The notes under the pieces: generated by a model
Databases searched by the model: none
Told to the model about the DNA's origin: nothing
The model's input: the letters and a program-made list of their open reading frames with translations, nothing else
Translations under genes and position numbers: made by a program
Source of the DNA: a virus
Taxonomy: Duplodnaviria > Heunggongvirae > Uroviricota > Caudoviricetes
Virus record (IMG/VR): IMGVR_UViG_2721755728_000004
Length of the DNA: 49,782 bases
Strand: one strand, 5' to 3'
Part shown: positions 1 to 49,782 of the stretch, piece by piece
Layout of the letters: the number at the start of each line of letters is the position of its first letter
How positions within the stretch are numbered: the stretch's first letter is position 1

Positions 1-1284
1 TTACAGACTTCTGGAAGGTTGCGCAGCTCTTACAACACGCGGTTGATCTTCCGCAGCGTCTTCCAGCGCACTTAAATCACGGTCTTTCACCTCTGGCATT
101 TTCAGCGCAGAGATTAAACCAATCACTGAATATGCCATGATCATAATGGCGATCGGATACCAGGATTCCGTCATGGTGCAGAAAATACCCGCCAGGATAG
201 GACCAAAACCGGAAGCGATAAGACCACCAATTTCTTTAGAAATAGCCATCCGGGTAAAGCGGTTTTTACAGCCGAACATTTCTGCCATGGTAATGTTTTC
301 CAGAGCAAATAATCCCAGCACCGCACAGTTATGAATCACAATCAGTGCAACCATAATGGTGCTCGGGGCATAGCTTTTATCTACAATGATAGAAAGCATT
401 GGCCATGCCAGCACAATCGCGGAGGTATTCATAATAATATACGGGATCCGGCGACCAATTTTATCGGATAACCAACCAAGGAACGGAATGGTCATAAAGC
501 CGAGAATCGAACTAATCATCAATGCATCTGTTGGAATTGCTTTGTTAAACAATAACGTCTGCACTAAATAGCCTGCAAGGAAAGTCTGAATTAAACCTGA
601 GTTACCAACCTGACCAAAACGCAGCCCTGTTGCCAGCCAGAAGGATTTGCTCTGGAACATGCTACCGGCAGGTGCAGGTTTTGCTGTCGGTTGGTTGCTG
701 TCATTAACCTTCTCAAAGACCGGGCTTTCTTTCAGATTCATACGCAACCAGATAGCAAAGACCATCACGACAACGCTCGCCAGGAACGGTATACGCCATC
801 CCCACGCCAGCAGTTCCTCTTTACTGAGAATGAAGAACATAAAGGCCCAGATTGCCGTTGCGCTCAAGGTTCCGCAGTTAGTTCCCATAGCTACAAATGA
901 GGAGATAATTCCGCGCTTACCTTTTGGCGCATATTCCGCCAGCATCGTACCGGCACCGGAAATTTCCGCACCTGCACCCAACCCCTGAATAATACGCAGC
1001 GTCACCAGCAAGATGGGTGCAAAAACACCAATCTGTGCATAGGTCGGTAACACACCAATTAAGGTGGTACAGATCCCCATCATGGTGATGGTAATAAAGA
1101 GCACTTTTTTACGCCCTATTCTGTCGCCCATTTTGCCGAAAATAAATGCTCCGACAATACGCGCCACATAACCTGCACCGTAGGTTCCCATTGCCAGAAT
1201 TAACGCCATTGCCGTTGATGATTCAGGAAAAAATATTTCATGAAACACTAACGCTGCGCCGAGCGAATATAACTGGAAATCCAT
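1..1284 (-). CDS. ydfJ: MFS-family metabolite:H+ symporter (YdfJ-like)
   Basis: 427-aa ORF with MFS motif (GKMGDRIGRKK) and many hydrophobic segments; stop codon at window start; in-frame TGA two codons upstream of the ATG. Name from recollection of the K-12 Qin-flanking gene. Confidence 0.8.
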   Translation of the reverse strand: MDFQLYSLGAALVFHEIFFPESSTAMALILAMGTYGAGYVARIVGAFIFGKMGDRIGRKKVLFITITMMGICTTLIGVLPTYAQIGVFAPILLVTLRIIQGLGAGAEISGAGTMLAEYAPKGKRGIISSFVAMGTNCGTLSATAIWAFMFFILSKEELLAWGWRIPFLASVVVMVFAIWLRMNLKESPVFEKVNDSNQPTAKPAPAGSMFQSKSFWLATGLRFGQVGNSGLIQTFLAGYLVQTLLFNKAIPTDALMISSILGFMTIPFLGWLSDKIGRRIPYIIMNTSAIVLAWPMLSIIVDKSYAPSTIMVALIVIHNCAVLGLFALENITMAEMFGCKNRFTRMAISKEIGGLIASGFGPILAGIFCTMTESWYPIAIMIMAYSVIGLISALKMPEVKDRDLSALEDAAEDQPRVVRAAQPSRSL

Positions 1285-2069
1285 AATTCACAGGTGTTTT
1301 TCCCCATCCTGTGGTTTCCTTGGCGTTTTCTAGGTTTTTTCAGATAGTTGCATTTTTTAAAAAGCATCCTAAGTTCGATCTCAGTGTCTATCTGGGGCCT
1401 ATTTCTGTCCCATATATGCCCCAAAAAAACTCCCCAACAGATAAGTAGTTTTTTCATGGATTTATGCGTAAAATCAAGAACGGCTGGAAATCATTCAATA
1501 CTCACACTATCGAAAAATTTACCAGCCAACCGCAGCACGTTCTTGCATAAGGCGTGTCTGCGGTTTTTCAACTATTCAGATACATCACTCCCATCACATT
1601 CATTCCTCCGCATCAAAGGCATATAGGCTATATCACCTTGATATTTTTCTTCTTCAGATAAAAACTGTTATCTATGTATACTTTTAAACCCAATCCGTGT
1701 AGAGTCTCTGCATAAGATAGTTTGCAGTTGCCGCTTCAGCTTGCGCCATAAACCGCCTGATTTTTGCTGCCACCTGTTAGCATTCCTGTATACCTGAAAC
1801 GACAATGTTTATCTACGAACTTTAAGAACCCCCAGGATAAAAATTGTCAACTATATCATATATAACACATTACTAATTCGAGGCTATATGAACAGCATAC
1901 TGATAATCACTTCTCTCCTTATCATATTCAGCATTTTTAGTCATGCCCTAATAAAATTAGGGATTGGCATATCCAATAACCCAGACAAAACCGATGTATA
2001 AGTCAACATATCCTGAATCAGACATACAATATCGCAATGAAAATCAATAATATTTTAAGGAATATCTTC

Positions 2070-2303
2070 ATGAAATCAAAAGACACCCTAAAGTGGTTCC
2101 CTGCGCAGCTTCCTGAAGTAAGAATTATCCTAGGGGATGCTGTAGTGGAAGTAGCAAAACAGGGAAGACCTATCAATACCAGAACATTGCTTGATTACAT
2201 TGAAGGAAACATAAAGAAAAAATCATGGCTGGATAACAAAGAATTATTACAAACAGCGATATCAGTTCTTAAAGACAACCAAAATTTAAATGGTAAAATG
2301 TAA
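2070..2303 (+). CDS. ydfK: Small cold-shock-inducible prophage protein (YdfK/YnaE family)
   Basis: 77-aa reading frame starting MKSKDTLKWF with AAGGAA 9 nt upstream; position next to pin matches Qin/Rac layout. Identity from memory. Confidence 0.65.
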   Translation: MKSKDTLKWFPAQLPEVRIILGDAVVEVAKQGRPINTRTLLDYIEGNIKKKSWLDNKELLQTAISVLKDNQNLNGKM

Positions 2304-2619
2304 TATAATAAACTTACTTTTTTATCATTTTTCCACTTTAACAACATTTTGCTCCACTTTTCCACGACCAAACAACTTTAAATCTGGTTAAAATAACACG
2401 CAACACTATTCTTCTTCCTTGAGTCCGCCCGGAACTCGAAAAACAAACCGAGTTAAAGCCATTTTTCACAAAATCGATTTTGGGTCTCACCAAAGTTACG
2501 GGGTTGCATACGCATTCGTTTATTTTCGAACGTGTACATACAAATATGCACAAAAATAATCAAAATTATTTTCTGAGATGCATTATGATATGAACACCAA
2601 TTTCGTATAGAGTCTCACT

Positions 2620-3210
2620 ATGTCTCGAATTTTTGCTTACTGTCGGATATCAACGCTGGATCAGACCACCGAAAATCAACGCCGGGAAATCGAAAGTGCA
2701 GGTTTTAAAATCAAACCTCAGCAAATAATCGAAGAACACATTAGCGGCTCAGCAGCAACCAGTGAGCGTCCTGGTTTTAACCGGTTGCTTGCTCGCCTGA
2801 AATGTGGTGATCAATTGATTGTGACAAAACTGGATCGCCTTGGTTGTAATGCAATGGATATCAGGAAAACAGTGGAACAACTGACCGAAACAGGTATCAG
2901 AGTGCATTGCTTAGCATTGGGGGGCATTGACCTGACCAGTCCAACAGGAAAAATGATGATGCAAGTAATTTCAGCAGTCGCTGAATTTGAACGAGACCTT
3001 TTACTTGAACGCACTCATTCCGGGATAGTAAGAGCCCGGGGCGCAGGGAAACGTTTTGGTCGACCACCTGTGTTAAATGAAGAACAGAAACAGGTGGTAT
3101 TCGAACGGATTAAGTCAGGTGTAAGTATAAGTGCCATTGCCCGGGAATTCAAAACCTCGCGGCAAACCATTTTAAGAGCCAAAGCAAAACTTCAGACACC
3201 TGACATATAA
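2620..3210 (+). CDS. pin: Serine recombinase / DNA invertase (Pin/Gin/Hin family)
   Basis: 196 aa; N-terminal catalytic region (YCRISTLDQ with active-site Ser) and C-terminal HTH, typical of Pin/Gin/Hin invertases. Confidence 0.9.
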
Positions 3211-3307
3211 AAAATAATCTCGGTGTGAGATGCTTTACGTCTTCCAAGCCCCCTTCCTTGCCGTAAATGGAAAGATACATCTAATTATAGAATTTATATG
3301 TTTTACC

Positions 3308-3883
3308 CTACGGCAGTGCTGGCCATTCAATATCCTGTGCAGTTGACGTATCAACACGGTTCAGCAATACCCGATACTTTTTCCAGGCTTCCAGCAACGA
3401 GATTTCTTCCTCCGTTGCAATTTCCAGATCTGCAGCATCCTGAAGTGGCGCAATATGCTCACTGGCTACCTGCATCAGGCTGTTTTTTGTTTCTTCCGCC
3501 TCCCGGATCCGGAACAGTTTTTCTGCTTCTGCATCTTTCACCCAGGCTGTGCCGTTCCACTTCTGAAACTCCCCTTCCGGGGATAACCAGGTGACATTTT
3601 CCGGTAATGAGCCGAGTTCAGAAATAAATAACGCGTCGCCGGAAGCCACGTCATAAACCGTTTTACCCCGATGATCTTCAACGAGATGCCACGATGACTC
3701 ATCACTGTTGAAAACAGCCACGAAGCCAGCCGGAATATCTGGCGGTGCAATATAGGTACTGTTTGCTGGCAGACCTGTATGAGGCGGAATATATGCGTCA
3801 CCTTCACCAATAAATTCATTAGTTCCGGCCAGCAGATTATAAATTTTTATGGTCCGTGGTTGTTCACTCATTCTGAATGCCAT
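3308..3883 (-). CDS. tfa: Tail fiber assembly protein (Tfa)
   Basis: 191 aa, immediately downstream of stf on the same strand, Tfa-like sequence. Confidence 0.85.
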
Positions 3884-6797
3884 TATGCAAGCCTCACAAT
3901 GTAGTTAAATGCGATGTTTTTGACGGTGTTTTCCGCGTTACCAGCAGCGTTAACGGTGATGGTGTGTCCATGTGAGCCAATCGCAACAGAGTGCGTATGA
4001 GCACCAATACCGACAGTATGTGCGTGAGCACCTGCAGATGCAGCTGTGCCGCTGACACTATGAGTGTGCGCTCCTGCAGCACTTGTATTCACACTGGCCG
4101 CAGACACTACCTTATGTACTGACCCATTTTGTGACCACTGGCTGACTGCTGATGCGCCTGTGACACTATGAGTATGGTTTCCGGCACTTGCGGCTGTACC
4201 GCTCACACTGTGCGTATGCGCCCCGGTGTTATTCGTGGATTTAGTGCCGTAATCAAACGACGATGTGGTTTTCGTCCCCAAATCCGTACTGGATGCACTG
4301 GCGCTGTGGGTGTGCGATTTAATGCCGTCCTGTTCCTGAGACAATACGGCCCGACCACTGGCAGGTTTGCCCTTAATCGTCCAGCCACGCATATCAGGGA
4401 TCACGCCTGACGGATAAGCGGTTGCAAGTTTCGGGTAAGCGGATTTGTCAAAAGTCTGCCCCTGCATCAGGGCATAACCAGACGGAACGGTATCTGATGG
4501 CCACGGGATTGGTGCGCCAGGCGGATAAAACTGCTCTGATGGTGTATAGAGTGAATAAACTGTACCGTCCGTTAACCCTTCCGGCTTATTAGCAGAATAT
4601 GCTGGTGACGTATGAATAGTCACGCTGGCATTACTGGTATAATCCCATTGAATATTTACACCAGTCGCATAATTTCCGATTGCAACGTAAATATCGTAAG
4701 TATCACCAGATGTATTGACCCAGGCAAAATTTGTAAACCCTGTCGATGTGCGCTGCCATAAAGCACCAGTAATCCCCTTCGGATTACCATTACCTGCACG
4801 CAAAACAAGTTCAGATATACCTGCCTGTTGAGGTGACCCCACGTTAAATCCCGCGCCACCAATCAACGTAATTGAAACAACAGAACTCGCCTGTGGCATG
4901 GTTACCGTTGCTAATTTGAACCAACCAGCACCACCGCTGAATGACATTGTTGTTGAGTTAAGCGTACCAATATCTTTCGGCGTCAGTGTTATATCCGCTG
5001 AAAGCGCCTTACCATTCACCTTACGGGCAGAAGGTACCCGACCATTCGCATTATCATTAGCTGCTTTCACTGCTTTCGGTGTCGCGGCAAGCGTTTCAGA
5101 TGCGCTGTTGGTTGCACTACTGAGCTGGACAATTCCTTTTTGTGCTGTCGTAGCGTCCTGAGCAGTATATTTCCCGTTAGCAAGGTCATAGGCTGCCTTT
5201 ACCGACTTTGGCGTTGCCGCCAGCATTTCAGATGTGCTGTTGGTCGCGCTGCTGAGCTGAACTATCCCTTTCTGTGCTGTCGTTGCATCCTGTGCGGTGT
5301 ATTTCCCGTTAGCCAGCTCATACGCGGCCTTAACGGCTTTTGGCGTTGCCGCCAGTGACTCGGAAGTGCTGTTAGTCGCACTGCTGAGCTGTACTATCCC
5401 CTTTTTCGTCGTGCTCGCATCCTCAAGCGCCACGGCGGATGCAATATCCTCTGCCCGTTTTGCCGCTGTCTCGGCGCGCGTTGCCGCGGATTCCGCCGTA
5501 CTTTTGCTCTGAGCTGCCGCCGTCGCACTGCCAGCTGCCTCTGTCGCCTTCGTGGATGCCGTCGTGGCGCTGCCCTTTGCTGCTGACGCCTGTCTGGTCG
5601 CCTCATCTTTTGAAGCAGACGCAGATGATGCCGATGACGCCGCCGAACTGGCGGACGATGCGGCAGCCGTTTTTGAGGATTCTGCGCTGGTTTCCGACGC
5701 TTTCGCGTTCGTCTCGGATGTCTTCGCTGCGGAAGCAGACCTCGCTGCTGCGCTGGCCTGTTCAGTGGCTTCGCCAGCCTTCGTTGTGGCTGTTGAAGCG
5801 GACGATGCGGCGCTTTCTGCCGATTTTCCGGCAGCGGTGGCACTGGCTGAGGCCTGCCCGGCACTTGTTGACGCGGCACTGGCAGACGACGCAGCCGCTG
5901 TTTTTGAGCCTGCCGCAGCTGAGGCGCTCTGTCCCGCTGCCGTCTCAGAAGACCTGGCGTTCGTCTCGGACGTTTTTGCCGCCTTCGCGGAATTTGCTGC
6001 CGCCGTTGCCGAGGAAGCTGCGCTACTGGCGCTCGAGGATGCGTTCGTTTCTGATGATTTTGCCGCCTCTTTTGAAGCCGACGCATCCCGGGCTGAGGTG
6101 GCAGCTTCTGACGCTTTCGTGGTCGCGGTGGATGCAGAAGTGGCGGCTGATTGTTGTGACGCTGCAGCATTCGTTCTGACGTTTTCGCGGCAGCGGCACT
6201 GGTAGCTGCCGCGCTTTTTGAGGACTCTGCAGCGGCAGCACTTTTTTCCGCTTCAGTGGCCTTTGTTGATGCCGTTCCTGCGCTGGAAGACGCTGACTGA
6301 GCCGACGAAGCGGCCTGTCCGGCTGACGTGCTGGCTGCACGTGCTGAATCTGCAGCATCAGTCGCATGGGTTGCCGCCTCACGGGCAGATGTGCCGGCAT
6401 CACTGGCTGACTTCTTCGCGGCTGCCGTGTTCTGTGCCACCACGGACGCGTTACGCGCCACCTCTTCCACCATCTGTTCAAAACGGCGCAGTGCCTCCGG
6501 ACGGGCATCATCCTCCGTCATGGCACCGAGAAAATCATTCAGCGTACCCGGCTGAGAATCTTCATACACGGTGATGGTCCCGGCATGTGACGGCGGGAAT
6601 CCTTCCACCAACAGAATAACGCTGTACTGACCGTACTCAACGTCCATGCTGTAACGCCCGGCTTCATCCGGATTTTCTGAGGCCAGCGTGTTCACCACCA
6701 CCGTGGTGCTGTTACGTTTTGCTTTCAGCTGGATTGTGCAGTTCTGTACCGGTTTTCCTGTGCCGTCTTTCAGTACACCTGAAATCTTTACTGCCAT
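3883..6797 (-). pseudogene. stf: Side tail fiber protein Stf, interrupted by an apparent 1-nt frameshift near 6174-6176
   Basis: N-terminal approx. 208 codons (from ATG at 6797) are lambda Stf-like, then the Stf-like Ala/Ser/Thr-rich sequence continues in another frame down to the conserved C-terminus (..[18 protein letters not shown]) at 3883. The ORF-track entry 5394..6803 reads Arg/Pro-rich nonsense after the shift. Confidence 0.6.
5070..5433 (-). repeat. Tandem 117-bp (39-aa) repeats inside stf, about 2.7 copies
   Basis: Protein repeat [41 protein letters not shown] occurs three times in a row; DNA shows the matching direct repeats. Boundaries approximate. Confidence 0.6.
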
Positions 6798-6800
6798 ATT

Positions 6801-6834
6801 CACCCCACAAAAAAGCCCGCCTGAACCGGCGGGC
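6801..6834 (-). terminator. Rho-independent terminator after lom, abutting the stf start
   Basis: GC hairpin (gcccgcc..ggcgggc) followed by a T-run on the minus strand. Confidence 0.5.
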
Positions 6835-6861
6835 TGTCATAACACTGTGTTACCTGGCTAA

Positions 6862-7461
6862 TCAGAACTTATAACCGACACCCACGATGAAACCGTCAGT
6901 GCGCCAGTCGCCACTGCCGGAGCCTTCATAAGCAATATCAATGGCCACGGATTCGGTCGGGTTAAACTGCACGCCAGCTCCCCACGCCAGAGACGTGTTG
7001 CTGTGGCGACCGTCATCACTTCCGGTCAGTACATCGTGCGTTTTCCCCTTGTTGTCAGTTACGCGAAGATAATCCCCGGAGAAAGTCGACACACGGCTGT
7101 AAGCCACACCCGCCATCGCATACGCGCTGAACCATTCATTCACGCGCACAGACGGCCCCGCCATCACGCTGAACCAGCGGTTACGCACGGAATCTTCATG
7201 CCAGCGGGTATCGCTGTAATGGGTCAGCTGGCGATTCTTGTCTCCTGCATAGCTGAATGACGTCACCATCCCCAGTGTGTCCGTAAACTCATAACGGTAT
7301 TTCACGTTAATCCCGTTCAGATCATCGCTGCCGGGAACGTTCGTCGAGGCATGAAGATACCCCGCGCTCAGCGTGGACTGATGTTCAGACGCCCATGCAG
7401 GCGCACCGGATACGGCCAGACAAATGGCTGCGGACAAAATGGCGGCATAAAGTTTACGCAT
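6862..7461 (-). CDS. lom: Outer membrane protein Lom (Ail/Lom family)
   Basis: 199 aa with signal peptide and Lom-like beta-barrel sequence; located between J and stf as in lambda. Confidence 0.9.
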   Translation of the reverse strand: MRKLYAAILSAAICLAVSGAPAWASEHQSTLSAGYLHASTNVPGSDDLNGINVKYRYEFTDTLGMVTSFSYAGDKNRQLTHYSDTRWHEDSVRNRWFSVMAGPSVRVNEWFSAYAMAGVAYSRVSTFSGDYLRVTDNKGKTHDVLTGSDDGRHSNTSLAWGAGVQFNPTESVAIDIAYEGSGSGDWRTDGFIVGVGYKF

Positions 7462-7482
7462 AATTACCTCTCGCTTTTCTGC

Positions 7483-7509
7483 AATAAAAAAGGCGTCATT
7501 TCTGACGCC
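7483..7509 (-). terminator. Rho-independent terminator between J and lom
   Basis: Hairpin ggcgtca-tttc-tgacgcc followed by a T-run on the minus strand. Confidence 0.5.
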
Positions 7510-7527
7510 CGTTATGGGTTATAAAAT

Positions 7528-10929
<3,402 letters not shown>

Positions 10930-10937
10930 TCACACTC

Positions 10938-10968
10938 CATAAACAACAAAGCCGCCCAAAAGGCGGCT
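10938..10968 (-). terminator. Rho-independent terminator downstream of the lipoprotein moron
   Basis: Hairpin gccgcc-caaaa-ggcggc followed by TTTGTTGTTTAT on the minus strand, just upstream of the J start. Confidence 0.5.
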
Positions 10969-10992
10969 CATGAGTTACGGCAGGATTAACTA

Positions 10993-11331
10993 TTATTTAC
11001 ATGCATTAACACTATCAGCAAAAATTTTTGGCGTTAATGCTGGTACGCGTTCATAAAGAGTAAAACTACTGCCATTTCCTGCTTTTTTGATATCAAGCAC
11101 AACATCATACCCACCCATAGCCTGTGGAACTAAAAGGCTTACCCCATTCTCAATAGGAATGGATGTTATAGGTGTTCCATTACCAGCCCATTGTCTGGAT
11201 ATGCAGCCTGACAATTCATCAATATTTTTTAATGAATTACCTTCCATTACAGGCTTGCCGGATTTTACGTAATCCAAAGATTTACATCCTGTTAAGGCAA
11301 TAATCGTGCAGAATAAAATCGTTTTGTTCAT
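10993..11331 (-). CDS. Lipoprotein moron of unknown function
   Basis: 112 aa from ATG at 11331 (MNKTILFCTIIALTGC..): signal peptide plus lipobox LTGC. AT-rich relative to neighbours and inserted between tail genes I and J. Confidence 0.7.
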   Translation of the reverse strand: MNKTILFCTIIALTGCKSLDYVKSGKPVMEGNSLKNIDELSGCISRQWAGNGTPITSIPIENGVSLLVPQAMGGYDVVLDIKKAGNGSSFTLYERVPALTPKIFADSVNACK

Positions 11332-11403
11332 ATAGCTAACCAACAGAATAATTATCAGTGTTCGATATAAATATTAAATCAGTTAGAACATGAGTAAATA
11401 ATA

Positions 11404-12045
11404 TTACCGCCCAATTACCACAACCTGACCACCATCCCCTTCATCTGCCGTGCTGATCTCCTGAGATGCCACACGTGACCCCACGCGCATTTCACCGTAC
11501 AGAACAGGCAGGACATTGCCCTGGGCAACCATGTTATCCAATGAGGAAAAATAGGTATTTTGCTTACCGTTATCAGTGGCTGACACTTTAGGCGTTTTGG
11601 CTTTCGGTGCCAGCATCTGCGCAACACCGCCTAAAACCATACCTGCCCCAAGAGAGAACATGAGATTACTTGCAACAATACTAAGCCCCGGCATCCAGAT
11701 TGCCGTAGCAATTAGCGCCGCACCCAGCACTGCCTGAAAAATACCGCCACTTTTGGCACCCGCCAGACGCGGTACGATGTGGATCACGGCACCATTTGCC
11801 AGCGGCTCATTAAGACGGGCAGATAATTCGTTTTCGCCTGCATCACGCCCGGAAATGCGCACCTGATACCAGCCCTCATTCAGTTTCTGGCGAAACGCCG
11901 GAAGCTGCGTGGCCAGTGCGCGGATGGCTTCAGCCCCCGTTTTCACACGAAGGTCGATGCGGCGGCCAAATCGTTGCAAATCCCCGTAAAGGCAGATGCG
12001 TGCCATTCCCGGTGACGCCAGAGGGAGTGTGTGCGTCGCTGCCAT
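11404..12045 (-). CDS. Tail assembly protein I
   Basis: 213 aa, lambda I-like (MAATHTLPLASPGMARI.., C-terminal ..GDGGQVVVIGR). Confidence 0.85.
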   Translation of the reverse strand: MAATHTLPLASPGMARICLYGDLQRFGRRIDLRVKTGAEAIRALATQLPAFRQKLNEGWYQVRISGRDAGENELSARLNEPLANGAVIHIVPRLAGAKSGGIFQAVLGAALIATAIWMPGLSIVASNLMFSLGAGMVLGGVAQMLAPKAKTPKVSATDNGKQNTYFSSLDNMVAQGNVLPVLYGEMRVGSRVASQEISTADEGDGGQVVVIGR

Positions 12046-12719
12046 TTGTCGGTATACCTCTCTCGTTTACTCAGTTGTTCAGGAATATGGTGCAGCAGCT
12101 CACCGTCGCCGCAGTAAATGGCGGCATGATTCGGCACCGATGAACCAAAACAGCACAGCAGAATATCGCCCGCCTGTGCAGAGGACAGGGGCACCCGGTA
12201 AAAGCCCGTTGCCTCCATATTGTCCAGGTACAGGTTCTGACCGTTTCGCCACCACTCATCCTCGCGGTGAAAATCCGGCATCTCAATCCCCGCCAGATGG
12301 TATGCATCCCGGAACAGCGTGTAACAGTCCGTCACCCCGTGCTCAAAACGCCGCCCGGTCAGGTGTGGAACACAGCGGAATTTATGAATGTCTCCCCGGC
12401 AGACCAGCCACCAGGACAGTGCGCTTTTTATCTGCAGACGCCGGTCTGCCTCGCTCAGCCAGGGCAGACCACAGGGATGACTGTGGACCAGCGCCACAAT
12501 CCCCCCCTGCATCTCTGCCTGCAGCCAGTCTTCCGGTGCAATACGAAAATACGCCTCCGGCTCTGCGGAGATATTCACGCAGGGAAAATATCTTTCCCCC
12601 TCCGGCGTTCTCACCACGAAGCCGCACGACTCCGCTGGCGCACATCGCCGGGCGTGCGCCAATATATTGCTATAGAGCATGAGAACTCCTGATAAAAAAC
12701 CCAGCCGAAGCTGGGTCAT
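11943..12719 (-). CDS. Tail assembly protein K (MPN/JAMM + NlpC/P60 domains)
   Basis: HSHP metal-binding motif and NlpC/P60-like C-terminal part; overlaps the start of I. True start may be internal. Confidence 0.85.
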   Translation of the reverse strand: MTQLRLGFLSGVLMLYSNILAHARRCAPAESCGFVVRTPEGERYFPCVNISAEPEAYFRIAPEDWLQAEMQGGIVALVHSHPCGLPWLSEADRRLQIKSALSWWLVCRGDIHKFRCVPHLTGRRFEHGVTDCYTLFRDAYHLAGIEMPDFHREDEWWRNGQNLYLDNMEATGFYRVPLSSAQAGDILLCCFGSSVPNHAAIYCGDGELLHHIPEQLSKRERYTDKWQRRTHSLWRHREWHASAFTGICNDLAAASTFV

Positions 12720-12734
12720 TTCGTTGGCAATCTG

Positions 12735-13739
12735 TTAGTAGTGATGCAGTGAAGGAGGTAATTCTTTGTTCTTAAGTCTTACCCATGCAGAAAGATTCGT
12801 TGGTCCGTCTGGCTCATTAATATCAATATCTCGCGTGTGATTGATTAAAACGTCTCTCGCCATTCCGATAACATACGAGAACTCATGGCCGTAGTCGTAG
12901 CACCTGCCAGAATAGTTTGATTGAATTTGCTTTAGCGCCGGATACAGTTCGCGGAATAATGCCTGTGAGCGGTTGGCATAATCCCATAGCCATACAAGGC
13001 TGTTTGCTTCTTTCGCTGAAAACTCATTGGTGCTCTTCTCTTGTTTGCCGATTAACTCTCCTTCAAGCGGAACGCGAGCAGCAAGTGACAGAGCTTCGGT
13101 AAACTGCTCCTCGCTGATTTCTTTGTATGAACACCCAAAATGAGATTTCAGTGACGACCACATGGTAATCATCGCCTTCGCCTGTTTTTCTTTTGGCAGA
13201 GACTGACCGCGACTCATGACGAGTTGTTTAATGGCTTCCTGCTGTTCAGTGGTGATTTTCCCCAGCAATGCCTTTTTAGCTTTGCGCGGGTTAACCACAT
13301 GGCCTTTAGTCCAGTACTCGTAGAGCACATCGTCACACTCTTCCTGATACTGGATTACCTTCTCGCGGATTTCAGGGCGGACTTTGTTTGGTTGAATACT
13401 TGAAAGCCAAGCCGCAAATTTACGAAAGGCAAGACATGTCATTAACTGTTTACCGCCAGCAGAAGGTATTTCGATTTCCGAAATACCTTTGGCAAACCTC
13501 TGTTTTAACTTAACAAATTGAGCAGCCCAAACCATCCCCATACCTTCAACAACAGGCTTCATAGGAACATAAGGCTCATTGTTAATTCCAACCAAAAAGA
13601 GATTTGTTCCGTGGAATGGAACATTGATTGTGCGATCTGCAATTGCTAAACTAGTCATATCAGTTTTCTCGTGGTTAACTGGTAATTTAGAAGCCTCAAT
13701 GGTTGCAGCCATTGGGGCTTCGCTGTTTTTAGCGACCAT
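12735..13739 (-). CDS. Antirepressor-like protein (Ant-type)
   Basis: 334 aa from ATG at 13739 (RBS GAGGTG); N-terminal region resembles phage antirepressor domains; lies directly downstream of an Arc-like gene. Family assignment from memory only. Confidence 0.55.
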   Translation of the reverse strand: MVAKNSEAPMAATIEASKLPVNHEKTDMTSLAIADRTINVPFHGTNLFLVGINNEPYVPMKPVVEGMGMVWAAQFVKLKQRFAKGISEIEIPSAGGKQLMTCLAFRKFAAWLSSIQPNKVRPEIREKVIQYQEECDDVLYEYWTKGHVVNPRKAKKALLGKITTEQQEAIKQLVMSRGQSLPKEKQAKAMITMWSSLKSHFGCSYKEISEEQFTEALSLAARVPLEGELIGKQEKSTNEFSAKEANSLVWLWDYANRSQALFRELYPALKQIQSNYSGRCYDYGHEFSYVIGMARDVLINHTRDIDINEPDGPTNLSAWVRLKNKELPPSLHHY

Positions 13740-13902
13740 TCGCCACCTCTTCCCTAACACCTTTTGCCAGCAAACGAACAATTGCAGAGTTCAGAGATAT
13801 ACAGTCCATTTCCGCCAGGCGGCGAAGGTCTTCATTCAGCCGTGATGGAAGGCGAAGGTTGAGTTTGATATTTTTGCGCTCAGTGAAAAGTGTATCTTGC
13901 AT
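13729..13902 (-). CDS. Arc-like ribbon-helix-helix repressor (57 aa)
   Basis: ORF below the 60-aa track cutoff, found by hand: MQDTLFTERKNIKLNLRLPSRLNEDLRRLAEMDCISLNSAIVRLLAKGVREEVANGR. RBS AAGGAG upstream; stop overlaps the ant start; RHH pattern like P22 Arc. Confidence 0.6.
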   Translation of the reverse strand: MQDTLFTERKNIKLNLRLPSRLNEDLRRLAEMDCISLNSAIVRLLAKGVREEVANGR

Positions 13903-14008
13903 TATCTAATCTCCTTTATTTGGTGCCAAAGTGACGCCATGAAGGCCATAATGCCACCATTGAAATCGTATGGCAATATGGCACCATGATTTTTTTGAGA
14001 GATTTGCA

Positions 14009-14329
14009 ATGGCCGAAAAACAAGTAAAAGACTACGACAAGTTCAACCTCCGTTTTCCTGACGGAATGCGAGATGCTATAGCTGAACGAGCCAAACGAAA
14101 CGGGCGCTCTATGAACTCAGAGATTGTTCAGATACTGGAAGATGCCTTGAATGCAGAAAATACTCTTGGGGAAATAGCAGACAAAATCAACAGCGTCTCG
14201 GTTCCGCTAAATGTTGATGCGCTAGTTCAACTTCAAGCCCAAGTGATCGCCATGCAAAAAGAAATACAGGAAAAGTTCAGAGAGCAGAACGAAAAGTTGA
14301 GAGAACTGCTAAACAAAAAACCCACCTGA
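14009..14329 (+). CDS. Mnt-like ribbon-helix-helix repressor
   Basis: FNLRFPDGMRDAIAERAKRNGRSMNSEIVQILEDAL closely resembles the P22 Mnt N-terminus; transcribed divergently from arc-ant. Confidence 0.65.
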   Translation: MAEKQVKDYDKFNLRFPDGMRDAIAERAKRNGRSMNSEIVQILEDALNAENTLGEIADKINSVSVPLNVDALVQLQAQVIAMQKEIQEKFREQNEKLRELLNKKPT

Positions 14330-14348
14330 CGGTGGGCATAATCCATTA

Positions 14349-15044
14349 CTACGAAAGTTTGTTAATGGAAAGGAAGCCGCCAAAGTTGCCGACGTTATTG
14401 CGGAACTTACAACCGCTCAGGCATTTGCTGCATTTATCCTTCGTGATATCGGACGTTGGCTGGTCATATTCATCCGCGACAGCCGGACCGTGATAACCGC
14501 ACTCATCGCCGCGATAGGTCCAGGTGCAGGTGTTGGCCAGCATGATACGTCCCGGAAAAACAGCGCCGTCCGTTTCCGTCGGCGTGGACAGTACAAAAGA
14601 GGCACTCACCGCGCTCAGTTCGCTGCACTGCTCAATGCGCCAGCGGCTGATCACCTCCTGCTCCGGATCGGCGTCACTGTTTCCGTTGACGAAGTTCACC
14701 GCATCCAGAAAACGGGCGTAAACCTTACGCCGGACCACCGTTCCGCCGACCAGACTCTGCAGGTCTTTCGCCATCCCGGTGACCATGCCGTGCAGGTTAG
14801 CAACCGTCAGTGTCGGACGGGCAGCACTGCCCTTGCCATTCAGTTCAAATCCCGTCCCCTGAATGGGGTATGCCTGATACTGCCGCCCCTGCCAGGTAAC
14901 CGGCTCACCTTTTTCGTTCTGCTCATTACAGAAAAAATAACGTTCACCACCGACCACTGTCAGATCGATTTCCCAGAGCACCACCTGGGCTGACTGAGTG
15001 AGGCGTGTCGTCTCATGATGTGTTTCCTGTGGAATATCCAGCAT
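14349..15044 (-). CDS. Minor tail protein L
   Basis: 231 aa, lambda L-like. Confidence 0.9.
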   Translation of the reverse strand: MLDIPQETHHETTRLTQSAQVVLWEIDLTVVGGERYFFCNEQNEKGEPVTWQGRQYQAYPIQGTGFELNGKGSAARPTLTVANLHGMVTGMAKDLQSLVGGTVVRRKVYARFLDAVNFVNGNSDADPEQEVISRWRIEQCSELSAVSASFVLSTPTETDGAVFPGRIMLANTCTWTYRGDECGYHGPAVADEYDQPTSDITKDKCSKCLSGCKFRNNVGNFGGFLSINKLS

Positions 15045-15053
15045 CAGAGACTC

Positions 15054-15383
15054 CTATGCCACGACCTGTTCAAAATCTGCCGTTATGGTTATCCACAGCG
15101 CCCCCACGCTTGCCGACCATTTACGACAAACCACCCTGATCGGCTTCCAGTCATAAGGTGGCGTCCACTGAAATGCGCGGACGCCACCGTGCCGTTCCAG
15201 AAAGGCTTTTAAAGATGGGTGTTCACATTTACGAACACGTATCGTCACGCTGTAAATCGACAACTGGTTATTCAGTCCCGCCGCACGACGCTGTTCATAA
15301 CCATCGCCCAGCTTCACTGTCACCACTTTCGGCTCTGATACCACATTCATATCCGGGCGCACTTTCCAGTGAAACGTCTCCAT
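15054..15383 (-). CDS. Minor tail protein M
   Basis: 109 aa, same length as lambda M, M-like sequence. Confidence 0.9.
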   Translation of the reverse strand: METFHWKVRPDMNVVSEPKVVTVKLGDGYEQRRAAGLNNQLSIYSVTIRVRKCEHPSLKAFLERHGGVRAFQWTPPYDWKPIRVVCRKWSASVGALWITITADFEQVVA

Positions 15384-18300
15384 TACCGATATGCTCCACT
15401 TAACCGACCACCATCACGGGCCTGCTGTTGCATAAAGTCCGCTGCCGCTTTTTTCCCGAGGTCATAAACCACCTTCAGGGCAGCCGGACCTATCTGCCCG
15501 TTCGTGCCATCGTTATTGATCTCGATGTTGTACTGCGGGGCAAACATCGCCATACCTGAACCACCAATATCCGCCACAACCCCCAGCTTACCGTCAGCAC
15601 CACGACGCAGTGGCAGAATGGCTTCAGGTCCCGCTTCCCCCATCACACCCGCGCCTTTTGCAAAAGCAAAAAACGTCGGACGGTTAACCACCGTGCCACT
15701 GTAACGACTCAAATCAGCAGACTGATAAATCCCCCCATTGGCATTCAGGGAAAGGCTGCTGAGATCAAATCCCAGTACACTGCCAATCCCTTTTATCGAT
15801 TTCATCATGGTTGCCTGCGCCAGAATTTTCGCCATATCTGACAGCACAGAAGAGGTGAAGGATTTGAAATTGAGTTTGCCGGTAGTGACAAAAGTTGCCA
15901 GGCCATTTCCCATGTTGCTGAAGGCTGACGAGAACACCTGTTCTGCTGTTCCTGCCGTATTATCTGCATCCACGGTAAAATCCTGAAATGCACGCAGGAC
16001 TCCGTTTTTCCAGTTACCCTGCACAACTTCAAGCTGTTGCCAGTAACGGCGATTCTCATTCAGTTGTCGGTTCAGGCTCTCCGTCAGCGCCTGCTCGGCC
16101 TTTCTGTAGTCATCCGTGTTATATGTCCCTTTCTGCTCACTATCCCGCCTCAACTGCTCCAGCTGTTGCTGGTATTTCTGGCGAAGACTCAGTTGTACCT
16201 GATATCGCTGCCGCTGCTGATCACCCATACCCACCGTGGCGATATCCAGGTCATGTTGCTGACGCTGAGCGCGCTCTTCTTCAGCCAGTTGACTGGTCAG
16301 CTGAATTGTTTTTTTCTTCAGATCGTTGAGTGCCGTCTGTTTCTGAAGCTCCTGCTGTTTTACATCCAGCAGCGTCAGTGCCTGAATCAGTTCATCTTTA
16401 CGGGCCAGCACACTCTTTTCATCTGCCGTCAGTTTTTTCCCGTCCAGATCGCTGATGCGCTGCTGCAGAGCCAGAAGCTGTTTATGCGCTTCTGTCATCT
16501 TTTCAGTGGCAATGCCTGCTGACTGTCTTGCAGCAGCAATCTGTCCTTCCACCTGTGCCTGTTGCTGACTGTACTGCAGCAATAACCGGGTGGCCTCATC
16601 ATTACGGGTTTCGCGTGTTTTTTTCTTACCGGATGCCAGGGCTTTCTCGTAACGTTCATTTTCACGTTGTATCGCTGCATCCCTGACAGCCTGATCGGCG
16701 TACTGCATGGAATTAATACGCGCAATTTCACGCTGATGTCGTGCTGCTTCCGTTTCATTCATCCGGTTCAGTGCAGCATTTTCAGCATTACGTCGTTTCT
16801 GTTGCTCCTGATAATTCCGCTCTGCCTGCTCTTTTGCATCCTGCAAATCCTTCTGGCGTTTTTTCTCCTGAAGATCGTTAAGACGCTGCTGATCGTATTC
16901 AACCTGAGAAGATGATGCCGTCCAGGGGAGTCTTTTCGCCCGCGACACTTTCTCCTGTAAAGCGGCAATCTGTTCATCCAGCGAGTCTTCACGACCAATA
17001 TTCATGGCCGCATCCCAGAAACGACTCCACAAATCAGACAGATACTTCAGCGTACTGCCAAGCGCATTGAGGTTATTATCAATATCCGCAGTACGCCGAC
17101 CGGTTTCCTCTGCCAGTGCAGACATGGCTATCCGTGCAGCATCACTGGACCGTCCCTGATCCCCAAGGACACGTATCTGCTCAAGCTGAGTGGCAGTAAG
17201 AAAATGCAGCTCATTGTCCAGAGCCTTCGCGGCATTTACAGGATCATCCTTCAGCCGCTTAAACTGATTTATGGTATCGCTGACCGACTGGCCAACCGAT
17301 CGCTCCATCTGTGCGGCAGCTCTCGCCACCATACCGATATCGTTTCCACGAAATGCACCACTCCCCACCACCTGAGCCAGCGCACCGGCTGCAGCATGTT
17401 GCGTGATACCATTCCCGGAAATAGCACGACTGAGCGTCCACAGCTGCCCGGCAGTGACTCCGGCATAATGCCCCGTCAGCGACAACTGGCGGTTAAATTC
17501 TTCCCCCTCCTTCTGACCGTCATACCAGGCTTTACCCAGACCATAGACGGCCGCGGCAATACCGCCAATAACCCCGCCAAGCATCATGCCTTTCGGTGAC
17601 ATCAGTGTGTCTATCCATCCGGCACGGTTAGCCAGCGTTATCCCGGATCCCCTCAGCGCCCCTAAATTGCCGCGGGCCAGTTCACCTATCAGAACGCCTA
17701 TCTCCTGGCGGGCTGCTGCACTTTTCAGACCCAGCGAATGCGTGGCTTTTCCTGCCTGCTCCATTTTGCGGATATACACTTCTGCAGCACTGCTTACCCC
17801 CAACTGGGCTGCCTTAGCACGAAGCAACTCAGAAGATGAAAGATTCAGGCGGGTTGCCTGCTCTTTAAGCTGACGGATAAACGCCACTTTCTGTCGGGTA
17901 GCCTCTTCCTCAGCCTGTGTAAGAACACGGGTTTTCGCAGTAACCTCAGAAATCAGCGCCAGATAATCCTGCTGACCAATCCCGCCACTGTTTCTGGCCT
18001 GTCGGATCTGCTGCTGAATACGCTGTAATTCCTGCAGCCCCGCACTGGCCTGTTTCACACTGTCAATCTGACGATAAAACGCAGCAGCCGCTTTATCCTG
18101 AGCCTCCGCCAGAGCCATGGCCTGCGCCTGTTCCTCGCGCATTTTCTGGCTCAGTGCCTCCATGCGCTGGCGGGTTTTCTCCACCTCGCGGGCCATGCGT
18201 TCATGAGCCTGTGCGTTCTTCTCCACCGTCTGCGCATGGACGGATGCGGCTGTTGCAGCCGAAGAAGCTGCCTGCGTTGTCTGCCGGGCGGCCTGAGTCT

Positions 18301-18448
18301 GACGCTCCATAAAACGCTGCATACGGGCAGAAGACCGTTCTGCATCGCTGGCTGCACCATTCAGAAGGTTTTTGATACGGGGAATTTCATTTTTAAACTC
18401 TGCCGCATCAATCCCCAAATCAATGACCAGGTTGGCTATCTGGTCCAT
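15383..18448 (-). CDS. Tail tape measure protein H
   Basis: About 1020 aa, coiled-coil rich, between T and M; start taken at MDQIANLVIDLG. Confidence 0.9.
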   Translation of the reverse strand: MDQIANLVIDLGIDAAEFKNEIPRIKNLLNGAASDAERSSARMQRFMERQTQAARQTTQAASSAATAASVHAQTVEKNAQAHERMAREVEKTRQRMEALSQKMREEQAQAMALAEAQDKAAAAFYRQIDSVKQASAGLQELQRIQQQIRQARNSGGIGQQDYLALISEVTAKTRVLTQAEEEATRQKVAFIRQLKEQATRLNLSSSELLRAKAAQLGVSSAAEVYIRKMEQAGKATHSLGLKSAAARQEIGVLIGELARGNLGALRGSGITLANRAGWIDTLMSPKGMMLGGVIGGIAAAVYGLGKAWYDGQKEGEEFNRQLSLTGHYAGVTAGQLWTLSRAISGNGITQHAAAGALAQVVGSGAFRGNDIGMVARAAAQMERSVGQSVSDTINQFKRLKDDPVNAAKALDNELHFLTATQLEQIRVLGDQGRSSDAARIAMSALAEETGRRTADIDNNLNALGSTLKYLSDLWSRFWDAAMNIGREDSLDEQIAALQEKVSRAKRLPWTASSSQVEYDQQRLNDLQEKKRQKDLQDAKEQAERNYQEQQKRRNAENAALNRMNETEAARHQREIARINSMQYADQAVRDAAIQRENERYEKALASGKKKTRETRNDEATRLLLQYSQQQAQVEGQIAAARQSAGIATEKMTEAHKQLLALQQRISDLDGKKLTADEKSVLARKDELIQALTLLDVKQQELQKQTALNDLKKKTIQLTSQLAEEERAQRQQHDLDIATVGMGDQQRQRYQVQLSLRQKYQQQLEQLRRDSEQKGTYNTDDYRKAEQALTESLNRQLNENRRYWQQLEVVQGNWKNGVLRAFQDFTVDADNTAGTAEQVFSSAFSNMGNGLATFVTTGKLNFKSFTSSVLSDMAKILAQATMMKSIKGIGSVLGFDLSSLSLNANGGIYQSADLSRYSGTVVNRPTFFAFAKGAGVMGEAGPEAILPLRRGADGKLGVVADIGGSGMAMFAPQYNIEINNDGTNGQIGPAALKVVYDLGKKAAADFMQQQARDGGRLSGAYR

Positions 18449-18770
18449 AACGCACACCTCCGGAAATACCTTCCCCAAGATGCATCAGTTCTTCGTCCGT
18501 TCGCTCCGGTATCCCGTTCTCTTCCGGTAAAAGGCTGAAATCAGCCACCGCAGCATCACTGCTGCCGGACACCATTCTCACGATCAATGCCTTCAGCGAG
18601 GCAAACTGTGCATCCATCCACACATCACTGAAGCTCTGCATCCGGAAATAATCGCCCCACTCACCAAGCTCAGTGGCAGACATTTCCGACAGCATCCGCC
18701 GCCAGTCTGCCCGCCGGAACTCCCGGGCAAGCCGCATGACAAACTGCATTTCCCGCGTCAGGACTTTTCC
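18420..18770 (-). CDS. Tail assembly chaperone T segment (expressed as G-T fusion by -1 frameshift)
   Basis: The frame at -1 relative to G is open from the end of G to the stop at 18420; arrangement is identical to lambda G/G-T. Confidence 0.55.
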   Translation of the reverse strand, partial: GKVLTREMQFVMRLAREFRRADWRRMLSEMSATELGEWGDYFRMQSFSDVWMDAQFASLKALIVRMVSGSSDAAVADFSLLPEENGIPERTDEELMHLGEGISGGVRYGPDSQPGH

Positions 18771-19144
18771 GGCGTCAGCGCCTCATGCTCATCATCCACG
18801 GCATTATCAATGGCCCCCATACCGCTCAGCGACAGAACCATCTCCGCCCCCGCACCCAGGGCATCATACGACCATGTTGTAATAACGGATGCGCAAAGCG
18901 TCTCTACATCCTTAGACTGATCCGCATTCCACAGTGAGCGGGAAACCAGCCAGGCATTGATATCCATCCCCATCCGCAGAAAAGCAATCTGTCGTTCAGC
19001 CTCCGGCAGTTCTCCCTCCCCGGCATCAAACTTTGCCGTTCGCTGCTGAACAAACGTCAGATATTCAATTCTCTGCAGCCCGGACAGCTCACTGAGCACC
19101 ACGGACTGTTTTTCATAATTAAACGTGTCCTGTTTCAGAAACAT
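18758..19144 (-). CDS. Tail assembly chaperone G
   Basis: Starts MFLKQDTF.. like lambda G (MFLKTESF..); about 128 aa. Confidence 0.8.
   Translation of the reverse strand: MFLKQDTFNYEKQSVVLSELSGLQRIEYLTFVQQRTAKFDAGEGELPEAERQIAFLRMGMDINAWLVSRSLWNADQSKDVETLCASVITTWSYDALGAGAEMVLSLSGMGAIDNAVDDEHEALTPEKS
18764..18770 (-). promoter_or_regulatory. Candidate -1 programmed frameshift site (G GAA AAG) for G-T
   Basis: Heptamer G_GAA_AAG three codons before the G stop, with the -1 frame open into T; lambda uses G_GGA_AAG at the equivalent place. Confidence 0.35.
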
Positions 19145-19204
19145 CATGTTCTCCACCTGCAAAAAAGCCCCGCATAACCGGGGCAAATGATGAGTATCGT
19201 CCTG

Positions 19205-19948
19205 TTAACCTGCTGCGCTGACAGTCACCGCAGTCACAGCCACAAAATTCCCGTCAGCGGTCATGCCCACAATGCTGACACTGCCCTGCTTCACGCCTTT
19301 TACCGTGGCCACAAGTCCGTTCAGGGTAACCGTGGCAGTCTGTGGATCTGACGAATGCACACTGATCGCTTTGTCACTGGCTCCGTCAGGTTTTACTGTA
19401 AAGGTCAGCGTGGTGGTTGCTCCCACTTTTACACTGGCAGACGCCGGTGATACTGTCAGCCCGGTAACGCTCACGGTTTCAGTGCCTTCCTCTGCCAGAT
19501 ACGGACGCCCCACACCGCTGATTTTCACAGTGCGGGTCATCACGTCTTTTGAGGCAATGGTTTTACCCAGTGAGCTCAGCCAGCCACGGAAAACATCAAC
19601 AGTGCCGTTGGGATATTTGATACGAAACGCGCAGACTTCACCGGAGTCGAACAACTGAACCAGTTTTTTCTGCCCGCTGTCACCCGGACGCCAGGCCAGC
19701 GTCGCCGAAGTATCACCAACGGATTTCTGCCCCTGGGTTGTCGTTTTCCAGTCTGCATCTTCATCATCGAGATAAGTGTCATCTTCTGCATCAGCGGTCA
19801 TTTCGCCAGGTTGCAGATCCTTCACCATCGCAAGACGCAGCCAGTCAGTGTCCGACAAAGGGTTCGCAAACGCATCGCCGTTGCCGGTATACATCCAGAA
19901 CGTCGTCCCCGCACCTTTCGTCTTTGCCAGTGGATTTGGTGTGGTCAT
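19205..19948 (-). CDS. Major tail protein V (C-terminal Ig-like domain)
   Basis: 247 aa from ATG at 19948, preceded by a strong RBS (AAGGAGGTG). Confidence 0.9.
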   Translation of the reverse strand: MTTPNPLAKTKGAGTTFWMYTGNGDAFANPLSDTDWLRLAMVKDLQPGEMTADAEDDTYLDDEDADWKTTTQGQKSVGDTSATLAWRPGDSGQKKLVQLFDSGEVCAFRIKYPNGTVDVFRGWLSSLGKTIASKDVMTRTVKISGVGRPYLAEEGTETVSVTGLTVSPASASVKVGATTTLTFTVKPDGASDKAISVHSSDPQTATVTLNGLVATVKGVKQGSVSIVGMTADGNFVAVTAVTVSAAG

Positions 19949-19958
19949 TACCACCTCC

Positions 19959-20360
19959 TTAATTCGTGTACGTGATCTGGTACGTGATTTCCGCCATCGC
20001 CCAGGTGGCCATCTCATTATCACGTTGATAGTTAAAACCGAGTGGGATCAGGGTGTCGATGAGTCCGGAAAGTGCCGGTATATCATTCAGGGCAGGGAAA
20101 ATGGTGCTCTCCATCCACATATCCAGCTCTGAATCCGGTGCCTGTGCCCGGATGAAGACGGCAATATGCAGAACAGCCTGCCAGTCATCTTCATCCGTCA
20201 TTTTTCCGGTGTACTGAGCATCACTCAGCCACACCGCCACGGCAGGCAGTTCCTGCGCATCAATAAATGCCGGAAGCCCGTCAAAAAACGTGGCGCTGTC
20301 TCCACACTGTTCCCGAAGGCGTGCCAGTACGGCCTGGCGGATTTGTGTATGTCGGTTCAT
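19959..20360 (-). CDS. Tail terminator protein U
   Basis: Lambda U-like (ATFFDG..PAVAV..DSELD.WMES..); start overlaps the Z stop (ATGA). Confidence 0.85.
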   Translation of the reverse strand: MNRHTQIRQAVLARLREQCGDSATFFDGLPAFIDAQELPAVAVWLSDAQYTGKMTDEDDWQAVLHIAVFIRAQAPDSELDMWMESTIFPALNDIPALSGLIDTLIPLGFNYQRDNEMATWAMAEITYQITYTN

Positions 20361-20935
20361 CGGGTCAGCCATAACCTCAGTTGTTGTTTCAGTGCATACC
20401 CAAGCTGTTTCGGCATTTCCGCAGCAATGATGTGGTCGCGGGCATCTTCAAATGCCTGTGTCAGCGGTCCGGACAGCGGGATTTTCACCACATCAATGGG
20501 GTAACGATTTTTGCCATCAATACGTCGCATCACATGCCAGCGACCATTCGCCAGTTGCTGAATAAACGCATCCCGGAAAAGATATTTACCCACCTTCAGC
20601 ACACTGCCACGGTACTGCAGTTTTCCACCACGCCGGGCCAGTCTGACCCGGGCTGTCCCCAGCTTAATGGCGGGCAGATTGCCCCGGTTAACGCGGATCC
20701 TGGCCGTCATTTTTCCTGACGGACTGGCTTTAAACACCCGGACACGCTGACGTACCAGTTTCAGGGGGATCCCTTTCACCTGGTTATCTCCCGCAACGGT
20801 ATTCCCGGCAACCTGCCGGGTGGCAACCGAGACCGCTTTCTGTGCCAAACGGTTTATCGCCCATGCGCTGGCCTGTGGCACCATACGGGTATCAAGGCTG
20901 TTCAGATTGCGGATGGCATTCTCAAGCCCCTTCAT
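20357..20935 (-). CDS. Tail completion protein Z
   Basis: 192 aa, same length as lambda Z. Confidence 0.85.
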   Translation of the reverse strand: MKGLENAIRNLNSLDTRMVPQASAWAINRLAQKAVSVATRQVAGNTVAGDNQVKGIPLKLVRQRVRVFKASPSGKMTARIRVNRGNLPAIKLGTARVRLARRGGKLQYRGSVLKVGKYLFRDAFIQQLANGRWHVMRRIDGKNRYPIDVVKIPLSGPLTQAFEDARDHIIAAEMPKQLGYALKQQLRLWLTR

Positions 20936-20946
20936 CCCACACCTCT

Positions 20947-21222
20947 TTACTCAATAAAGATCATTGGCTTACTGTTAAAACGTTCATGCCGTGTGACCGT
21001 CCATTGTTGTCCGTCATAAACAACGCGATCCCCGCGCCGTGGGCGGTATCCCGAAGAAAACACCACCAGAGAGACCGCAGGTCCGGACAGAGCATTCAGC
21101 TCTGCCAGTGTTTCTCCCGGGATCACAGTCATATCGACATCATTAATCGAGGCTGTCTTTCCCATCTTTCTGACCGTGATCGCATCCATACGCGCTGCCA
21201 GCCGGGAAAAGGGATCAGACAT
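20947..21222 (-). CDS. Head-tail joining protein (FII-like)
   Basis: 91 aa between the head genes and Z; RRGD..W.V motif reminiscent of lambda FII. Confidence 0.55.
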   Translation of the reverse strand: MSDPFSRLAARMDAITVRKMGKTASINDVDMTVIPGETLAELNALSGPAVSLVVFSSGYRPRRGDRVVYDGQQWTVTRHERFNSKPMIFIE

Positions 21223-21299
21223 TGAGTTTTACCGGCACTTCTTCTGCACTGGTTCCGGCATCTGCCCATACAACCCCGACCAGCGGATCAGAGCCGCTG

Positions 21300-21539
21300 T
21301 TAGTCAAGCTGAACTTTTCCTGACTTCAGATAAACCTTCTTACCCGTTTTCATGTCATCCGTTTTCAGCTTAGGCAGCATAAACACACCTTCGGTTATGC
21401 CGTCGCCTGTTTCTCCCTGTGGAATATCGGTCAGCGCCACCGCAAAAACATCACCCACCTGCACCAGATCTCCGCTGCTGATGGCTGCACTGGCAACAAT
21501 CGCCACCGTTTTTCCTTCTTCTACAAAATTCTTTGCCAT
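21300..21539 (-). CDS. Hypothetical head-tail region protein
   Basis: 79 aa from MAKNFVEEGK..; sits between the capsid gene and FII-like gene; function not recognised. Confidence 0.4.
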   Translation of the reverse strand: MAKNFVEEGKTVAIVASAAISSGDLVQVGDVFAVALTDIPQGETGDGITEGVFMLPKLKTDDMKTGKKVYLKSGKVQLD

Positions 21540-21625
21540 AACTGTCTCCGCACAGCCCCGTTCAGGGGCTGATTTCAGGTACAAAAAAAGCCCTTACGGG
21601 CCATCAGAGTTGTTGTCTGCGACGT

Positions 21626-23584
21626 TTACGCCGTACATTTCACCAGACCGCGGTGATCAACTGGCGCGACACCGGCGTCAATACGCACTTTCGTTGTCAC
21701 GCCATCCACACTGAAGCCCTCCATCTGATCAATATATGGCGTATCCACACCGTTGAGATAAGCCACTTCAATCGTATCGGAGCCTTTGGACGCAGCCAGG
21801 TAGAAGGTGGTCTGGCTGTTATCATCAAGACGAGGCTCTGCAATAACGGTCGCAAAATCTTTCACCGGGTTAATAATACCGGCGTTAATGTCAGCCCCCT
21901 TGACACTTGAGGAGCGAATGACCTGGTTAGCAACAGACTCCATCGCCGTCGGTACCAGTACGAACGCAGGACGAATATTCAGATGACGCTCACCCTCTTT
22001 CTGAACGCGCATCAACTGGCGGGCTTTATCCAGCGATGCCACGTCCATTGCCGCGCTCTCCAGTACGTTTGCATGTTTCGCTTTATCGAACAGACTTACA
22101 TTATCTGTGGAGATTTTCGGGTTAGACGTCAGAATGGCATAAACCAGATCGGCAATAGTGGATTTCGCCGCACGGCCCAGCTTCATCGGGACATCGGTCA
22201 GCATATTCAGATCATCATTGATAATGGCCTGACGGGTGATACTGAACAGCTCGCCATAGGTCGCCAGTGCAATAGTGGCCTGTTTATCTCCGGTGGTGAC
22301 GTATTTATATTCTGCCCCTTCACGCACCTGACGCAGAGCACTGAAGCCCCCCATACCCACACGATGGGCAATTTTAAAATCAGACAACTGACCTTTCCGC
22401 GTCCACTGTTCATAGGTTTCAGGGGCATCTTCCCAGCCCTGCAGAATGGCTTTGTTCGCAACATCCAGCAGAATATTACCGAAGTCAGACGTACTGTGTG
22501 TGAACGCCGCACCGACCATCTGCATCGGGTTATAACTGGAAACACCAATACCCCGTTCAGTCAGTGACATACGGGCATATTCACGCAGGGTCATCCCGTT
22601 GTAGACATTATCACGTTCAGTTTTTTCAAACCCGGCGCGCGCCATCAGCGCCTGGCGGATCCCGTCCCCCACAAAATTACCGTTACCGGCATAAATATGA
22701 GCCGGGGTATTTTTATTGGATGGAGTGGATTCGCGCCCCATCTCGTTCAACAGCTTTTCGCGGGCCTGCTCCAGCGAACATTCAGGATCGGCAAGACACT
22801 GAGCCTGCAGCGTCTGATAACGCCCGCCAAACATGGCAAACAGATCATTAATACCGTTTACACGCGCTTTTTGCTCTGCCAGTACCTGCGCACGGATACT
22901 GTTTTCATCCACCACGGGTGCTGCTGCCTGCACTGGCGTCCGGGAGGCTGCAGGTTCATCATCCTGTACGCGTGGAGCACTGTTGCGTGGCGGAGTAATC
23001 ATGTTTCGAATGGATTCCGGCATCTTTTTAAATTCCTCTGTACGTTTTGACTGAATACATGCCATTGCCTTAACGGCTGGCGTCACCTGATCAGCAAATC
23101 CATGTGCCAGACATTCGGCACCGGACATCCAGGTCTCATCCGCCAGCATGGCAGCAATTTCATCGGTGGTTTTCCCGGTTTTCTGTGCATAAGCGGGTAA
23201 CAGAACCGCCTCAACTTTATCGAGCAGGTCGGCATAGGTGCGCATGTCCTCCGCATCACCGCCCGTAAAGCCAAATGGTTTATGAATCATCATGAAGGAG
23301 TTTTCCGGCATAATGACCGGGTTTCCCACCATCGCAATGACCGACGCCATTGACGCCGCCACACCGTCGACATAAACGGTAATGGACGCACCATGTGTTT
23401 TCAGTGCATTAAAAATGGCGATGCCTTCAAAGACATCGCCACCCGGTGAATTGATATGGAGATTAATGTGGGTGATATCGCCCAGTGCATTCAGATCACT
23501 GATAAACTGCTTCGCCGTAACACCCCAGAAACCAATCTCGTCATAAATATAAATATCCGCGTCACTCTGGTGACCAGCCTGCAT
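21626..23584 (-). CDS. Prohead protease (ClpP/S49-like) fused to major capsid protein
   Basis: N-terminal peptidase motifs (NSPGGDVFEG, GVAASMAS) followed by a capsid-like C-terminal half in one about 652-aa frame from ATG at 23584. Confidence 0.8.
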   Translation of the reverse strand: MQAGHQSDADIYIYDEIGFWGVTAKQFISDLNALGDITHINLHINSPGGDVFEGIAIFNALKTHGASITVYVDGVAASMASVIAMVGNPVIMPENSFMMIHKPFGFTGGDAEDMRTYADLLDKVEAVLLPAYAQKTGKTTDEIAAMLADETWMSGAECLAHGFADQVTPAVKAMACIQSKRTEEFKKMPESIRNMITPPRNSAPRVQDDEPAASRTPVQAAAPVVDENSIRAQVLAEQKARVNGINDLFAMFGGRYQTLQAQCLADPECSLEQAREKLLNEMGRESTPSNKNTPAHIYAGNGNFVGDGIRQALMARAGFEKTERDNVYNGMTLREYARMSLTERGIGVSSYNPMQMVGAAFTHSTSDFGNILLDVANKAILQGWEDAPETYEQWTRKGQLSDFKIAHRVGMGGFSALRQVREGAEYKYVTTGDKQATIALATYGELFSITRQAIINDDLNMLTDVPMKLGRAAKSTIADLVYAILTSNPKISTDNVSLFDKAKHANVLESAAMDVASLDKARQLMRVQKEGERHLNIRPAFVLVPTAMESVANQVIRSSSVKGADINAGIINPVKDFATVIAEPRLDDNSQTTFYLAASKGSDTIEVAYLNGVDTPYIDQMEGFSVDGVTTKVRIDAGVAPVDHRGLVKCTA

Positions 23585-23630
23585 CCTGAACCAGGAATTA
23601 TTCTTCGGACTGGTCGTCGGTGTACTGCGG

Positions 23631-25106
23631 CTACTGTCGTTTCGTTGCGGCACTGCTGCCTCCTTTATCACTGGCCGGATCGGTATCAAATACCAGGTCC
23701 AGCTTGCGGTTTTCATCAATTTCGGCCTTGCGCCGACGTTTGACATCATCCGGATTACGACCACCTGCACGTACCCAGTCTGATTCTGTCGCCGCTCCAC
23801 CACGAATCTGGATTTTCCAGGCCTCAGCCTCCTTAACAGGGTCAATCCACGGCATCACCGGTCCGGAATACACCGCGGTATACAGTGAAGATCGGTCAAG
23901 ATCGCGGGGTAGCCTGATAACACCGGATGCCACAGCCTGTTTCAGCCAGGCACGATACATCGGGCGGGTGACGGCACCAATAAACCAGTCCTGCAGGATC
24001 AGGTAGCCATCAGTGGATTCAACCAGCTCCTGACGCTGGGCGCTGTAAGTGCCGTTATAGTTGCGCGCTGTACTGGAAAAACTCAGACGACTGCCCGCCG
24101 CCACGGCACGCAACTGAGCATTACGAAAAGTTTCAAGGTTAGGATTTGGGCGATCCGACTTCACCATTCCGATTTCTTCGCCGGGTTTCAGATCGTCGTA
24201 AATAATGCCTGGCTGAATGGTAAGCTCGCGTTCATTCTCCTTGCTGTCATTACCATCCGTTTCATAGCTCTGTCCGTCGCCTTTCCGGATGTACATCCCC
24301 AGAGCAGCGGCGACCCTTGCTGCAGTCAGCTCAGAATCTTCATACTCTTTCAGGGCGCTGAGGCGGATCAGCACACCGGACAATAAAGACGTCCCGCGCA
24401 TCTGGTGCAGACGGCGAACAAATTTAAGATGCAGCATTCGCTCTGCATCCACTTCTTTGGTTTCCATCTGCCGTCCGGATACAGGACGACTTTTATACAC
24501 CAGATATTTTTCGGGACGCCCCCAGTCATCAACAAACACGCCCTGATTCAGCCTGTTGCTCTCATCACTGGTCATGGGAATAAAGTCCGGCTCGAGCGCC
24601 TCCAGCCAGAAATGAACACCGGCAGAAGGCGTCAGGCTGTTTATGCGCCCGGAAACCATCTGGGCAAACACCTCACCATCGCGCAGCCAGGTACGCAGCA
24701 TCAGACGTTCCAGCATCGGACGGGTAAACTGCCCGGTGACCTCCGGACTGACAGACCATTCACTCCATCGGGTACGTATCTCCGCAGCCAGGTCACGGGC
24801 AATGGCCCCATTGCGTAATACCGGATGTGGCTCGACAATAATCCCGTTTTTCCCCACCACCCGTTCTTCCAGCTTGTCAAATACACCAATGACCAGATCG
24901 TGGTTGTTATCAAGGTAACGAGCCTGCTCACGTAACGACACGGCCCCGTACTGGCTTAACTGGTCGGCAGTTCGGTTCTCCCGTCGGGCTTTGTGTGTCC
25001 GCGTCGTTTTTACGGCCTCATAAGCCTGGATCACCGCACGGGAACGCAGCCTTGCCGCTTTCCATCCTGGTGAAAAAACGCCAATCACATCATCAAGAAT
25101 TGCCAT
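23631..25106 (-). CDS. Portal protein
   Basis: About 490 aa between the W-like gene and the protease-capsid gene; start (MAILDDVIG) overlaps the W stop. Confidence 0.85.
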   Translation of the reverse strand: MAILDDVIGVFSPGWKAARLRSRAVIQAYEAVKTTRTHKARRENRTADQLSQYGAVSLREQARYLDNNHDLVIGVFDKLEERVVGKNGIIVEPHPVLRNGAIARDLAAEIRTRWSEWSVSPEVTGQFTRPMLERLMLRTWLRDGEVFAQMVSGRINSLTPSAGVHFWLEALEPDFIPMTSDESNRLNQGVFVDDWGRPEKYLVYKSRPVSGRQMETKEVDAERMLHLKFVRRLHQMRGTSLLSGVLIRLSALKEYEDSELTAARVAAALGMYIRKGDGQSYETDGNDSKENERELTIQPGIIYDDLKPGEEIGMVKSDRPNPNLETFRNAQLRAVAAGSRLSFSSTARNYNGTYSAQRQELVESTDGYLILQDWFIGAVTRPMYRAWLKQAVASGVIRLPRDLDRSSLYTAVYSGPVMPWIDPVKEAEAWKIQIRGGAATESDWVRAGGRNPDDVKRRRKAEIDENRKLDLVFDTDPASDKGGSSAATKRQ

Positions 25107-25324
25107 CAGAACCTCGCCAGCCGGTACCCGGGATGCCCCCGTCGTCGTGTAATCAGAGCCGCAAGGCGGCGCTCCCACTCCTGCCGCCCCTGCCGGATCT
25201 CAGATAAGTTTTCCATGGTCATCTGCTGACCATTAAAAGTGACGGATTTTCCGTCCAGCACCGCCATTTCAGCTTCCGTATAACGCTGAATCATGGCTTC
25301 AATATCATTCTGATTCATAACCAT
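25106..25324 (-). CDS. Head-tail joining / head completion protein (gpW-like)
   Basis: 72 aa immediately after the terminase gene; C-terminus RRRGHPGYRLARF resembles lambda W (..RRRGPAGFYV). Confidence 0.55.
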   Translation of the reverse strand: MVMNQNDIEAMIQRYTEAEMAVLDGKSVTFNGQQMTMENLSEIRQGRQEWERRLAALITRRRGHPGYRLARF

Positions 25325-27418
25325 CCTCCGGAAGTCAGCCAGGGGTTAACATCGTCAGTTACTGTTTTCTTCCGTTTTTGTTTTTTAACAGGCGTGGATA
25401 CCGGTTCCGGTGAGGGTGACGGTTCGGTACTGTCCGGGACACACTCCAGCCAGGTTTCCCGGCTCGCCCACTCCGGTGCATCCGGCCAGCGGATCTTTTC
25501 GTATCCATGCAGAATGACCAGAGCCTCGGCATACACCATCAGGTCAAAAGCTTCGTTGGCACCGCGACCCGGCTTACTCCATTTCCCGTCACTGCTCCGC
25601 TCTTCATACGTCAGTTCGTCGTAAAACCAGCTCCCCAGCCAGTCAGGGAAATGCACATAGCCGGGACCTGGCGAGTCACGCCATAACGCGTTATTCACCC
25701 GGTCTTTCAGGGCATCCGTCTGAAGAAGCCAGAGCGGCACATCACCTGCGGCCTGCGCCCGTCGGCCCGTTCGTCCGGTGTTATCAGGGAATGTACGGGT
25801 GATCAGTTTTGCTCGCCGGATGCTGTCGCCCTTAAACAGGTAAATACGTTTACCAAGGCCATCACGACGGCAACGACGCCAGAATTTATAGGCATTATCA
25901 GTGACCCCGTCTTCACCGCCGGAGTCCACCGCCATTGCCATCAGTCGCATTTGTTGAGAAGGGGCGGAGGCCAGCGGCCAGCTTTTATGAAAAACATCCG
26001 TCAGCAGGACATCCCAGTCTTCCGGATAGCTGGCCGGATCAATTCGCTGGCTCTCCCCGTCGCTGTCACCGCGCAATGACTGCGTGATGTTGTAACGATC
26101 AATAATCCAGCGTTCGCCACGGCTGCCATAGCCCGTTACCTGAACCACAAAACGGCGATGACGTCCCGCCTGCACATCCACTGTCGCCACAAGGAAATTA
26201 ACGCCATCCGGCACACTGCGGGAAGGAACTGGCTCTGCCCGCTGCTCAAGCAGTTCACTTTTTCGTTGCTCCATGCTGGCGCGGGGAAGATAAGGTAATC
26301 CCCAGTCGGTATTGATAACCGTCTTGAGTGTTTCTTCACTTCCGGTTGTCTCGTATTCCTGTTCTGCAGTAAGCAGTTTGTAAACGAGTTGCGAGAGTGT
26401 CTGGTAAGCAGCTGCCGGACCCTCCATCCAGAATGACGCAATACGTGAGCGTCGGGGATCACCATAACGACTGCCATCCGCATTGATGGATTCACCATCC
26501 CGCAACCAGACCCCACGTCCGTTCAGCTCACGTTTTTGTTCAGGCATAATCCGTCCTGAACAGGAAGGACACTGAATATAAGCCGCCTCACTTGCCAGCA
26601 CAGGATCGGCAATATCACGGAAACCAGCAACCACATCGCCGCAGGGCTGAAAATACTCACCACAGTGTGGACAGGGCCAGTACCAGCGACGGCGATCACC
26701 ACGGTTATAGAGCGACAGGATCCCCGTGGTTGGTGGAGCCTCATGCGGTGAAGTCCGTCGCCATTTCACATCCTTCACATCCCTGCCGGGGGAACTCTCC
26801 ACAAGCGTCATACCGCTGGACATAAATGTGGTGGTACGTTTTGAGGCAAGAGAGAAAGCATCCCCCTCGCCATCAATATCTTCCGGAAAACGGTCATAAT
26901 CCGTCAGCGCGACGCATTTATAATCTGATGAAGGACATGATATTGACTGACGGCCAGCCGATTTTCAGGTAGTTGCCAGCAAGGAATGTTCTGTCATAAA
27001 CGTTGTTGTCATTTTTGTTCGGACTCAGGCGACTGACCACTTCCGGGCTGACGCGAAACGTTCTGGCGAGTCGTTTTTTGGAGTGTTCGCGGGCTTTTTC
27101 CTCCGTCATCTGAATGATCAGCATATCAGCAGGATCGCAAATCACGTTGTAAATCACCCAGCCGTCAATCAGGCCGATAGTCTTGCCGGTTCGTGCCGGG
27201 CCAACAAATATCACTGCGTCGTATTCACGCGAGGCCAGGCAGTTCATAGGCTCAATAACATACGGTGCCACCAGCGGATCCCACGGGACTGAGTTCCCTG
27301 CCCCCATGGGCACCCGCATATACTGAGCAACGGCATCAGCAACCCGCATTCGTCTCGGTGCGCGAAGGATATAACCTGAATCGGTTCGTGCTGCCTTTGC
27401 GGTTTCCTGATTCAGCAT
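25315..27418 (-). pseudogene. Terminase large subunit (lambda gpA-like), split by an apparent frameshift near 26930-26950
   Basis: N-terminal 166 codons (Walker A GPARTGKT) end at a stop at 26918; the gpA-like continuation (TDYDRFPEDIDGEG, CPHCGE..) is open in another frame from 26964 downward. The two frames overlap by only 44 nt. Confidence 0.65.
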
Positions 27419-27912
27419 TACTCCTCCTGCTGTAATTCCTCCTCATCATCCGCACCTGCTTCAGTCACCCGCAGGGCTATCTGATCGCGCAGATCATCAA
27501 TAATGGACTGAACACGGCTCACAGCGGCAGGCTGCAGACCGCAGTCACGTTCAAGAATATCCGGTAATGTCTCCAGCACCTGCACGACCGCTTTTGCCCA
27601 GATGGCAAACTCCCGTCTGACATCACTGGCCGGAATGAGTTGTGCCGTTTCCTGTTCGAACTTAAGACGCTCACGTTCAGACTGATACCAGGCTTTGCGC
27701 TCATGTGCGTCCATTTCGCCTTCTGCAACCGGCGGTGGTAATGCCAGAAATGCCGACACAATATCAACCACCCGATAAAGCTTGAGGTTGCTTTCATGCC
27801 CCCCTGCAACGGGTAGATTTTGCAGCCTTGCCGCAGCAGTCTGGCGATGTACACCTGACAGTGCCGCCAATTGACTGATATTCAGCGTCAGATTTTTTAA
27901 CTCTCGATCCAT
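27418..27912 (-). CDS. Terminase small subunit (Nu1-like, N-terminal HTH)
   Basis: 164 aa directly upstream of and overlapping the large terminase start; acidic C-terminus. Confidence 0.6.
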   Translation of the reverse strand: MDRELKNLTLNISQLAALSGVHRQTAAARLQNLPVAGGHESNLKLYRVVDIVSAFLALPPPVAEGEMDAHERKAWYQSERERLKFEQETAQLIPASDVRREFAIWAKAVVQVLETLPDILERDCGLQPAAVSRVQSIIDDLRDQIALRVTEAGADDEEELQQEE

Positions 27913-28085
27913 ACCCGCTCCAGAATGTTTTAAACATGCATCTTGCGAACGACTTTAGGCAAACGGTGTTAGTGATGAACAAAAAACAATCAAAATCGAC
28001 ACCACAAAAATAAAAATACTGTAATATCAATCTATTACAGTAGTGGTGATGACGGATGAAATTTCAAAAACTAGCCTTTTTCCGC

Positions 28086-28150
28086 GACGCTCCCGCCCCG
28101 TGGCAGGGGCCCCCACCGGGAGGACCCGACAGCCTGACAGCCTGACAGCC
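28086..28150. other. Candidate cos / packaging-site region
   Basis: GC-rich island (cccgccccgtggcaggggcccccaccgggagg) followed by a tandem octamer gacagcct x3 at 28128..28150, about 200 bp upstream of the small terminase. Assignment is inference. Confidence 0.3.
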
Positions 28151-28286
28151 GTGATGAGCATCTGATACAGCGCTTTACATAATGGCATAGGAATAATTCA
28201 GAAGGACATCACAGCATGCCCACACAAATTAGTGTGAGTGTCCTGTTTCTTCCTACGCACAGGACTGACGAGCATGAGGGGAAAAT

Positions 28287-28454
28287 ATGCGAACCATAAA
28301 TGCCTCATCTTCAGCAATGCAACCGGCATCCGAACAGGACGATATTGTAAATTCACCTAATTACGAGGACATTGCAGTAGTTGAATTGCAGCTCTGTATT
28401 AGCCTGACAGTGACAGAATGCGATATTGACTCTGTCACAGGTGAAATAGTTTGA
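28287..28454 (+). CDS. Small acidic hypothetical protein (55 aa)
   Basis: ORF below the track cutoff, found by hand: MRTINASSSAMQPASEQDDIVNSPNYEDIAVVELQLCISLTVTECDIDSVTGEIV, with GAGGGG 6 nt upstream of the ATG. Confidence 0.3.
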   Translation: MRTINASSSAMQPASEQDDIVNSPNYEDIAVVELQLCISLTVTECDIDSVTGEIV

Positions 28455-28474
28455 ATGATTAGCAGTTATGGTGC

Positions 28475-28681
28475 TCAGTCAACCACCAGGGAATAATCCT
28501 TCGAATTCTTATCGTGCTTCACCAACGCTGCCTCAATTGCCCTGAATGCTTCCAGAGACACCTGATGTTCTATACATGCAATTACAACATCCGGGTAACT
28601 CATAGAAATGGTGCTATTAAGCATATTTTTTACACGAATCACATCCAACGAGAGTTCATCAGCAGATTGTTCTTTATTCAT
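28475..28681 (-). CDS. Hypothetical protein (68 aa)
   Basis: ORF in the late-operon orientation between ydfO-like gene and the cos region; no family recognised. Confidence 0.45.
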
Positions 28682-28966
28682 TTTGTCGCTCCATGCGTTT
28701 GCTCGTCATCTAGCGGTTAAAATATTACTTCAAATCTTACTGCATAAAAGAGGAAAAGTATGAAAGTTTGAGTACATCGACCTTACATACATCTGTCGGT
28801 TGCATATCCCTCCTGGATGCCAGCAAGGCTCAATTTTGTTACGCAATCAACACTATTCATTAAAAACAGGCTTAATATTTGACATAAATCATCAACAAAA
28901 CACAAAGAGGTCAGACCAGATTGAAACAATAAACACGATAATGCTAACTACGCGCCATCGTATCAC

Positions 28967-29413
28967 ATGGAAGGTTTACCAATGGCTCAGGCTGCCATTT
29001 TTAAAGAAATATTCGATCAAGTGCGTAAAGATTTAAACTGTGAATTATTTTATTCTGAGCTAAAACGTCACAATGTCTCACTTTATATTTACTATTTAGC
29101 CACAGATAATATTCACATTGTGTTAGAAAACGACAACATAGTGTTAGTAAAAGGACTCAAAAAGGTTGTAAATGTTAAATTCTCCAGAAACAAACATCTT
29201 ATAGAGACCTCCTATAATAAGTTGAAATCAAAAGAAATCACATTTCAACAATACAGGGAAAATCTTGCTAAAGCAGGAGTTTTCCGATGGGTTACAAATA
29301 TCCAGGAACACCAAAGATATTACTATGCCTTTGATAACTCATTACTATTTACTGAAAGCATCCAGAAAATTACTGAAAGCATCCAGAAAACTACACAGAT
29401 CTTACCACGCTAA
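28967..29413 (+). CDS. DUF1398-type prophage protein (YdfO-like)
   Basis: 148-aa ORF (start may be the internal MAQAAIF at 28982); resembles my recollection of Qin YdfO; hairpin terminator follows at about 29422..29450. Confidence 0.5.
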
Positions 29414-29564
29414 ACCATAACGTCCGGCTTCTCTCACTCCTGAGCCGGACTGCATTGGTTTAATAAAAACCATCAACAATTGTGATTTAGATATTCGGAA
29501 CCATTCAAATATAACAAAACCCCGTAAAAACGAGGTTTATGGATAAATTTTATTATTGAATACA

Positions 29565-29738
29565 TCAGATTAAATTAATCTTGACATCATAGCTTTCAAG
29601 ACCCGTCATTTTTTCCCGTGCGGTAAACTGAATACTGGTAACTTCTTTCCCGGTCTTTTTCTTAAGTTCAATAATTTTTTTTGTTATATATTCAGAAATA
29701 TCTGCTTCTGCTTTTGTTTTTAAGTCTTCAATATTCAT
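29565..29738 (-). CDS. gnsB: GnsA/GnsB-family small protein (57 aa)
   Basis: ORF below the track cutoff, found by hand: MNIEDLKTKAEADISEYITKKIIELKKKTGKEVTSIQFTAREKMTGLESYDVKINLI; RBS AGAGGA upstream. Confidence 0.7.
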   Translation of the reverse strand: MNIEDLKTKAEADISEYITKKIIELKKKTGKEVTSIQFTAREKMTGLESYDVKINLI

Positions 29739-29909
29739 CATTTCCTCTTTTAGTCTGTTATGACTTTCCAGTTACACAGTAAGTCGATTATATGGTGCAA
29801 ACGTGTAAAAGATAAGATGAAACATCGCAATAATCAACATACGATAGTCTAAATTTTACACAAACAGACAAAGAGAATTTTCCTGAATTATCAATGCAAT
29901 AGCATCAAA

Positions 29910-30140
29910 TCAACTCAAGAGCCTTATTGCTGCTTCCAGAATTTCTTCTGAAGTAACATGTCGATCCGCGGCTACATAAATGACTTTATGATCTCCGGTC
30001 AGAGATGGAAACCCTGCGGCCATTACAGTAAGGTGTGTTTTTTCGCCATTTGGATATTCACGCATGATGGTGTTAACTCCAGTCATCGCTGGCACTACCA
30101 CTGCTGGTTCAGAGTTAAAAAAAACTATGATTTTTTTCAT
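29910..30140 (-). CDS. Small prophage protein (YnfN-like)
   Basis: Frame ends ..MREYPNGEKTHLTVMAAGFPSLTGDHKVIYVAADRHVTSEEILEAAIRLLS; start ambiguous (ATG at 30140 or 30065). Confidence 0.5.
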   Translation of the reverse strand: MKKIIVFFNSEPAVVVPAMTGVNTIMREYPNGEKTHLTVMAAGFPSLTGDHKVIYVAADRHVTSEEILEAAIRLLS

Positions 30141-30411
30141 GATGTTACCGTAGTATGTGAGTATCCATCGAATAGACACCAAGCAAAAAAGCTCCCGAAG
30201 GAGCCTTCATTTTCACTTTTTTAAATCCAACGACAGACGGCTGGCATTTAAGTATTGTGAAATATTATCAAATGTAATCATCATTGATTTACAAAAGATA
30301 CATTTTGCCCCGAAAGGATTCATGTCAGAAACATCAAAAGATGATGTTCTATACTGGGAACCATGACAACACGGGCATCTAAAGTGAATATGGTTTGTAA
30401 TATTGTCTACC

Positions 30412-30624
30412 TCAAAGCGCCACTACATGAACAGCGGCAGGACCTTTAGGTCCGTTCTCAATACCAAATTCAACTTCCTGATTCTCAGTTAATGTTTTGA
30501 AATCGTTGCTCTGAATTGCTGAGAAATGGACAAACACATCTTTGCTGCCATCTTTCGGCGTGATGAAACCAAAACCTTTTTCAGGGTTAAACCATTTCAC
30601 TAAACCAGTCATTTTGTTAGACAT
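30412..30624 (-). CDS. cspI: Cold shock protein (CspA family)
   Basis: 70 aa, [23 protein letters not shown].. with RNP motifs; long upstream leader typical of csp genes. Confidence 0.9.
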
Positions 30625-30985
30625 AATTATTACCTTTTGAAGAAATTAGCCCTTGGGCAGAATGGTCCGAAAAAAATATCAGAGAGAAAAACCAACAAGG
30701 AAATCTCAAGAGGTACAAATAATAAAATTATAACAATGACTGCTTCAGATAAATTTGTAACAAACCAGAACACCATTAACGCATGATTAACCACCCATAG
30801 CAAGGATTACTTTTGTAAAGAAAAACACAGCAATGAAAGAATAGCTTTATTTATTAATAAAACGTGTCATTCTGATTAAGACCTTTTATCTTACCCTTAA
30901 GATTTCAGGAATTTTGGCTCATGGAAGAGTCCTTTTTATTCAAATTTTACATTCCGCGATGTAAATGTTCCGATTTAATATTACC

Positions 30986-32009
<1,024 letters not shown>

Positions 32010-32013
<4 letters not shown>

Positions 32014-32321
32014 AGATATTTATGATGAGGACGCTCGTGCTTATTGGCAGGATTTTCAATCTTAAAGGAGTACTGATGCTGCAGATAAGACTCAACTTTT
32101 TCTGACAATTTTTCTGCTACTTCCAGGAAGACTTGCCGGACGCTCCTTCTGGCTGCTGCCTCATAAAACTCCAGCGCAGCTCCTTCAACACGGTCCATGG
32201 CGACATCCAGGTCAAAAATTTCACCGTCAAAGCGTTCTTTGTCCTGTAAGGCTACAGTTACCGTAACTTTATTCTCAAAATTACGGACTCCTTTCACAAC
32301 CAGTTCATAGTCTTGAGTCAT
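32010..32321 (-). CDS. ydfR: Prophage protein YdfR-like
   Basis: 103 aa between holin and endolysin, as in Qin. Confidence 0.7.
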
Positions 32322-32325
32322 TGGA

Positions 32326-32541
32326 TTACTCTCCTCTCGCAGCCTTACGCCTGTCTTCTTTAATCTTGAAATAAAGATTTGTCAGATACGTCAGCAGGCC
32401 AAAAACCAGGCTACCCAGCACACCGATTGCAGCCCACTGTGACGGAGTTACTTTATCGAGTAACTGCAATGCCCAGAAACCAGCATTACCCGCCGATGTG
32501 CCATAGGCAACACCTGTTGTTAACTTATCCATTGATTTCAT
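32326..32541 (-). CDS. essQ: Holin (phage 21 S-like)
   Basis: 71 aa from [11 protein letters not shown].. with two TM segments and a charged C-terminus. Confidence 0.8.
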
Positions 32542-32760
32542 ATCCTCACCCCGATGTACACGGATGGTGCAATATGTTTGAAAAGATCGGAGTCTACGGG
32601 GTAGTTTTGACAGCACACGTTGTTCTCAACGGCGCTAAAAAAACATACACATTAAAAATGTGGGTAATTATTTTGAAAGAAAGTCATATATAAAATAATA
32701 ATACGAGAAATGTTTTCATATTTAGTGTACTGTATACGGCCATTTATACAGGAAAAGCCT

Positions 32761-32931
32761 ATGTCAGAACGTAAAAACTCAAAATCACGCCGTAATTATC
32801 TCGTTAAATGTTCCTGCCCAAACTGCACCCAAGAGTCAGAACACAGTTTTTCAAGAGTACAAAAAGGTGCCCTTTTGATCTGCCCTCATTGCAACAAAGT
32901 ATTCCAGACAAATCTTAAAGCTGTAGCCTGA
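32761..32931 (+). CDS. Small zinc-ribbon protein (two CxxC pairs)
   Basis: 56 aa from MSERKNSK.. with CPNC..CPHC; RBS AGGAAAA; a hairpin terminator follows at about 32995..33012. Confidence 0.45.
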   Translation: MSERKNSKSRRNYLVKCSCPNCTQESEHSFSRVQKGALLICPHCNKVFQTNLKAVA

Positions 32932-33294
32932 TTGATTTTATTAGTAACAAGTATTTTTTATATTTTAATAATATATTTAAAGCAGATAATAAAAAACCCG
33001 CCTGAGCGGGTTTGAGATTGTGGTGCTTTTTGTGGGAGTCATCCACTTACGCACTTTGTTTTGCCATGCCAGCAGTTAGCTTCTGCTGTAAAACTATTCA
33101 TGCAGCAAACCTGCACTTCACCACAATGGTTAGCATACTTTTCCTGATTAAGATTTTGCCAAATATGCTAGCCATTGTTTCATGTATTGGACCTCCTTAC
33201 TTTTTATTAAAGAGATCCAATATTCACTACTCTGTCCGTATCTCTACTCAGGCATCAGCCTTCTTCGTTATCGTATACAGACGAGCGATGAATT

Positions 33295-33510
33295 TTAATC
33301 AGTAATGATGACATTTGCTGCTGCAGGACCTTTAGCACCACTCTCTATAGAGAAGGTAACCTTTTGACCTTCAAATAAGGTTCGATAATTATCATTCTGA
33401 ATCGCAGAAAAATGCACAAACACATCTTTACTACCATCAACAGGAGAAATAAAGCCGAAACCTTTATCAGCGTTAAACCATTTTACTAAACCAGTCATTT
33501 TATTTGACAT
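33295..33510 (-). CDS. cspB: Cold shock protein (CspA family)
   Basis: 71 aa, [23 protein letters not shown].. Confidence 0.9.
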
Positions 33511-33809
33511 TCTACATTCCTTAACTTGAGCCTTTCGGCATAAATGGTTTGCATAACAGAAACGACTTCGTACTTAATTGGAGAGACTCAAAGAAGGAAT
33601 AAGTGAATAACACCTGAAATGAGAACTGCTTTAGTAAACTACTTCGTATATCGTCTGTTCTTCAAACCGACGCAATCATTAACGCATAGTTGAACATATG
33701 AAGCAATGTTTATTTTAGACATCCAGCCATCTTCAACCCCATCAAAAAACTATAGCTTTCTTCAGGAACGTGTGTATAGTGCGCCAAGTTATCAGTATTA
33801 AGGAATTTT

Positions 33810-34022
33810 TTGTCCCGTAAAATGACAGGAATTGTCAAAACCTTTGACGGCAAAAGCGGCAAGGGTCTTATCACCCCATCCGATGGTCGTATCGATGTCC
33901 AGCTTCATGTTTCAGCGCTCAATCTCCGCGATGCAGAAGAAATTACCACCGGATTACGCGTGGAATTTTGCCGGATAAATGGTCTGCGTGGCCCTTCAGC
34001 TGCCAATGTTTACCTTTCATGA
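33810..34022 (+). CDS. cspF: Cold shock-like protein
   Basis: 70 aa, [23 protein letters not shown].., divergent from cspB. Confidence 0.85.
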
Positions 34023-34433
34023 GCTATATTAAAGCTTTAATTTCAGGCCCCATCGGATCACACATGGAGAGTTTTTATGAATAACCCCGTCTGTCTTGAT
34101 GACTGGTTGATTGGCTTTAAAAGCTTATGCTGTACTTTGGCCGTAATAGCTCTGCTAATAATATAATAAGCAGACTCATTGTGTTTAGGGACATTGTACT
34201 GGAAGAAAACATTTTAAACATCAGGCAAATAACCAAGTCACCAGCTAAATAATAAGTTAACAGACATGAGTCCCGGGACATTACCATTGCCCCATTTAAA
34301 GCACAAAACCCGCTCATCAGCGGGTTTTCTACTTTTTCTTAACGTCGGGTATACAAAGCCCATCGTTGAAAAAATTTTATCCATATTTTTTGAAGAATGC
34401 AAACATCATGTCGCCATCTTCAGCAAAAATCAT

Positions 34434-35186
34434 TTATCTCGTCACCTTCCTCAATTGCGCTTCCGCGTATGCTTCTTCCTGCCAGCACTTTGTTACCAGT
34501 TTACCAATGACGTCCGCATACCCCTTATACCACTGATAATCGGTCAGGTCTGGTACCAGCTTCTGGACATGACGTCGTGCCAGCGTGGTCGGTAAACGAC
34601 TAAACCGGTTTCCATTACAACGCCCACAAATCTTATATACCGGTACGCCATGAAACCGGGTTCTTTTTTCATCCAGAACAATCCCTTTACCCTTACACCC
34701 TCTGCACGCTGTGCTGGCTTCGCCCTTACCATGGCAATGCTGACATAGTTCCTTCACCCATTCTTCCTTGATTACAGATTCCCCGCGTCTGTAGTGTTTC
34801 ACCACTTCGCGCAATACATTATAAAATCCCGTACCTGAACAATGCTCACAGCGAGCCTTACTTGCCGCAGACCTGGAGTAATCAGCAAAGGCAAAACTCA
34901 CGAGGTAAGGAATAATCTGTAACCGGATTTCTTCACTCAATTTGTTCAATGTCGGGTTATCCAGTGCCATCGCGTAATTTAGCAGGCCTTCAATCGCAAA
35001 CTGAGGGTCCTGAACACCAACTTTTGCCAGAAATAAGGCCAACCCAAGTGGTGCTTTCGACTGCACCATCCCCTGCGCTGCCATTACATCCGTAATTGTT
35101 AAACAACCGGTGCCTGTCGCTGGAGCGTCATCGCTCAATTTTGGAGATTTTGGGGAGTAATATTTTGGTAAGGCTTCAAGGTTCAT
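34434..35186 (-). CDS. Late-gene antiterminator Q (phage 82 Q-like)
   Basis: 250 aa from MNLEALPKYY.. with cysteine-rich zinc-binding region; sits upstream of the lysis cassette. Confidence 0.8.
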   Translation of the reverse strand: MNLEALPKYYSPKSPKLSDDAPATGTGCLTITDVMAAQGMVQSKAPLGLALFLAKVGVQDPQFAIEGLLNYAMALDNPTLNKLSEEIRLQIIPYLVSFAFADYSRSAASKARCEHCSGTGFYNVLREVVKHYRRGESVIKEEWVKELCQHCHGKGEASTACRGCKGKGIVLDEKRTRFHGVPVYKICGRCNGNRFSRLPTTLARRHVQKLVPDLTDYQWYKGYADVIGKLVTKCWQEEAYAEAQLRKVTR

Positions 35187-35199
35187 GCTCGTTCTCCAC

Positions 35200-36288
35200 T
35201 TACGCCAGTACGCCAATTGCCAGCGCGCGATCGATAAAACGAAATATCAGCTCCAGTTGGGAGCCATACTTATCTTCAAATGCCACTGTATCCGTATGCA
35301 GCTCGTTGTGATGCTTTCTGCACAAAGGCAACACAAAGAGATCATGTGCTTTTGTTCCCATTCCGCCCTGCCCGTGACCAATCAGATGATGCGGATCGTC
35401 GGCTGGCATACCGCAGCAAGCACACGGCTGTGTCTTAACCCAACGTGTGTATTTCTCCTTAACCCAGCGGCGACGTTTAGGCAGCTTCATGAAAGATTCC
35501 GGAGACTCTGGATCAACGGTGATGCTTACCACCGTCTTTTCCTGTGGTGATTTTTGTTGCTGGTGGGCGTAAGGCAACGGTGCAAGATTTTTTGTGCGTT
35601 GTTTCAATATGCTGGTGGCGGTCTGCTCTCCCGGTACGATGTCGCTTTCGCGGTACACCGAGCAGATTTTTTCCGCTGGTAATCCCAGCGAACGACGCGA
35701 TACAGCCTCAGGTAGTGCATCCACCACCTGATTGCAGACCGCCCACCAGGATAATTCAGCCAAAGATAATTCCCGCTCCTGCGTACCGCTTATTGCGTGA
35801 CGGATGACGTCAATCACCCATGCTGTCAGATTTTGTTGAGCAAGCAGCTCCAGTGATTCCGATGTCTGGTCACGCAGTTGGTTGTCGCAGTGCCAGCACA
35901 ACACCATTGCGCCGGTACCATAACGGTGAATGACTGTTTCAGTGTGATGGTAATCGCCATTAGGCCACTGGCAGGATGTAACATGACGTAATAGCCAGTC
36001 GGACAATGCGCCAACGCCGCCAGCAGCACGAATCACCCGTTCGTTACTAAAAAACGGCAGCAATGTTTTGTCTTCCGCCAGCGGCTGGCGAACGGCAGGA
36101 ACGACTCCGGATGGCAGATTACGCATGCTTTTTGGTTCCGGTTCCACCAGCACTCGAGGATTATGAAATATCTGTATGGATTCACGGCCCGGCTTAAGGA
36201 CCACCAGCCCAAGCTCAGGCACCAGAACAGGTCTAAGTAATACCCGCACGTTACCTCCAGATCCGTTGCTGGAAAGTGCGGGACGCAC
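35200..36288 (-). CDS. DUF968-type prophage protein (YdfU-like), HNH-like Cys/His cluster
   Basis: 362-aa ORF with C-terminal CxxC..HH motifs; true start may be internal. Confidence 0.65.
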   Translation of the reverse strand: MRPALSSNGSGGNVRVLLRPVLVPELGLVVLKPGRESIQIFHNPRVLVEPEPKSMRNLPSGVVPAVRQPLAEDKTLLPFFSNERVIRAAGGVGALSDWLLRHVTSCQWPNGDYHHTETVIHRYGTGAMVLCWHCDNQLRDQTSESLELLAQQNLTAWVIDVIRHAISGTQERELSLAELSWWAVCNQVVDALPEAVSRRSLGLPAEKICSVYRESDIVPGEQTATSILKQRTKNLAPLPYAHQQQKSPQEKTVVSITVDPESPESFMKLPKRRRWVKEKYTRWVKTQPCACCGMPADDPHHLIGHGQGGMGTKAHDLFVLPLCRKHHNELHTDTVAFEDKYGSQLELIFRFIDRALAIGVLA

Positions 36289-36529
36289 GTGGTGGGCGTT
36301 CGGAATAAGGCAGCCTGACAGAGATTATCCAGTGCCGATAGTCGAGACTGAGAGCTTTCTTAACCTCGAACCCGCGCCTGCGGTAAGAATGAATCAGCCA
36401 TTCGGCCTGTTCTGCAGTGCATGGAGGGTGCTGGAACCATTCAGACTTGAATGCGTGAGAATACCGCCCGTGCGTGCAGGCAAGAACGGGCGAATTATCA
36501 GAATTGTAATATTTTGCGTTGCGTGCCAT
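36251..36529 (-). CDS. Hypothetical protein (92 aa)
   Basis: ORF only; overlaps the upstream end of the ydfU-like ORF; no family recognised. Confidence 0.35.
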   Translation of the reverse strand: MARNAKYYNSDNSPVLACTHGRYSHAFKSEWFQHPPCTAEQAEWLIHSYRRRGFEVKKALSLDYRHWIISVRLPYSERPPRASRTFQQRIWR

Positions 36530-36595
36530 CGGTTTTCTCCGGTGGCACGGTGTTACTCAGCGGGAGTTCAGCCCCGCGCAAGATTGTAGATGAGT

Positions 36596-36847
36596 TTATT
36601 CTCCTGAAAAAGCAGAAAAGCCAGCTTTTATTCCGATCTCTTTCAATGCCTGTAATGAAGTGACAAACTCACCTTCGCGCAAGATAAATCCGTCCGTGAC
36701 CCGAGCATCCACAAAATTAATTAACGCAGCCCCATTCTTTCGCAAACACATAATGCGGTAATGACTAACAAGATTTCCATTTTCAACGCACACAGCATAG
36801 AGGCCATCTTCACAAAAAATTTTACGCAGTTCTTCGATGTTCATCAT
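36596..36847 (-). CDS. Small prophage protein (Rem-like)
   Basis: 83 aa, position upstream of relBE-hokD as in Qin; identity from memory. Confidence 0.55.
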   Translation of the reverse strand: MMNIEELRKIFCEDGLYAVCVENGNLVSHYRIMCLRKNGAALINFVDARVTDGFILREGEFVTSLQALKEIGIKAGFSAFSGE

Positions 36848-36963
36848 CAGAATCCTTCCGGATAATTAGCTCTCCCCTTTAAGGGACCATCCCTCTTATC
36901 CCTGCGCGCTACTTAAGTATTTTTGATTCTATTCCGGCACCGTCCAGAACTTCAAACGCGTTG

Positions 36964-36994
36964 AAAATAAAAACAAAAACCCGCCGAAGCGGGT
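36964..36994 (-). terminator. Rho-independent terminator after hokD (end of relBE-hokD operon)
   Basis: Hairpin acccgccgaagcgggt followed by a T-run on the minus strand. Confidence 0.6.
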
Positions 36995-37063
36995 TAAGTG
37001 CGGGTGCGTTGAGGATGCCTGCCACATCAGAGGTGGCGAGGGATTTCTCCCCCGCCGGGTCTC

Positions 37064-37219
37064 TTACTCCTCAGGTTCGTAAGCTGTGAAGACAGCGACC
37101 TCCGTCTGGCCGGTTCGGATTCGTACCTCGCAGAGGTCTTTCCTCGTTACCAGTGCCGTCACTATGACGGTTAAACAGATGACGATCAGGGCGATTAACA
37201 TCGCCTTTTGCTGCTTCAT
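37064..37219 (-). CDS. hokD: Hok-family membrane toxin (HokD/RelF)
   Basis: 51-aa ORF below the track cutoff, found by hand: MKQQKAMLIALIVICLTVIVTALVTRKDLCEVRIRTGQTEVAVFTAYEPEE. Confidence 0.85.
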   Translation of the reverse strand: MKQQKAMLIALIVICLTVIVTALVTRKDLCEVRIRTGQTEVAVFTAYEPEE

Positions 37220-37290
37220 AGCCTGCTTCTCCTGTCAACGCAAAGCAGAAGTGTCACCTTCGGTGCGAAACAGAGATGTCATGCTTTGGT

Positions 37291-37578
37291 TCAGAGAATG
37301 CGTTTGACCGCCTCGCTATATACTTCCGAGCGTTCTCTTTTCCCAACAGAAATCACGAAAACGACAACTTTCTCGTCTATAACCTGGTATACAAGGCGAT
37401 AGCCTGAAGACCGGAGCTTAATCTTGTAACAATCAGGCATACCACGGAGCTTGTTTGCTTCAATCCGGGGTGACTCAAGTACTTCAACCAGCTTCTTTTT
37501 CAACTGTTCACGTACCGTCGAGCCCAGCTTTCGCCATTCCTTTAGTGCCCGCTCGTCAAAATCCAGAAAATACGCCAT
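37291..37578 (-). CDS. relE: mRNA interferase toxin RelE
   Basis: 95 aa, MAYFLDFDERALKEWRKL.. Confidence 0.9.
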   Translation of the reverse strand: MAYFLDFDERALKEWRKLGSTVREQLKKKLVEVLESPRIEANKLRGMPDCYKIKLRSSGYRLVYQVIDEKVVVFVISVGKRERSEVYSEAVKRIL

Positions 37579-37817
37579 CAGAGTTCATCCAGCGTCACAC
37601 GTACTGGCTTAGGATTACGAAGCCGTTCTTTCACTATCTCCACAAGTTCAGCATCTTCATCACTCAGGAGTGTCTGTTTGAACGGCAAGCGTTCATTGTC
37701 AGCGATATACTCGAGCATGAGACGAAGCGCTTCAGAAGGAGTTACACCCATTTTTTCAAGCGCGGCGTAAGAACGCGCTTTAAGTTCATCGTCAATACGC
37801 AGGTTAATGCTACCCAT
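37578..37817 (-). CDS. relB: Antitoxin RelB
   Basis: 79 aa, MGSINLRIDDELKARSY..; stop overlaps the relE start. Confidence 0.9.
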   Translation of the reverse strand: MGSINLRIDDELKARSYAALEKMGVTPSEALRLMLEYIADNERLPFKQTLLSDEDAELVEIVKERLRNPKPVRVTLDEL

Positions 37818-37828
37818 GTCTTACACCT

Positions 37829-37854
37829 CTTGTAATTACAAATGTCATTACAAG
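37829..37854 (-). promoter_or_regulatory. relBE operator/promoter region (TTGTAAT palindromic repeats)
   Basis: cttgtaattacaaatgtcattacaag lies immediately upstream of the relB ATG and contains the perfect palindrome ttgtaattacaa. Confidence 0.5.
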
Positions 37855-38299
37855 TATCGCACTACAACATGCTTAGGGCAAGTCACGAAGGAAGTCAGAA
37901 AGTAGTCGTAAGAACGGTGATCACTGTCCGCTTTGTGCCAGGAGCAGCCATTGCTAAGTCCATCCTGTATTGTGCAGGTCAGCTCGCTTTTAAAGAGTCC
38001 GGCCATCATCTTACTGGTACAGACACCATATACTTTGTGACGGTCAGGCTACATATGCACAACTCAACTTATTCATCTATTTTTTGCTTTAGCATGTCAG
38101 TGTTGCTTTCTCGTCGGCGGGTGAGCGGTGACCTGACCTGTCGATAAAGGAACGTAGCACGTTTTATGCAACACCCGCATGCGGCAGAAAATTATTGCCG
38201 AACGTTTACCCCTGTCAACAAGCTTTACTTTCTGAGGCGCGCCAGCCCGCGAGGAAAACAATCTGAACATCAAACAATTAATGACACAAGAAATACGAT

Positions 38300-38326
38300 T
38301 AAAGATTTTTTTGTGCATGCCGATAG
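38300..38326 (+). promoter_or_regulatory. Sigma-28 (FliA) class 3 promoter for flxA
   Basis: TAAAGATT-N11-GCCGATAG, close to consensus TAAAGTTT-N11-GCCGATAA, 24 nt upstream of the flxA ATG. Confidence 0.6.
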
Positions 38327-38349
38327 TGCTTTTTTAAAAGGAGAAATCT

Positions 38350-38682
38350 ATGTCTGTCACAATTCAGGGAAATACCTCAACCGTTATTTCAAACAACTCC
38401 GCCCCGGAAGGAACATCAGAAATAGCCAAAATCACAAGACAAATTCAGGTGCTGACTGAAAAGCTTGGGAAAATCTCATCGGAAGAGGGGATGACGACAC
38501 AGCAGAAAAAAGAAATGGCTGCATTGGTACAGAAGCAAATTGAAAGCCTCAGGGCTCAACTGGAGCAGTTGTTAAGGCAGCAGGCAGAGAAAAAGAATAA
38601 AGACGCGACAGTTCAGCCTGATAAAAAAGAAGAGAAAAAAGACGATACAAATACCGCTGGCACCATTGATATTTACGTCTAA
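38350..38682 (+). CDS. flxA: FliA-regulated protein FlxA
   Basis: 110 aa, MSVTIQGNTSTVISNNSAPEG..; RBS AAAGGAG. Confidence 0.85.
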   Translation: MSVTIQGNTSTVISNNSAPEGTSEIAKITRQIQVLTEKLGKISSEEGMTTQQKKEMAALVQKQIESLRAQLEQLLRQQAEKKNKDATVQPDKKEEKKDDTNTAGTIDIYV

Positions 38683-38696
38683 GTGACAGCCGTATT

Positions 38697-38720
38697 GTGG
38701 CCCTCATCGGGCCACTTTTC
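38697..38720 (+). terminator. Rho-independent terminator of flxA
   Basis: Hairpin gtggccc-tcatc-gggccac followed by TTTT. Confidence 0.6.
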
Positions 38721-38898
38721 GCCATCAGCCTTTTCTTTAAAGACATATTATCTTTGTATCATTTCTGATAGTTAACATTACAAGATATAAGTAATGGACG
38801 CACTCCCAATTAGTCTATTTAAATCGCCACGAGTTTAACTGACAACCCATGATCAATTATGAATTGCAACTATTTCTGTAGTCACTTTTGTGGGGACA

Positions 38899-40482
38899 GT
38901 CCACAAAACTGCCAACTTCCGCTTCTTGCTCTTAGCGGACATTAGCATAGGCTATTTACCATAACGCCTCATTACGCGCACCGCCCAGACTGACTCAGCG
39001 CGTTTCTGGCATATCCCCGGTAAAACAAGTAACAAACCACCCGAAAATGAACACCAGAAACGCGACTTAAGAATCTACCCTATGAATGGATATGCACTCA
39101 ACCGAATCGATCTTGGTTTCAATCTATTTTATCGGGATCAGGCTTCTTTTTAGGTAACTTCGGGGGCTTAACTTGCTGATGACTTTGCGTTCGGCGCGTA
39201 GGCCAGGGATGGTCAGCTTTAGATTTAACATAGTATTTTGAGCGTAAATCAATACGGGCATTATCCACTCGTTCATGGACACTCTTTTCATCATCCAGTG
39301 GTATAGGCTCCGGGCCATCAACATACTTTTCCCAGCCCAGCGCTTTCCCGTCATACAGAACGTTAATTTCACCGTCAAAGTTCTCACATACAGTAACAAC
39401 CGAATGCCTAAGTCGATATCCCCGGCCCTCACTGCGTACCTGAAACGCACTGCTTTTGTACTGGAAAGTGAGATTTTTAGACAGAACGCGCTTCGCCTGT
39501 AGGCTGAAGATATAACCCAGTTCCTCTTCAGAATGGTGCACATCAAGATGAGCATTATCAGTAGTACGAGGCGACGTAGCGAACCGGTTGTTATAGGCTT
39601 CAATAAAGGTCGGCAACCATGCATTTGCTGTTTCAATATCACTGATATTCTGAAGCCACATTTCTTTGACCAGCCTGTCCTGTAGTGTCTGATTGGCGCG
39701 CTCTACCCGCCCTTTTGCCTGCGGGCTGTTGGCATGGATTGGCTCGATGCCCAGTGTCTTTATCGCACGAGTGAACTGGGTCAGCTCACCTTCCCGCTCT
39801 GGGTTATTTACCCTGAATATACTGTGTCTATCAGAGTAGAGAGCGAGCGGTACGCCATGATCATTAAGGTAACCCCGGAGGGTTTCCATGTAAGCCCGGG
39901 TTGTTTCAGCAGGCACAAAACGCAACGCCATCAACGCACTGGTGGCATCATCAATGAAAACGATCAGTGTACATCTGGGGCCTCGATTTTCAAACCAGTC
40001 ATGAGGTGAGCCATCAATCTGGATCAGTTCACCGTAAGATGGTCGTCGCATGCGGCGTTGATATATACGGGCAATTTTACGACGGCGTTCACGCCATAAC
40101 CCCTCTTCTATCATCCACTTTCTGAGAGTTTCAACGGATAAAGATAAACCGTGTATCTCGCGCAATTTTTCGCACGCAAACGTAGGTCCAAAATCAGCGT
40201 AACGGCCTTTGAGGAGTGAAATTACTGTTGCTCTGAATTCAGTAGAAAAGGAATTATTAGGACGCTTTCCACGTCGGTGGGAAACCAGACCAGAAGGCCC
40301 TTCATTTCTATACCGTTGCACCAGACGTTTAACCTGCCGAATAGAAATGCCAATGCGTGCCGCAGCTTGTTCCTGAGTAATATGTCGATTAATTGACTCC
40401 TGAATAATCTGAAGTCGGTGGAGTTCCTTATGACTCATCGTAACAGTCTCTTTGATCATGAAAAATCCCCCAGAGAATTGTC
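38899..40482. mobile_element. Putative insertion sequence, about 1.58 kb, carrying one DDE transposase
   Basis: Bracketed by identical 8-bp direct repeats TGGGGACA (38891..38898 and 40483..40490) that may be a target-site duplication. Terminal inverted repeats could not be identified, so boundaries are tentative. Confidence 0.4.
39119..40459 (-). CDS. DDE transposase with integrase-core (rve) domain and N-terminal HTH (IS481/ISNCY-like)
   Basis: 446 aa; HTH N-terminus, then D (QIDGSPH), D (YSDRHS) and E (GRVERANQ) spaced like retroviral-integrase-type transposases. Confidence 0.7.
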   Translation of the reverse strand: MIKETVTMSHKELHRLQIIQESINRHITQEQAAARIGISIRQVKRLVQRYRNEGPSGLVSHRRGKRPNNSFSTEFRATVISLLKGRYADFGPTFACEKLREIHGLSLSVETLRKWMIEEGLWRERRRKIARIYQRRMRRPSYGELIQIDGSPHDWFENRGPRCTLIVFIDDATSALMALRFVPAETTRAYMETLRGYLNDHGVPLALYSDRHSIFRVNNPEREGELTQFTRAIKTLGIEPIHANSPQAKGRVERANQTLQDRLVKEMWLQNISDIETANAWLPTFIEAYNNRFATSPRTTDNAHLDVHHSEEELGYIFSLQAKRVLSKNLTFQYKSSAFQVRSEGRGYRLRHSVVTVCENFDGEINVLYDGKALGWEKYVDGPEPIPLDDEKSVHERVDNARIDLRSKYYVKSKADHPWPTRRTQSHQQVKPPKLPKKKPDPDKID

Positions 40483-40492
40483 TGGGGACATT

Positions 40493-40912
40493 TTAGAATG
40501 GTTCAAAGGGGACATTACAGCTTGATGTTAACAATAGCCTGCTTCTCCTTGCCTTCCGGCACTCGCGACAGATTATGTTTAGACGACTGTCGTAGCGACG
40601 TATTTCTCCGTCAGGTAATGACCAGATAAGGTCCGGATCAACCACAGCAGGTTTCTTCACCTTTGCCCTCGAGAGTTTTTTGCGGGCGTTTTGCCAGTCC
40701 TTACGCGCCTGTTCAGACGGGAATAACCCGTAACCAGAGCTGTATACATCGCCACTGGCAACCAGCTCTCTGGCCAGAACGCTCATCAGATATCTTGTTG
40801 CCCCAGTTTTAGCTTCCAGTTGTCGTAACGTCTCGCGCCCACTCTGGCGTACGAGTTCCACCACCTGCCCTTTAATTTTTTCCCGCTCTTCTTGTGTAAA
40901 AACTTTTGCCAC
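40493..40912 (-). CDS. Hypothetical early-region protein (139 aa)
   Basis: ORF ending 3 nt outside the putative IS; basic C-terminus; no family recognised. Confidence 0.45.
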   Translation of the reverse strand: MAKVFTQEEREKIKGQVVELVRQSGRETLRQLEAKTGATRYLMSVLARELVASGDVYSSGYGLFPSEQARKDWQNARKKLSRAKVKKPAVVDPDLIWSLPDGEIRRYDSRLNIICRECRKARRSRLLLTSSCNVPFEPF

Positions 40913-40952
40913 AAGTCCTCCTGAACATTACTTTATACCCTAAAATCAACAC

Positions 40953-41972
40953 TTATCCCCTGAAACCAGGCGGAATTTCTGTATCCGGTTCAGAAATATG
41001 ATTCACACAACGCTTTACAGGTGAACGTCCCAGGCGGATGACCAGTTCGTCCCATTTTTCGCGGAGTTTTGACGGGCTCATGATGTTTTTTACCCAGAAT
41101 TGATCTCGCTGTACCCGACCAAACATTTCGCAAATTTGTCTGTGGCTTCTGCCATCCAGCATCCGCATTGTGCGCACGTCATTGGCCCAGGCTGTCCAGT
41201 TAGGCTCTTTTGGTCGCATGATCTCTCCATCGTCGCTGGCAGCCTGTTCGTAAAGGTTCACGATCCGCCCCCAAATCCACTGCGCACACGCCAAATCCTC
41301 CCTGCTACCCCACTGGCGTTTTTTCGCACTAAACACAACCGCGTCGGGGTTCCGGGTTAAAAAATCCTGTTCAGCGGTCTGCGGGTCCGGTTGCGAAGCT
41401 TCCGGACGAAAAGTGTTTTTATTCTCTGTAGTAATCTCTGTTGTATTCTCTGTAAGATCATCAGGCCATTTTGACCCGATGACATTGGGTCGTTTTGAAC
41501 CAATGGAGCGTTTCATTTTGACCTCTTCCATCGTGTCATTTTGACCTGATGGAGCGGCGCATTTTAAACCGATGGATTCGCTCAATTTGCCACCATCTAA
41601 AAGCTCGCTCCCGTAGTTGATCGTGTAGAAATTGGTCATATCGCGCTTTGATTTATTGAGCTTTTCACAACGCAAAAGCCCCAGCGTTTTCAGACTTGCA
41701 AACGCGCGCTTTAACGTTGACTCTGACCAGAATGGGAACTGTTCCAGCCATTGTTCCGTTGTGTTGTAAATCCAGCGAACACCATCACATTCCATGCCGG
41801 AATTGGTATCTCTCAACCAGTAATGCAACTGCTGCAACACAATGGCTTCATTTAAGCCAATCTTCATCGCAAGCTGTGTGTTTATAACCAGTGGGCGTTC
41901 AGCAAAAAGAAGGCTCATAATTCCATCCAGCTTTTTGTTGGTATTGCTGTCGATACGCAAGTTTGAAAGCAA
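40953..41972 (-). CDS. Phage replication initiation protein (O-like replisome organiser)
   Basis: N-terminal region resembles phage replisome-organiser domains; downstream of the Cro-like gene in the rightward early operon. Confidence 0.55.
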   Translation of the reverse strand: MLSNLRIDSNTNKKLDGIMSLLFAERPLVINTQLAMKIGLNEAIVLQQLHYWLRDTNSGMECDGVRWIYNTTEQWLEQFPFWSESTLKRAFASLKTLGLLRCEKLNKSKRDMTNFYTINYGSELLDGGKLSESIGLKCAAPSGQNDTMEEVKMKRSIGSKRPNVIGSKWPDDLTENTTEITTENKNTFRPEASQPDPQTAEQDFLTRNPDAVVFSAKKRQWGSREDLACAQWIWGRIVNLYEQAASDDGEIMRPKEPNWTAWANDVRTMRMLDGRSHRQICEMFGRVQRDQFWVKNIMSPSKLREKWDELVIRLGRSPVKRCVNHISEPDTEIPPGFRG

Positions 41973-42420
41973 TTGCTTTTTCTATAAGTTCGTCAGTTTC
42001 ACGATCCACTACGGCAGGATCAGCAAAAAGCAGTCCGGACTCCACCACATCGCCATATTCTTTGTTTAACCCGGCGATCATGTACGTGATGCTTTTTCCG
42101 TCACTAATTTCACGATACAACCTGAAATCATTAATCCGAATAGCCTCCATAATTGCAGGCACTAGCGCCGTGAACTTTTCACGCTTATCCCTGGTGTCGA
42201 TAGCCTTCCAGCGTTCGAATATCTTCACTCGATTAACGCCAAGTGCTCGCTGATCAACCGCGCCACCTTCATCTGTGACACGCTGAACATCGATGTTCGG
42301 GCGCTCTTTCAAAGCCCAGAATGCTTCAGTGATTAATATCGTCGCCTGCTCCTGTGTCATTCCTGGTCGACATATCCAGGCATCCAGAGCCTCACGAGCC
42401 TGTTCAGGAGTGATTTTCAT
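41899..42420 (-). CDS. Hypothetical early protein (possibly YdaT-like)
   Basis: 173 aa directly downstream of the Cro-like gene, the position YdaT-family proteins occupy in Rac-like prophages; no sequence-level confirmation. Confidence 0.4.
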   Translation of the reverse strand: MKITPEQAREALDAWICRPGMTQEQATILITEAFWALKERPNIDVQRVTDEGGAVDQRALGVNRVKIFERWKAIDTRDKREKFTALVPAIMEAIRINDFRLYREISDGKSITYMIAGLNKEYGDVVESGLLFADPAVVDRETDELIEKAIAFKLAYRQQYQQKAGWNYEPSFC

Positions 42421-42631
42421 TGTTCAACCGCCCCGCCCGCTTCGTCTTACGATATTCGTCATAAACCTTGGGATCATACAGAAGCTCGCCGCCAGATGCC
42501 TCCTGTAGACGCATCGCGCGACCTTCAGGAACCAGCTCTTGCCATTGAGAAACAGCAGATGGGTCAACGCCAGCAGCTTTCGCTACTTTGGCTTTCGTAC
42601 CGTAAAAATTAATTACGTCTGATTTAAACAT
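42404..42631 (-). CDS. Cro-like HTH regulator (DicC/YdaS-like)
   Basis: 75 aa from MFKSDVINFYG.., divergent from the DicA-like repressor. Confidence 0.7.
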   Translation of the reverse strand: MFKSDVINFYGTKAKVAKAAGVDPSAVSQWQELVPEGRAMRLQEASGGELLYDPKVYDEYRKTKRAGRLNNENHS

Positions 42632-42708
42632 CGCACCTCCAATATTGAGTTTTCTCAATGCTAATCACTCAAGGAATCTCAAGTCAAGGGTTATTAAGAT
42701 ATCTAAAT

Positions 42709-43116
42709 ATGAACGAGAAAACTTTAGGTCAACGCATTAGAGAAAGACGTAAGCAGGTAGGCTTAAGTCAAAACGGTTTAAGCAAAGCTGCTGGCGTATC
42801 TGGCTCATCAATTTCATTATGGGAAAGTGACCATACAGCCCCGCGCGGGCAAAATTTGCATCGCCTCGCCGAGGTATTGCAATGTTCACCAACTTGGATA
42901 CTGTTTGGCGACGAGGACAAAACACCAGCTCCCCCTGTTTCACTCGATAGTGCCTTAGACTTATCGGAAGATGAGTTAGAGATGCTGCGTTTGTATCGCG
43001 CACTTCCTAAATCAGAGCAACAAGCACAACTCAGCGAACTCCGCGCCCGCGTTGAGAATTTTAATCGCCTGTTCACCGAGCTATTAGAGGCTCGCAAACG
43101 CAACAAGCATCAATAA
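42709..43116 (+). CDS. dicA: XRE-family repressor DicA
   Basis: 135 aa; HTH and the conserved stretch LQCSPTWILFGDEDK match DicA as I recall it. Confidence 0.85.
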   Translation: MNEKTLGQRIRERRKQVGLSQNGLSKAAGVSGSSISLWESDHTAPRGQNLHRLAEVLQCSPTWILFGDEDKTPAPPVSLDSALDLSEDELEMLRLYRALPKSEQQAQLSELRARVENFNRLFTELLEARKRNKHQ

Positions 43117-43308
43117 TCATCCCTTCACAAAATTTTAAAGCCTTACATTTCAATGTATTGGCTTTATCTTGCGCCAACACTTGAGTTTTCTAATCAAAAA
43201 ACCTTGACGAAAAATAATGAGAAAACTAAATTACCTCCATCAAGACACCGCACGGTGTTCTCAGCAAACAGTTCCGCTACCCCGGCGTTAAGGGGAAATG
43301 AGGTCAGC

Positions 43309-43464
43309 ATGGATACTATCGATCTTGGCAACAGCGAATCTCTGGTATGTGGCGTGTTCCCCAACCAGGACGGCACGTTCACCGCGATGACGTATACCAA
43401 AAGCAAAACGTTTAAAACCGAAAATGGTGCCCGTCGCTGGCTGGAAAGAAACTCAGGTGAGTGA
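43309..43464 (+). CDS. ydfA: Small protein YdfA (DUF1391)
   Basis: 51 aa, MDTIDLGNSESLVCGVFPNQDGTFTAMTYTKSKTFKTENGARRWLERNSGE; RBS GAGG. Confidence 0.75.
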   Translation: MDTIDLGNSESLVCGVFPNQDGTFTAMTYTKSKTFKTENGARRWLERNSGE

Positions 43465-43465
43465 T

Positions 43466-44041
43466 ATGGATTTCGACACAATCATGGAAAAGGCTTACGA
43501 AGAATACTTCGAAGGCCTTGCCGAAGGCGAAGAAGCTCTCAGCTTCAGTGAGTTTAAACAGGCACTCAGAATAAGAATGTGCTCTCACAATGACGCGGAG
43601 CACAAATATGAGAAGCAAAATCAGACCGCAGAAAATTTTGTTCTGGAACCCGGAGAAACGCTTTTCAAAATTCCCGTTACGTGCCCCATTTGCGGTTTTA
43701 CATCAGAAGAACTTGACGACTCCTGTAACAATCAGGAAACAACCAAGTATGTCGAAGATGATACCGAGTGCGCACGAAGAACGATTATATCCACGAGTCC
43801 AAACTCCAGGACCAATAAATCTCACTATGAGAGGGTGATTAATCCACTCCCCCAAACCAATAAAAAAGATGCCGGAGGACAAAAAACCCAATGGAACAAC
43901 GGGATATCTGTCAAAAAAAGACGTTCCATTAAAGACAAACAACGCAGCGCCAACAACTGTAAGAGCTTTATACCAGTAATCAATTTTCATGTTCTTAAGC
44001 GGATTTATTGGTGGTTGCGACATTGCTTAATGAATCCTTAA
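43466..44041 (+). CDS. Hypothetical protein covering the YdfB/YdfC region as one 191-aa frame
   Basis: Starts MDFDTIMEKAYEEYFEG.. right after ydfA and contains a CPICGF motif; K-12 annotates two short genes here, from memory. Confidence 0.5.
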   Translation: MDFDTIMEKAYEEYFEGLAEGEEALSFSEFKQALRIRMCSHNDAEHKYEKQNQTAENFVLEPGETLFKIPVTCPICGFTSEELDDSCNNQETTKYVEDDTECARRTIISTSPNSRTNKSHYERVINPLPQTNKKDAGGQKTQWNNGISVKKRRSIKDKQRSANNCKSFIPVINFHVLKRIYWWLRHCLMNP

Positions 44042-44300
44042 AACTGTGGTGATTTTAAGGATACCACCTCGCCTGACGTGGTTAAAAGCAGGCACACAAC
44101 ACGAAAGCGCACGGCGAAGTTCGTCTCACTGTACGGTGTCGTTAAATTTAATTCGACCGTGCGCTTCCGGTTGTGGCAACCCGCAAAATGGCGCGGCGGT
44201 AAGTATGGCGGGGTTATTCCTTCCCCGTTGAGGACACCGGGTTGTCAGGTTGACCATACGCTTAAGTGACAACCCCGCTGCAACGCCCTCTGTTATCAAT

Positions 44301-44358
44301 TTTCTGGTGACGTTTGGCGGTATCAGTTTTACTCCGTGACTGCTCTGCCGCCCTTTTT
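44301..44358 (+). ncRNA. dicF: DicF small regulatory RNA
   Basis: tttctggtgacgtttggcggtatcagttttactccgtgactgctctgccgcccttttt matches the DicF sequence as recalled, including the terminal hairpin and U-run; lies between ydfC-like and dicB. Confidence 0.8.
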
Positions 44359-44527
44359 AAAGTGAATTTTGTGATGCGGTGAATACGGCTAAGCGCACGC
44401 GGAACAGTTAAAACCAAAAACAGTGTTATGGGTGGATTCTCTGTATCCGACGTTAATTGTTAACTGGTTAACGTCACCTGGAGGCACCAGGCACTGCATC
44501 ACAAAATTCATTGTTGAGGACGCGATA

Positions 44528-44716
44528 ATGAAAACGTTATTACCAAACGTTAATACGTCTGAAGGTTGTTTTGAAATTGGTGTCACTATCAGTAACCCTG
44601 TATTTACTGAAGATGCCATTAACAAGAGAAAACAAGAACGGGAGCTATTAAATAAAATATGCATTGTTTCAATGCTGGCTCGTTTACGTCTGATGCCAAA
44701 AGGATGTGCACAATGA
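44528..44716 (+). CDS. dicB: Cell division inhibitor DicB
   Basis: 62 aa, MKTLLPNVNTSEGCFEIGV..LMPKGCAQ. Confidence 0.85.
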   Translation: MKTLLPNVNTSEGCFEIGVTISNPVFTEDAINKRKQERELLNKICIVSMLARLRLMPKGCAQ

Positions 44717-44904
44717 ATTCAGCATTTGCGCTTGTTCTGACAGTTTTTCTTGTTTCCGGAGTGCCAGTTGATATTGCAGTCAGTGTTCACAGGACAATGC
44801 AGGAGTGTATGACTGCAGCAACCGAACAGAAAATTCCCGGTAACTGTTACCCGGTCGATAAAGTTATTCACCAGGATAATATCGAAATCCCGGCAGGTCT
44901 TTAA
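44713..44904 (+). CDS. ydfD: Small membrane protein YdfD
   Basis: 63 aa, MNSAFALVLTVFLVSGVPV.. with one TM segment; start overlaps the dicB stop (ATGA). Confidence 0.75.
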   Translation: MNSAFALVLTVFLVSGVPVDIAVSVHRTMQECMTAATEQKIPGNCYPVDKVIHQDNIEIPAGL

Positions 44905-44997
44905 AACAGTTCCGTAATAAATATCCGGTTTCATTCTTATATGCCAGCAATGGCAGGGATTTGTTCATCCTTAAATCTGTCATGAGGTTAAAACAAA

Positions 44998-47469
44998 ATG
45001 AGTAAAGTCTTTATTTGCGCCGCTATTCCTGACGAACTGGCAACAAGGGAAGAAGGCGCTGTGGCTGTAGCCACAGCCATTGAAGCTGGCGACGAACGCC
45101 GTGCTCGAGCAAAATTTCACTGGCAGTTCCTGGAACATTATCCGGCTGCTCAGGACTGCGCTTATAAATTTATTGTCTGCGAGGATAAACCTGGCATACC
45201 CCGCCCTGCCCTCGATTCATGGGATGCTGAATATATGCAGGAAAACCGCTGGGATGAGGAGTCTGCTTCTTTTGTCCCGGTTGAGACTGAATCCGATCCG
45301 ATGAACGTCACTTTTGACAAGCTGGCCCCTGAAGTACAGAACGCTGTCATGGTTAAGTTCGACACATGTGAAAACATCACCGTTGATATGGTTATTAGCG
45401 CACAGGAATTGTTGCAGGAAGACATGGCAACATTCGACGGACATATCGTTGAAGCGTTGATGAAAATGCCAGAAGTTAACGCCATGTATCCGGAGCTTAA
45501 GTTGCACGCCATTGGGTGGGTTAAGCATAAATGTATTCCTGGTGCTAAATGGCCCGAAATTCAGGCAGAGATGCGCATCTGGAAAAAACGTCGCGAAGGT
45601 GAACGCAAGGAAACCGGAAAATACACGTCTGTTGTTGATCTCGCCCGCGCCAGAGCCAATCAACAGTACACTGAAAATTCAACAGGAAAAATCAGCCCGG
45701 TCATTGCTGCCATTCATCGCGAATACAAGCAGACATGGAAAACACTGGATGACGAACTGGCCTACGCTCTCTGGCCTGGTGATGTGGATGCCGGAAACAT
45801 TGACGGCAGCATCCATCGCTGGGCAAAAAAAGAAGTTATCGACAACTACCGCGAAGACTGGAAGCGTATCTCGGCATCAATGCGCAAACAGCCTGATGCC
45901 CTTCGCTACGACCGCCAAACTATTTTTGGCCTTGTCCGTGAGCGTCCGATCGACATTCACAAAGATCCCGTAGCACTGAACAAATATATCTGCGAATACC
46001 TGACGACAAAGGGCGTGTTTGAGAATGAAGAAACAGACCTGGGCACTGTTGATGTTCTCCAGTCATCAGAAACACAAACTGATGCAGTGGAAACTGAGGT
46101 ATCTGATATCCCAAAAAATGAAACCGCGCCGGAAGCTGAACCATCTGTAGAGCGTGAGGGGCCGTTCTATTTCCTCTTCGCAGATAAGGACGGAGAAAAA
46201 TACGGTCGCGCAAACAAACTTTCTGGTCTGGATAAGGCAGTGGCTGCTGGCGCCACTGAAATCACAAAAGAAGAATATTTTGCCCGAAAAAATAGCACAT
46301 ACACGGGCTTACCGCAAAATGTAGATACCGCTGAAGATTCAGAACAACCAGAGCCGATAAAAGTTACCGCTGACGAAGTAAACAAAATTATGCAGGCAGC
46401 CAATATCAGCCAGCCTGACGCCGATAAGTTGCTTGCTGCATCACGTGGTGAATTTGTTGAAGGGATTAGTGACCCGAATGATCCGAAATGGGTTAAGGGG
46501 ATCCAGACCCGCGATTCTGTGAACCAGAACCAGCATGAATCGGAACGGAACTACCAAAAAGCGGAACAAAACAGTCCAAATGCGTTACAAAACGAGCCAG
46601 AAACGAAACAGCCTGAACCAGTGGCGCACCAGGAAGTGGAAAAAGCCTGCACCGCCTGCGGTCAGACCGGCGGCGGCAACTGCCCTGATTGTGGCGCGGT
46701 GATGGGCGACGCAACATACCAAGAAACATTCGATGAAGAGTATCAGGTTGAAGTTCAGGAAGATGATCCGGAGGAAATGGAAGGCGCTGAACATCCACAC
46801 AAGGAGAACACTGGCGGCAATCAGCATCACAATAGCGATAATGAAACTGGCGAGACGGCAGATCACCCAATTAAGGTGAACGGTCATCACGAAATCACAT
46901 CCACCAGCAGGACGTGTGACCATCTAATGATCGACCTTGAAACCATGGGAAAAAATCCTGATGCCCCGATCATCTCAATAGGTGCAATATTTTTCGATCC
47001 GCAAACCGGAGATATGGGACCGGAATTTAGTAAGACTATCGATCTGGAAACTGCTGGCGGAGTCATTGATCGGGACACCATTAAATGGTGGCTTAAGCAA
47101 TCACGCGAAGCGCAATCTGCCATTATGACCGATGAAATCCCGTTAGATGATGCACTGTTACAATTGCGGGAATTTATCGACGAAAACTCCGGTGAATTTT
47201 TTGTTCAGGTTTGGGGAAATGGAGCCAACTTCGACAACACGATTTTGCGTCGTTCATACGAACGGCAGGGGATCCCCTGCCCGTGGCGTTACTACAACGA
47301 TCGCGATGTACGCACAATCGTTGAGCTGGGGAAAGCCATAGACTTCGATGCCAGAACGGCTATTCCATTCGAAGGTGAGCGCCATAATGCACTTGATGAC
47401 GCCCGTTACCAGGCAAAATACGTTTCAGTTATCTGGCAAAAACTGATCCCGAGTCAGGCTGATTCTTAA
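44998..47469 (+). CDS. Large prophage protein with C-terminal DnaQ-like 3'-5' exonuclease domain (YdfE-like)
   Basis: 823 aa; C-terminal DEDDh motifs (DLETMG, WGNGANFD, HNALDDARYQ); Cys4 motif CTACGQTGGGNCPDCG; acidic central region. Confidence 0.7.
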   Translation: MSKVFICAAIPDELATREEGAVAVATAIEAGDERRARAKFHWQFLEHYPAAQDCAYKFIVCEDKPGIPRPALDSWDAEYMQENRWDEESASFVPVETESDPMNVTFDKLAPEVQNAVMVKFDTCENITVDMVISAQELLQEDMATFDGHIVEALMKMPEVNAMYPELKLHAIGWVKHKCIPGAKWPEIQAEMRIWKKRREGERKETGKYTSVVDLARARANQQYTENSTGKISPVIAAIHREYKQTWKTLDDELAYALWPGDVDAGNIDGSIHRWAKKEVIDNYREDWKRISASMRKQPDALRYDRQTIFGLVRERPIDIHKDPVALNKYICEYLTTKGVFENEETDLGTVDVLQSSETQTDAVETEVSDIPKNETAPEAEPSVEREGPFYFLFADKDGEKYGRANKLSGLDKAVAAGATEITKEEYFARKNSTYTGLPQNVDTAEDSEQPEPIKVTADEVNKIMQAANISQPDADKLLAASRGEFVEGISDPNDPKWVKGIQTRDSVNQNQHESERNYQKAEQNSPNALQNEPETKQPEPVAHQEVEKACTACGQTGGGNCPDCGAVMGDATYQETFDEEYQVEVQEDDPEEMEGAEHPHKENTGGNQHHNSDNETGETADHPIKVNGHHEITSTSRTCDHLMIDLETMGKNPDAPIISIGAIFFDPQTGDMGPEFSKTIDLETAGGVIDRDTIKWWLKQSREAQSAIMTDEIPLDDALLQLREFIDENSGEFFVQVWGNGANFDNTILRRSYERQGIPCPWRYYNDRDVRTIVELGKAIDFDARTAIPFEGERHNALDDARYQAKYVSVIWQKLIPSQADS

Positions 47470-47541
47470 TGTTCAACTGTCGCCGGTTGTGACTGGTATT
47501 CTGCAACCGGCGCTCGTCTGATGTAAGAGATAAAGAAATCG

Positions 47542-47793
47542 ATGAGCGAAGTAATCATGATTGTCTCTCCCGGCAAATGGGTATCCGAAGAGCAGTTAAT
47601 TGCGCTGAAAGGAATAAAAAAAGGTACGTTAAAAAAGGCCCGGGAAAAATCGTTTATGGAAGGAAGGGAATATAAGCATGTCGCTCATGACGGTATGCCA
47701 TGGGATAACAGTCCATGCTTTTACAACCTGGAAGAAATTGATCGCTGGATTGAGCGCCAGGCATCAGCAAGACCAAGACGTCATCTTACTTGA
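47542..47793 (+). CDS. Excisionase-like protein
   Basis: 83-aa basic protein immediately upstream of int; assignment by position and size only. Confidence 0.45.
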   Translation: MSEVIMIVSPGKWVSEEQLIALKGIKKGTLKKAREKSFMEGREYKHVAHDGMPWDNSPCFYNLEEIDRWIERQASARPRRHLT

Positions 47794-47812
47794 CTAAAAG
47801 CCACACTAACTA

Positions 47813-49279
47813 ATGAGAGAAGTTGAAATGAAATATCCGACAGGCGTGGAAAACCATGGAGGGAAATTACGTATCTGGTTTGTTTATAAAGGCGTAAGAG
47901 TCAGGGAAAACCTGGGGGTTCCTGACACAGCAAAAAACAGGCGCGTTGCAGGTGAGCTACGCGCCTCTGTTTGTTACGCAATAAAAACTGGTGTTTTCGA
48001 CTATGCAAAACAGTTTCCCTCCTCACGCCATCTGGAAAAATTTGGTGAGACCCGACAAGATTTAACCATAAAAGAACTGGCTGAAAAATTTCTGGCACTG
48101 AAAGAAACTGAAGTCGCAAAAACATCACTCAACACATACCGTGCCGTCATCAAAAATATCCTGAGCATAATCGGTGAAAAAAATCTTGCCTCATCGATTA
48201 ATAAAGAAAAATTACTGGAGGTTCGTAAAGAGCTACTGACTGGATACCAGATCCCCAAAAGTAACTATATTGTTACACAACCAGGGAGATCGGCTGTAAC
48301 TGTAAATAATTACATGACAAATCTTAACGCCGTGTTCCAGTTTGGTGTTGATAACGGTTACCTGGCAGATAACCCGTTTAAGGGGATCTCGCCATTAAAG
48401 GAATCAAGAACCATTCCGGATCCTCTTTCGCGGGAGGAATTCATCCGTCTTATCGATGCGTGCAGAAATCAGCAAGCCAAAAATTTATGGTGTGTTTCTG
48501 TTTATACTGGCGTTCGCCCTGGTGAGCTGTGTGCACTTGGATGGGAGGACATAGATCTGAAAAATGGAACAATGATGATCAGGAGAAATTTAGCAAAAGA
48601 CCGTTTCACGGTACCAAAAACACAGGCGGGAACCAATCGGGTCATTCATCTTATTAAGCCAGCAATCGACGCTCTCCGGAGTCAGATGACATTAACGAGA
48701 CTGAGCAAAGAGCATATCATTGATGTTCACCTCAGAGAGTATGGCAGAACAGAAAAACATAAATGCACCTTTGTTTTTCAACCTGAAGTGTCAGCGAGAG
48801 TAAAAAATTATGGTGACCATTTTACCGTTGACTCAATAAGGCAGATGTGGGACGCAGCGATAAAACGTGCCGGACTCCGCCATCGAAAATCATATCAGTC
48901 GAGACATACTTATGCCTGCTGGTCGCTGACAGCTGGTGCTAACCCGGCATTTATAGCAAACCAGATGGGCCATGCAGATGCGCAAATGGTATTTCAGGTA
49001 TACGGAAAATGGATGTCTGAAAACAATAATGCACAGGTAGCTTTGTTAAATACACAGTTAAGCGAGTTTGCCCCAACCATGCCCCATAAATCTTCAATGC
49101 TTTTACCAAAGCGCGCCGCTTCAATAGGCGTTAAGCGATGGTGCATGTCATGCAGCAAATGTTCATTAAAACCAAACTTGTTACGTACCGCGTCAAACAA
49201 TTTCGGCATGAAATCGAGGTATTTCTCCGTCGACCACAGCTGCTCTTCCGGCCACTGTCCTTTGGTTGCGGGTTCATAA
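47813..49279 (+). CDS. Tyrosine integrase; the 3' end of the ORF reads into host rspA antisense sequence
   Basis: Catalytic region with ..HTYACW.. and ..[16 protein letters not shown].. (LGH...Y motif, Tyr near 49004). The last 63 codons beyond about 49089 are antisense to rspA and are probably not native. Confidence 0.8.
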
Positions 49280-49782
49280 GCCAGACCTTTACCTTTCGAC
49301 ATGCCGTAGGTGGTTTTCATACCAGGGATTCCGCACTGCACGCGGATGGCTTTGAATCCCAGCTCCTGATGACGGGCATAATCATCCAGAGCTTCATCAA
49401 TACTGTGACCGGTGGTATGGCAATAAACCATCACCCCTTCACGAGACGCGCCGCCGAGTAACTGGTAAAGCGGCATGTTGGCCGCTTTGGCTTTAATATC
49501 CCACAGCGCCATATCAACCGCTGAAATGGCCGACATCGTAACCGGACCGCGACGCCAGTAAGCACCTTTATAGAAAAACTGCCAGATATCTTCGATACGG
49601 TGCGCATCGCGACCAATAAGCTGCGGACAAAGGTGATCCTGCAAATAAGAGGCCACGGAAAGCTCACGTCCATTGAGAGTGGCATCCCCAAGGCCCGTAA
49701 TACCGTCCTCAGTGGTGATTTTTAATGTGACGAAATTACGCCCCGGACAGGTAACAAAAACTTCAGCCTTTACGATCTTCAT
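49090..49782 (-). pseudogene. rspA: Enolase-superfamily dehydratase RspA, 3'-truncated at the prophage junction
   Basis: N-terminus [33 protein letters not shown].. starts at the window end. The ORF is only 262 aa (family members are about 400 aa) and diverges after ..FGKSIED into sequence encoded by phage DNA. Confidence 0.6.

Follow-up and report, generated by a model that had tools for sequence, protein, structure and literature searches.

A frameshifted side tail fibre gene in a Qin-site lambda-like prophage of Escherichia coli: a probable inherited null allele spread by recombination

The window analysed here (the whole 49,782-nt stretch of DNA) is a segment of Escherichia coli chromosome with a lambda-like prophage at the Qin site (ydfJ..rspA), in which stf, the gene for the lambda-type side tail fibre, is a pseudogene of the Stf family whose frame is split by a one-base deletion. 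The same deletion lies on an identical tract common to two distinct prophages, one at the DLP12 site and one at the Qin site, and is therefore likely to be an inherited allele spread by recombination. Taken with its rarity and its sequence context, this makes a real inherited null the most likely reading, rather than a read error or a programmed frameshift.

Results

The window begins within a truncated ydfJ (1..1284) and ends with an integrase gene and a truncated rspA. The pseudogene occupies 3883..6797 on the minus strand and is 2915 nt long, as against 2916 nt (971 aa) for the intact form. Directly upstream of it is lom, which codes for an Ail/Lom outer membrane protein of 199 aa (6862..7461, minus strand; Pfam PF06316, E = 2e-121), preceded by an intact ORF of 1132 aa (7528..10926, minus strand) that carries the gpJ label in homologous loci and corresponds to J, the central tail fibre or tail tip protein. 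On its other side stf is followed immediately by an intact tfa, for the 191-aa tail fibre assembly protein (3308..3883, minus strand; PF02413, E = 1.2e-43), so that its place in the late operon, downstream of J and lom and just upstream of tfa with all four genes on the minus strand, is that of a lambda-type stf. Adjoining tfa is a gene for a Pin/Hin-type (Pin-family) serine invertase (2620..3210, plus strand), and a scan of positions 1300-7600 for an invertible segment on which it might act revealed no convincing inverted repeats.

Translation from the stf ATG at 6797 yields a 467-aa product in which only codons 1-208 (6174..6797, minus strand) are native. These comprise the tail-attachment domain PF08400 (residues 1-134) and the start of an Ala/Ser-rich stalk and end in AAAAKTSE at residue 208, with four alanines before KTSE and not the three that the earlier note had given, a trivial difference. 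From residue 209, the first aberrant one, the frame runs on for 259 codons (5394..6173, minus strand) rich in arginine, proline and glutamine (78, 42 and 40 residues, respectively) to a stop at 5396..5394. The 469-aa ORF listed at 5394..6803 is the same N-terminal part of Stf with the same out-of-frame tail, and the earlier note was right to call it spurious. The rest of Stf lies in the −1 frame (3883..6174, minus strand), whose 764 codons resume the native sequence at 6174, are open to the stop at 3883 and specify the remaining stalk, three fibre repeats, a collar domain and a His-rich C-terminal receptor-binding region. This distal frame is open from 6252, and its sole start codon is a GTG at 5433. 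A 764-codon open frame is too long to be due to chance, and since it overlaps the native N-terminal part by one base, one base must be missing. In agreement with this, alignment with the intact stf of E. coli O103:H2 12009 shows a single gap, at 6172..6176, where GAAACG has become GAACG by loss of one A from a run of three (the remaining AA being 6175-6174), and the same lone gap appears in the alignment with the Qin-site copy of B7A. Both the position (about 6174-6176) and the missing A of GAAACG had been proposed from the letters of the window by the earlier note, and both stand. Because the deletion at 6172-6176 leaves no single continuous full-length frame of the kind that a functional stf has, the gene is filed as a pseudogene.

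Restoring the A gives an ORF of 2916 nt and 971 aa, where about 970 aa had been estimated, that differs from the Stf of O103:H2 12009 (WP_000279114.1) by one substitution, A919V. In the corrected protein Pfam identifies the lambda-type Stf N-terminal domain PF08400 at residues 1-134 (E = 7.5e-72; score 240 bits, cut-off 26.6), followed by three PF03406 fibre repeats, PF07484 at 761-808 and PF03335, the fibre repeats and gp37-like His-rich C-terminus expected of the family. The domain architecture of the repaired Stf is thus complete, and the PF08400 match together with the place between lom and tfa confirms that the gene had been correctly identified as stf. Neither the exact 467-aa product nor the corrected 971-aa protein had a match in the protein collection searched.

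We then looked for the deletion elsewhere with a 40-mer centred on it, which cannot seed on intact alleles. Among 5,426 complete E. coli genomes it was found at three places in two genomes, once in C3, from a cow, and twice in OkiPb01675, from bovine faeces in Okinawa; the deletion was missing from the other 5,424, although about 940 complete E. coli genomes have this stretch of stf. Among the matches listed, all 28 of the intact type span 81 nt where the window has 80 nt. No match to the junction 40-mer was found in 50,697 phage records, and none to a junction-spanning 30-mer in exact-pattern scans of IMG/VR, JGI metagenome contigs and GTDB species representatives, the positive control being the intact 31-mer, which was found in 59 viral contigs. 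The three copies in RefSeq (RG26_RS01425 of C3, and ACZ5SP_RS02870 and ACZ5SP_RS09580 of OkiPb01675) carry the same one-base deletion on an identical surrounding haplotype and are labelled 'frameshifted' by PGAP; the exact allele is thus already annotated. Two of the three are at DLP12, unlike the window copy, and they show 1-2 SNPs relative to it elsewhere in the gene. Since the window stf differs from that of C3 by one other base and from that of OkiPb01675 by two, the window is a third assembly; a search with its left half found no full-length near-identical match. In C3 and OkiPb01675 one copy each of the allele is in a prophage at the DLP12/ompT locus, and the second copy of OkiPb01675 (ACZ5SP_RS09580) is in a Qin-site prophage and has a longer, different central domain (3353 nt; 1117 aa if repaired), so that the deletion is present in stf of both the 971-aa and the 1117-aa type.

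As another possible measure of allele frequency we considered exact matches to the 516-aa ORF of the C-terminal frame, found in 354 contigs, and rejected it, since in 10 places inspected only C3 had the deletion. The same ORF, starting from the GTG equivalent to that at 5433 of the window, is also called in intact genes (loci L015 and L018), in a 5′-deleted gene (L009) and in genes with other indels (L011-L014, L016 and L017). Gene callers often fail on stf, even on intact copies.

A missing A can arise in a consensus as well as in a genome, and two one-base lesions elsewhere in the window do look like errors of assembly. The terminase gene terL is split, relative to C3 and OkiPb01675, by an inserted base (junction at about 26932) into fragments in different frames, 26918-27418 with residues 1-162 and 25315-26931 with residues 163-700. 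The insertion falls on a synonymous TCT/TCC polymorphism, where the window reads TCCT. Likewise, the gene for a 107-aa DUF2190 head protein (21215-21584) is split relative to OkiPb01675, C3 and B7A by a base inserted at about 21306-21308, at a synonymous CTG/TTG site where the window reads CTTG. Neither insertion junction had a match in any complete E. coli genome. At both sites the two closest relatives differ by a synonymous C/T change and the window shows both alleles as 'CT', which suggests a mixed-consensus artefact and lowers the trust to be placed in the window assembly. If the stf deletion were of this nature, one A of AAA would have been dropped from the consensus and stf would be intact in the organism. 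In keeping with such a reading, other long-read assemblies, several in number, have one-base deletions elsewhere in stf (at 234-235, 264, 315, 551, 579, 707, 822 and 1224), the Ala/Ser-rich region (551, 579, 707 and 822) being prone to error or to mutation, and an Okinawa cattle E. coli genome series that uses OkiPb names was sequenced by Nanopore only (PMC12613899), in a paper whose main text does not name OkiPb01675. Against it, the same deletion is found in three assemblies and at four loci and in none of the 5,424 other complete genomes, including those among the approximately 940 with this stretch of stf, and a run of three A's is short for a homopolymer error. Moreover, another stf copy in the C3 assembly with the same 30-nt context reads AAA, as does OkiPb01676, which shares its strain series name and source with OkiPb01675, and this argues against a technology error specific to the context. 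Since other strains have the allele, it is probably no read error; we regard an artefact as unlikely and a genuine loss-of-function mutation in the prophage stf, inherited and spread by recombination, as very probable.

A real deletion could still be one from which Stf is made. The shift needed to join the two frames is −1 and the frames overlap by 78 nt (6252..6174), as would suit a programmed −1 ribosomal frameshift or transcriptional slippage yielding a short N-terminal product and full-length Stf, in the manner of lambda G/GT. However, the two-frame layout is not conserved, with the junction in 2 of 5,426 genomes: essentially all homologues are single-frame, the intact 31-mer in viral contigs included, which also answers the reservation in the earlier note that intact homologues might share the frame structure of the window. 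Furthermore, no X XXY YYZ slippery heptamer occurs in the zero frame of the site (GCG AAA ACG TCA GAA CGA ATG), where the A runs are of 2-4 nt, and the nearest A6, 70 nt upstream, is too short for efficient slippage by RNA polymerase. We rejected a programmed −1 frameshift on the grounds of conservation and the missing heptamer, and hold recoding in either form to be exceedingly improbable.

The lesion also shortens a mononucleotide run by a single unit, and side fibres would be a plausible target for reversible phase variation through slipped-strand mispairing, given that phage tail fibres are varied by other switches and that a Pin-family invertase gene adjoins tfa. Contingency loci, nonetheless, have long simple-sequence tracts, usually of at least 7-8 units for a mononucleotide, whereas the run here is A3 in intact alleles and A2 in the window, far shorter than the tracts in which slippage occurs often. 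The allele is, besides, rare and restricted to a lineage instead of being polymorphic across strains, and the identical haplotype around the deletion points to descent and not to recurrence. With so short a tract and a rare allele on one haplotype, phase variation was rejected, and it is scarcely credible that the site toggles side fibres.

That the inherited deletion has moved between prophages is indicated by the extent of the sequence around it. Between 3926 and 7029, a tract that carries the deletion, the window shows zero differences from the DLP12-site stf/lom copy of C3, and the flanks are 3-10% diverged: tfa, pin and J of the window differ by 3-10% from those of the C3 copy and are of the Qin type. 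The N-terminal part of this tract (5465-7029) is also common to the Qin-site copy of OkiPb01675. Within OkiPb01675 itself, the DLP12-site and Qin-site prophages are 100% identical over a tract of about 4.3 kb, made up of lom, the 3′ part of J on one side of it and, on the other, the initial 1.3 kb of stf with the deletion. The tract is bordered on the left by sequence 1-6% diverged and on the right by the non-homologous central domain and then 4-12% divergence. An assembly chimera of two prophages in the strain of the window would equally account for what the window shows, but leaves OkiPb01675 unexplained. Exchanges of this sort have a precedent in lambda, where homologous recombination with the Rac and Qin prophages exchanges stf/tfa DNA (PMC3945230). 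On the simplest reading, the mutation occurred only once, in a cattle-associated E. coli lineage, where the AAA run would have lost one A at codon 208/209, and homologous recombination (gene conversion) would then have copied the allele from one co-resident lambdoid prophage to another.

The prophage of the window is decaying in other respects too. Around 49089 (in 47813-49782) it lacks 1,758 bp that OkiPb01675 has, so that the integrase gene breaks off 19 nt before its end and continues into the middle of rspA; rspB, the 3′ end of the integrase gene and part of rspA are lost. C3 has the same deletion, which presumably removes the attachment site of the prophage, and the prophage is likely to be locked in the chromosome. 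In the portal gene (23631-23633), GAG of C3, OkiPb01675 and B7A is TAG in the window and the last 11 residues are lost (KRQ-stop-PQYTDDQSEE); among the relatives compared, this stop and the terL and DUF2190 insertions occur in the window alone.

Several further features were observed along the window and its C3 counterpart. A tail-tip segment (10958-14345) is about 87% identical to, or cannot be aligned with, relatives that are otherwise 98-99.8% identical, and extra genes occur between J and I (a 116-aa lipoprotein-like ORF, 10993..11343; phrog_914, function unassigned) and between K and L (a 348-aa P22 Ant-type anti-repressor, 12735..13781). The early region has an ORF (39119-40459) whose identical counterpart in C3 is annotated as a truncated IS1202-like ISEsa1 transposase. 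The C3 prophage (locus L007; NZ_CP010119, 3453000-3502900), followed from rspA, enters a different tail-fibre module and ends by ssrA instead of ydfJ, which implies a large rearrangement between two prophages; it also has frameshifted tape-measure and tail genes.

Discussion

In Ur-lambda, the collar on the tail is built from the N-terminal regions of Stf, and it is the C-terminal domain that binds OmpC (PMC12617516). The 467-aa product of the window gene would consist of the tail-attachment domain, some 70 stalk residues and then 259 nonsense residues, and the remaining stalk, the fibre repeats and the receptor-binding C-terminus would stay unjoined to that domain. With the attachment domain cut off beyond residue 208 and the distal frame having no start before the GTG at 5433, functional side fibres should, to judge from the sequence, not be made from this gene, and any particles formed would presumably have only the central fibre J to adsorb with, like laboratory lambda.

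Homogenisation of a null allele on both lambdoid prophages of one strain might reflect selection for fibreless particles instead of neutral decay, because a high adsorption rate can cost a phage in structured habitats, according to one study (PMC2762979); alternatively, the retained N-terminal collar fragment might interfere with side-fibre assembly in co-induced or superinfecting lambdoid phages. We consider either reading very unlikely. The stf frameshift is an ordinary prophage pseudogene, a known kind of prophage decay, that raises no new question and has little import past annotation, where a single stf pseudogene should replace the 469-aa and 516-aa ORFs, which are to be taken neither as two proteins nor as a novel Arg-rich protein. 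Its only mildly notable point is that it offers a small, well-delimited case of a loss-of-function allele copied between co-resident prophages, and one that can serve to mark a bovine E. coli lineage as well as gene conversion between prophages.

Qin of E. coli K-12 is a defective remnant. Its stfQ/tfaQ/pinQ region resembles that of the window in both integration locus, with a truncated ydfJ on one side and the rspA side on the other, and gene order (ynfT-ydfK-pin-tfa-stf), and the prophage of the window differs in keeping almost all of its head, tail, lysis and regulatory genes. The intact stf of O103:H2 12009 (971 aa) differs from that of the window by four nucleotide substitutions and one indel over 2916 nt. 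It has the same neighbours (J, lom, tfa, invertase and ydfK) but reads AAA and is in a DLP12-site prophage, at the DLP12/ompT locus, whereas the window copy is at the Qin (ydfJ) locus.

Ur-lambda Stf, of 774 aa, is shorter than the repaired Stf of the window, which has 971 aa and three fibre repeats; lambda and window proteins are 73% identical over the N-terminal 395 residues and 69% over the C-terminal 245. The lambda PaPa gene (orf401 + orf314) is the same gene in the same J-lom-stf-tfa position and, relative to Ur-lambda, likewise has a one-base deletion that leaves an N-terminal ORF and a C-terminal frame, with loss of side fibres expected in both cases. In lambda PaPa the frameshift abolishes the side fibres and the phage stays viable via J (PMC12617516; PMC10721106). 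The two lesions are at different places in the gene, as the earlier note had stated: that of lambda, loss of a C, is at about codon 393-401, after the first fibre repeat (the N-terminal frame of HK630/lambda ending at residue 401), and was not found in the window stf, in which an A is lost at codon 208/209, within the Ala/Ser-rich stalk, where the lambda frame runs unbroken. The lambda PaPa allele, moreover, belongs to a laboratory phage stock and that of the window to chromosomal prophages of bovine E. coli, which makes the window lesion a clean natural parallel to the classic one of lambda PaPa.

Follow-up and report, generated by a model that had tools for sequence, protein, structure and literature searches.

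An accessory lipoprotein gene of the PHROG 914 family between the tail genes I and J of a lambda-type tail-tip module

We analyzed a 49,782-nucleotide stretch of DNA from a tailed virus of the class Caudoviricetes (IMG/VR record IMGVR_UViG_2721755728_000004; the whole stretch is called the window here). Its lambda-type tail-tip module contains an accessory gene that is intact and maintained by selection. The gene is located at 10993..11331 on the minus strand, starts with ATG, and encodes a lipoprotein precursor of 112 aa, which is identical to RefSeq WP_153274582.1 and belongs to the phrog_914 family. This family was first flagged in the 2004 record of phage phiKO2, and the gene described here adds both a member and a junction to it. 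As for the function, we tentatively propose by analogy that the product is an accessory prophage lipoprotein that would exclude superinfecting phages at an envelope step independent of the receptor, with a probability of about 0.4.

The lipoprotein gene and the insert at the I-J junction

The gene was placed between the tail tip assembly gene I upstream (11404..12045; Pfam Lambda_tail_I, E 1.7e-23) and the tail tip/host-specificity gene J downstream (7528..10926, assigned by BLASTP against lambda J). All three genes are on the minus strand, as is the tail gene K (11943..12719). Over 1132 aa, BLASTP gave 90% identity between the J protein of the window and that of lambda. Nearly all of the divergence was found in the last ~150 aa, the receptor-binding domain, where the two proteins were ~45% identical.

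The protein encoded by the ORF begins with MNKTILFCTIIALTGC. Its N-terminus, MNK-TILFCTIIA-LTG-C16, satisfies the PROSITE-type lipoprotein rule: a basic n-region and a hydrophobic h-region are followed by a lipobox, [LVI][ASTVI][GAS]C, no further than ~35 residues from the start. The signal peptide and the lipobox, MNKTILFCTIIA-LTGC, are encoded at 11284..11331 on the minus strand, and Cys16 in this pattern is the predicted lipidation site. The predicted mature lipoprotein has ~96 aa and contains two further conserved cysteines, Cys43 and Cys111. A 112-aa ORF with a signal peptide and an LTGC lipobox, as described in the original prediction, was thus confirmed as an intact ORF, and the lipobox cysteine was invariant in 30 of 30 aligned relatives. 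An alternative TTG start four codons upstream, at 11343 (116 aa), was also considered; the ATG start was preferred, because the canonical n-region and the RefSeq annotation agree with it. The Shine-Dalgarno sequence of the gene is weak.

The sorting of lipoproteins in E. coli follows the established +2 rule. The residue after Cys16 is Lys, not Asp, and Lol sorting of the lipoprotein to the outer membrane would be expected from the sequence. When the whole 49.8-kb window was searched, two plausible lipobox ORFs were found, including the lipoprotein gene, and four more pattern matches looked spurious. The other plausible ORF, at 31036..31305, is a probable Rz1-type gene.

Pairwise and three-way alignments of I-J junctions were used to locate the DNA that the window has in excess of lambda and phage 2H10. 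The added DNA spans about 10971..11403 on the minus strand (~432 bp) and takes the place of some 16-20 bp of lambda-type spacer between I and J. Homology to the empty sites reaches up to the stop codon of I on one side and resumes at the start of a hairpin on the other. The I-J spacer is 60 bp in lambda and in 2H10, versus about 490 bp in the window; lambda has no gene at this position, just the 60-bp spacer, as had been stated. The GC content was 0.30-0.40 across 10900..11500 versus ~0.58-0.60 in I and J, and 0.37 in the lipoprotein gene itself versus 0.50-0.58 in its flanks, so the AT-rich insert claimed between I and J was verified by the measured composition and by the position of the ORF.

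Morons of HK97 and HK022 were characterized by extra DNA, a deviant base composition, their own terminator, and their own promoter with expression in the repressed prophage (PMC3594210). In the present case, the extra DNA is missing at the same position in the close relatives lambda and 2H10, and the base composition of the lipoprotein gene is unlike that of its neighbours. The label "moron" was appropriate in that the gene is added DNA of atypical composition in a lambda-type tail operon.

A terminator-like hairpin, GAGCCGCC-TTT-GGGCGGCTT, was detected by scanning and folding at 10949..10969 on the minus strand (10939..10969 with its T-rich tail), between the stop codon of the lipoprotein gene and the ribosome-binding site of J. 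It has a 9-bp stem with six G-C pairs and a dG of -14.9. Homologous hairpins were found in the I-J spacers of lambda (AAACCGCCTGCGGGCGGTTT, dG -13.1) and 2H10 (dG -15.5), which lack the gene. Judged from these sequences, the hairpin is a backbone element common to lambda and is not specific to the insert. Because lambda and 2H10 have it in their gene-less spacers, the added DNA was taken to end at about 10971. The gene had been predicted to have its own terminator at 10938..10968. A strong hairpin upstream of J is indeed present, but its ownership by the gene could not be upheld, since lambda and 2H10 carry the homologous one. Homologues at other sites do bring a terminator along: across the family, 11 of 13 contexts had a hairpin with a T-run 0-31 nt past the end of the gene.

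The sole possible location of an autonomous promoter is the AT-rich spacer of 72 bp from the stop codon of I to the ATG of the lipoprotein gene (11332..11403, minus strand). A sigma-70 promoter scan of this spacer gave nothing at threshold. The best promoter-like match, TTTACT-17-AATATT, agreed at 8 of 12 positions, a score that 9% of the control windows taken from this region also reached. Promoter matches varied across homologues, being good in OS31, Fraca and one further copy (L084) and poor in the window, and they overlapped conserved codons of K. The upstream DNA of homologues at other sites showed no conservation with 11332..11403 or between insertion sites. An Rfam scan of 10700..11600 gave sub-threshold chance matches only.

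The PHROG 914 family and its genomic sites

The original prediction recognized no family for the protein. This had to be revised, because the protein matched phrog_914 over its full length (E 5.7e-33; residues 1-112 against profile positions 1-118 of 118), and this is the family of phiKO2 gp19 and OS31 p54. The function annotation of phrog_914 is "unknown". When 1.8 billion representative proteins were searched with a profile, 116 clusters (50% identity) were retrieved at E <= 1e-3, nearly all of them with proteins of 105-125 aa. A repeat protein of 1047 aa (P0030) was judged to be a compositional false positive and was not accepted as a member. All 30 aligned relatives matched phrog_914. In the alignment of 30 members, the lipobox cysteine, C43 and C111 were the only invariant residues, and the invariance of C43 and C111 fits a disulfide in an exported protein. 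Conservation in the family reached down to about 25% identity.

Among named phages, the window protein was 32.6% identical to the homologue of Escherichia phage Fraca, which is annotated as "Phage protein", and 30.3% identical to that of LMessi. phiKO2 gp19 is a member of phrog_914; it was annotated as "putative moron gene product" in the 2004 record AY374448, which also annotates a putative terminator directly after gp19. Serratia phage OS31 p54 is another homologue, for which the authors saw the lipobox and suggested a Cor-like role in 2020 (PMC7556043). The proteins of phiKO2, OS31 and Fraca likewise have ~112 aa and the same three cysteines, and their genes share low GC, a terminator after the gene and a location in the tail-tip module. 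They differ from the window gene in being located at the K-I junction instead of the I-J junction, and their identity is ~30%. We found no experimental work on phrog_914 members in the literature, and searches with WP_153274582.1 and with the PHROG number gave no literature matches.

Nothing usable was retrieved from Pfam, NCBIfam or PADLOC, the sole similarity being to the signal peptide of VirB7 (E 0.08). In Pfam, the window protein matched no family at E <= 1, Bor-type families included, and the 30 relatives gave no domain match, only noise from lipid attachment sites. None of the anti-phage defence models in PADLOC-DB matched the window protein at E <= 1.

Structure prediction and a fold search had been proposed as a check; they yielded a confident fold, from which no function could be drawn. 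The AF2 model had a mean pLDDT of 84, with values >90 for most of residues 20-112. In this model, the mature lipoprotein is predicted to adopt an alpha/beta two-layer fold with one disulfide. The best fold matches were a DUF302 protein and KA1 domains, all at 5-13% identity, and the closest solved fold was Flpp3 of Francisella. Flpp3 (DUF3568) and the N-terminal domain of BamC resemble the window protein in fold only, with 6-10% identity and no Pfam match, and the window protein was not a member of DUF3568 by sequence. Among viral models, the homologue of Pseudomonas phage phiAH14a was the sole strong structural match (TM 0.83). The Flpp3-like fold is common to many unrelated proteins (DUF302, KA1, Bet v 1-like), and a two-layer fold as common as the one modeled says nothing specific on function.

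Homologues were found in several genomic contexts. The K-I junction, directly upstream of I, is occupied in Fraca, LMessi, phiKO2, OS31 and two metagenomic phages, and also in prophages of Yersinia, Serratia fonticola, Hafnia and Kluyvera. In Enterobacter prophages the gene is located at the T-H junction, which is the site of the HK97 gp15 moron (PMC3594210), and in the window and its E. coli relatives it is at the I-J junction. One copy lies at a prophage end beside the integrase gene. The phiAH14a homologue (hhalign probability 99.3%) is encoded in the early arm, downstream of a CI-like repressor gene, and 58 bp past the homologue there is a second full-length I, 79% identical to the I of the tail operon of the same phage. 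The only site outside phages was in the chromosome of Shimwellia blattae, next to the ecotin gene, with host-like GC and no terminator. A scan of genome contigs for homologues gave a single locus, in Kluyvera.

Nearly all sampled copies were in lambda-type tail-tip modules, usually directly beside I. The GC content of the lipoprotein gene was below that of its flanks in 12 of 12 phage or prophage contexts examined; with the Shimwellia copy, where it was not, the count is 12 of 13. Three different junctions are occupied even by the homologues closest to the window protein (47-58% identity), so the ORF moves independently of its flanks.

Prevalence and selection in E. coli

Of 5426 complete E. 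coli genomes, 336 (6%) carried the same insert (95-100% nucleotide identity) between I and J, at 344 places in all. RefSeq annotates these copies as hypothetical protein WP_153274582.1. The 5' end of a lambda-type J was found at 8717 loci in 4338 genomes, so that ~4% of tail modules with a lambda-type J carry the lipoprotein gene (about 344/8717). In cultured phage records, no close copy was found by megablast and tblastn, only distant homologues.

Thirteen alleles were distinguished among the window and 59 IMG/VR copies, and none of the 13 was interrupted by a stop. Five synonymous changes and one non-synonymous change separate the two major alleles (pN/pS ~0.06, from small counts). This result indicated that the lipoprotein gene of E. 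coli is under purifying selection. Frameshifted copies exist and are few (P0002, P0013, L065-L067).

Possible functions of the lipoprotein

Superinfection exclusion by receptor masking had been suggested for lipoproteins at such sites, so the lipoprotein was compared with the receptor-binding domain of the J protein encoded next to it. The lipoprotein was 98-100% identical among the E. coli copies, yet the J proteins downstream fell into at least four clusters of receptor-binding domains, which were <65% identical or unalignable to each other and none of which was of the lambda type. The type of the lipoprotein did not co-vary with the receptor-binding domain of J among the E. coli copies. Conversely, the receptor-binding domain of 2H10 was 99.6% identical to that of the window, and 2H10 has no lipoprotein gene; the cultured phages PhiR30_1, Turner and SPF_0923 also share the domain and lack the gene. 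Masking of the phage's own receptor by the lipoprotein is unlikely on this comparison of sequences, because the lipoprotein stays constant across receptor-binding domains and phages with the same domain lack the gene. Exclusion by receptor masking is disfavoured for the same two reasons. It should be added that differing types of receptor-binding domain could share one receptor.

Exclusion at a receptor-independent step of the envelope, the function proposed above, would proceed as follows. After export the lipoprotein would receive its lipid at Cys16, and Lol would carry it to the outer membrane. Its gene would be transcribed at least with the late operon and perhaps also autonomously in the lysogen; the latter would account for the terminator found after the gene in nearly every context. 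The lysogen or the infected cell would then be protected at the envelope against superinfecting phages. The blocked step may be one common to lambda-type tails, such as periplasmic passage or channel formation by the ejected tail-tip or tape-measure proteins. Such a block is favoured over receptor masking because the lipoprotein does not co-vary with the receptor-binding domain of J and because its gene travels with the tail-tip genes, especially I.

HK97 gp15, a moron in the tail operon, blocks DNA entry in a manner that depends on the tail and not on the receptor (PMC3594210). As with the window gene, the gp15 gene is an add-on in a lambda-type tail operon, and the Enterobacter homologues of the window gene share its T-H junction. 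gp15 differs in being a YebO-like inner-membrane protein that is no lipoprotein and is not homologous to the window protein. A block common to tails is also favoured by this precedent of tail-dependent exclusion and by the presence of one lineage of the family at the gp15 site. In a more specific and unlikely version, PHROG 914 would be a new exclusion family of Gram-negative phages, whose members would intercept the ejected gpI or tape-measure protein at the periplasmic face and would mask no receptor. Such interception would put the family on a functional par with HK97 gp15 and with the Ltp lipoprotein of Gram-positive bacteria, and would fit the recurrent linkage to gene I, for example the duplication of the lipoprotein gene together with I in the early arm of phiAH14a.

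Several further observations bear on exclusion. In its favour, unrelated small lipoproteins beside J, namely the mEpimmI Lpp proteins and Cor, do exclude phages. Against it, the window protein has no similarity to Cor, Llp or Lpp beyond the signal peptide and no PADLOC match, and its gene has a weak Shine-Dalgarno sequence and no convincing promoter in 11332..11403. The association with tail modules could also come simply from intergenic sites that tolerate insertions and from a gene being inherited along with its module, and the non-phage member in the chromosome of Shimwellia points to an original role in the cell that had nothing to do with phages.

If exclusion is the true function, a widespread family of lipoproteins (~116 clusters, in Enterobacterales and in Pseudomonas-type phages) would join the exclusion repertoire, and its uncoupling from the receptor-binding domain could point to a poorly understood periplasmic step in DNA delivery by lambda-type phages. 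The gene would also add to the prophage genes that can limit the use of phages for therapy or typing in E. coli. If the protein has no phage-related function, it would be just another prophage cargo lipoprotein.

The protein might instead serve the fitness or virulence of the host by altering the envelope, with effects such as resistance to serum or complement, tolerance of colicins or antimicrobial peptides, or envelope stress signalling. Lambda-type prophages do carry such cargo, and in the window itself Lom is encoded directly downstream of J. Bor-type lipoproteins provide a precedent, lambda Bor conferring serum/complement resistance; the window protein, however, matched no Pfam family, those of Bor type included. 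The ecotin gene beside the chromosomal Shimwellia member encodes a periplasmic protease inhibitor, and Flpp3, the closest solved fold, is a virulence-associated lipoprotein of Francisella. Carriers of the gene, on the other hand, were spread over hosts and sources of all kinds, the match lists showed no visible bias toward a pathotype, and almost all contexts of the family were phage tail modules and not the usual sites of virulence cargo. We regard a role in host fitness or virulence as somewhat unlikely.

Masking in the style of Cor and Llp of the receptor used by the prophage's own J, which would exclude phages using the same receptor and spare the progeny from binding to debris, appeared more doubtful. 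All characterized small lipoproteins of Gram-negative phages that are encoded beside J or receptor-binding genes act in this way (Cor and the mEpimmI Lpp of types A and C), and the lipoprotein gene abuts J. T5 Llp likewise acts by receptor masking. Cor (of phi80, N15, HK022 and T1) and Llp are also small phage outer-membrane lipoproteins encoded beside tail-tip or receptor-binding genes; unlike the window protein, they have ~60-80 aa, are directed to one receptor (FhuA), and show no homology to it beyond the signal peptide. When the lipoprotein was aligned with Cor of Fraca by hhalign, only residues 2-32 were aligned, that is, the signal peptide and the first mature residues. The Cor family phrog_1119 was not matched by the window protein, and 2 of the 30 relatives touched it with an E of about 5e-4. 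For Llp, a profile search of PDB sequences gave 8a60_B with an E of 0.49 over residues 1-20 only.

The mEpimmI lipoproteins Lpp021 and Lpp010 are encoded beside J and were shown by experiment to exclude phages, among them lambda in the case of Lpp010; Lpp of type A pairs with users of OmpA, and type C with users of LamB (PMC11893012). Lpp021 belongs to phrog_4281, the Rtp45 type. Both are lipoproteins of the structural gene cluster beside J, as in the window, but they have 72-82 aa, are encoded downstream of J on the opposite strand, and are unrelated in sequence; profiles of the two compared with the family gave similarity in the signal peptide only. Receptor masking was also proposed by the OS31 authors for the homologue p54 (PMC7556043). 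Besides the constancy of the lipoprotein across at least four J clusters and the phages that share the receptor-binding domain and lack the gene, three findings argue against masking: homologues adjoin I or the tape-measure gene or lie far from J, Fraca carries a cor gene in addition to its lipoprotein gene, and the lipoprotein has no homology to Cor, Llp or Lpp. Together these make masking of the prophage's own receptor improbable.

A late function restricted to the lytic cycle, such as release of progeny or prevention of re-adsorption, with transcription only in the late operon antiterminated by Q and with no role in the lysogen, was judged slightly less probable again. The gene invariably shares the strand of the tail genes, at K-I sites it is only 36-43 bp from K, which leaves little room for a promoter, and no convincing promoter was found in the window. 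A terminator directly after the gene, however, is difficult to reconcile with purely late expression, and close relatives do without the gene, which only ~4% of the loci with a lambda-type J carry. The known carriers are all temperate phages; the phiAH14a copy, which follows the repressor gene in the early arm, and the prophage copy beside the integrase gene also argue against such a restriction.

That the gene is a decaying hitch-hiker, a functionless ORF persisting in a tolerated intergenic site, is very improbable: the weak Shine-Dalgarno sequence, the lack of a proven promoter and the few frameshifted copies would suit it, but they stand against the excess of synonymous changes, the intact ORFs in 13 of 13 alleles, the invariant cysteines, the confidently predicted fold and the conservation of the family to about 25% identity.

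The hairpin of the I-J spacer

A strong terminator-like hairpin, with no gene ahead of it, was present in the 60-bp I-J spacer of lambda (1464..1490 of locus L079) and of phage 2H10 (about 4191..4220 of L078); in the window, the I-J hairpin lies at 10939..10969. The lambda and 2H10 hairpins were similar to the terminators located 3ʹ of the lipoprotein gene at other junctions. They could mark the place from which an add-on gene has been lost, or could have a regulatory role in the late operon.

Relatives of the lipoprotein gene at other sites

Two Enterobacter prophages carried a homologue between the tail assembly chaperone gene T and the tape-measure gene (L003, 8001..8342; L069, 9001..9339) that shares 50% identity with the protein of the window. 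This is the same junction that is occupied by the superinfection-exclusion moron gp15 in HK97. In a Yersinia enterocolitica prophage, a cargo block of ~4.5 kb (L082, 3400..8000) was placed at the K-I junction upstream of the lipoprotein gene, and included SocA/Panacea-domain, Arc, Bro-N/antirepressor, KilA-N/ANT, and FtsK-gamma-domain genes. Because this junction holds a multi-gene block, K-I is a general cargo hotspot.

Pseudomonas phage phiAH14a possessed a genuine family member in its early arm (L094, 3962..4948; NC_074659, about 13998..14984), downstream of the CI-like repressor gene. RefSeq divides this family member into gp34 and gp33. Immediately after it came an additional, full-length copy of tail gene I, which shares 79% identity with the copy in the tail operon. 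In the phiAH14a tail operon, the gene directly upstream of I coded a different lipoprotein, gp83, of 140 aa.

A family member with 38% identity was also found in a non-phage chromosomal neighbourhood of Shimwellia blattae (L080, 8001..8339; CP001560), flanked by a YidB-like gene on one side and ecotin on the other, with copCD nearby. Its GC content was host-like (0.62), and no terminator was found after the gene in this locus. This chromosomal gene may be the cellular ancestor of the phage lipoprotein genes.

Other envelope-related and add-on genes in the window

An Ail/Lom outer-membrane beta-barrel gene (6862..7461, minus strand) was located directly downstream of J, as it is in lambda; therefore, two envelope-directed cargo genes flank J in the prophage. 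Besides the lipoprotein gene, the window contained just one plausible ORF with a lipobox (31036..31305, minus strand, 89 aa), which probably codes for an Rz1-type o-spanin in the lysis cassette.

The tail operon of the window carried a second add-on block between tail genes L and K (12735..14329), made up of a gene for a P22-type antirepressor on the minus strand (12738..13781) and a pair of genes for Arc-like repressors, one on the minus strand (13732..13902) and one on the plus strand (13970..14326). The identical arrangement of these three genes was found in E. coli strain C3.

Follow-up and report, generated by a model that had tools for sequence, protein, structure and literature searches.

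The stretch of DNA analyzed here (49,782 nucleotides, referred to below as the window) comes from a lambda-like E. coli prophage. Three open reading frames spanning 12735-14329 lie between its tail genes L and K, as the first-pass annotation had reported, and both the reading frames and the flanking genes were confirmed. They comprise a mnt-like gene and, divergent from it, an operon of an arc-like gene and ant (Table 1). That annotation's inventory of mnt, arc and ant held, although it had missed a sar-like antisense RNA and two flanking terminators. No second copy of ant, arc or mnt is present within the window.

Table 1. Features of the L|K junction, listed in the direction of the late operon.
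Feature	Coordinates	Strand	Description and basis
Tail gene L	14349..15044	-	PF05100 Phage_tail_L, 7.5e-99; left flank in the late-operon sense
Intrinsic-terminator-like hairpin and T-run directly after L	14310..14337	-	Scan: GCCCACCGTCAGGTGGGT + TTTTTGTTTA
mnt-like gene	14009..14329	+	106 aa; N-terminal ribbon-helix-helix, predicted long C-terminal helix
Operator candidates, TGGYGNCA x4	13921-28 (forward); 13932-39, 13952-59, 13979-86 (reverse)		Motif search
Candidate promoter Pant	13948..13976	-	TTGCCA-17-CATTAT; scan; TG before -10
Candidate promoter Pmnt	13923..13952	+	GTGCCA-18-CATAAT; consensus scan only, 9/12 matches
arc-like gene	13729..13902	-	57 aa; ribbon-helix-helix; first gene of the ant operon
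Alternative ant start	13737..13739	-	In-frame ATG overlapping the arc stop; 334-aa form
sar-like antisense RNA	13659..13731	+	~70 nt; between arc and ant; complementary to ant ribosome-binding region
Candidate promoter Psar	13624..13652	+	TTGATT-17-TAAACT; within first ant codons; by eye from P22 alignment
ant	12735..13658	-	P22-type antirepressor, 307 aa; conserved start; 334 aa if 13739 used
Intrinsic-terminator-like hairpin and T-run after ant	12688..12717	-	Scan: GACCCAGCTTCGGCTGGGTT + TTTTATCAGG
Tail gene K	11943..12680	-	Prok-JAB and NlpC/P60; right flank; PGAP start

The window L gene shares 90% DNA identity with lambda L up to the stop codon. Homology to lambda stops at 14346 (the lambda L stop) and restarts at 12661 (position 14158 of lambda, where K begins), from which point the K region is again ~90% identical; this gap indicates an insert of ~1.68 kb. 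We use the term moron in the Hendrix/Casjens sense, for DNA that has been inserted between two genes that neighbor each other in related phages and that brings a promoter and a terminator with it. L and K are adjacent in lambda, and the insert has promoter candidates and terminators of its own. The terminators lie on the late-operon strand at both flanks. The hairpin after L, whose loop holds the mnt stop codon, is found at the same place in SPN3UB, in a Klebsiella phage, and in other L|K alleles, and it should keep non-antiterminated transcription out of the cassette. Beyond the hairpin after ant come the SD (AGGAG) and then the start of K, a junction that is identical in the L|K allele L031. 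K most likely starts at 12680, the PGAP call with that SD, rather than at 12719, where the SD duplex is far weaker (0.1 versus -6.9 kcal/mol) and the start codon falls within the terminator hairpin.

Homology searches performed with the three proteins recovered ribbon-helix-helix (RHH) folds, Arc and Mnt relatives, and antirepressor domains, in agreement with the first-pass annotation. The mnt-like product matches Pfam Arc (1.4e-20), P22 Mnt (BLASTP, 6e-13; 50% identity over the RHH), and the PDB entries for Arc, Mnt (1mnt, 1.4e-7) and AmrZ. The Mnt-like RHH protein described previously is thus upheld in fold and homology, with a length of 106 aa, not 107, and PGAP places its start at the same position. 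In NCBIfam, the protein returned only sub-threshold matches to TprA and YlcI/YnfO RHH proteins. Its C-terminal half shows no resemblance in sequence to the tetramerisation domain of P22 Mnt, and a C-terminal helix at residues 69-102 was seen only in a low-confidence AF2 single-sequence model (pLDDT, 64.5) that was used for secondary structure only.

The 57-aa protein had also been called Arc-like, and the searches bear this out: it scores 22.1 bits against Pfam Arc (cutoff, 20.4) and matches P22 Arc by BLASTP (7e-6), and a profile of its family matches the P22 Arc structure over its full length (5e-6) as well as pArc (5.5e-10). Its gene has an SD duplex of -8.7 kcal/mol. Both small proteins carry K-N-R at the DNA-contacting strand positions. 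By sequence, these proteins are Arc/Mnt-type RHH repressors.

The large protein had been considered only loosely assignable, a view that the data overturn. It contains P22_AR_N (1.9e-39) and P22_AR_C (9.8e-30) domains, matches phrog_245 Ant (2.4e-107), and is 54% identical to P22 Ant over its full length and ~90% identical over the C-terminal 100 residues. The sequence assignment to P22-type Ant is therefore firm. NCBIfam holds no family for Ant or for the Arc-like protein.

The start of ant is ambiguous between two in-frame candidates. The 334-aa open reading frame described earlier as overlapping the arc stop does exist, with its ATG at 13739 overlapping that stop by 11 nt and the full frame extending to 13781, and yet it represents only one of two possible starts. 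The other, at 13658, aligns with residue 1 of P22 Ant, yields 307 aa, and was chosen by PGAP, whereas RefSeq calls the phage 2851 gene as 334 aa. The SD duplex is -7.6 kcal/mol at 13739 versus -3.0 at 13658. An ATG located 18 nt before the sar hairpin was found in two unrelated arc lineages, and in each of the 14 distinct spacers no stop interrupts the frame of the upstream ATG before the cargo start.

The mnt-like gene and the arc-like/ant operon share a 106-nt spacer (13903-14008). Here, the -10 element of candidate Pmnt overlaps that of candidate Pant on the other strand, and the Pant -35 is kept as TTGACA or TTGCCA at the same place in related cassettes. Inverted repeats had been noted in this spacer as possible operators, and a repeat with 11 of 13 positions complementary was indeed found (13921-13933/13974-13986). 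This repeat alone is marginal, being equalled by 97 of 2,000 dinucleotide shuffles, and it is therefore the repeated TGGYGNCA motif that carries signal. Four copies in 106 nt were seen in 0 of 2,000 shuffles, with ~0.06 expected from the density across the window, for a motif that was defined only after the sequence had been seen. Overlapping the promoter candidates as they do, these copies are operator candidates. The copies at 13921 and 13932 are inverted with respect to each other and lie just downstream of the candidate Pant -10, at the position that Omnt has in P22, and the outer operator arms co-vary between phages (GGTGCCA in the window, GGGGCCA in SPN3UB, and AGCACCA in Oslo). No LexA box (CTGT-N8-ACAG) is present anywhere in the window, the best CTG-N10-CAG site having 7 mismatches to the 20-mer LexA consensus; SOS-controlled antirepression of the Gifsy type was rejected because this box is lacking.

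Between arc and ant, the predicted sar-like RNA consists of a 5' stem-loop, a 14-bp terminator hairpin (13690-13721), and a U-run. It folds at -34.8 kcal/mol (z, -6.55). The RNA aligned with Rfam RF00262 over its full length at 28.3 bits (E, 0.0047), short of the gathering score of 43, whereas the controls scored 97.8 (P22), 69.4 (L031), 48 (SPN3UB), and 38.4 bits (L017). By these scores, the window sar is a diverged relative below the curated membership threshold. Across 35 distinct variants, the hairpin positions were 96.9% paired and included 27 double changes, which was matched in 0 of 500 shuffles, and the G-U pairs favor the + strand. P22 encodes sar at the same place, and aligning the two DNAs brings the ant ATG, the sar hairpin, and the promoter region into register. 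Among 48 distinct cargo 5' ends, 39 have a TAnAnT hexamer at the position of the candidate Psar -10.

Cassette DNA that is 97 to 100% identical was found in 267 of 5,426 complete E. coli genomes, with the identity running across all 1851 bases and into the L and K ends. Intact copies were also found in 21 phage records. Near-identical copies reside in Stx-converting phages 2851, 1717, YYZ-2008, and Stx2a_WGPS4/6/8 and in E. coli prophages. Several other mnt/arc alleles sit at the L|K junction with boundaries identical to those of the window cassette. The regulatory cassette, with this or another antirepressor cargo, also occurs at other sites in other phages; in ES18-like and Klebsiella phages, it lies upstream of the tape measure gene. 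Public records of near-identical copies label the genes as encoding Ant and Arc-family proteins, so the cassette is already annotated and is not novel. Those annotations disagree over the start of ant, giving either 307 or 334 aa, frequently lack mnt or arc, and in no case include the antisense RNA. A literature search found no paper describing or testing the L|K-junction cassette.

Based on its sequence, we regard the region as homologous, in its entirety, to immunity I (immI) of phage P22 and as a self-contained and regulated antirepressor cassette carried as a moron (probability, roughly 85%). The first-pass annotation had likewise proposed a P22 immI-like module embedded in a structural operon, and the match in gene order and orientation sustains that proposal. 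The following steps are transferred by analogy from the established behavior of P22 (PMC2629481, PMC3121763). In a lysogen, the Mnt-like protein would keep Pant closed, and hence no Ant would be made, while the upstream terminator would halt stray transcription from L. After infection, Pant would fire briefly and then be shut off by the Arc-like protein. The antisense RNA would pair with the ant ribosome-binding region and limit translation of Ant; it may do so late in infection as well, when Q-antiterminated transcription would cross the whole cassette to K, I, and J. Ant would bind CI-type repressors non-covalently and inactivate them with broad specificity, and the cassette would thereby act as a second determinant of immunity. 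If the resident Mnt does not repress the ant of a superinfecting phage, that phage could then override repression by resident prophages.

The cassette could instead be a fossil, intact in sequence and disused, a passenger of a defective prophage and of recombining tail-gene modules. The terminase large subunit gene of the host prophage has an in-frame stop and a transposase gene lies in its replication region, so this prophage may be defective; moreover, the role of Ant is incompletely understood even in P22, where neither lytic nor lysogenic growth requires it (PMC3121763). However, comparison with the 97%-identical copy of phage 2851 supports purifying selection on the cassette. The substitutions are strongly biased to synonymous sites, with 8 synonymous and 0 non-synonymous differences in the mnt-like gene and 16 and 8, respectively, in ant; the arc-like gene and the control region are identical, and the sar hairpin differs at one position only, where a G-U pair has become A-U. 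Inducible Stx phages and the 267 genomes have also retained the cassette intact, and the varied mnt/arc alleles at L|K suggest continuing selection on specificity. We therefore regard disuse as quite improbable.

Two further explanations assign the genes other roles. Because its domains fall among the KilA-N/Bro-N-like phage DNA-binding regulators, the large protein could be a transcription factor or have another host-directed role, with the RHH pair merely regulating it. In related cassettes, the P22_AR_N domain is indeed replaced by Bro-N/Rha-type cargo, and no solved structure was found for Ant. Genomic context is of little help in naming a partner. A short member of the DicA family serves as the resident primary repressor in the window, whose DicA/DicC region spans 42404-43116. 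Identical cassettes were found in prophages with either DicA-type or S24-type repressors, so that no partner is evident; a tie between the cassette and the DicA-type repressor was rejected on the basis of a 100%-identical cassette in a prophage of E. coli C3 that has an S24-type repressor. Against such a role stand the full-length and C-terminal identities to P22 Ant, the one protein of the family with established antirepressor activity, and conservation of the entire P22 regulatory apparatus around ant, which together make it very unlikely. It is barely credible that the RHH genes have nothing to do with immunity and make up a toxin-antitoxin or partition-type pair. Their matches to phrog_795 and phrog_2685, some of which are labeled "partition protein ATPase," and weak matches to HicB and FitA-like RHH proteins would suggest it, but RefSeq P22 mnt bears the same misleading label, the cassette has no gene for a toxin or a ParA-type ATPase partner, PADLOC found no defense-system matches among the cassette proteins, and synteny with P22 is complete.

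Under the immI reading, the cassette as it stands is of limited import: its regulatory design is a textbook one, and the E. coli prophage module that carries it is common. The practical value of the cassette lies in annotation, since the antisense RNA and mnt are missing from many records and the ant start is inconsistent. Two extensions can be proposed, which we think rather unlikely. In the first, translation would indeed start at the ATG that overlaps the arc stop: having finished arc, ribosomes would re-initiate at 13739 and translate across the sar target, making an N-terminally extended Ant or terminating exactly at the ant start. If true, this ATG would add a layer of translational coupling above the antisense control, without a counterpart in P22. 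The second concerns DicA-type prophages. In a prophage that lacks a LexA box and has a non-cleavable DicA-type repressor, Ant could provide the route for derepression in trans of such prophages and of their many lambdoid neighbors in EHEC. If Ant inactivates DicA-type or heterologous CI-type repressors, cross-induction among lambdoid and Stx prophages of EHEC would be affected and, with it, toxin-phage mobilization.

The closest known system is P22 immI, characterized by Susskind, Sauer, McClure, and colleagues (summarized in PMC2629481 and PMC3121763). It has the same parts in the same order and orientation, with identities to the window proteins of 54% (Ant), 30% (Arc), and 50% (Mnt, RHH only), and an antisense RNA of the same two-hairpin shape at the same place. 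P22 immI likewise ends in a terminator and has its place in the late operon, where genes 16 and 9 flank it; placement within a structural operon is therefore not unusual. The differences are also clear. The window cassette occupies the L|K site of a long-tailed lambda-like E. coli prophage rather than the gene 16|gene 9 site, its operator candidates are unrelated to the Oarc and Omnt sequences of P22, the C-terminal half of its Mnt is unrelated in sequence to that of P22, and its sar scores well below P22 sar (28.3 versus 97.8 bits). Unlike P22 immI, it has an extra in-frame ATG with a strong SD overlapping the arc stop and an additional terminator on the upstream side. Promoter geometry differs as well, in that the candidate -10 elements overlap in the window, whereas in P22 each -35 overlaps the -10 of the other promoter.

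P22 immI in its late-operon setting has been described as the "ant moron" (PMC2629481). In P22-like phages, this moron is a late-operon insert of variable content that is expressed independently (Villafane et al. 2008, PMC2629481); it often contains an ant homologue with mnt and arc and shows high flux, with many alleles per site. Several alleles occupy the L|K site too, although the ant moron was described for P22-type podoviruses and the window cassette resides in lambda-type siphoviruses. The LexA-controlled small antirepressors (GfoA/GftA of Gifsy, Tum of 186, and AntC of N15) and Rem of Qin achieve the end effect that is predicted for the window Ant, inactivation of a prophage repressor by protein binding, and serve DicA-type repressors (PMC3121763, PMC10448788), the class to which the resident repressor here belongs. 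In contrast to the small LexA-controlled proteins, the window Ant is a 307-aa two-domain protein of the P22 type, with predicted control by RHH repressors and an antisense RNA in place of the LexA control seen in Gifsy, 186, and N15. P22 Ant itself acts on the repressors of P22, L, lambda, and 21 (PMC3121763).

Homology to lambda extends up to window position 14346, where L stops, and picks up again at 12661, where K begins (lambda 14158); the intervening ~1.68 kb is therefore an insert. The anatomy of the cassette carried there was directly observed, and the ORF list, the sequence, and the flanking tail genes agree with the three genes that the first-pass annotation had placed between K and L. 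ATG 13739 of the ant ORF lies in an 11-nt overlap with the stop of the 57-aa gene. The most probable start of K is 12680, the PGAP call, which has the Shine-Dalgarno sequence AGGAG (-6.9 kcal/mol); a longer start, 12719, falls within the terminator-like hairpin and has no Shine-Dalgarno sequence. In the lambda reference (14127-14276), K is annotated from 14276. The JAB part at the N terminus of K in the window is matched by a lambda ORF that begins at the ATG immediately following the stop of L (MTQTESAILAHARRC…), and this ORF carries an in-frame interruption in lambda.

Features of the cassette at the L-K junction and of its flanks
Feature	Coordinates	Strand	Description	Source
Tail gene L	14349..15044		PF05100, 7.5e-99	
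Terminator-like hairpin after L	14337-14320 + T-run	late-operon strand	mnt stop codon in loop	scan
mnt-like gene	14009..14329	+	106 aa	ORF list and sequence
Pant candidate	13976-13948	-	TTGCCA-17-CATTAT, upstream TG	scan
Pmnt candidate	13923-13952	+	GTGCCA-18-CATAAT	scan
arc-like gene	13729..13902	-	57 aa	ORF list and sequence
ant ORF	ends 12735	-	334 aa counted from ATG 13739	ORF list and sequence
Terminator-like hairpin after ant	12717-12698 + T-run	late-operon strand	K ribosome-binding site next	scan
Tail gene K			JAB and NlpC/P60; followed by I and J	

The proposal that these genes encode two Arc/Mnt ribbon-helix-helix (RHH) proteins and an antirepressor holds, since both RHH homology and antirepressor domains were found. 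The Ant-like protein, previously regarded as only loosely assignable, is firmly assigned: the large ORF contains both P22 antirepressor domains (P22_AR_N, 1.9e-39; P22_AR_C, 9.8e-30), matches phrog_245, "anti-repressor Ant" (2.4e-107), and is 54% identical to P22 Ant, rising to ~90% over the last 100 residues. The 106-aa protein belongs to the Arc RHH family (1.4e-20), matches the solved chains of Arc, Mnt, and AmrZ, and aligns with P22 Mnt (6e-13; RHH 50% identical). Its C-terminal half lacks similarity to Mnt, and a single-sequence model of low confidence (pLDDT 64.5) places one long helix there, at residues 69-102. The 57-aa protein barely exceeds the Pfam Arc cut-off (22.1 versus 20.4 bits) and matches P22 Arc at 7e-6; a family profile built from nine relatives out of related loci matched P22 Arc over its full length (5e-6) and pArc (5.5e-10) in the PDB.

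What the first-pass annotation overlooked in this module is a sar-like antisense RNA. The Rfam sar family (RF00262) gave a full-length match at 13658-13724 on the + strand, with a score of 28.3 bits (E 0.0047) that falls short of the gathering score (43). P22 scores 97.8 bits, another allele at the L-K junction 69.4, Salmonella phage SPN3UB 48, and relatives closer to the window 34 to 38; the window copy belongs to this graded series as a diverged member. P22 has its annotated sar gene exactly in the interval from the arc stop to the ant ATG, and in a DNA alignment the two sar regions are in register. The fold of the stretch (-34.8 kcal/mol, z -6.55) comprises a stem-loop at the 5' end, a 14-bp hairpin, and a U-run after it. 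A pattern search of viral contigs yielded 120 loci with the hairpin, corresponding to 93 distinct 120-nt variants. Among the 35 distinct variants used for covariation, 96.9% of positions were paired, with 27 double-sided changed cells at pattern-free positions; no shuffle of 500 did as well, and slid registers all fell far short. Selection on the structure acts on the antisense strand, since on the mRNA strand its G-U pairs would not match. A Psar candidate, TTGATT-17-TAAACT (13624-13652), occupies the place of P22 Psar, where a TAnAnT hexamer occurs in 39 of 48 distinct 5' ends of the cargo, as we call the antirepressor gene downstream of the mnt-arc-sar unit, including those of differing cargo proteins.

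Public records differ in the start of ant: PGAP annotation of E. coli genomes (NZ_CP010119.1) places it at 13658, for 307 aa, and RefSeq phage 2851 (NC_049943.1) has the 334-aa form. The P22 Ant start aligns with ATG 13658, and in close homologues sharing the N terminus MTSLAIADR the upstream ATG is absent or out of frame. The sole phage 2851 difference in the 27-codon extension is non-synonymous and turns a hairpin G-U pair into A-U, which points to constraint on the extension at the RNA rather than the protein level. In favor of 13739, its Shine-Dalgarno sequence is far better (-7.6 versus -3.0 kcal/mol), and the ATG lies over the arc stop, 18 nt ahead of the sar hairpin, in two unrelated arc lineages (window 13737-13739; comparison loci L004-L007, L012, L013, L017, L074, L080, L082, L088, L102, L116, and L121). 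In 8 of the 14 distinct spacers with that ATG, its reading frame continues into the cargo, and in the other 6 it ends at or over the cargo ATG, as TGAcATG or ATGA, whereas 17 of 38 spacers without it are incompatible with such coupling (one-sided hypergeometric P ~0.001, calculated by hand on sequences that are not phylogenetically independent). Thus, 13658 is taken as the conserved start and 13739 as possibly a second start or a coupling device. By way of ATG 13739, translation of ant may be coupled to that of arc over the antisense target, an arrangement that P22 does not have.

In the control region, the -35 of the Pant candidate is kept in related cassettes, and the -10 of the + strand candidate overlaps that of the - strand candidate on the opposite strand. 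Inverted repeats had been suggested as operators here. The repeat is present and consists of the two outermost copies of a motif, TGGYGNCA, but by itself it is marginal (97/2000 shuffles); the signal lies in the four-copy motif (13921 forward; 13932, 13952, and 13979 reverse), as four copies were reached in 0/2000 shuffles. The outermost arms co-vary between phages, as would protein-binding sites. Copies 13921 and 13932 are a pair in opposite orientations, a short way downstream of the -10 of the Pant candidate, at the place of P22 Omnt. By alignment offsets, both RHH proteins carry K, N, and R at three DNA-contacting β-strand positions, whereas P22 Arc has Q, N, and R and P22 Mnt has H, N, and R. 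Shared residues in the two putative repressors would fit the single repeated motif. The two terminator-like hairpins bracket the cassette on both sides, and another allele at this junction has both in corresponding positions.

All functional steps proposed for the cassette are drawn by homology with P22. In the lysogen, the Mnt-like protein would repress Pant; after infection, the Arc-like protein would end the burst. The antisense RNA would block Ant translation, including that from late read-through transcripts, and Ant would bind repressors and inactivate them. The natural role of P22 Ant, which targets the P22, L, lambda, and 21 repressors, is incompletely understood (PMC3121763).

The primary immunity genes of the prophage (42404-43116) are DicA-type and DicC-type (238.8 and 164.7 bits), with YdaT-like and DUF1391 (YdfA-like) neighbors. 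The DicA-type repressor is ~135 aa long and lacks an S24 cleavage domain; this class is under antirepressor control (PMC3121763; PMC10448788). No LexA box was found in the whole window, so an SOS input to induction is not visible. E. coli C3 carries a 100%-identical cassette within a prophage that has an S24-type repressor, and the cassette is therefore not bound to one repressor type. The prophage of the window shows signs of decay. Its terminase large subunit appears to be split by an in-frame stop at ~26824-26917, between ORFs 25315-26823 and 26918-27418, into a 166-aa GpA_ATPase fragment and a 502-aa remainder; the prophage may be unable to package DNA. A 446-aa transposase-like ORF (39119-40459; HTH_28 and rve_3) inside the replication gene region may be a further sign of a defective prophage. 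Elsewhere, a 116-aa ORF between tail genes I and J (10993-11343), with a lipoprotein-like signal (…LTGC), matches phrog_914 (unknown function) and has no Pfam, NCBIfam, or PADLOC match; it is a second small tail-operon insert. A ParE-family toxin gene (37291-37578; PF05016, 2.2e-13) lies between the replication genes and Q. A serine invertase (Resolvase and HTH_7) adjoins tail-fiber and tail-fiber-assembly genes (2620-3210 and 3308-6803), suggesting an invertible host-range segment.

The copy in phage 2851 is 97% identical. In mnt, all 8 differences from it are synonymous, and in ant 16 are synonymous and 8 non-synonymous; arc shows no difference, and the only one in the control region is a single T within a T-run. 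Twenty-one phage records, most of them of Stx-converting phages (2851, 1717, YYZ-2008, and WGPS4/6/8), contain the whole 1851-base stretch at 96 to 100% identity, as do 267 of the 5,426 complete E. coli genomes. The genomes label its genes as "phage antirepressor Ant" and as two "Arc family DNA-binding proteins"; mnt or arc is left out of several phage records, and an antisense RNA is listed in no public record inspected. No functional study of this cassette copy was found in the literature. The cassette is a known kind of element, already annotated in public records. In other alleles at this junction, the terminators on either side and the 3' half of the ant gene are shared, and mnt and arc differ. 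Elsewhere, mnt-arc-sar units lie upstream of the tape measure gene, with P22-type or Bro-N/Rha-type cargo, in SPN3UB and Oslo (Salmonella) and in a Klebsiella phage; further sites are the nin region of PhiR5_1, an E. coli phage, and the interval from gene 16 to gene 9 in phages of the P22 type. In SPN3UB, Oslo, PhiR5_1, and Klebsiella ST11-VIM1phi8.1, the unit through the Shine-Dalgarno sequence and ATG is kept as a regulatory cassette, and the cargo is swapped just past the start codon (P22_AR_N-type or Bro-N/Rha-type antirepressor). For P22-like phages, the occurrence of such units is covered by the published "ant moron" concept (PMC2629481).

Follow-up and report, generated by a model that had tools for sequence, protein, structure and literature searches.

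The window, a 49,782-nucleotide stretch of DNA, carries a minus-strand large terminase gene (terL) of the lambda gpA type that is broken into two frames at codon 162/163 by one extra base. We put the probability at roughly 0.58 that this base is an error of the consensus, called from a mixture of reads of near-identical paralogous prophage copies. This reading is based mainly on the position of the only two private indels found in the 35.4 kb over which the window aligns with its closest relatives, one in terL and one in a head cement gene. Each coincides exactly with an A/G site that varies between near-identical copies of the prophage, and each presents both alleles in tandem.

One extra base splits the large terminase gene

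The N-terminal terL fragment (27418..26918, minus strand) comprises 166 codons, includes the Walker A motif GPARTGKT at residues 73–80 and ends in NIMSFIRL and a stop. Codons 1–162 of this fragment are authentic (tblastn residues 1–162, 100% identity to the intact protein) and are followed by four out-of-frame codons and then TAA. The C-terminal frame (25315..26964, minus strand), bounded by a stop codon at 26967–26965, encodes the remainder of the ATPase domain and the nuclease domain in full, with residues 163–700 matching from 26931 to 25318 at 99.6% identity to the L004 TerL (tblastn). Both the N-terminal part, with its Walker A motif and its stop at 26918, and the continuation, open from 26964 to 25315 in another frame, are as the original prediction had described them, and the shift, which had been placed within 26930..26950, lies at 26930–26935.

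The alignment to intact relatives that had been proposed as a check places a single additional base at 26930..26935, where the plus strand reads GAAGGA in the window and either GAGGA (the C3-type allele, also found in mEp460) or GAAGA (the OkiPb01675, 493/89 and Res13 type) in relatives. On the minus strand, this corresponds to ATGTCCTTCATC in the window vs ATGTCCTCATC or ATGTCTTCATC in relatives. The additional base is either the A at 26931/26932 or the G at 26933/26934, the assignment depending on the parent allele, and it duplicates the adjoining base. Deletion of one base restores a 2103-nt gene of 700 codons, whose 700-aa product is identical at 699 of 700 positions to the intact WP_000934123.1 of the E. 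coli C3 prophages. A 2.3-kb query matched 591 E. coli chromosomes with identities of at least 99% and 12 phage genomes (mEp460 and relatives) with identities of ~99%; among the matches listed, those of full length comprised 2300 bases each, vs the 2301 bases of the query. Downstream of the lesion, 538 codons are open, with neither extra stops nor non-synonymous drift.

The shift falls 3′ of Walker A and directly 5′ of VALTDYD, a Walker B-like segment, and judging from the sequence the allele as written would be a null. The earliest usable start codon in the C-terminal frame is the ATG at 26823, so that any separate product of this frame would lack residues 163–198, including the VALTDYD segment.

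The split locus is an ordinary large terminase gene of the lambda gpA family, with predicted ATPase and nuclease domains. The repaired protein matches PF05876 (GpA_ATPase, E = 8.5e-72, residues 41–304) and PF20454 (GpA_nuclease, E = 1.5e-85, residues 326–644, covering the full profile 1–294). Taken alone, the N-terminal fragment matches positions 2–124 of the GpA_ATPase profile (E = 7e-31), and the C-terminal fragment matches positions 163–247 of the same profile together with the complete GpA_nuclease (E = 7e-86). The two fragments therefore cover successive parts of one Pfam profile and do not represent a chance pattern of open reading frames. A single polypeptide of ~640–700 aa with both domains is encoded only after the one-base deletion, and not by the window as it stands. 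No homologue was retrieved in a PDB sequence search with the terminase.

The surrounding genes follow the usual order of a late operon (small subunit, large subunit, W-like gene, portal) and the neighbours of terL are intact. The small terminase subunit gene (27418..27912, minus strand; DUF1441 family, PF07278, E = 3e-41; tblastn identity 100%) overlaps the terL start by one base, and its mEp460 counterpart is annotated as terminase small subunit. The W-like gene lies at 25109–25318 and the portal gene at 23601–25106. In the non-coding cargo region downstream of the terminase genes, relatives vary in the copy number of the 8-bp unit GACAGCCT (28128–28135), and the window differs from some of them by a 10-bp indel at 34278, in the non-coding cargo region near cspF; as both variations are present in other relatives, neither is private to the window.

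Distribution of the insertion in genomes and viral contigs

A 61-bp probe centred on the terL insertion was run against complete E. coli genomes. None of the 1356 genomes carrying this stretch has the insertion, all of them matching at 60 of 61 positions and none exactly. The exact insertion-bearing 31-mer is likewise absent from IMG/VR, from the GTDB species-representative genomes and from metagenome contigs, while the intact site is present in at least 120 IMG/VR contigs. Exact-sequence look-up of the products specific to the window found no record of the 166-aa and 502-aa TerL fragments, of the fusion of the integrase gene to rspA described below (with two alternative starts) or of the 79-aa truncated cement protein. 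Other one-base indels occur somewhere in terL in ~8 of 120 public contigs (~7%), indicating that disrupted copies are common, whatever their cause.

The nearest lineage is that of E. coli C3, whose three terL copies are all intact, all carry TCC at Ser162 and all encode an identical terminase, and neither the terL nor the cement insertion is reproduced in independent assemblies of this lineage. The C3 assembly contains the Qin-like prophage twice, as L003 (NZ_CP010119.1 5291013–5340811) and L008 (3453900–3503800). One of these copies terminates, near the end of the record, at a perfect inverted junction within the exonuclease VIII gene, and the other is fused to an ssrA-side prophage; this arrangement would be explained by a large prophage-mediated rearrangement or else by a faulty assembly.

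This distribution bears directly on the proposition that the split is functional, through programmed +1 ribosomal frameshifting, transcriptional slippage or a working two-piece terminase. Both halves of the protein are well conserved and the two frames overlap by ~15 codons, which such an arrangement would accommodate, and nothing else is in its favour. The 1356 genomes and the viral contigs with the site all hold one continuous 700-codon gene, so the two-frame state is not conserved. Motif criteria for a +1 slippery site come from prfB-type sites, and neither the overlap (UCC UUC AUC AGA UUA UAA) nor the 30 nt upstream contains a prfB-like CUU UGA; an upstream stimulator resembling a Shine–Dalgarno sequence is also lacking, as is any run of seven or more A or T. 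The second frame, moreover, could be entered independently only at the ATG at 26823, with the loss of residues 163–198 noted above. Since the two-frame state is unconserved and both slippery motif and stimulator are lacking, programmed recoding is excluded for practical purposes, and we consider a functional split of any kind highly improbable.

A recoding site of the conserved kind does occur elsewhere in the element. In lambdoid phages, the tail assembly chaperone gene pair G/T is the classic example of a conserved programmed −1 frameshift; the pair in the window (18423–19144, minus strand) is 100% identical to that of relatives, in contrast to the non-conserved shift in terL.

A second private insertion with the same tandem-allele signature

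Over the 35.4 kb from 14346 to 49782, in which the window is 99.7–100% identical to its closest relatives, the only private indel besides that in terL is a one-base insertion at 21306–21308 in the head cement gene (DUF2190 / Phage_cement_2; 21215..21539, minus strand). The plus strand at 21303–21311 reads GTCAAGCTG in the window vs GTCAGCTG or GTCAACTG in relatives, and the cement protein is truncated after codon 78 of 107, ending in KVQLD and a stop. This insertion was found in none of the 1735 genomes carrying the stretch and is also absent from IMG/VR. A third indel that distinguishes the window from C3, at 44995 (AAAA vs AAA, upstream of the exonuclease gene), was discarded as a private change as three relatives share the state of the window.

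At the terL site, the alleles GAGGA and GAAGA are found in tandem as GAAGGA in the window, and at the cement site CAGC and CAAC appear as CAAGC. On the coding strand, both variants are synonymous (TCC/TCT at Ser162 of terL; CTG/TTG at Leu78 of the cement gene). TCC and TCT were found in 104 and 23 copies, respectively, the loci compared being mostly IMG/VR contigs, and the rare cement allele was found in the paralogous C3 copy L008, so that C3 possesses both cement alleles. A comparable case is present in C3 itself, in which the annotated frameshift in the tape-measure gene, GTTTG, is a tandem of the known alleles GTTG and TTTG.

The likelihood of this signature arising by chance was evaluated by enumerating all one-base insertions in 20600–27950, ~1% of which show the tandem-allele look given 111 SNP sites among seven relatives. 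With these seven relatives, the chance that two of two insertions show it is ~1e-4. With ~100 population sequences, the value rises to 4–8% per insertion, and the overall range for the pair is ~1e-4 to 4e-3. In addition, the private changes between ~16.8 kb and the end of the window comprise two substitutions (25398 and 45847, the former also found in mEp460) and two insertions, a ratio of ~1:1 that is unusual for spontaneous mutation.

These observations alter the weight of one argument of the original prediction, in which the lack of a homopolymer at the shift was taken to speak against a sequencing slip. There is indeed no long run at the site, but the argument drawn from it does not hold: the extra base sits on a common variant, TCC/TCT at Ser162, with both alleles in tandem, and the second private frameshift, at 21306, bears the same signature.

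Mixed-template consensus as the probable origin

The process that we envisage would require two prophage copies in one genome, one with TCC and the other with TCT at Ser162. Where homopolymer length is uncertain in the consensus, as may be the case for flow-space or single-molecule data, a template holding both bases would fit both sets of reads best, so that a C3-type G-A-GG and an L004-type G-AA-G would yield G-AA-GG, with a spurious +1 base. The cement insertion could have arisen by the same process, CTG and TTG giving CTTG. We infer from the tandem alleles that the alternative alleles were carried by a further copy in the source genome, and that an indel-prone consensus was used to assemble this genome. 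The three terL copies of the C3 lineage indicate that paralogous templates would have been available, albeit all with TCC in C3 itself. Consensus from mixed templates explains both the tandem-allele coincidence and the ~1:1 ratio of private insertions to substitutions, which random real insertion does not. It also agrees with a terL gene that is free of decay apart from the extra base, and with an insertion allele that occurs nowhere else in the sequences searched.

Two observations set bounds on this reading. The tandem state is present at only one of the ~24 sites separating the terL allele types, and at one of 13 in the cement region, so that any mixing of reads must have been local or dependent on sequence context. 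The extra base is, furthermore, a simple duplication of the adjoining base, which is against an artefact, as duplications of this type are the commonest kind of real +1 mutation.

Two other considerations were evaluated and set aside. The terL gene is a mosaic of C3-type and OkiPb01675-type alleles, with 7 switches in 2.8 kb, which was considered as a sign of chimeric consensus; this is uninformative because recombination is extensive in the natural population itself, in which ~100 sequences fall into 32 haplotypes at 19 sites. Misaligned crossover as the origin of the insertions was rejected because the flanking polarity at terL is wrong (C3-type markers at lower and L004-type markers at higher coordinates) and because no allele switch occurs at the cement site.

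A further explanation takes both frameshifts to be real and derives them from recombination between paralogous prophages, a mismatch in heteroduplex between diverged copies, adjacent to a short same-base repeat, having been resolved mutagenically to leave the two alleles in tandem. It would account for the signature at both sites, and we consider it improbable. If it were true, lambdoid prophages residing in one genome could inactivate genes by frameshift directly through gene conversion with each other, and the tape-measure frameshift of C3 would be added as a third case.

Prophage context and the case for a genuine mutation

The window represents a full-length lambdoid prophage of the Qin/mEp460 type located between ydfJ and rspA. 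The prophage is ~47 kb long, with mEp460-like head and terminase genes and a Qin-type cargo (pinQ, gnsB, cspI/B/F, hokD, relBE, dicB and others). A tblastn search with 50 proteins of its closest relative found all of them open and 85–100% identical, with the exception of TerL, the DUF2190 cement protein and the C-terminus of the integrase. Overall, all genes of the prophage are open except terL, the cement gene, the side tail-fibre gene stf and the 3′ end of the integrase gene int, the inactivating lesions other than that in terL being the cement frameshift, the stf frameshift and a deletion spanning int, the prophage junction and rspB.

In the stf gene (3883..6797, minus strand), the loss of one base at ~6174, where GTTT is reduced to GTT on the plus strand, shifts the frame. 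E. coli OkiPb01675 has the same lesion in a segment of 99.9% identity, the gene being labelled ‘frameshifted’ by PGAP, and for this reason the stf frameshift is probably real. The int gene (47828..49279, plus strand) has its 3′ end replaced at a deletion junction at 49089. The deletion, of ~1.76 kb, extends from the 3′ end of int through the prophage–chromosome junction and rspB into rspA, whose 3′ part is missing, and joins int to the interior of rspA. This int–rspA junction is present in only one of 5426 complete genomes, that of E. coli C3 (NZ_CP010119.1), which points to a relative of C3 as the source of the window. Without its int-proximal junction, the prophage would be unable to excise normally. 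As judged from its sequence, the prophage is already unable to complete its cycle, with the 3′ end of int and the junction deleted and stf frameshifted.

Sequences of other prophage lineages are combined in mosaic fashion across the tail-tip region (5.3–12.7 kb). Between tail genes K and L, a moron encoding an Ant antirepressor and an Arc-family repressor (12735–14329) is missing from other Qin-locus prophages and is 100% identical to sequence in another C3 prophage and in several strains; the 1.7-kb stretch 12661–14346 had been suspected to be an IS insertion and proved to be this moron, which is found at the same place in other prophages. A truncated transposase remnant of the ISEsa1 family (IS1202-like) lies at ~39390–40460 (located by homology to L003 36789–37859), between flxA/ydfW and the replication and immunity genes, and is common to all Qin-locus relatives examined.

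The state of the prophage is the principal reason for considering that the extra base in terL may be real, namely a very recent spontaneous +1 duplication that created a null allele as one step in prophage decay. The int–rspA deletion, also present in the independent C3 assembly, and the stf frameshift, which recurs in OkiPb01675, are very probably real lesions, making both relaxed selection and genuine frameshifts plausible. A third structural gene, that of the cement protein, is also broken, and ~7% of public contigs have one-base indels in terL. In multi-prophage E. coli, furthermore, lambdoid prophages that are defective in packaging or head functions are the rule (PMC2669165).

On this account, however, the position of the insertion on a variant site would have to be a coincidence or the result of recombination-linked mutation between paralogous prophages, and the former is rendered doubtful by the chance values given above for two of two private insertions. 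The ~1:1 ratio of private insertions to substitutions is equally difficult to reconcile with it. The mutation would also have to be recent enough to have left the 538 downstream codons uninterrupted, with 99.6% identity to the intact protein, and rare enough to be found in no other genome, viral contig or metagenome searched. A benefit to the host from packaging or head defects would not be obvious for two such hits. We regard a genuine insertion as the main rival, a substantial possibility that we do not favour, its weight deriving from the already crippled state of the prophage and from the fact that the TCT-bearing copy required by the mixed-template explanation is itself deduced for the source genome.

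Significance of the lesion

A consensus artefact and a fresh null mutation in an immobilised prophage are both known kinds of event, and the terL frameshift has small biological weight under either, one-base frameshifts in prophage terminase genes being routine, by decay or by assembly error. Its more general relevance is methodological: where private frameshifts in multi-copy prophage genes present known alleles in tandem, a consensus artefact should be suspected before a pseudogene or a defective prophage is called. If the base is real, it is one more lesion in a prophage already lacking its int-proximal junction and a working tail-fibre gene. The proposal that packaging is inactivated would then stand in cis and not necessarily for the cell as a whole, as sibling prophages could supply the terminase in trans, C3 having three copies that encode an identical enzyme.

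Comparison with known systems

The terminase of the window has the same domain architecture as that of mEp460 (AFM76039) and of E. coli prophages (WP_000934123.1 and WP_000934100.1), and its terminase DNA is 99.0–99.7% identical to these relatives. The gene order is also the same, with the DUF1441 small subunit followed by TerL, the W-like gene, the portal and a ClpP-protease/MCP fusion. The difference lies in the extra base at codon 162/163, through which a gene encoding 700 aa in mEp460 and the prophages reads as two ORFs in the window.

The prophage occupies the same chromosomal region as Qin (Kim) of E. coli K-12, on the ydfJ side, and shares with it the cargo and regulatory genes pinQ, tfaQ, gnsB, ynfN, cspI, cspB, cspF, rem, hokD, relBE, flxA, dicB and ydfA–D. 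The Qin-type cargo genes, as annotated in relatives, are 100% conserved in the window. Qin of K-12 is a ~20-kb remnant from which the block of head, tail and terminase genes is missing, whereas the form in the window is full-length, at ~47 kb.

The tandem-allele signature has a parallel in PacBio assemblies, in which indels at sites differing between merged haplotypes have been documented (Korlach et al. 2017, PMC5632298). The likeness lies in a one-base indel placed exactly at the nucleotide that differs between near-identical templates, as seen here for two of two private insertions and for the C3 tape-measure frameshift. That study concerned the haplotypes of diploid birds, whereas the templates considered here are paralogous prophages in a haploid genome, and the parallel is therefore one of signature only.

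If the terL insertion is real, a close counterpart is found among the defective prophages of E. coli O157 Sakai (Asadulghani et al. 2009), where the terminase-defective Sp4 is packaged by the terminase of a sibling (PMC2669165). In Sp4 the defect is in the small subunit gene nu1, which is disrupted by an IS element (PMC2669165), whereas the window has a one-base insertion in the large subunit gene. In both systems, nevertheless, packaging, head and tail functions of a lambdoid prophage are damaged, and near-identical siblings reside beside it that would be able to complement it in trans.

Follow-up and report, generated by a model that had tools for sequence, protein, structure and literature searches.

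A relBE-carrying, ISEsa1-type transposon very probably inserted at the start of hokD in a Qin-like prophage

The relBE genes of Escherichia coli K-12 are a model toxin-antitoxin system whose linkage to hokD (relF) has so far been regarded as acquired horizontally, with no explanation, and hok loci in general are common on plasmids and prophages. Within the IS1202 family of insertion sequences, subgroups are recognized by the length of the target-site duplication (5-6, 15-17 or 27-28 bp). ISEsa1 is described by Harmer and Hall (2023; PMC10132070) in the IS1202 group of ISNCY as a 1609-bp element with inverted repeats matching at 15/22 positions, no duplication and no target, and the same authors modelled the IS1202-family transposase on TnsB. 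The ISTde1 subgroup generates 15-17-bp direct repeats (bioRxiv 10.1101/2022.12.17.520857). In the literature that we searched we found no description of a relBE-carrying unit or of its targeting to hok, the ISEsa1 entry being the only curated treatment found.

Here we analyzed a 49,782-nucleotide stretch of DNA from a tailed-phage record (hereafter, the window). The results indicate that a transposase ORF in this stretch is very probably part of an IS1202-family, ISEsa1-type transposon spanning 37233..40533, inserted where hokD has its ribosome-binding site and ATG. The extent of the unit, 3301 bp, follows from comparison with copies on plasmids and in prophages and with distant copies; tnp is the only transposition gene between its ends, and flxA, ydfV, relB and relE are the remaining ORFs. 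On the transposase strand it comprises, in order, left terminal inverted repeat (IRL), tnp, a first palindrome (PAL1), variable cargo (flxA and ydfV), a second palindrome (PAL2), the relBE promoter, relB, relE and right terminal inverted repeat (IRR) (Table 1).

Table 1. Features of the hokD-inserted transposon and its flanks, in window coordinates
Feature	Coordinates	Strand	Description
hokD (target gene)	37064..37219	minus	now directly after relE
Target-site duplication, IRR side	37218-37232	minus	GGAGAAGCAGGCTAT; holds hokD ribosome-binding site and AT of ATG
IRR (right terminal inverted repeat)	37233..37290		plus strand reads TGTCAACGCAAAGCAGAAGTGTCACC...; terminus 37233, ...GCGTTGACA
relE toxin gene	37291..37578	minus	passenger in all full copies examined; stop 29 nt before IRR region
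relB antitoxin gene	37578..37817	minus	passenger in all full copies examined
PAL2	37922..37952		second palindrome, arm motif as in PAL1; inner edge of conserved relBE module
Variable cargo segment	37953..38913	plus	3' part of ydfV (ORF 37842..38147) and flxA (38350..38682) with terminator
PAL1	38914..38943		30-bp palindrome, two inverted transposase-site motifs AACTTCCGCT...AGCGGACATT; inner edge of conserved transposase module
Transposase gene tnp	39119..40459	minus	446 aa, HTH and DDE, IS1202 family, ISEsa1 type
Second subterminal transposase-site repeat of IRL	40483..40492	minus	AAATGTCCCCA; holds the right octamer of the earlier note
IRL (left terminal inverted repeat)	40504..40533	minus	reads TGTTAACATCAAGCTGTAATGTCCCCTTTG, terminus 40533; begins TGTTAACA
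Target-site duplication, IRL side	40534-40548		second perfect 15-bp copy of GGAGAAGCAGGCTAT
hok mRNA leader remnant	40534..40561	minus	last 28 nt of leader; joined to DUF977 gene by ~2-kb deletion

The element resembles ISEsa1 in the PGAP name of its protein ('IS1202-like element ISEsa1 family transposase') and in a 91%-identical copy on a Cronobacter sakazakii plasmid, but, set against the listed description of ISEsa1, the unit flanked by a duplication is 3.3-12.8 kb long with relBE and cargo, and shows 15-16-bp duplications and targeting to hok starts where none are listed. With the ISTde1 subgroup it shares the duplication length, TGT termini and an internal repeat near position 20 of the ends, whereas the listed members of that subgroup are simple insertion sequences with no reported target specificity. 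The ISAjo2/ISAba32 subgroup likewise combines a single IS1202-family transposase with fixed orientation and distance from a structured plasmid site; those sites, however, are dif/pdif XerC/D sites with 5-6-bp duplications, and no dif-like site was seen at the hok ribosome-binding site and ATG, nor did the IRL flank convincingly match dif/Xer consensus sites. Passenger genes between IS1202-family ends are also found in the tIS ISKpn21 and ISRel10, which belong to the 5-bp subgroup, unlike the present element with its constant toxin-antitoxin passenger and exchangeable, palindrome-bounded cargo slot. In Tn3-family transposons, a type II toxin-antitoxin pair is likewise integral to the transposon, with a different transposase family and mechanism and no hok targeting in the title and abstract of Lima-Mendez et al. 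(2020, PMC7157771). Finally, Tn7 also has TGT...ACA ends with multiple internal transposase sites and inserts at a set distance from a conserved sequence that is recognized (attTn7), but no TnsA, TnsC, TnsD or TnsE genes lie between the ends of the present element and the Tn7-like core is missing.

An earlier note, made from the sequence of the window alone, had placed a transposase with HTH and DDE domains between the flxA terminator and the early genes. The gene was confirmed as an uninterrupted, intact ORF, flanked by flxA and by a DUF977 ORF (40493..40912), whose product combines N-terminal HTH domains (Pfam HTH_28/29/32/23) with an rve_3 integrase core and matches NCBIfam ISNCY_2 at 460.8 bits (cut-off 250 bits). 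The catalytic D, D and E residues are kept, together with the Q at E+7 that is a trait of the IS1202 family, and the stretches IDGSPHDW, YSDRH and GRVERANQTLQ are also present in distant relatives. At 446 aa, the protein is close in length to the 439 aa listed for ISEsa1.

In every plasmid and genome copy, high-identity homology stops at the terminus of IRL, and the ...TTTGCGTTGACA terminus of IRR is kept in distant relatives. The outer ends read 5'-TGT...ACA-3', a trait of the IS1202 family. IRL and IRR match at 21/30 positions, a level reached by about one of 100,000 random 30-mers drawn from the window. IRL opens with TGT and presents AATGTCC twice, near nt 19 and near nt 42, and AATGTCC-type motifs occupy about nt 19 and nt 43 in both ends, the second site of IRR lying near 37276-37282. 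The same layout is seen in the ends of a distant Rhabdochlamydiaceae relative of 1466 bp, found in at least nine copies with clean 16-bp duplications. The earlier note had considered the ends uncertain for lack of convincing inverted repeats; its doubt about the ends was justified, but inverted repeats do exist at the real ones. At 3301 bp, and 6.1 or 12.8 kb elsewhere, the unit exceeds the size of simple, transposase-only members of the family (about 1.3-1.75 kb), and is a passenger-carrying transposon rather than a simple insertion sequence.

Both termini abut perfect copies of the 15-mer GGAGAAGCAGGCTAT, which occurs exactly twice in the window (0/100 shuffles yield two). The duplication is 15 bp long here and 15-16 bp at three further insertions, within the range of one IS1202 subgroup. 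The insertion point coincides with the translation start of hokD (ribosome-binding site and ATG) in a Qin-like prophage, parting hokD, an ORF 82% identical to HokC, from its own leader. At an empty site in E. coli 2A (L014), an intact leader is joined to hokD and GGAGAAGCAGGCTATG is present once; there, Rfam RF01794 recognizes the hok leader directly upstream of the Hok ORF with 115 bits, ending at the hokD ATG. At a filled site in Shigella (L026), the element splits the same leader and has a copy of the repeat on either side, and the RF01794 match (104 bits) ends at IRL. Across thousands of E. coli genomes, and also in 933W and other Stx phages, homology to hokD ends exactly at 37232/37233; other E. 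coli prophages, like the Stx phages, keep the site uninterrupted. Another candidate empty site (H141/L012) was rejected, being a deletion from 38965 to 40723.

The register of insertion is shared among copies: of 28 distinct flanks of IRL, 18 are hok leaders in identical register, and in 8 loci Rfam 'sok' matches stop at the terminus of IRL. An Rfam scan of window positions 38000-41500 gave no hit, the hok leader being recognized only in other copies. The deletion that joins the remnant of this leader to the DUF977 gene has its junction at the microhomology TGCCG(G/A)AAG, and the 3' end of the DUF977 ORF in the window is therefore chimeric, with its stop and about 13 last codons derived from the transposon end and the preceding 9 or so codons from the leader remnant. 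The location given in the earlier note for the insertion, 3 nt after the stop of this 139-aa gene, is thus true as to position but misleading, since that stop itself lies inside the transposon end.

The plasmid, prophage and distant copies set boundaries different from the ones given in the earlier note. The same architecture with other cargo recurs in further hok loci, among them loci on IncF and IncHI2 plasmids, with equal position and orientation and each with its own 15-16-bp duplication: an insertion of 12,843 bp in pCAV1151-215 (GGAGAAGTCAGCTATG), one of 6,093 bp in p505108-MDR (GGAGAAGAAGGCCAT) and one in a fourth hok locus (TGGAGGGGCTATGATG). Four different duplication sequences argue against a single ancestral hok insertion spread by recombination. 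The window and pCAV1151-215 are 99.2% identical over 38914-40561 and 98.8% identical over 37215-37941, and a second copy of the element resides in another hok locus inside one genome; together, the 99% identity of copies in other plasmid hok loci and this within-genome copy indicate movement that was recent on the scale of this divergence. In four loci (L025, L066, L101 and L147) the element occupies a non-hok site or has no clean duplication, indicating that hok specificity is strong but not absolute, or that those copies are rearranged. Matches of 165 bp on plasmids to 38913-39077 were considered as a separate non-coding element and rejected as remnants truncated by IS26.

Wherever a locus is long enough for them to be seen, the relBE genes and IRR accompany the transposase. 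In strain C3, whose sequence equals that of the window, the relBE products are annotated as WP_000534858.1 and WP_000323025.1, in keeping with K-12-type relBE, and the RelE accession is also annotated in plasmid copies; the pair probably helps retention of the element. Between the same two boundaries, the cargo differs by copy, with a 10.5-kb metal-resistance block, a CDF and cytochrome b pair, and LysR with two membrane proteins, among others. The edges of the cargo were tested for direct repeats, a sign of capture by inner ends, and none were found.

The most substantial alternative, which is compatible with the 3301-bp structure, is that the copy in the window is an immobile fossil, inserted once into a Qin-like prophage and passively inherited ever since. 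Of 5426 E. coli genomes, 759 carry the element, each as a single copy at the same locus, a distribution that fits prophage-linked inheritance and not ongoing movement. Further observations point the same way: IRL differs from that of other copies by a single substitution, one arm of PAL1 carries a mutation (GCGGAAG, not GCGGACA), the transposase differs from that of a plasmid copy at four residues, and deleted versions of the element occur in K-12, where a truncated copy leaves ydfW as the transposase tail, and in other strains. Against this, the ORF is intact, as are its catalytic residues and the two termini, and the plasmid copies and the within-genome copy speak for mobility. We consider a fossil unlikely on balance, while granting it appreciable weight.

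Far less probable is that two separate units are neighbours, an independently mobile 1.62-kb ISEsa1 (38914..40533) and an unrelated relBE segment with a solo IRR left behind by another copy, the 15-bp repeat reflecting two hits in succession on one hot spot. The conserved transposase module does stop sharply at PAL1 in all copies, and tandem insertions at one hok site do happen (L028). In many plasmids the IS110-family element ISEsa2 occupies the PAL1 loop, and the interval between its junction at 38925 and position 40533 measures exactly 1609 bp, the ISfinder length of ISEsa1 (PMC10132070). However, in at least three cargo variants IRL is paired with the distal IRR by a perfect 15-16-bp repeat that differs from one variant to the next, and among the copies examined none has a duplication around the transposase module alone. 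PAL1 also lacks both a TGT/ACA terminus and the terminal ~17 nt typical of family ends, and relBE and IRR stand beside the transposase wherever the locus is sufficiently long. Among 1609-bp frames around the transposase gene, the best inverted repeat matched at 11/22 positions, and the listed 15/22 was not reproduced; a Hok ORF was sought beside PAL1 and none was found apart from an inverted case (L027). An insertion sequence ending at 38914, with hok and the duplication lost by adjacent deletions, had also been considered and was dropped once the distal IRR and duplication were found.

Hardly credible is the simple insertion sequence of about 1.58 kb (38899..40482) with an 8-bp target duplication put forward in the earlier note, for which the octamer TGGGGACA is indeed present at 38891-38898 and 40483-40490 with the transposase ORF in between, but at a chance-level frequency (four in the window against 1.46 expected; 7/100 shuffles reach four), with no inverted repeats found at those ends, with its left copy outside the DNA shared by every other copy, as these match the window only from 38914 rightwards, and with its right copy inside that DNA as part of the second AATGTCCCC repeat of IRL, an internal transposase site. 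The octamer therefore lies off the element ends in other copies and a 1584-bp element is unsupported, its place being taken by the 3301-bp unit with a 15-bp duplication.

Under the 3301-bp transposon, we infer both transposition activity and the basis of target choice from sequence comparison. The transposase would bind the repeated sites and cleave at the TGT/ACA termini, which would then be joined to target cuts staggered by 15-16 bp, and it may select hok loci through their conserved hairpin (TGCCGAAAGGCA) and ribosome-binding region (GGAG). With its ribosome-binding site and ATG regenerated by the duplication, hok would remain translatable, and would now be read from the relBE promoter, giving rise to the already known operon relB-relE-hokD ('relBEF'). 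Gotfredsen and Gerdes (1998) are cited in PMC5120126 for the co-transcription of relBE with hokD. After insertion, some 2 kb separating DUF977 from the hok leader were lost in the lineage of the window, as were most of tnp and the IRL in K-12. The insertion appears to explain the origin of the relB-relE-hokD arrangement in E. coli.

A broader reading, quite possible as a whole yet with the balance tipped slightly against all of its points holding together, is that ISEsa1-type elements constitute a distinct class of site-specific, addiction-module-swapping transposons homing to hok starts. In this tentative reading, insertion would sever hok from its antisense-controlled leader, rebuild its ribosome-binding site and ATG and place it under the relBE promoter; PAL1 and PAL2, as palindromic pairs of transposase sites, would bound an exchangeable cargo slot holding metal-resistance and other genes; the relBEF operon, flxA and ydfV of K-12 would amount to one transposon insertion; and the IS1202-family group with no duplication and no target would be an artefact of mis-set ends.

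For the annotation of E. coli genomes, the 3301-bp transposon implies that ydfW and 'pseudogene' transposase calls are pieces of a single gene. In plasmid genomics, the nickel/chromate (ncrABCY, chrBA) and CDF/cytochrome b blocks of Klebsiella and Enterobacter plasmids lie within such transposons, and interrupted hok loci flag their insertion sites. Within the IS1202 family, ISEsa1-type elements would now have properly placed ends, together with a target and duplications of 15-16 bp, removing an anomalous 'no duplication' group, and hok loci would represent a second kind of target specificity. For E. coli, relBE, ydfV and flxA are very probably carried as passengers by a single defined transposon, and its insertion appears to have made the relBE-hokD operon.

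The region lies in a Qin-like lambdoid prophage of E. coli, in which rem, hokD, relE and relB on the minus strand are followed by ydfV and flxA on the plus strand, a 446-aa ORF, a DUF977 ORF, and replication and immunity genes. The earlier note had read the 446-aa protein as a DDE transposase with an N-terminal HTH, a reading borne out by its HTH and integrase-core domains and by its match to the NCBIfam model ISNCY_2 (460.8 bits; cut-off 250). Identical DNA in other strains is named 'IS1202-like element ISEsa1 family transposase' by PGAP. The ORF is intact, with the catalytic D, D and E residues and the family's Q at E+7 all in place, and four residues distinguish it from the plasmid allele. 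In strain C3 (locus L001, 6420-7739, identical to window 39119-40459), PGAP splits this intact ORF into a partial 'pseudogene' and a separate 49-aa protein, labelled 'hypothetical protein' there and 'YdfW' in other strains; in K-12, ydfW encodes the transposase's C-terminal tail.

The same note had called an ordinary IS delimited by octamers TGGGGACA, and in this was partly mistaken: the octamers are present at 38891-38898 and 40483-40490, but comparison of copies reveals that they do not lie at the element ends. Near-identical (99%) and 91% identical copies on Klebsiella, Enterobacter, Phytobacter, Cronobacter and other plasmids share with the window only the DNA from 38914 to 40533, with looser similarity up to 40561, so that the left octamer falls outside the common DNA and the right octamer inside it. 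Four occurrences of the octamer are found in the window against 1.46 expected, seven of 100 shuffles do as well, and no inverted repeats were detected at the ends proposed. The right octamer forms part of the inner transposase-site repeat at the left end (IRL). The left one is held in a hairpin at 38878-38916 (16-nt arms, 81% complementary), located in the cargo just outside the palindrome PAL1, and the TGTCCCC of this hairpin resembles the IRL site motif.

Read along the transposase strand, the terminus at 40533, on the right in the window, is TGTTAACATCAAGCTGTAATGTCCCC, and a second AAATGTCCCC follows 23 nt inward. This is the true left end, IRL, because its layout is exactly that of the ends of a multicopy Rhabdochlamydiaceae relative, 50% identical and 1466 bp long, with TGT...ACA ends and clean 16-bp target duplications. 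At least nine copies of this relative, 99.9% identical, are present in the Rhabdochlamydiaceae MAG LVE1205-5 (L034-L039, L044, L045, L050), where their 16-bp duplications fall at unrelated AT-rich sites, and the relative seems to be a simple IS from this lineage that was active not long ago. At the opposite end, the minus strand just upstream of the hokD ATG reads ...CTTCTGCTTTGCGTTGACA / GGAGAAGCAGGCTAT / G AAG CAG. Here ...TTTGCGTTGACA is the family's canonical right terminus, kept in chlamydial, alphaproteobacterial and enterobacterial relatives, and the 15 nt after it are identical to the 15 nt abutting IRL. This 15-mer occurs exactly twice in the window (37218-37232 and 40534-40548), a count that none of 100 shuffles gives, and IRL and the right end (IRR) match at 21 of 30 positions. 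Because of this right terminus, the 15-nt repeat and the matching ends, the unit is 37233..40533 (3301 bp), containing tnp, flxA, ydfV, relB and relE.

The window shares 99.2% identity with plasmid pCAV1151-215 over 38914-40561 and 98.8% over 37215-37941, whereas everything between these two conserved modules differs. Both inner boundaries are 30-bp palindromes, PAL1 at the edge of the transposase module and PAL2 at that of the relBE module, with the transposase-site motif as arms. They bracket variable cargo in every copy examined, with at least six different segments lying exactly between them, and no direct repeats were found at the cargo edges. In many plasmids (L008-L011, L016, L017, L019-L022; equivalent to window 38923/38924), the PAL1 loop contains a copy of ISEsa2, an IS110-family element, suggesting that the palindrome is a target of ISEsa2. 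Exactly 1609 bp separate the ISEsa2 junction from IRL, a figure equal to the ISfinder length for ISEsa1, which Harmer and Hall (PMC10132070) describe as 1609 bp without duplication or target; Siguier and colleagues (bioRxiv 10.1101/2022.12.17.520857) defined a 15-17-bp subgroup and suggest that repeat-less elements are rearranged.

Features of the window and further copies of the transposon
Feature	Position or length	Strand	Description	Duplication
PAL1	38914-38943		palindrome of transposase-site motif	
PAL2	37922-37952		palindrome of transposase-site motif	
Transposase ORF, 446 aa	39119..40459	minus	N-terminal HTH, integrase-core domain	
DUF977 ORF, 139 aa	40493..40912			
pCAV1151-215 (IncF)	12,843 bp		cargo HupE, chrBA, methyltransferase, ncrABCY	GGAGAAGTCAGCTATG
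p505108-MDR (IncHI2, C. sakazakii)	6,093 bp		cargo CDF transporter, cytochrome b; ISEsa2 insertion	GGAGAAGAAGGCCAT
Genome 2534681836			IMG/VR contigs L128, L146	TGGAGGGGCTATGATG

The sequences next to IRL are, in nearly all copies, divergent members of a single family. Rfam searches on the IRL flanks returned RF01794, a model named 'sok' that in effect describes the 5' leader of hok mRNA, at eight loci with 81-112 bits, and all eight matches end at the IRL terminus. The junction, ...GCAAGGAGAAGnAGGCyAT(G) / TGTTAACA, is the hok ribosome-binding site and start codon, and hok leaders are found in the same register at 18 of the 28 distinct IRL flanks. An empty site in E. coli 2A (L014) has the leader intact (115 bits) and running straight into hokD, with a single copy of GGAGAAGCAGGCTATG, and a filled site in Shigella flexneri (L026) presents the same leader followed by the element, the repeat and hokD. 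Thousands of E. coli genomes, and Stx phages such as 933W and VT2-Sakai (hokW/mokW), resemble the window exactly as far as 37233 and no further. A few copies occupy a non-hok site or lack a clean repeat: in Kluyvera (L025, 2837-2950) IRL adjoins an Rfam isrO match (RF01397, 58.8 bits), L101 has a repeat of only 6 bp (CGCCTT), L066 lies within a tandem-repeat region and the flank of L147 is unrelated. In a Chromatiales MAG (L031 and L049; transposase 60% identical), the L031 IRL flank (...TTACCTGCCGAGAACAAGACGGAGGGAAGCCG / TGTT) is loosely similar to the leader and ribosome-binding region of hok, hinting that targeting of hok-like sites may reach distant relatives.

The copies on pCAV1151-215, p505108-MDR and genome 2534681836 represent independent insertions. 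Those on the two plasmids, arranged as IRL, tnp, cargo, relB, relE and IRR, each lie at the ribosome-binding site/ATG of the plasmid's own hok gene. Genome 2534681836 harbors a second transposon copy in another hok locus besides hokD; its contigs L128 and L146 are reciprocal recombinants between these copies, with each 16-bp duplication split across contigs. A Citrobacter copy (L027) adjoins the duplication and hok ORF in inverse orientation. In Leclercia sp. EMC7 (L028, 2210-4400), a second element, 78% related, starts only 10 bp past the IRR of a relBE-carrying element, so that one hok site was hit twice in tandem; the relE-like gene of the second element is a different one (58% identical) and points the other way. 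Two IMG/VR prophage contigs (L099, L107) have IRR joined directly to the mid-hokD ORF, an IRR-adjacent deletion in which the duplication and the first ~26 hokD codons are gone.

Only the last 28 nt of the hok leader are left in the window (40534-40561). Shigella L026 and the inducible phage PhiR42_1 have ~2 kb between DUF977 and the leader that the window has lost, with the deletion junction at a TGCCG(G/A)AAG microhomology. Because this deletion fused DUF977 to the leader remnant, the 3' end of its ORF is chimeric (40493-40561), the last ~22 codons and stop deriving from the remnant and IRL. At least 80% of the unit is present, at one locus, in 759 of 5426 complete E. coli genomes, and K-12 retains 37133-39303, comprising IRR, relBE, ydfV, flxA and the transposase tail (annotated ydfW).

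The sequences themselves show where the element ends, its duplication, its position and orientation at the target, a relBE module that is conserved and cargo that varies; the steps of the mechanism draw on knowledge of the family (PMC10132070; bioRxiv 10.1101/2022.12.17.520857). By analogy, a TnsB-like DDE transposase would bind the repeated sites, cleave at TGT/ACA and cut the target with a 15-16 bp stagger, probably recognizing the conserved hairpin and ribosome-binding region of hok. The duplication would regenerate the ribosome-binding site and ATG, so that hok would stay translatable, read from the relBE promoter, which matches the relBEF co-transcription reported in work cited in PMC5120126. 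The literature searched, paywalled work and ISfinder/TnCentral entries aside, yielded no description of the transposon or of hok targeting; Ramisetty and colleagues state that relBE entered hokD from plasmids, leaving the vehicle unnamed. The element is a passenger-carrying, hok-targeting IS1202-family transposon, and such a transposon accounts for the relBE-hokD locus.

Follow-up and report, generated by a model that had tools for sequence, protein, structure and literature searches.

A single illegitimate deletion of 1,758 bp across the right boundary of a lambdoid prophage very probably grounded this prophage in Escherichia coli strain C3 and inactivated the adjacent rspAB genes. The window, that is the whole stretch of 49,782 nucleotides analysed here, starts at the ydfJ stop codon and ends exactly at the rspA start codon (49782). 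The chromosome of strain C3 (NZ_CP010119.1, cow) matches the 1,083 bases spanning the int-rspA junction at 100% and in one piece, and the junction is present in 1 of 5,426 complete E. coli genomes, strain C3 only; a search of metagenome contigs with a 40-nt junction sequence returned 0 matches. We propose that one recent non-homologous deletion in the C3 lineage would have spanned the right boundary of a Qin-type, mEp460-like prophage integrated in ydfJ, taking attR, rspB and the back half of rspA and adding a nonsense tail of 63 residues to the integrase (Int). The features on which this reading is built are the following.

1..1284, minus strand: ydfJ cut by the prophage insertion, 427 aa, without its first 28 codons and promoter (ORF)
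1276..1286, plus strand: attL common core GAAATCCATAA, sole perfect copy in the window
1287..49089, no strand: retained body of the Qin-type/mEp460-like lambdoid prophage, 47,803 bp, collinear with the OkiPb01675 prophage
47542..47793, plus strand: excisionase gene xis, 83 aa, intact (ORF; WP_000005552.1)
47828..49087, plus strand: native part of int, codons 1-420 of 426 (common prefix with intact Int)
49088..49279, plus strand: non-native tail of int, 63 codons and stop, antisense to rspA (translation)
48994..49089, minus strand: non-native tail of the rspA ORF, 31 codons and stop, antisense to the int 3' end (translation comparison)
49089..49090, no strand: deletion junction, 1 bp (A) of ambiguous origin (BLAST breakpoints, three-way alignment)
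49090..49782, minus strand: native 5' part of rspA, codons 1-231 of 404, 100% identical to rspA of many strains

As comparator for the deletion we used OkiPb01675 (bovine faeces; sequence L003), which carries the same prophage and in which both junction flanks are 100% identical to the window. In this strain an int of 426 aa is followed by 187 bp (attR), rspB (339 aa) and rspA (404 aa), all of them intact. The breakpoint was placed by megablast/BLAST and a three-way junction alignment; the alignment is exact and involves no statistics, so that chance plays no part. By megablast, the int/phage-derived DNA ends at 49089 and the rspA-derived DNA covers 49089..49782. Since window base 49089 aligns by BLAST to both L003 45443 and L003 47202, C3 is without L003:45444-47201, a loss of 1,758 bp relative to OkiPb01675 with breakpoints at L003 45443/45444 and 47201/47202. 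The missing DNA comprises 56 bp of phage and 1,702 bp of chromosome, and is made up, from the int side to the rspA side, as follows.

19 nt: end of int (16 coding nt and the stop; last 6 codons)
37 bp: phage arm from the int stop to the core
11 bp: att core (attR)
82 bp + 57 bp (139 bp total): remaining ydfJ 5' fragment and spacer to rspB
1,020 bp: rspB, complete
11 bp: spacer between rspB and rspA
521 nt: 3' end of rspA, last 173 codons

Counted with the core, the ydfJ 5' fragment lost by the deletion is 93 nt, and rspB (L003:45650-46669) lies wholly within the deleted interval. Consequently int directly adjoins rspA in C3, without rspB, the ydfJ 5' fragment or an att core between them. This absence had been read from the sequence in the original prediction and is borne out by the alignment and by a core search; so is the proposal, made there, that a deletion removed the right attachment site and fused the prophage end to rspA. 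The gene order given there for K-12 (intQ, a ydfJ 5' fragment, now ynfP, rspB, rspA) is correct as well, and alignment to a prophage-free locus and to K-12 confirmed which part of ydfJ-rspB-rspA is lost and that the core is shared. The two hybrid frames had also been described accurately: the rspA-like frame was said to be native only down to about 49090, with a stop at 48994 and 262 aa, and we find the breakpoint at 49089/49090 and 231 native codons; the integrase frame was said to continue 63 codons past the same point as antisense to rspA, and after 420 of 426 shared residues exactly 63 follow.

The fate of the missing DNA was followed with a chimeric query, consisting of the junction region and the reverse-complemented deleted segment, on the C3 chromosome and in control genomes. 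The query is found in 1 place on the C3 chromosome and in 2 in the control genomes; by this measure the deleted segment, including rspB and the 3' half of rspA, has no further copy on the C3 chromosome. An earlier chimeric query that included the 3' end of the exonuclease gene gave 3 places in both C3 and control, the extra ones presumably being due to paralogues of that 3' end.

The core GAAATCCATAA is common to attL in the window, attR in OkiPb01675 (L003:45500-45510), attB in the empty-site strain DDG206 (L006:3501-3511) and attP of mEp460 (L007:3819). The four sites are consistent with each other, attP (mEp460_ev081 record) being composed of the left half of attR and the right half of attL, and the unoccupied attB of DDG206 of the left half of attL and the right half of attR. 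Likewise, the left flank of attL in the window matches attB and its right flank matches the mEp460 attP. On the int side, the left breakpoint of the deletion lies in phage DNA, 57 bp short of the core, and in empty-site strains the match to the deleted segment begins only at nt 54-57, i.e. at the core. A search for a second perfect core in the window found none besides 1276-1286. Since the phage sequence stops 57 bp before the core position and only one core is present in the window, the whole int-proximal attachment site (attR) is gone.

Lambda-type excision is Int/Xis recombination between attL and attR. By this mechanism we infer that the C3 prophage cannot excise precisely and would be grounded, despite the xis gene, the catalytic core of Int and the attL that remain. 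The original prediction had the prophage locked in and rspAB inactivated, had named an intact rspA continuing in the strain as evidence to the contrary, and had considered a duplicated core at both ends with rspA interrupted by simple insertion. The deleted segment is found at no other place on the C3 chromosome (1 versus 2 in controls), and the sole perfect core is the one at 1276-1286, at the left end in ydfJ. Both consequences are thus supported, with the refinement that the lock-in would follow from the loss of attR and not from a loss of Int, which keeps its catalytic residues including Tyr392. Loss of att or of the recombinase is the route described for grounded prophages (PMC6379469), and a related ydfJ prophage, the att of which has been defined in ydfJ, was shown by attP PCR to excise (PMC8112680).

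The integrase ORF (47813..49279, plus strand) encodes 488 aa, or 483 aa with the ATG at 47828 as start. The frame has its first ATG at 47813 (MREVEMKYP...), and 47828 (MKYPTG...) is the int start in PGAP and in phage records; the latter is preceded by a purine-rich GAGAAG and places the Arm-binding domain at residues 4-67. Pfam detects Arm-DNA-bind_2 (PF12167) at these residues, with E = 7e-24, and the catalytic domain (PF00589) at residues 201-392. The R (TGVRPGEL), YQSRHT, MGHAD and QVY(392)G motifs line up with those of Tn1549 Int (6emy), in an alignment that extends through residue 399, and the conserved Arg, (His/Tyr)-x-x-Arg, His and nucleophilic Tyr are thus all upstream of junction residue 420. 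The last six residues, NEAMKN, are replaced by the 63 residues antisense to rspA; the native C terminus is absent, and PGAP flags the C3 int as 'missing C-terminus'. The Xis protein accession, WP_000005552.1, is the same in C3, CFSAN064036 and OkiPb01675.

On the opposite strand, the rspA-like ORF (48994..49782, minus strand) encodes 262 aa. The truncated RspA retains the N-terminal capping domain MR_MLE_N (PF02746) at residues 13-110 (E = 7e-36), while MR_MLE_C (PF13378), found at 188-379 in intact RspA, has no Pfam match in the 262-aa product, in which MR_MLE_N is the sole domain match. In the RspA/D-mannonate dehydratase subgroup of the enolase superfamily, the MR_MLE_C barrel domain bears the metal ligands and catalytic residues. 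Intact RspA matches PDB 4il2 over residues 1-404, and its full length is covered by matches to the solved E. coli RspA and to D-mannonate dehydratases. PGAP already marks the C3 rspA as 'incomplete; missing C-terminus'. The product of rspB is a Zn-dependent dehydrogenase, encoded downstream of rspA. From the loss of rspB and of the rspA 3' half, the rspAB pathway would be dead in C3. A literature search on RspA with L-gulonate returned no paper on the function of the protein; our statements on RspA physiology draw on domain and structure matches and on general background.

The loss of rspAB was probably neutral, ydfJ-ydfI having been separated from the rspAB gene string by the prophage beforehand. 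Strains with an empty site have rspA, rspB, ydfJ and ydfI in tandem, all in one orientation, beside rspR, and intact YdfJ has 455 aa in DDG206. The insertion had itself broken the rspA-rspB-ydfJ-ydfI string and removed the ydfJ upstream region (see also PMC6379469); PGAP flags the ydfJ equivalent of OkiPb01675 as 'missing N-terminus'.

How the junction arose can be judged from its sequence. The microhomology at the crossover is 1 bp, an A common to both parents; a search for direct repeats at the deletion endpoints found none, and no IS sequence is present at the junction. A homology- or repeat-mediated deletion is rejected on endpoints that have 1 bp in common and no direct repeat, and an IS-mediated adjacent deletion on a junction without IS sequence. 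Six nt to the right of the crossover, CAATG is common in register to both parents (window 49095-49099; L003:45449-45453; L003:47208-47212), which might have had a weak stabilising effect as microhomology or be coincidental. As a microhomology driving the deletion it was set aside and treated as coincidence, the product having the rspA version of the five intervening bases. The perfect identity of the flanks to OkiPb01675 indicates that the deletion would be recent.

The C3 junction rests on one assembly record, and the assembly might have dropped 1.76 kb from a strain that really has intact attR-rspB-rspA. Such an artefact would fit with the junction being found in a single record among the 5,426 complete genomes and in none of the metagenome contigs. 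Assemblers collapse sequence at repeats, however, and here the endpoints have 1 bp in common and no direct repeat flanks them, both junction flanks are otherwise perfect (100% to OkiPb01675), and the missing segment has not ended up at another place on the C3 chromosome; we therefore regard an artefact as very improbable. An aberrant recombination carried out by Int between pseudo-cores in the int 3' end and in rspA is more improbable still. The int-side breakpoint CCCCATAA and the rspA-side GCGATAA do both end in ATAA, like the core GAAATCCATAA, but each site matches the core at only ~6/11 positions, and the true core, 57 bp away, is itself deleted. Moreover, had the exchange been conservative and in the ATAA register, the product would read CCCCATAATCTTC, while the window has CCCCATAAATCTTC, with one extra A. 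Because the product of an Int-type exchange would thus be one base shorter, we reject site-specific in favour of illegitimate recombination.

The adjacency of int and rspA could by itself also be read as integration of the phage into rspA at a secondary attachment site, with rspA interrupted and not deleted. This adjacency is all that speaks for such an event, the chance of which we put close to nil: the other prophage end is a canonical attL in ydfJ, neither the 3' half of rspA nor rspB is found at the left end or elsewhere on the chromosome, and the phage side, too, ends 56 bp early, with loss of the int stop codon. The attL in ydfJ, the single core and the missing phage end together refute it. 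A single illegitimate deletion of 1,758 bp is hence the reading that we retain.

The int and rspA flanks were matched in 5,381 of the 5,426 genomes, while at least 80% of the deleted segment is present in 4,882 and the segment is at least partly present in 5,069, which leaves about 190 genomes with a partial segment and up to about 310 without it. On this difference, damage at the boundary between the ydfJ prophage and rspAB is, to judge by the genome counts, not rare, and it takes several forms. In CFSAN064036 and TUM9868, the same prophage int lies beside a damaged rspAB that would stem from an independent non-homologous deletion. This deletion is of 1,048 bp (L003:46188-47235) and falls wholly within rspB-rspA; int (426 aa) and attR are intact, unlike in C3. 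At the CFSAN064036 junction (L002:5134-5135), which is also that of TUM9868, an rspB that has lost its N-terminal half is fused to rspA codons 1-220, and the rspA breakpoint of the two strains is only 34 bp from the rspA breakpoint of C3. Further records (H108-H110) are truncated at other points.

We also observed an imperfect inverted repeat of 35 nt in this region (L003:46223-46257 and 47192-47226), with arms that are 74% complementary and 934 nt apart. The C3 rspA breakpoint falls within the right arm, and the CFSAN064036 deletion takes in both arms close to its ends. As there are 30 weak pairs in 2.1 kb, of which this one is the longest, the repeat may be due to chance.

The C3 prophage is otherwise close to complete. 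Its gene content was transferred from the OkiPb01675 annotation and related records, and the order is ydfK, pinQ, tail fibre, morphogenesis, lysis, Q, relBE/hokD, immunity region, dicB, exonuclease, xis and int. The OkiPb01675 prophage is collinear with the window, with 99.74% identity over 34.7 kb, and the mEp460_ev081 genome record covers 77.5% of the prophage collinearly, with 99.15% in the late region. The tail-assembly segment 10957-14346 has no match, or ~87% identity, to the OkiPb01675 prophage and mEp460, and this mosaic suggests a recombinational module swap. There is likewise no mEp460 match for 37233-40555, which holds a partial ISEsa1 (IS1202-like) transposase pseudogene at ~39387-40459 (from L003:35743-36813), in the early/nin region beside flxA, relBE and hokD. 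The side tail fibre gene (3883-6803, minus strand) is split into two overlapping ORFs of 516 aa and 469 aa; the second runs into an out-of-frame translation rich in Arg, Pro and Gln, and the equivalent in OkiPb01675 is annotated as 'frameshifted'. Among RNA elements, Rfam detects, all at gathering score, the DicF sRNA at 44302-44353 (plus strand), two cspA-type thermoregulator leaders at the cspI and cspB copies (30385-30769 and 33279-33671, both minus strand), and IS009 RNA at 3342-3540 (minus strand), antisense within the tail fibre assembly gene.

The closest known case is Qin of K-12, which occupies the same ydfJ site with the same 11-bp core at both ends, has the same left-end genes ynfT, ydfK, pinQ and tfaQ, and shares with the C3 prophage the cargo relBE, hokD, cspB/F/I, dicB and DicF. 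Both prophages are immobilised at the int end. Qin, however, is a 20-kb remnant in which int is cut by IS2 and attR, ynfP, rspB and rspA are intact, whereas the C3 prophage has 47.8 kb, a full morphogenesis module and an almost full-length int, and has lost attR, rspB and half of rspA. Qin in ydfJ is among the examples of grounded prophages, with intQ mutations named for it (Ramisetty & Sudhakari 2019, PMC6379469). Grounded prophages as described there are, as the C3 prophage would be, non-excisable through mutation of att or the recombinase; in contrast to Qin, it is the cis site attR that is deleted in C3, together with flanking host genes, while the catalytic residues of Int are kept. Among deposited phage genomes, four (mEp460, HannyBb, PhiR42_1 and Tritos) have an integrase 98.8-99.3% identical to that of the C3 prophage. 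The mEp460 record has a complete attP (int stop, 37 bp, core, ydfK side) and the full 426-aa int. Compared with it, the C3 prophage has lost, on the int side, the 56 bp that precede the core, and it carries different mosaic modules in the nin/Q region and in part of the tail region.

A more ambitious reading would hold that the attR deletion was a selected domestication step and not neutral decay, fixing an otherwise complete and inducible mEp460-like prophage in a bovine strain, and that a structure-driven deletion hotspot lies beside ydfJ prophages. The basis for a hotspot is the pair of independent rspA breakpoints 34 bp apart, in or beside the right arm of the weak 35-nt inverted repeat. 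We consider this combined proposal improbable. If domestication were true, the induced prophage would replicate in situ without excising, and the cell would be killed without phage release, or the adjacent ynfA-speG-ynfE chromosome would be amplified and mobilised.

The type of event is textbook, a strain-specific case of routine prophage grounding and genome decay, and the truncated genes are already flagged as pseudogenes in RefSeq (PGAP); the C3 junction is of little consequence outside the bookkeeping of strains. For annotation, neither the 488-aa 'integrase' ORF nor the 262-aa 'RspA' ORF is a new protein, both being artefacts of the fusion, and prophage-prediction tools would probably score the C3 element as 'intact' though it would be non-excisable. 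The junction nevertheless offers a natural example, resolved to the base, of how a small illegitimate deletion, by taking away one att site along with flanking host genes, would render a near-complete lambdoid prophage non-excisable, and C3 might be used as a natural attR-minus control in work on ydfJ prophages, in-situ replication and lateral transduction.
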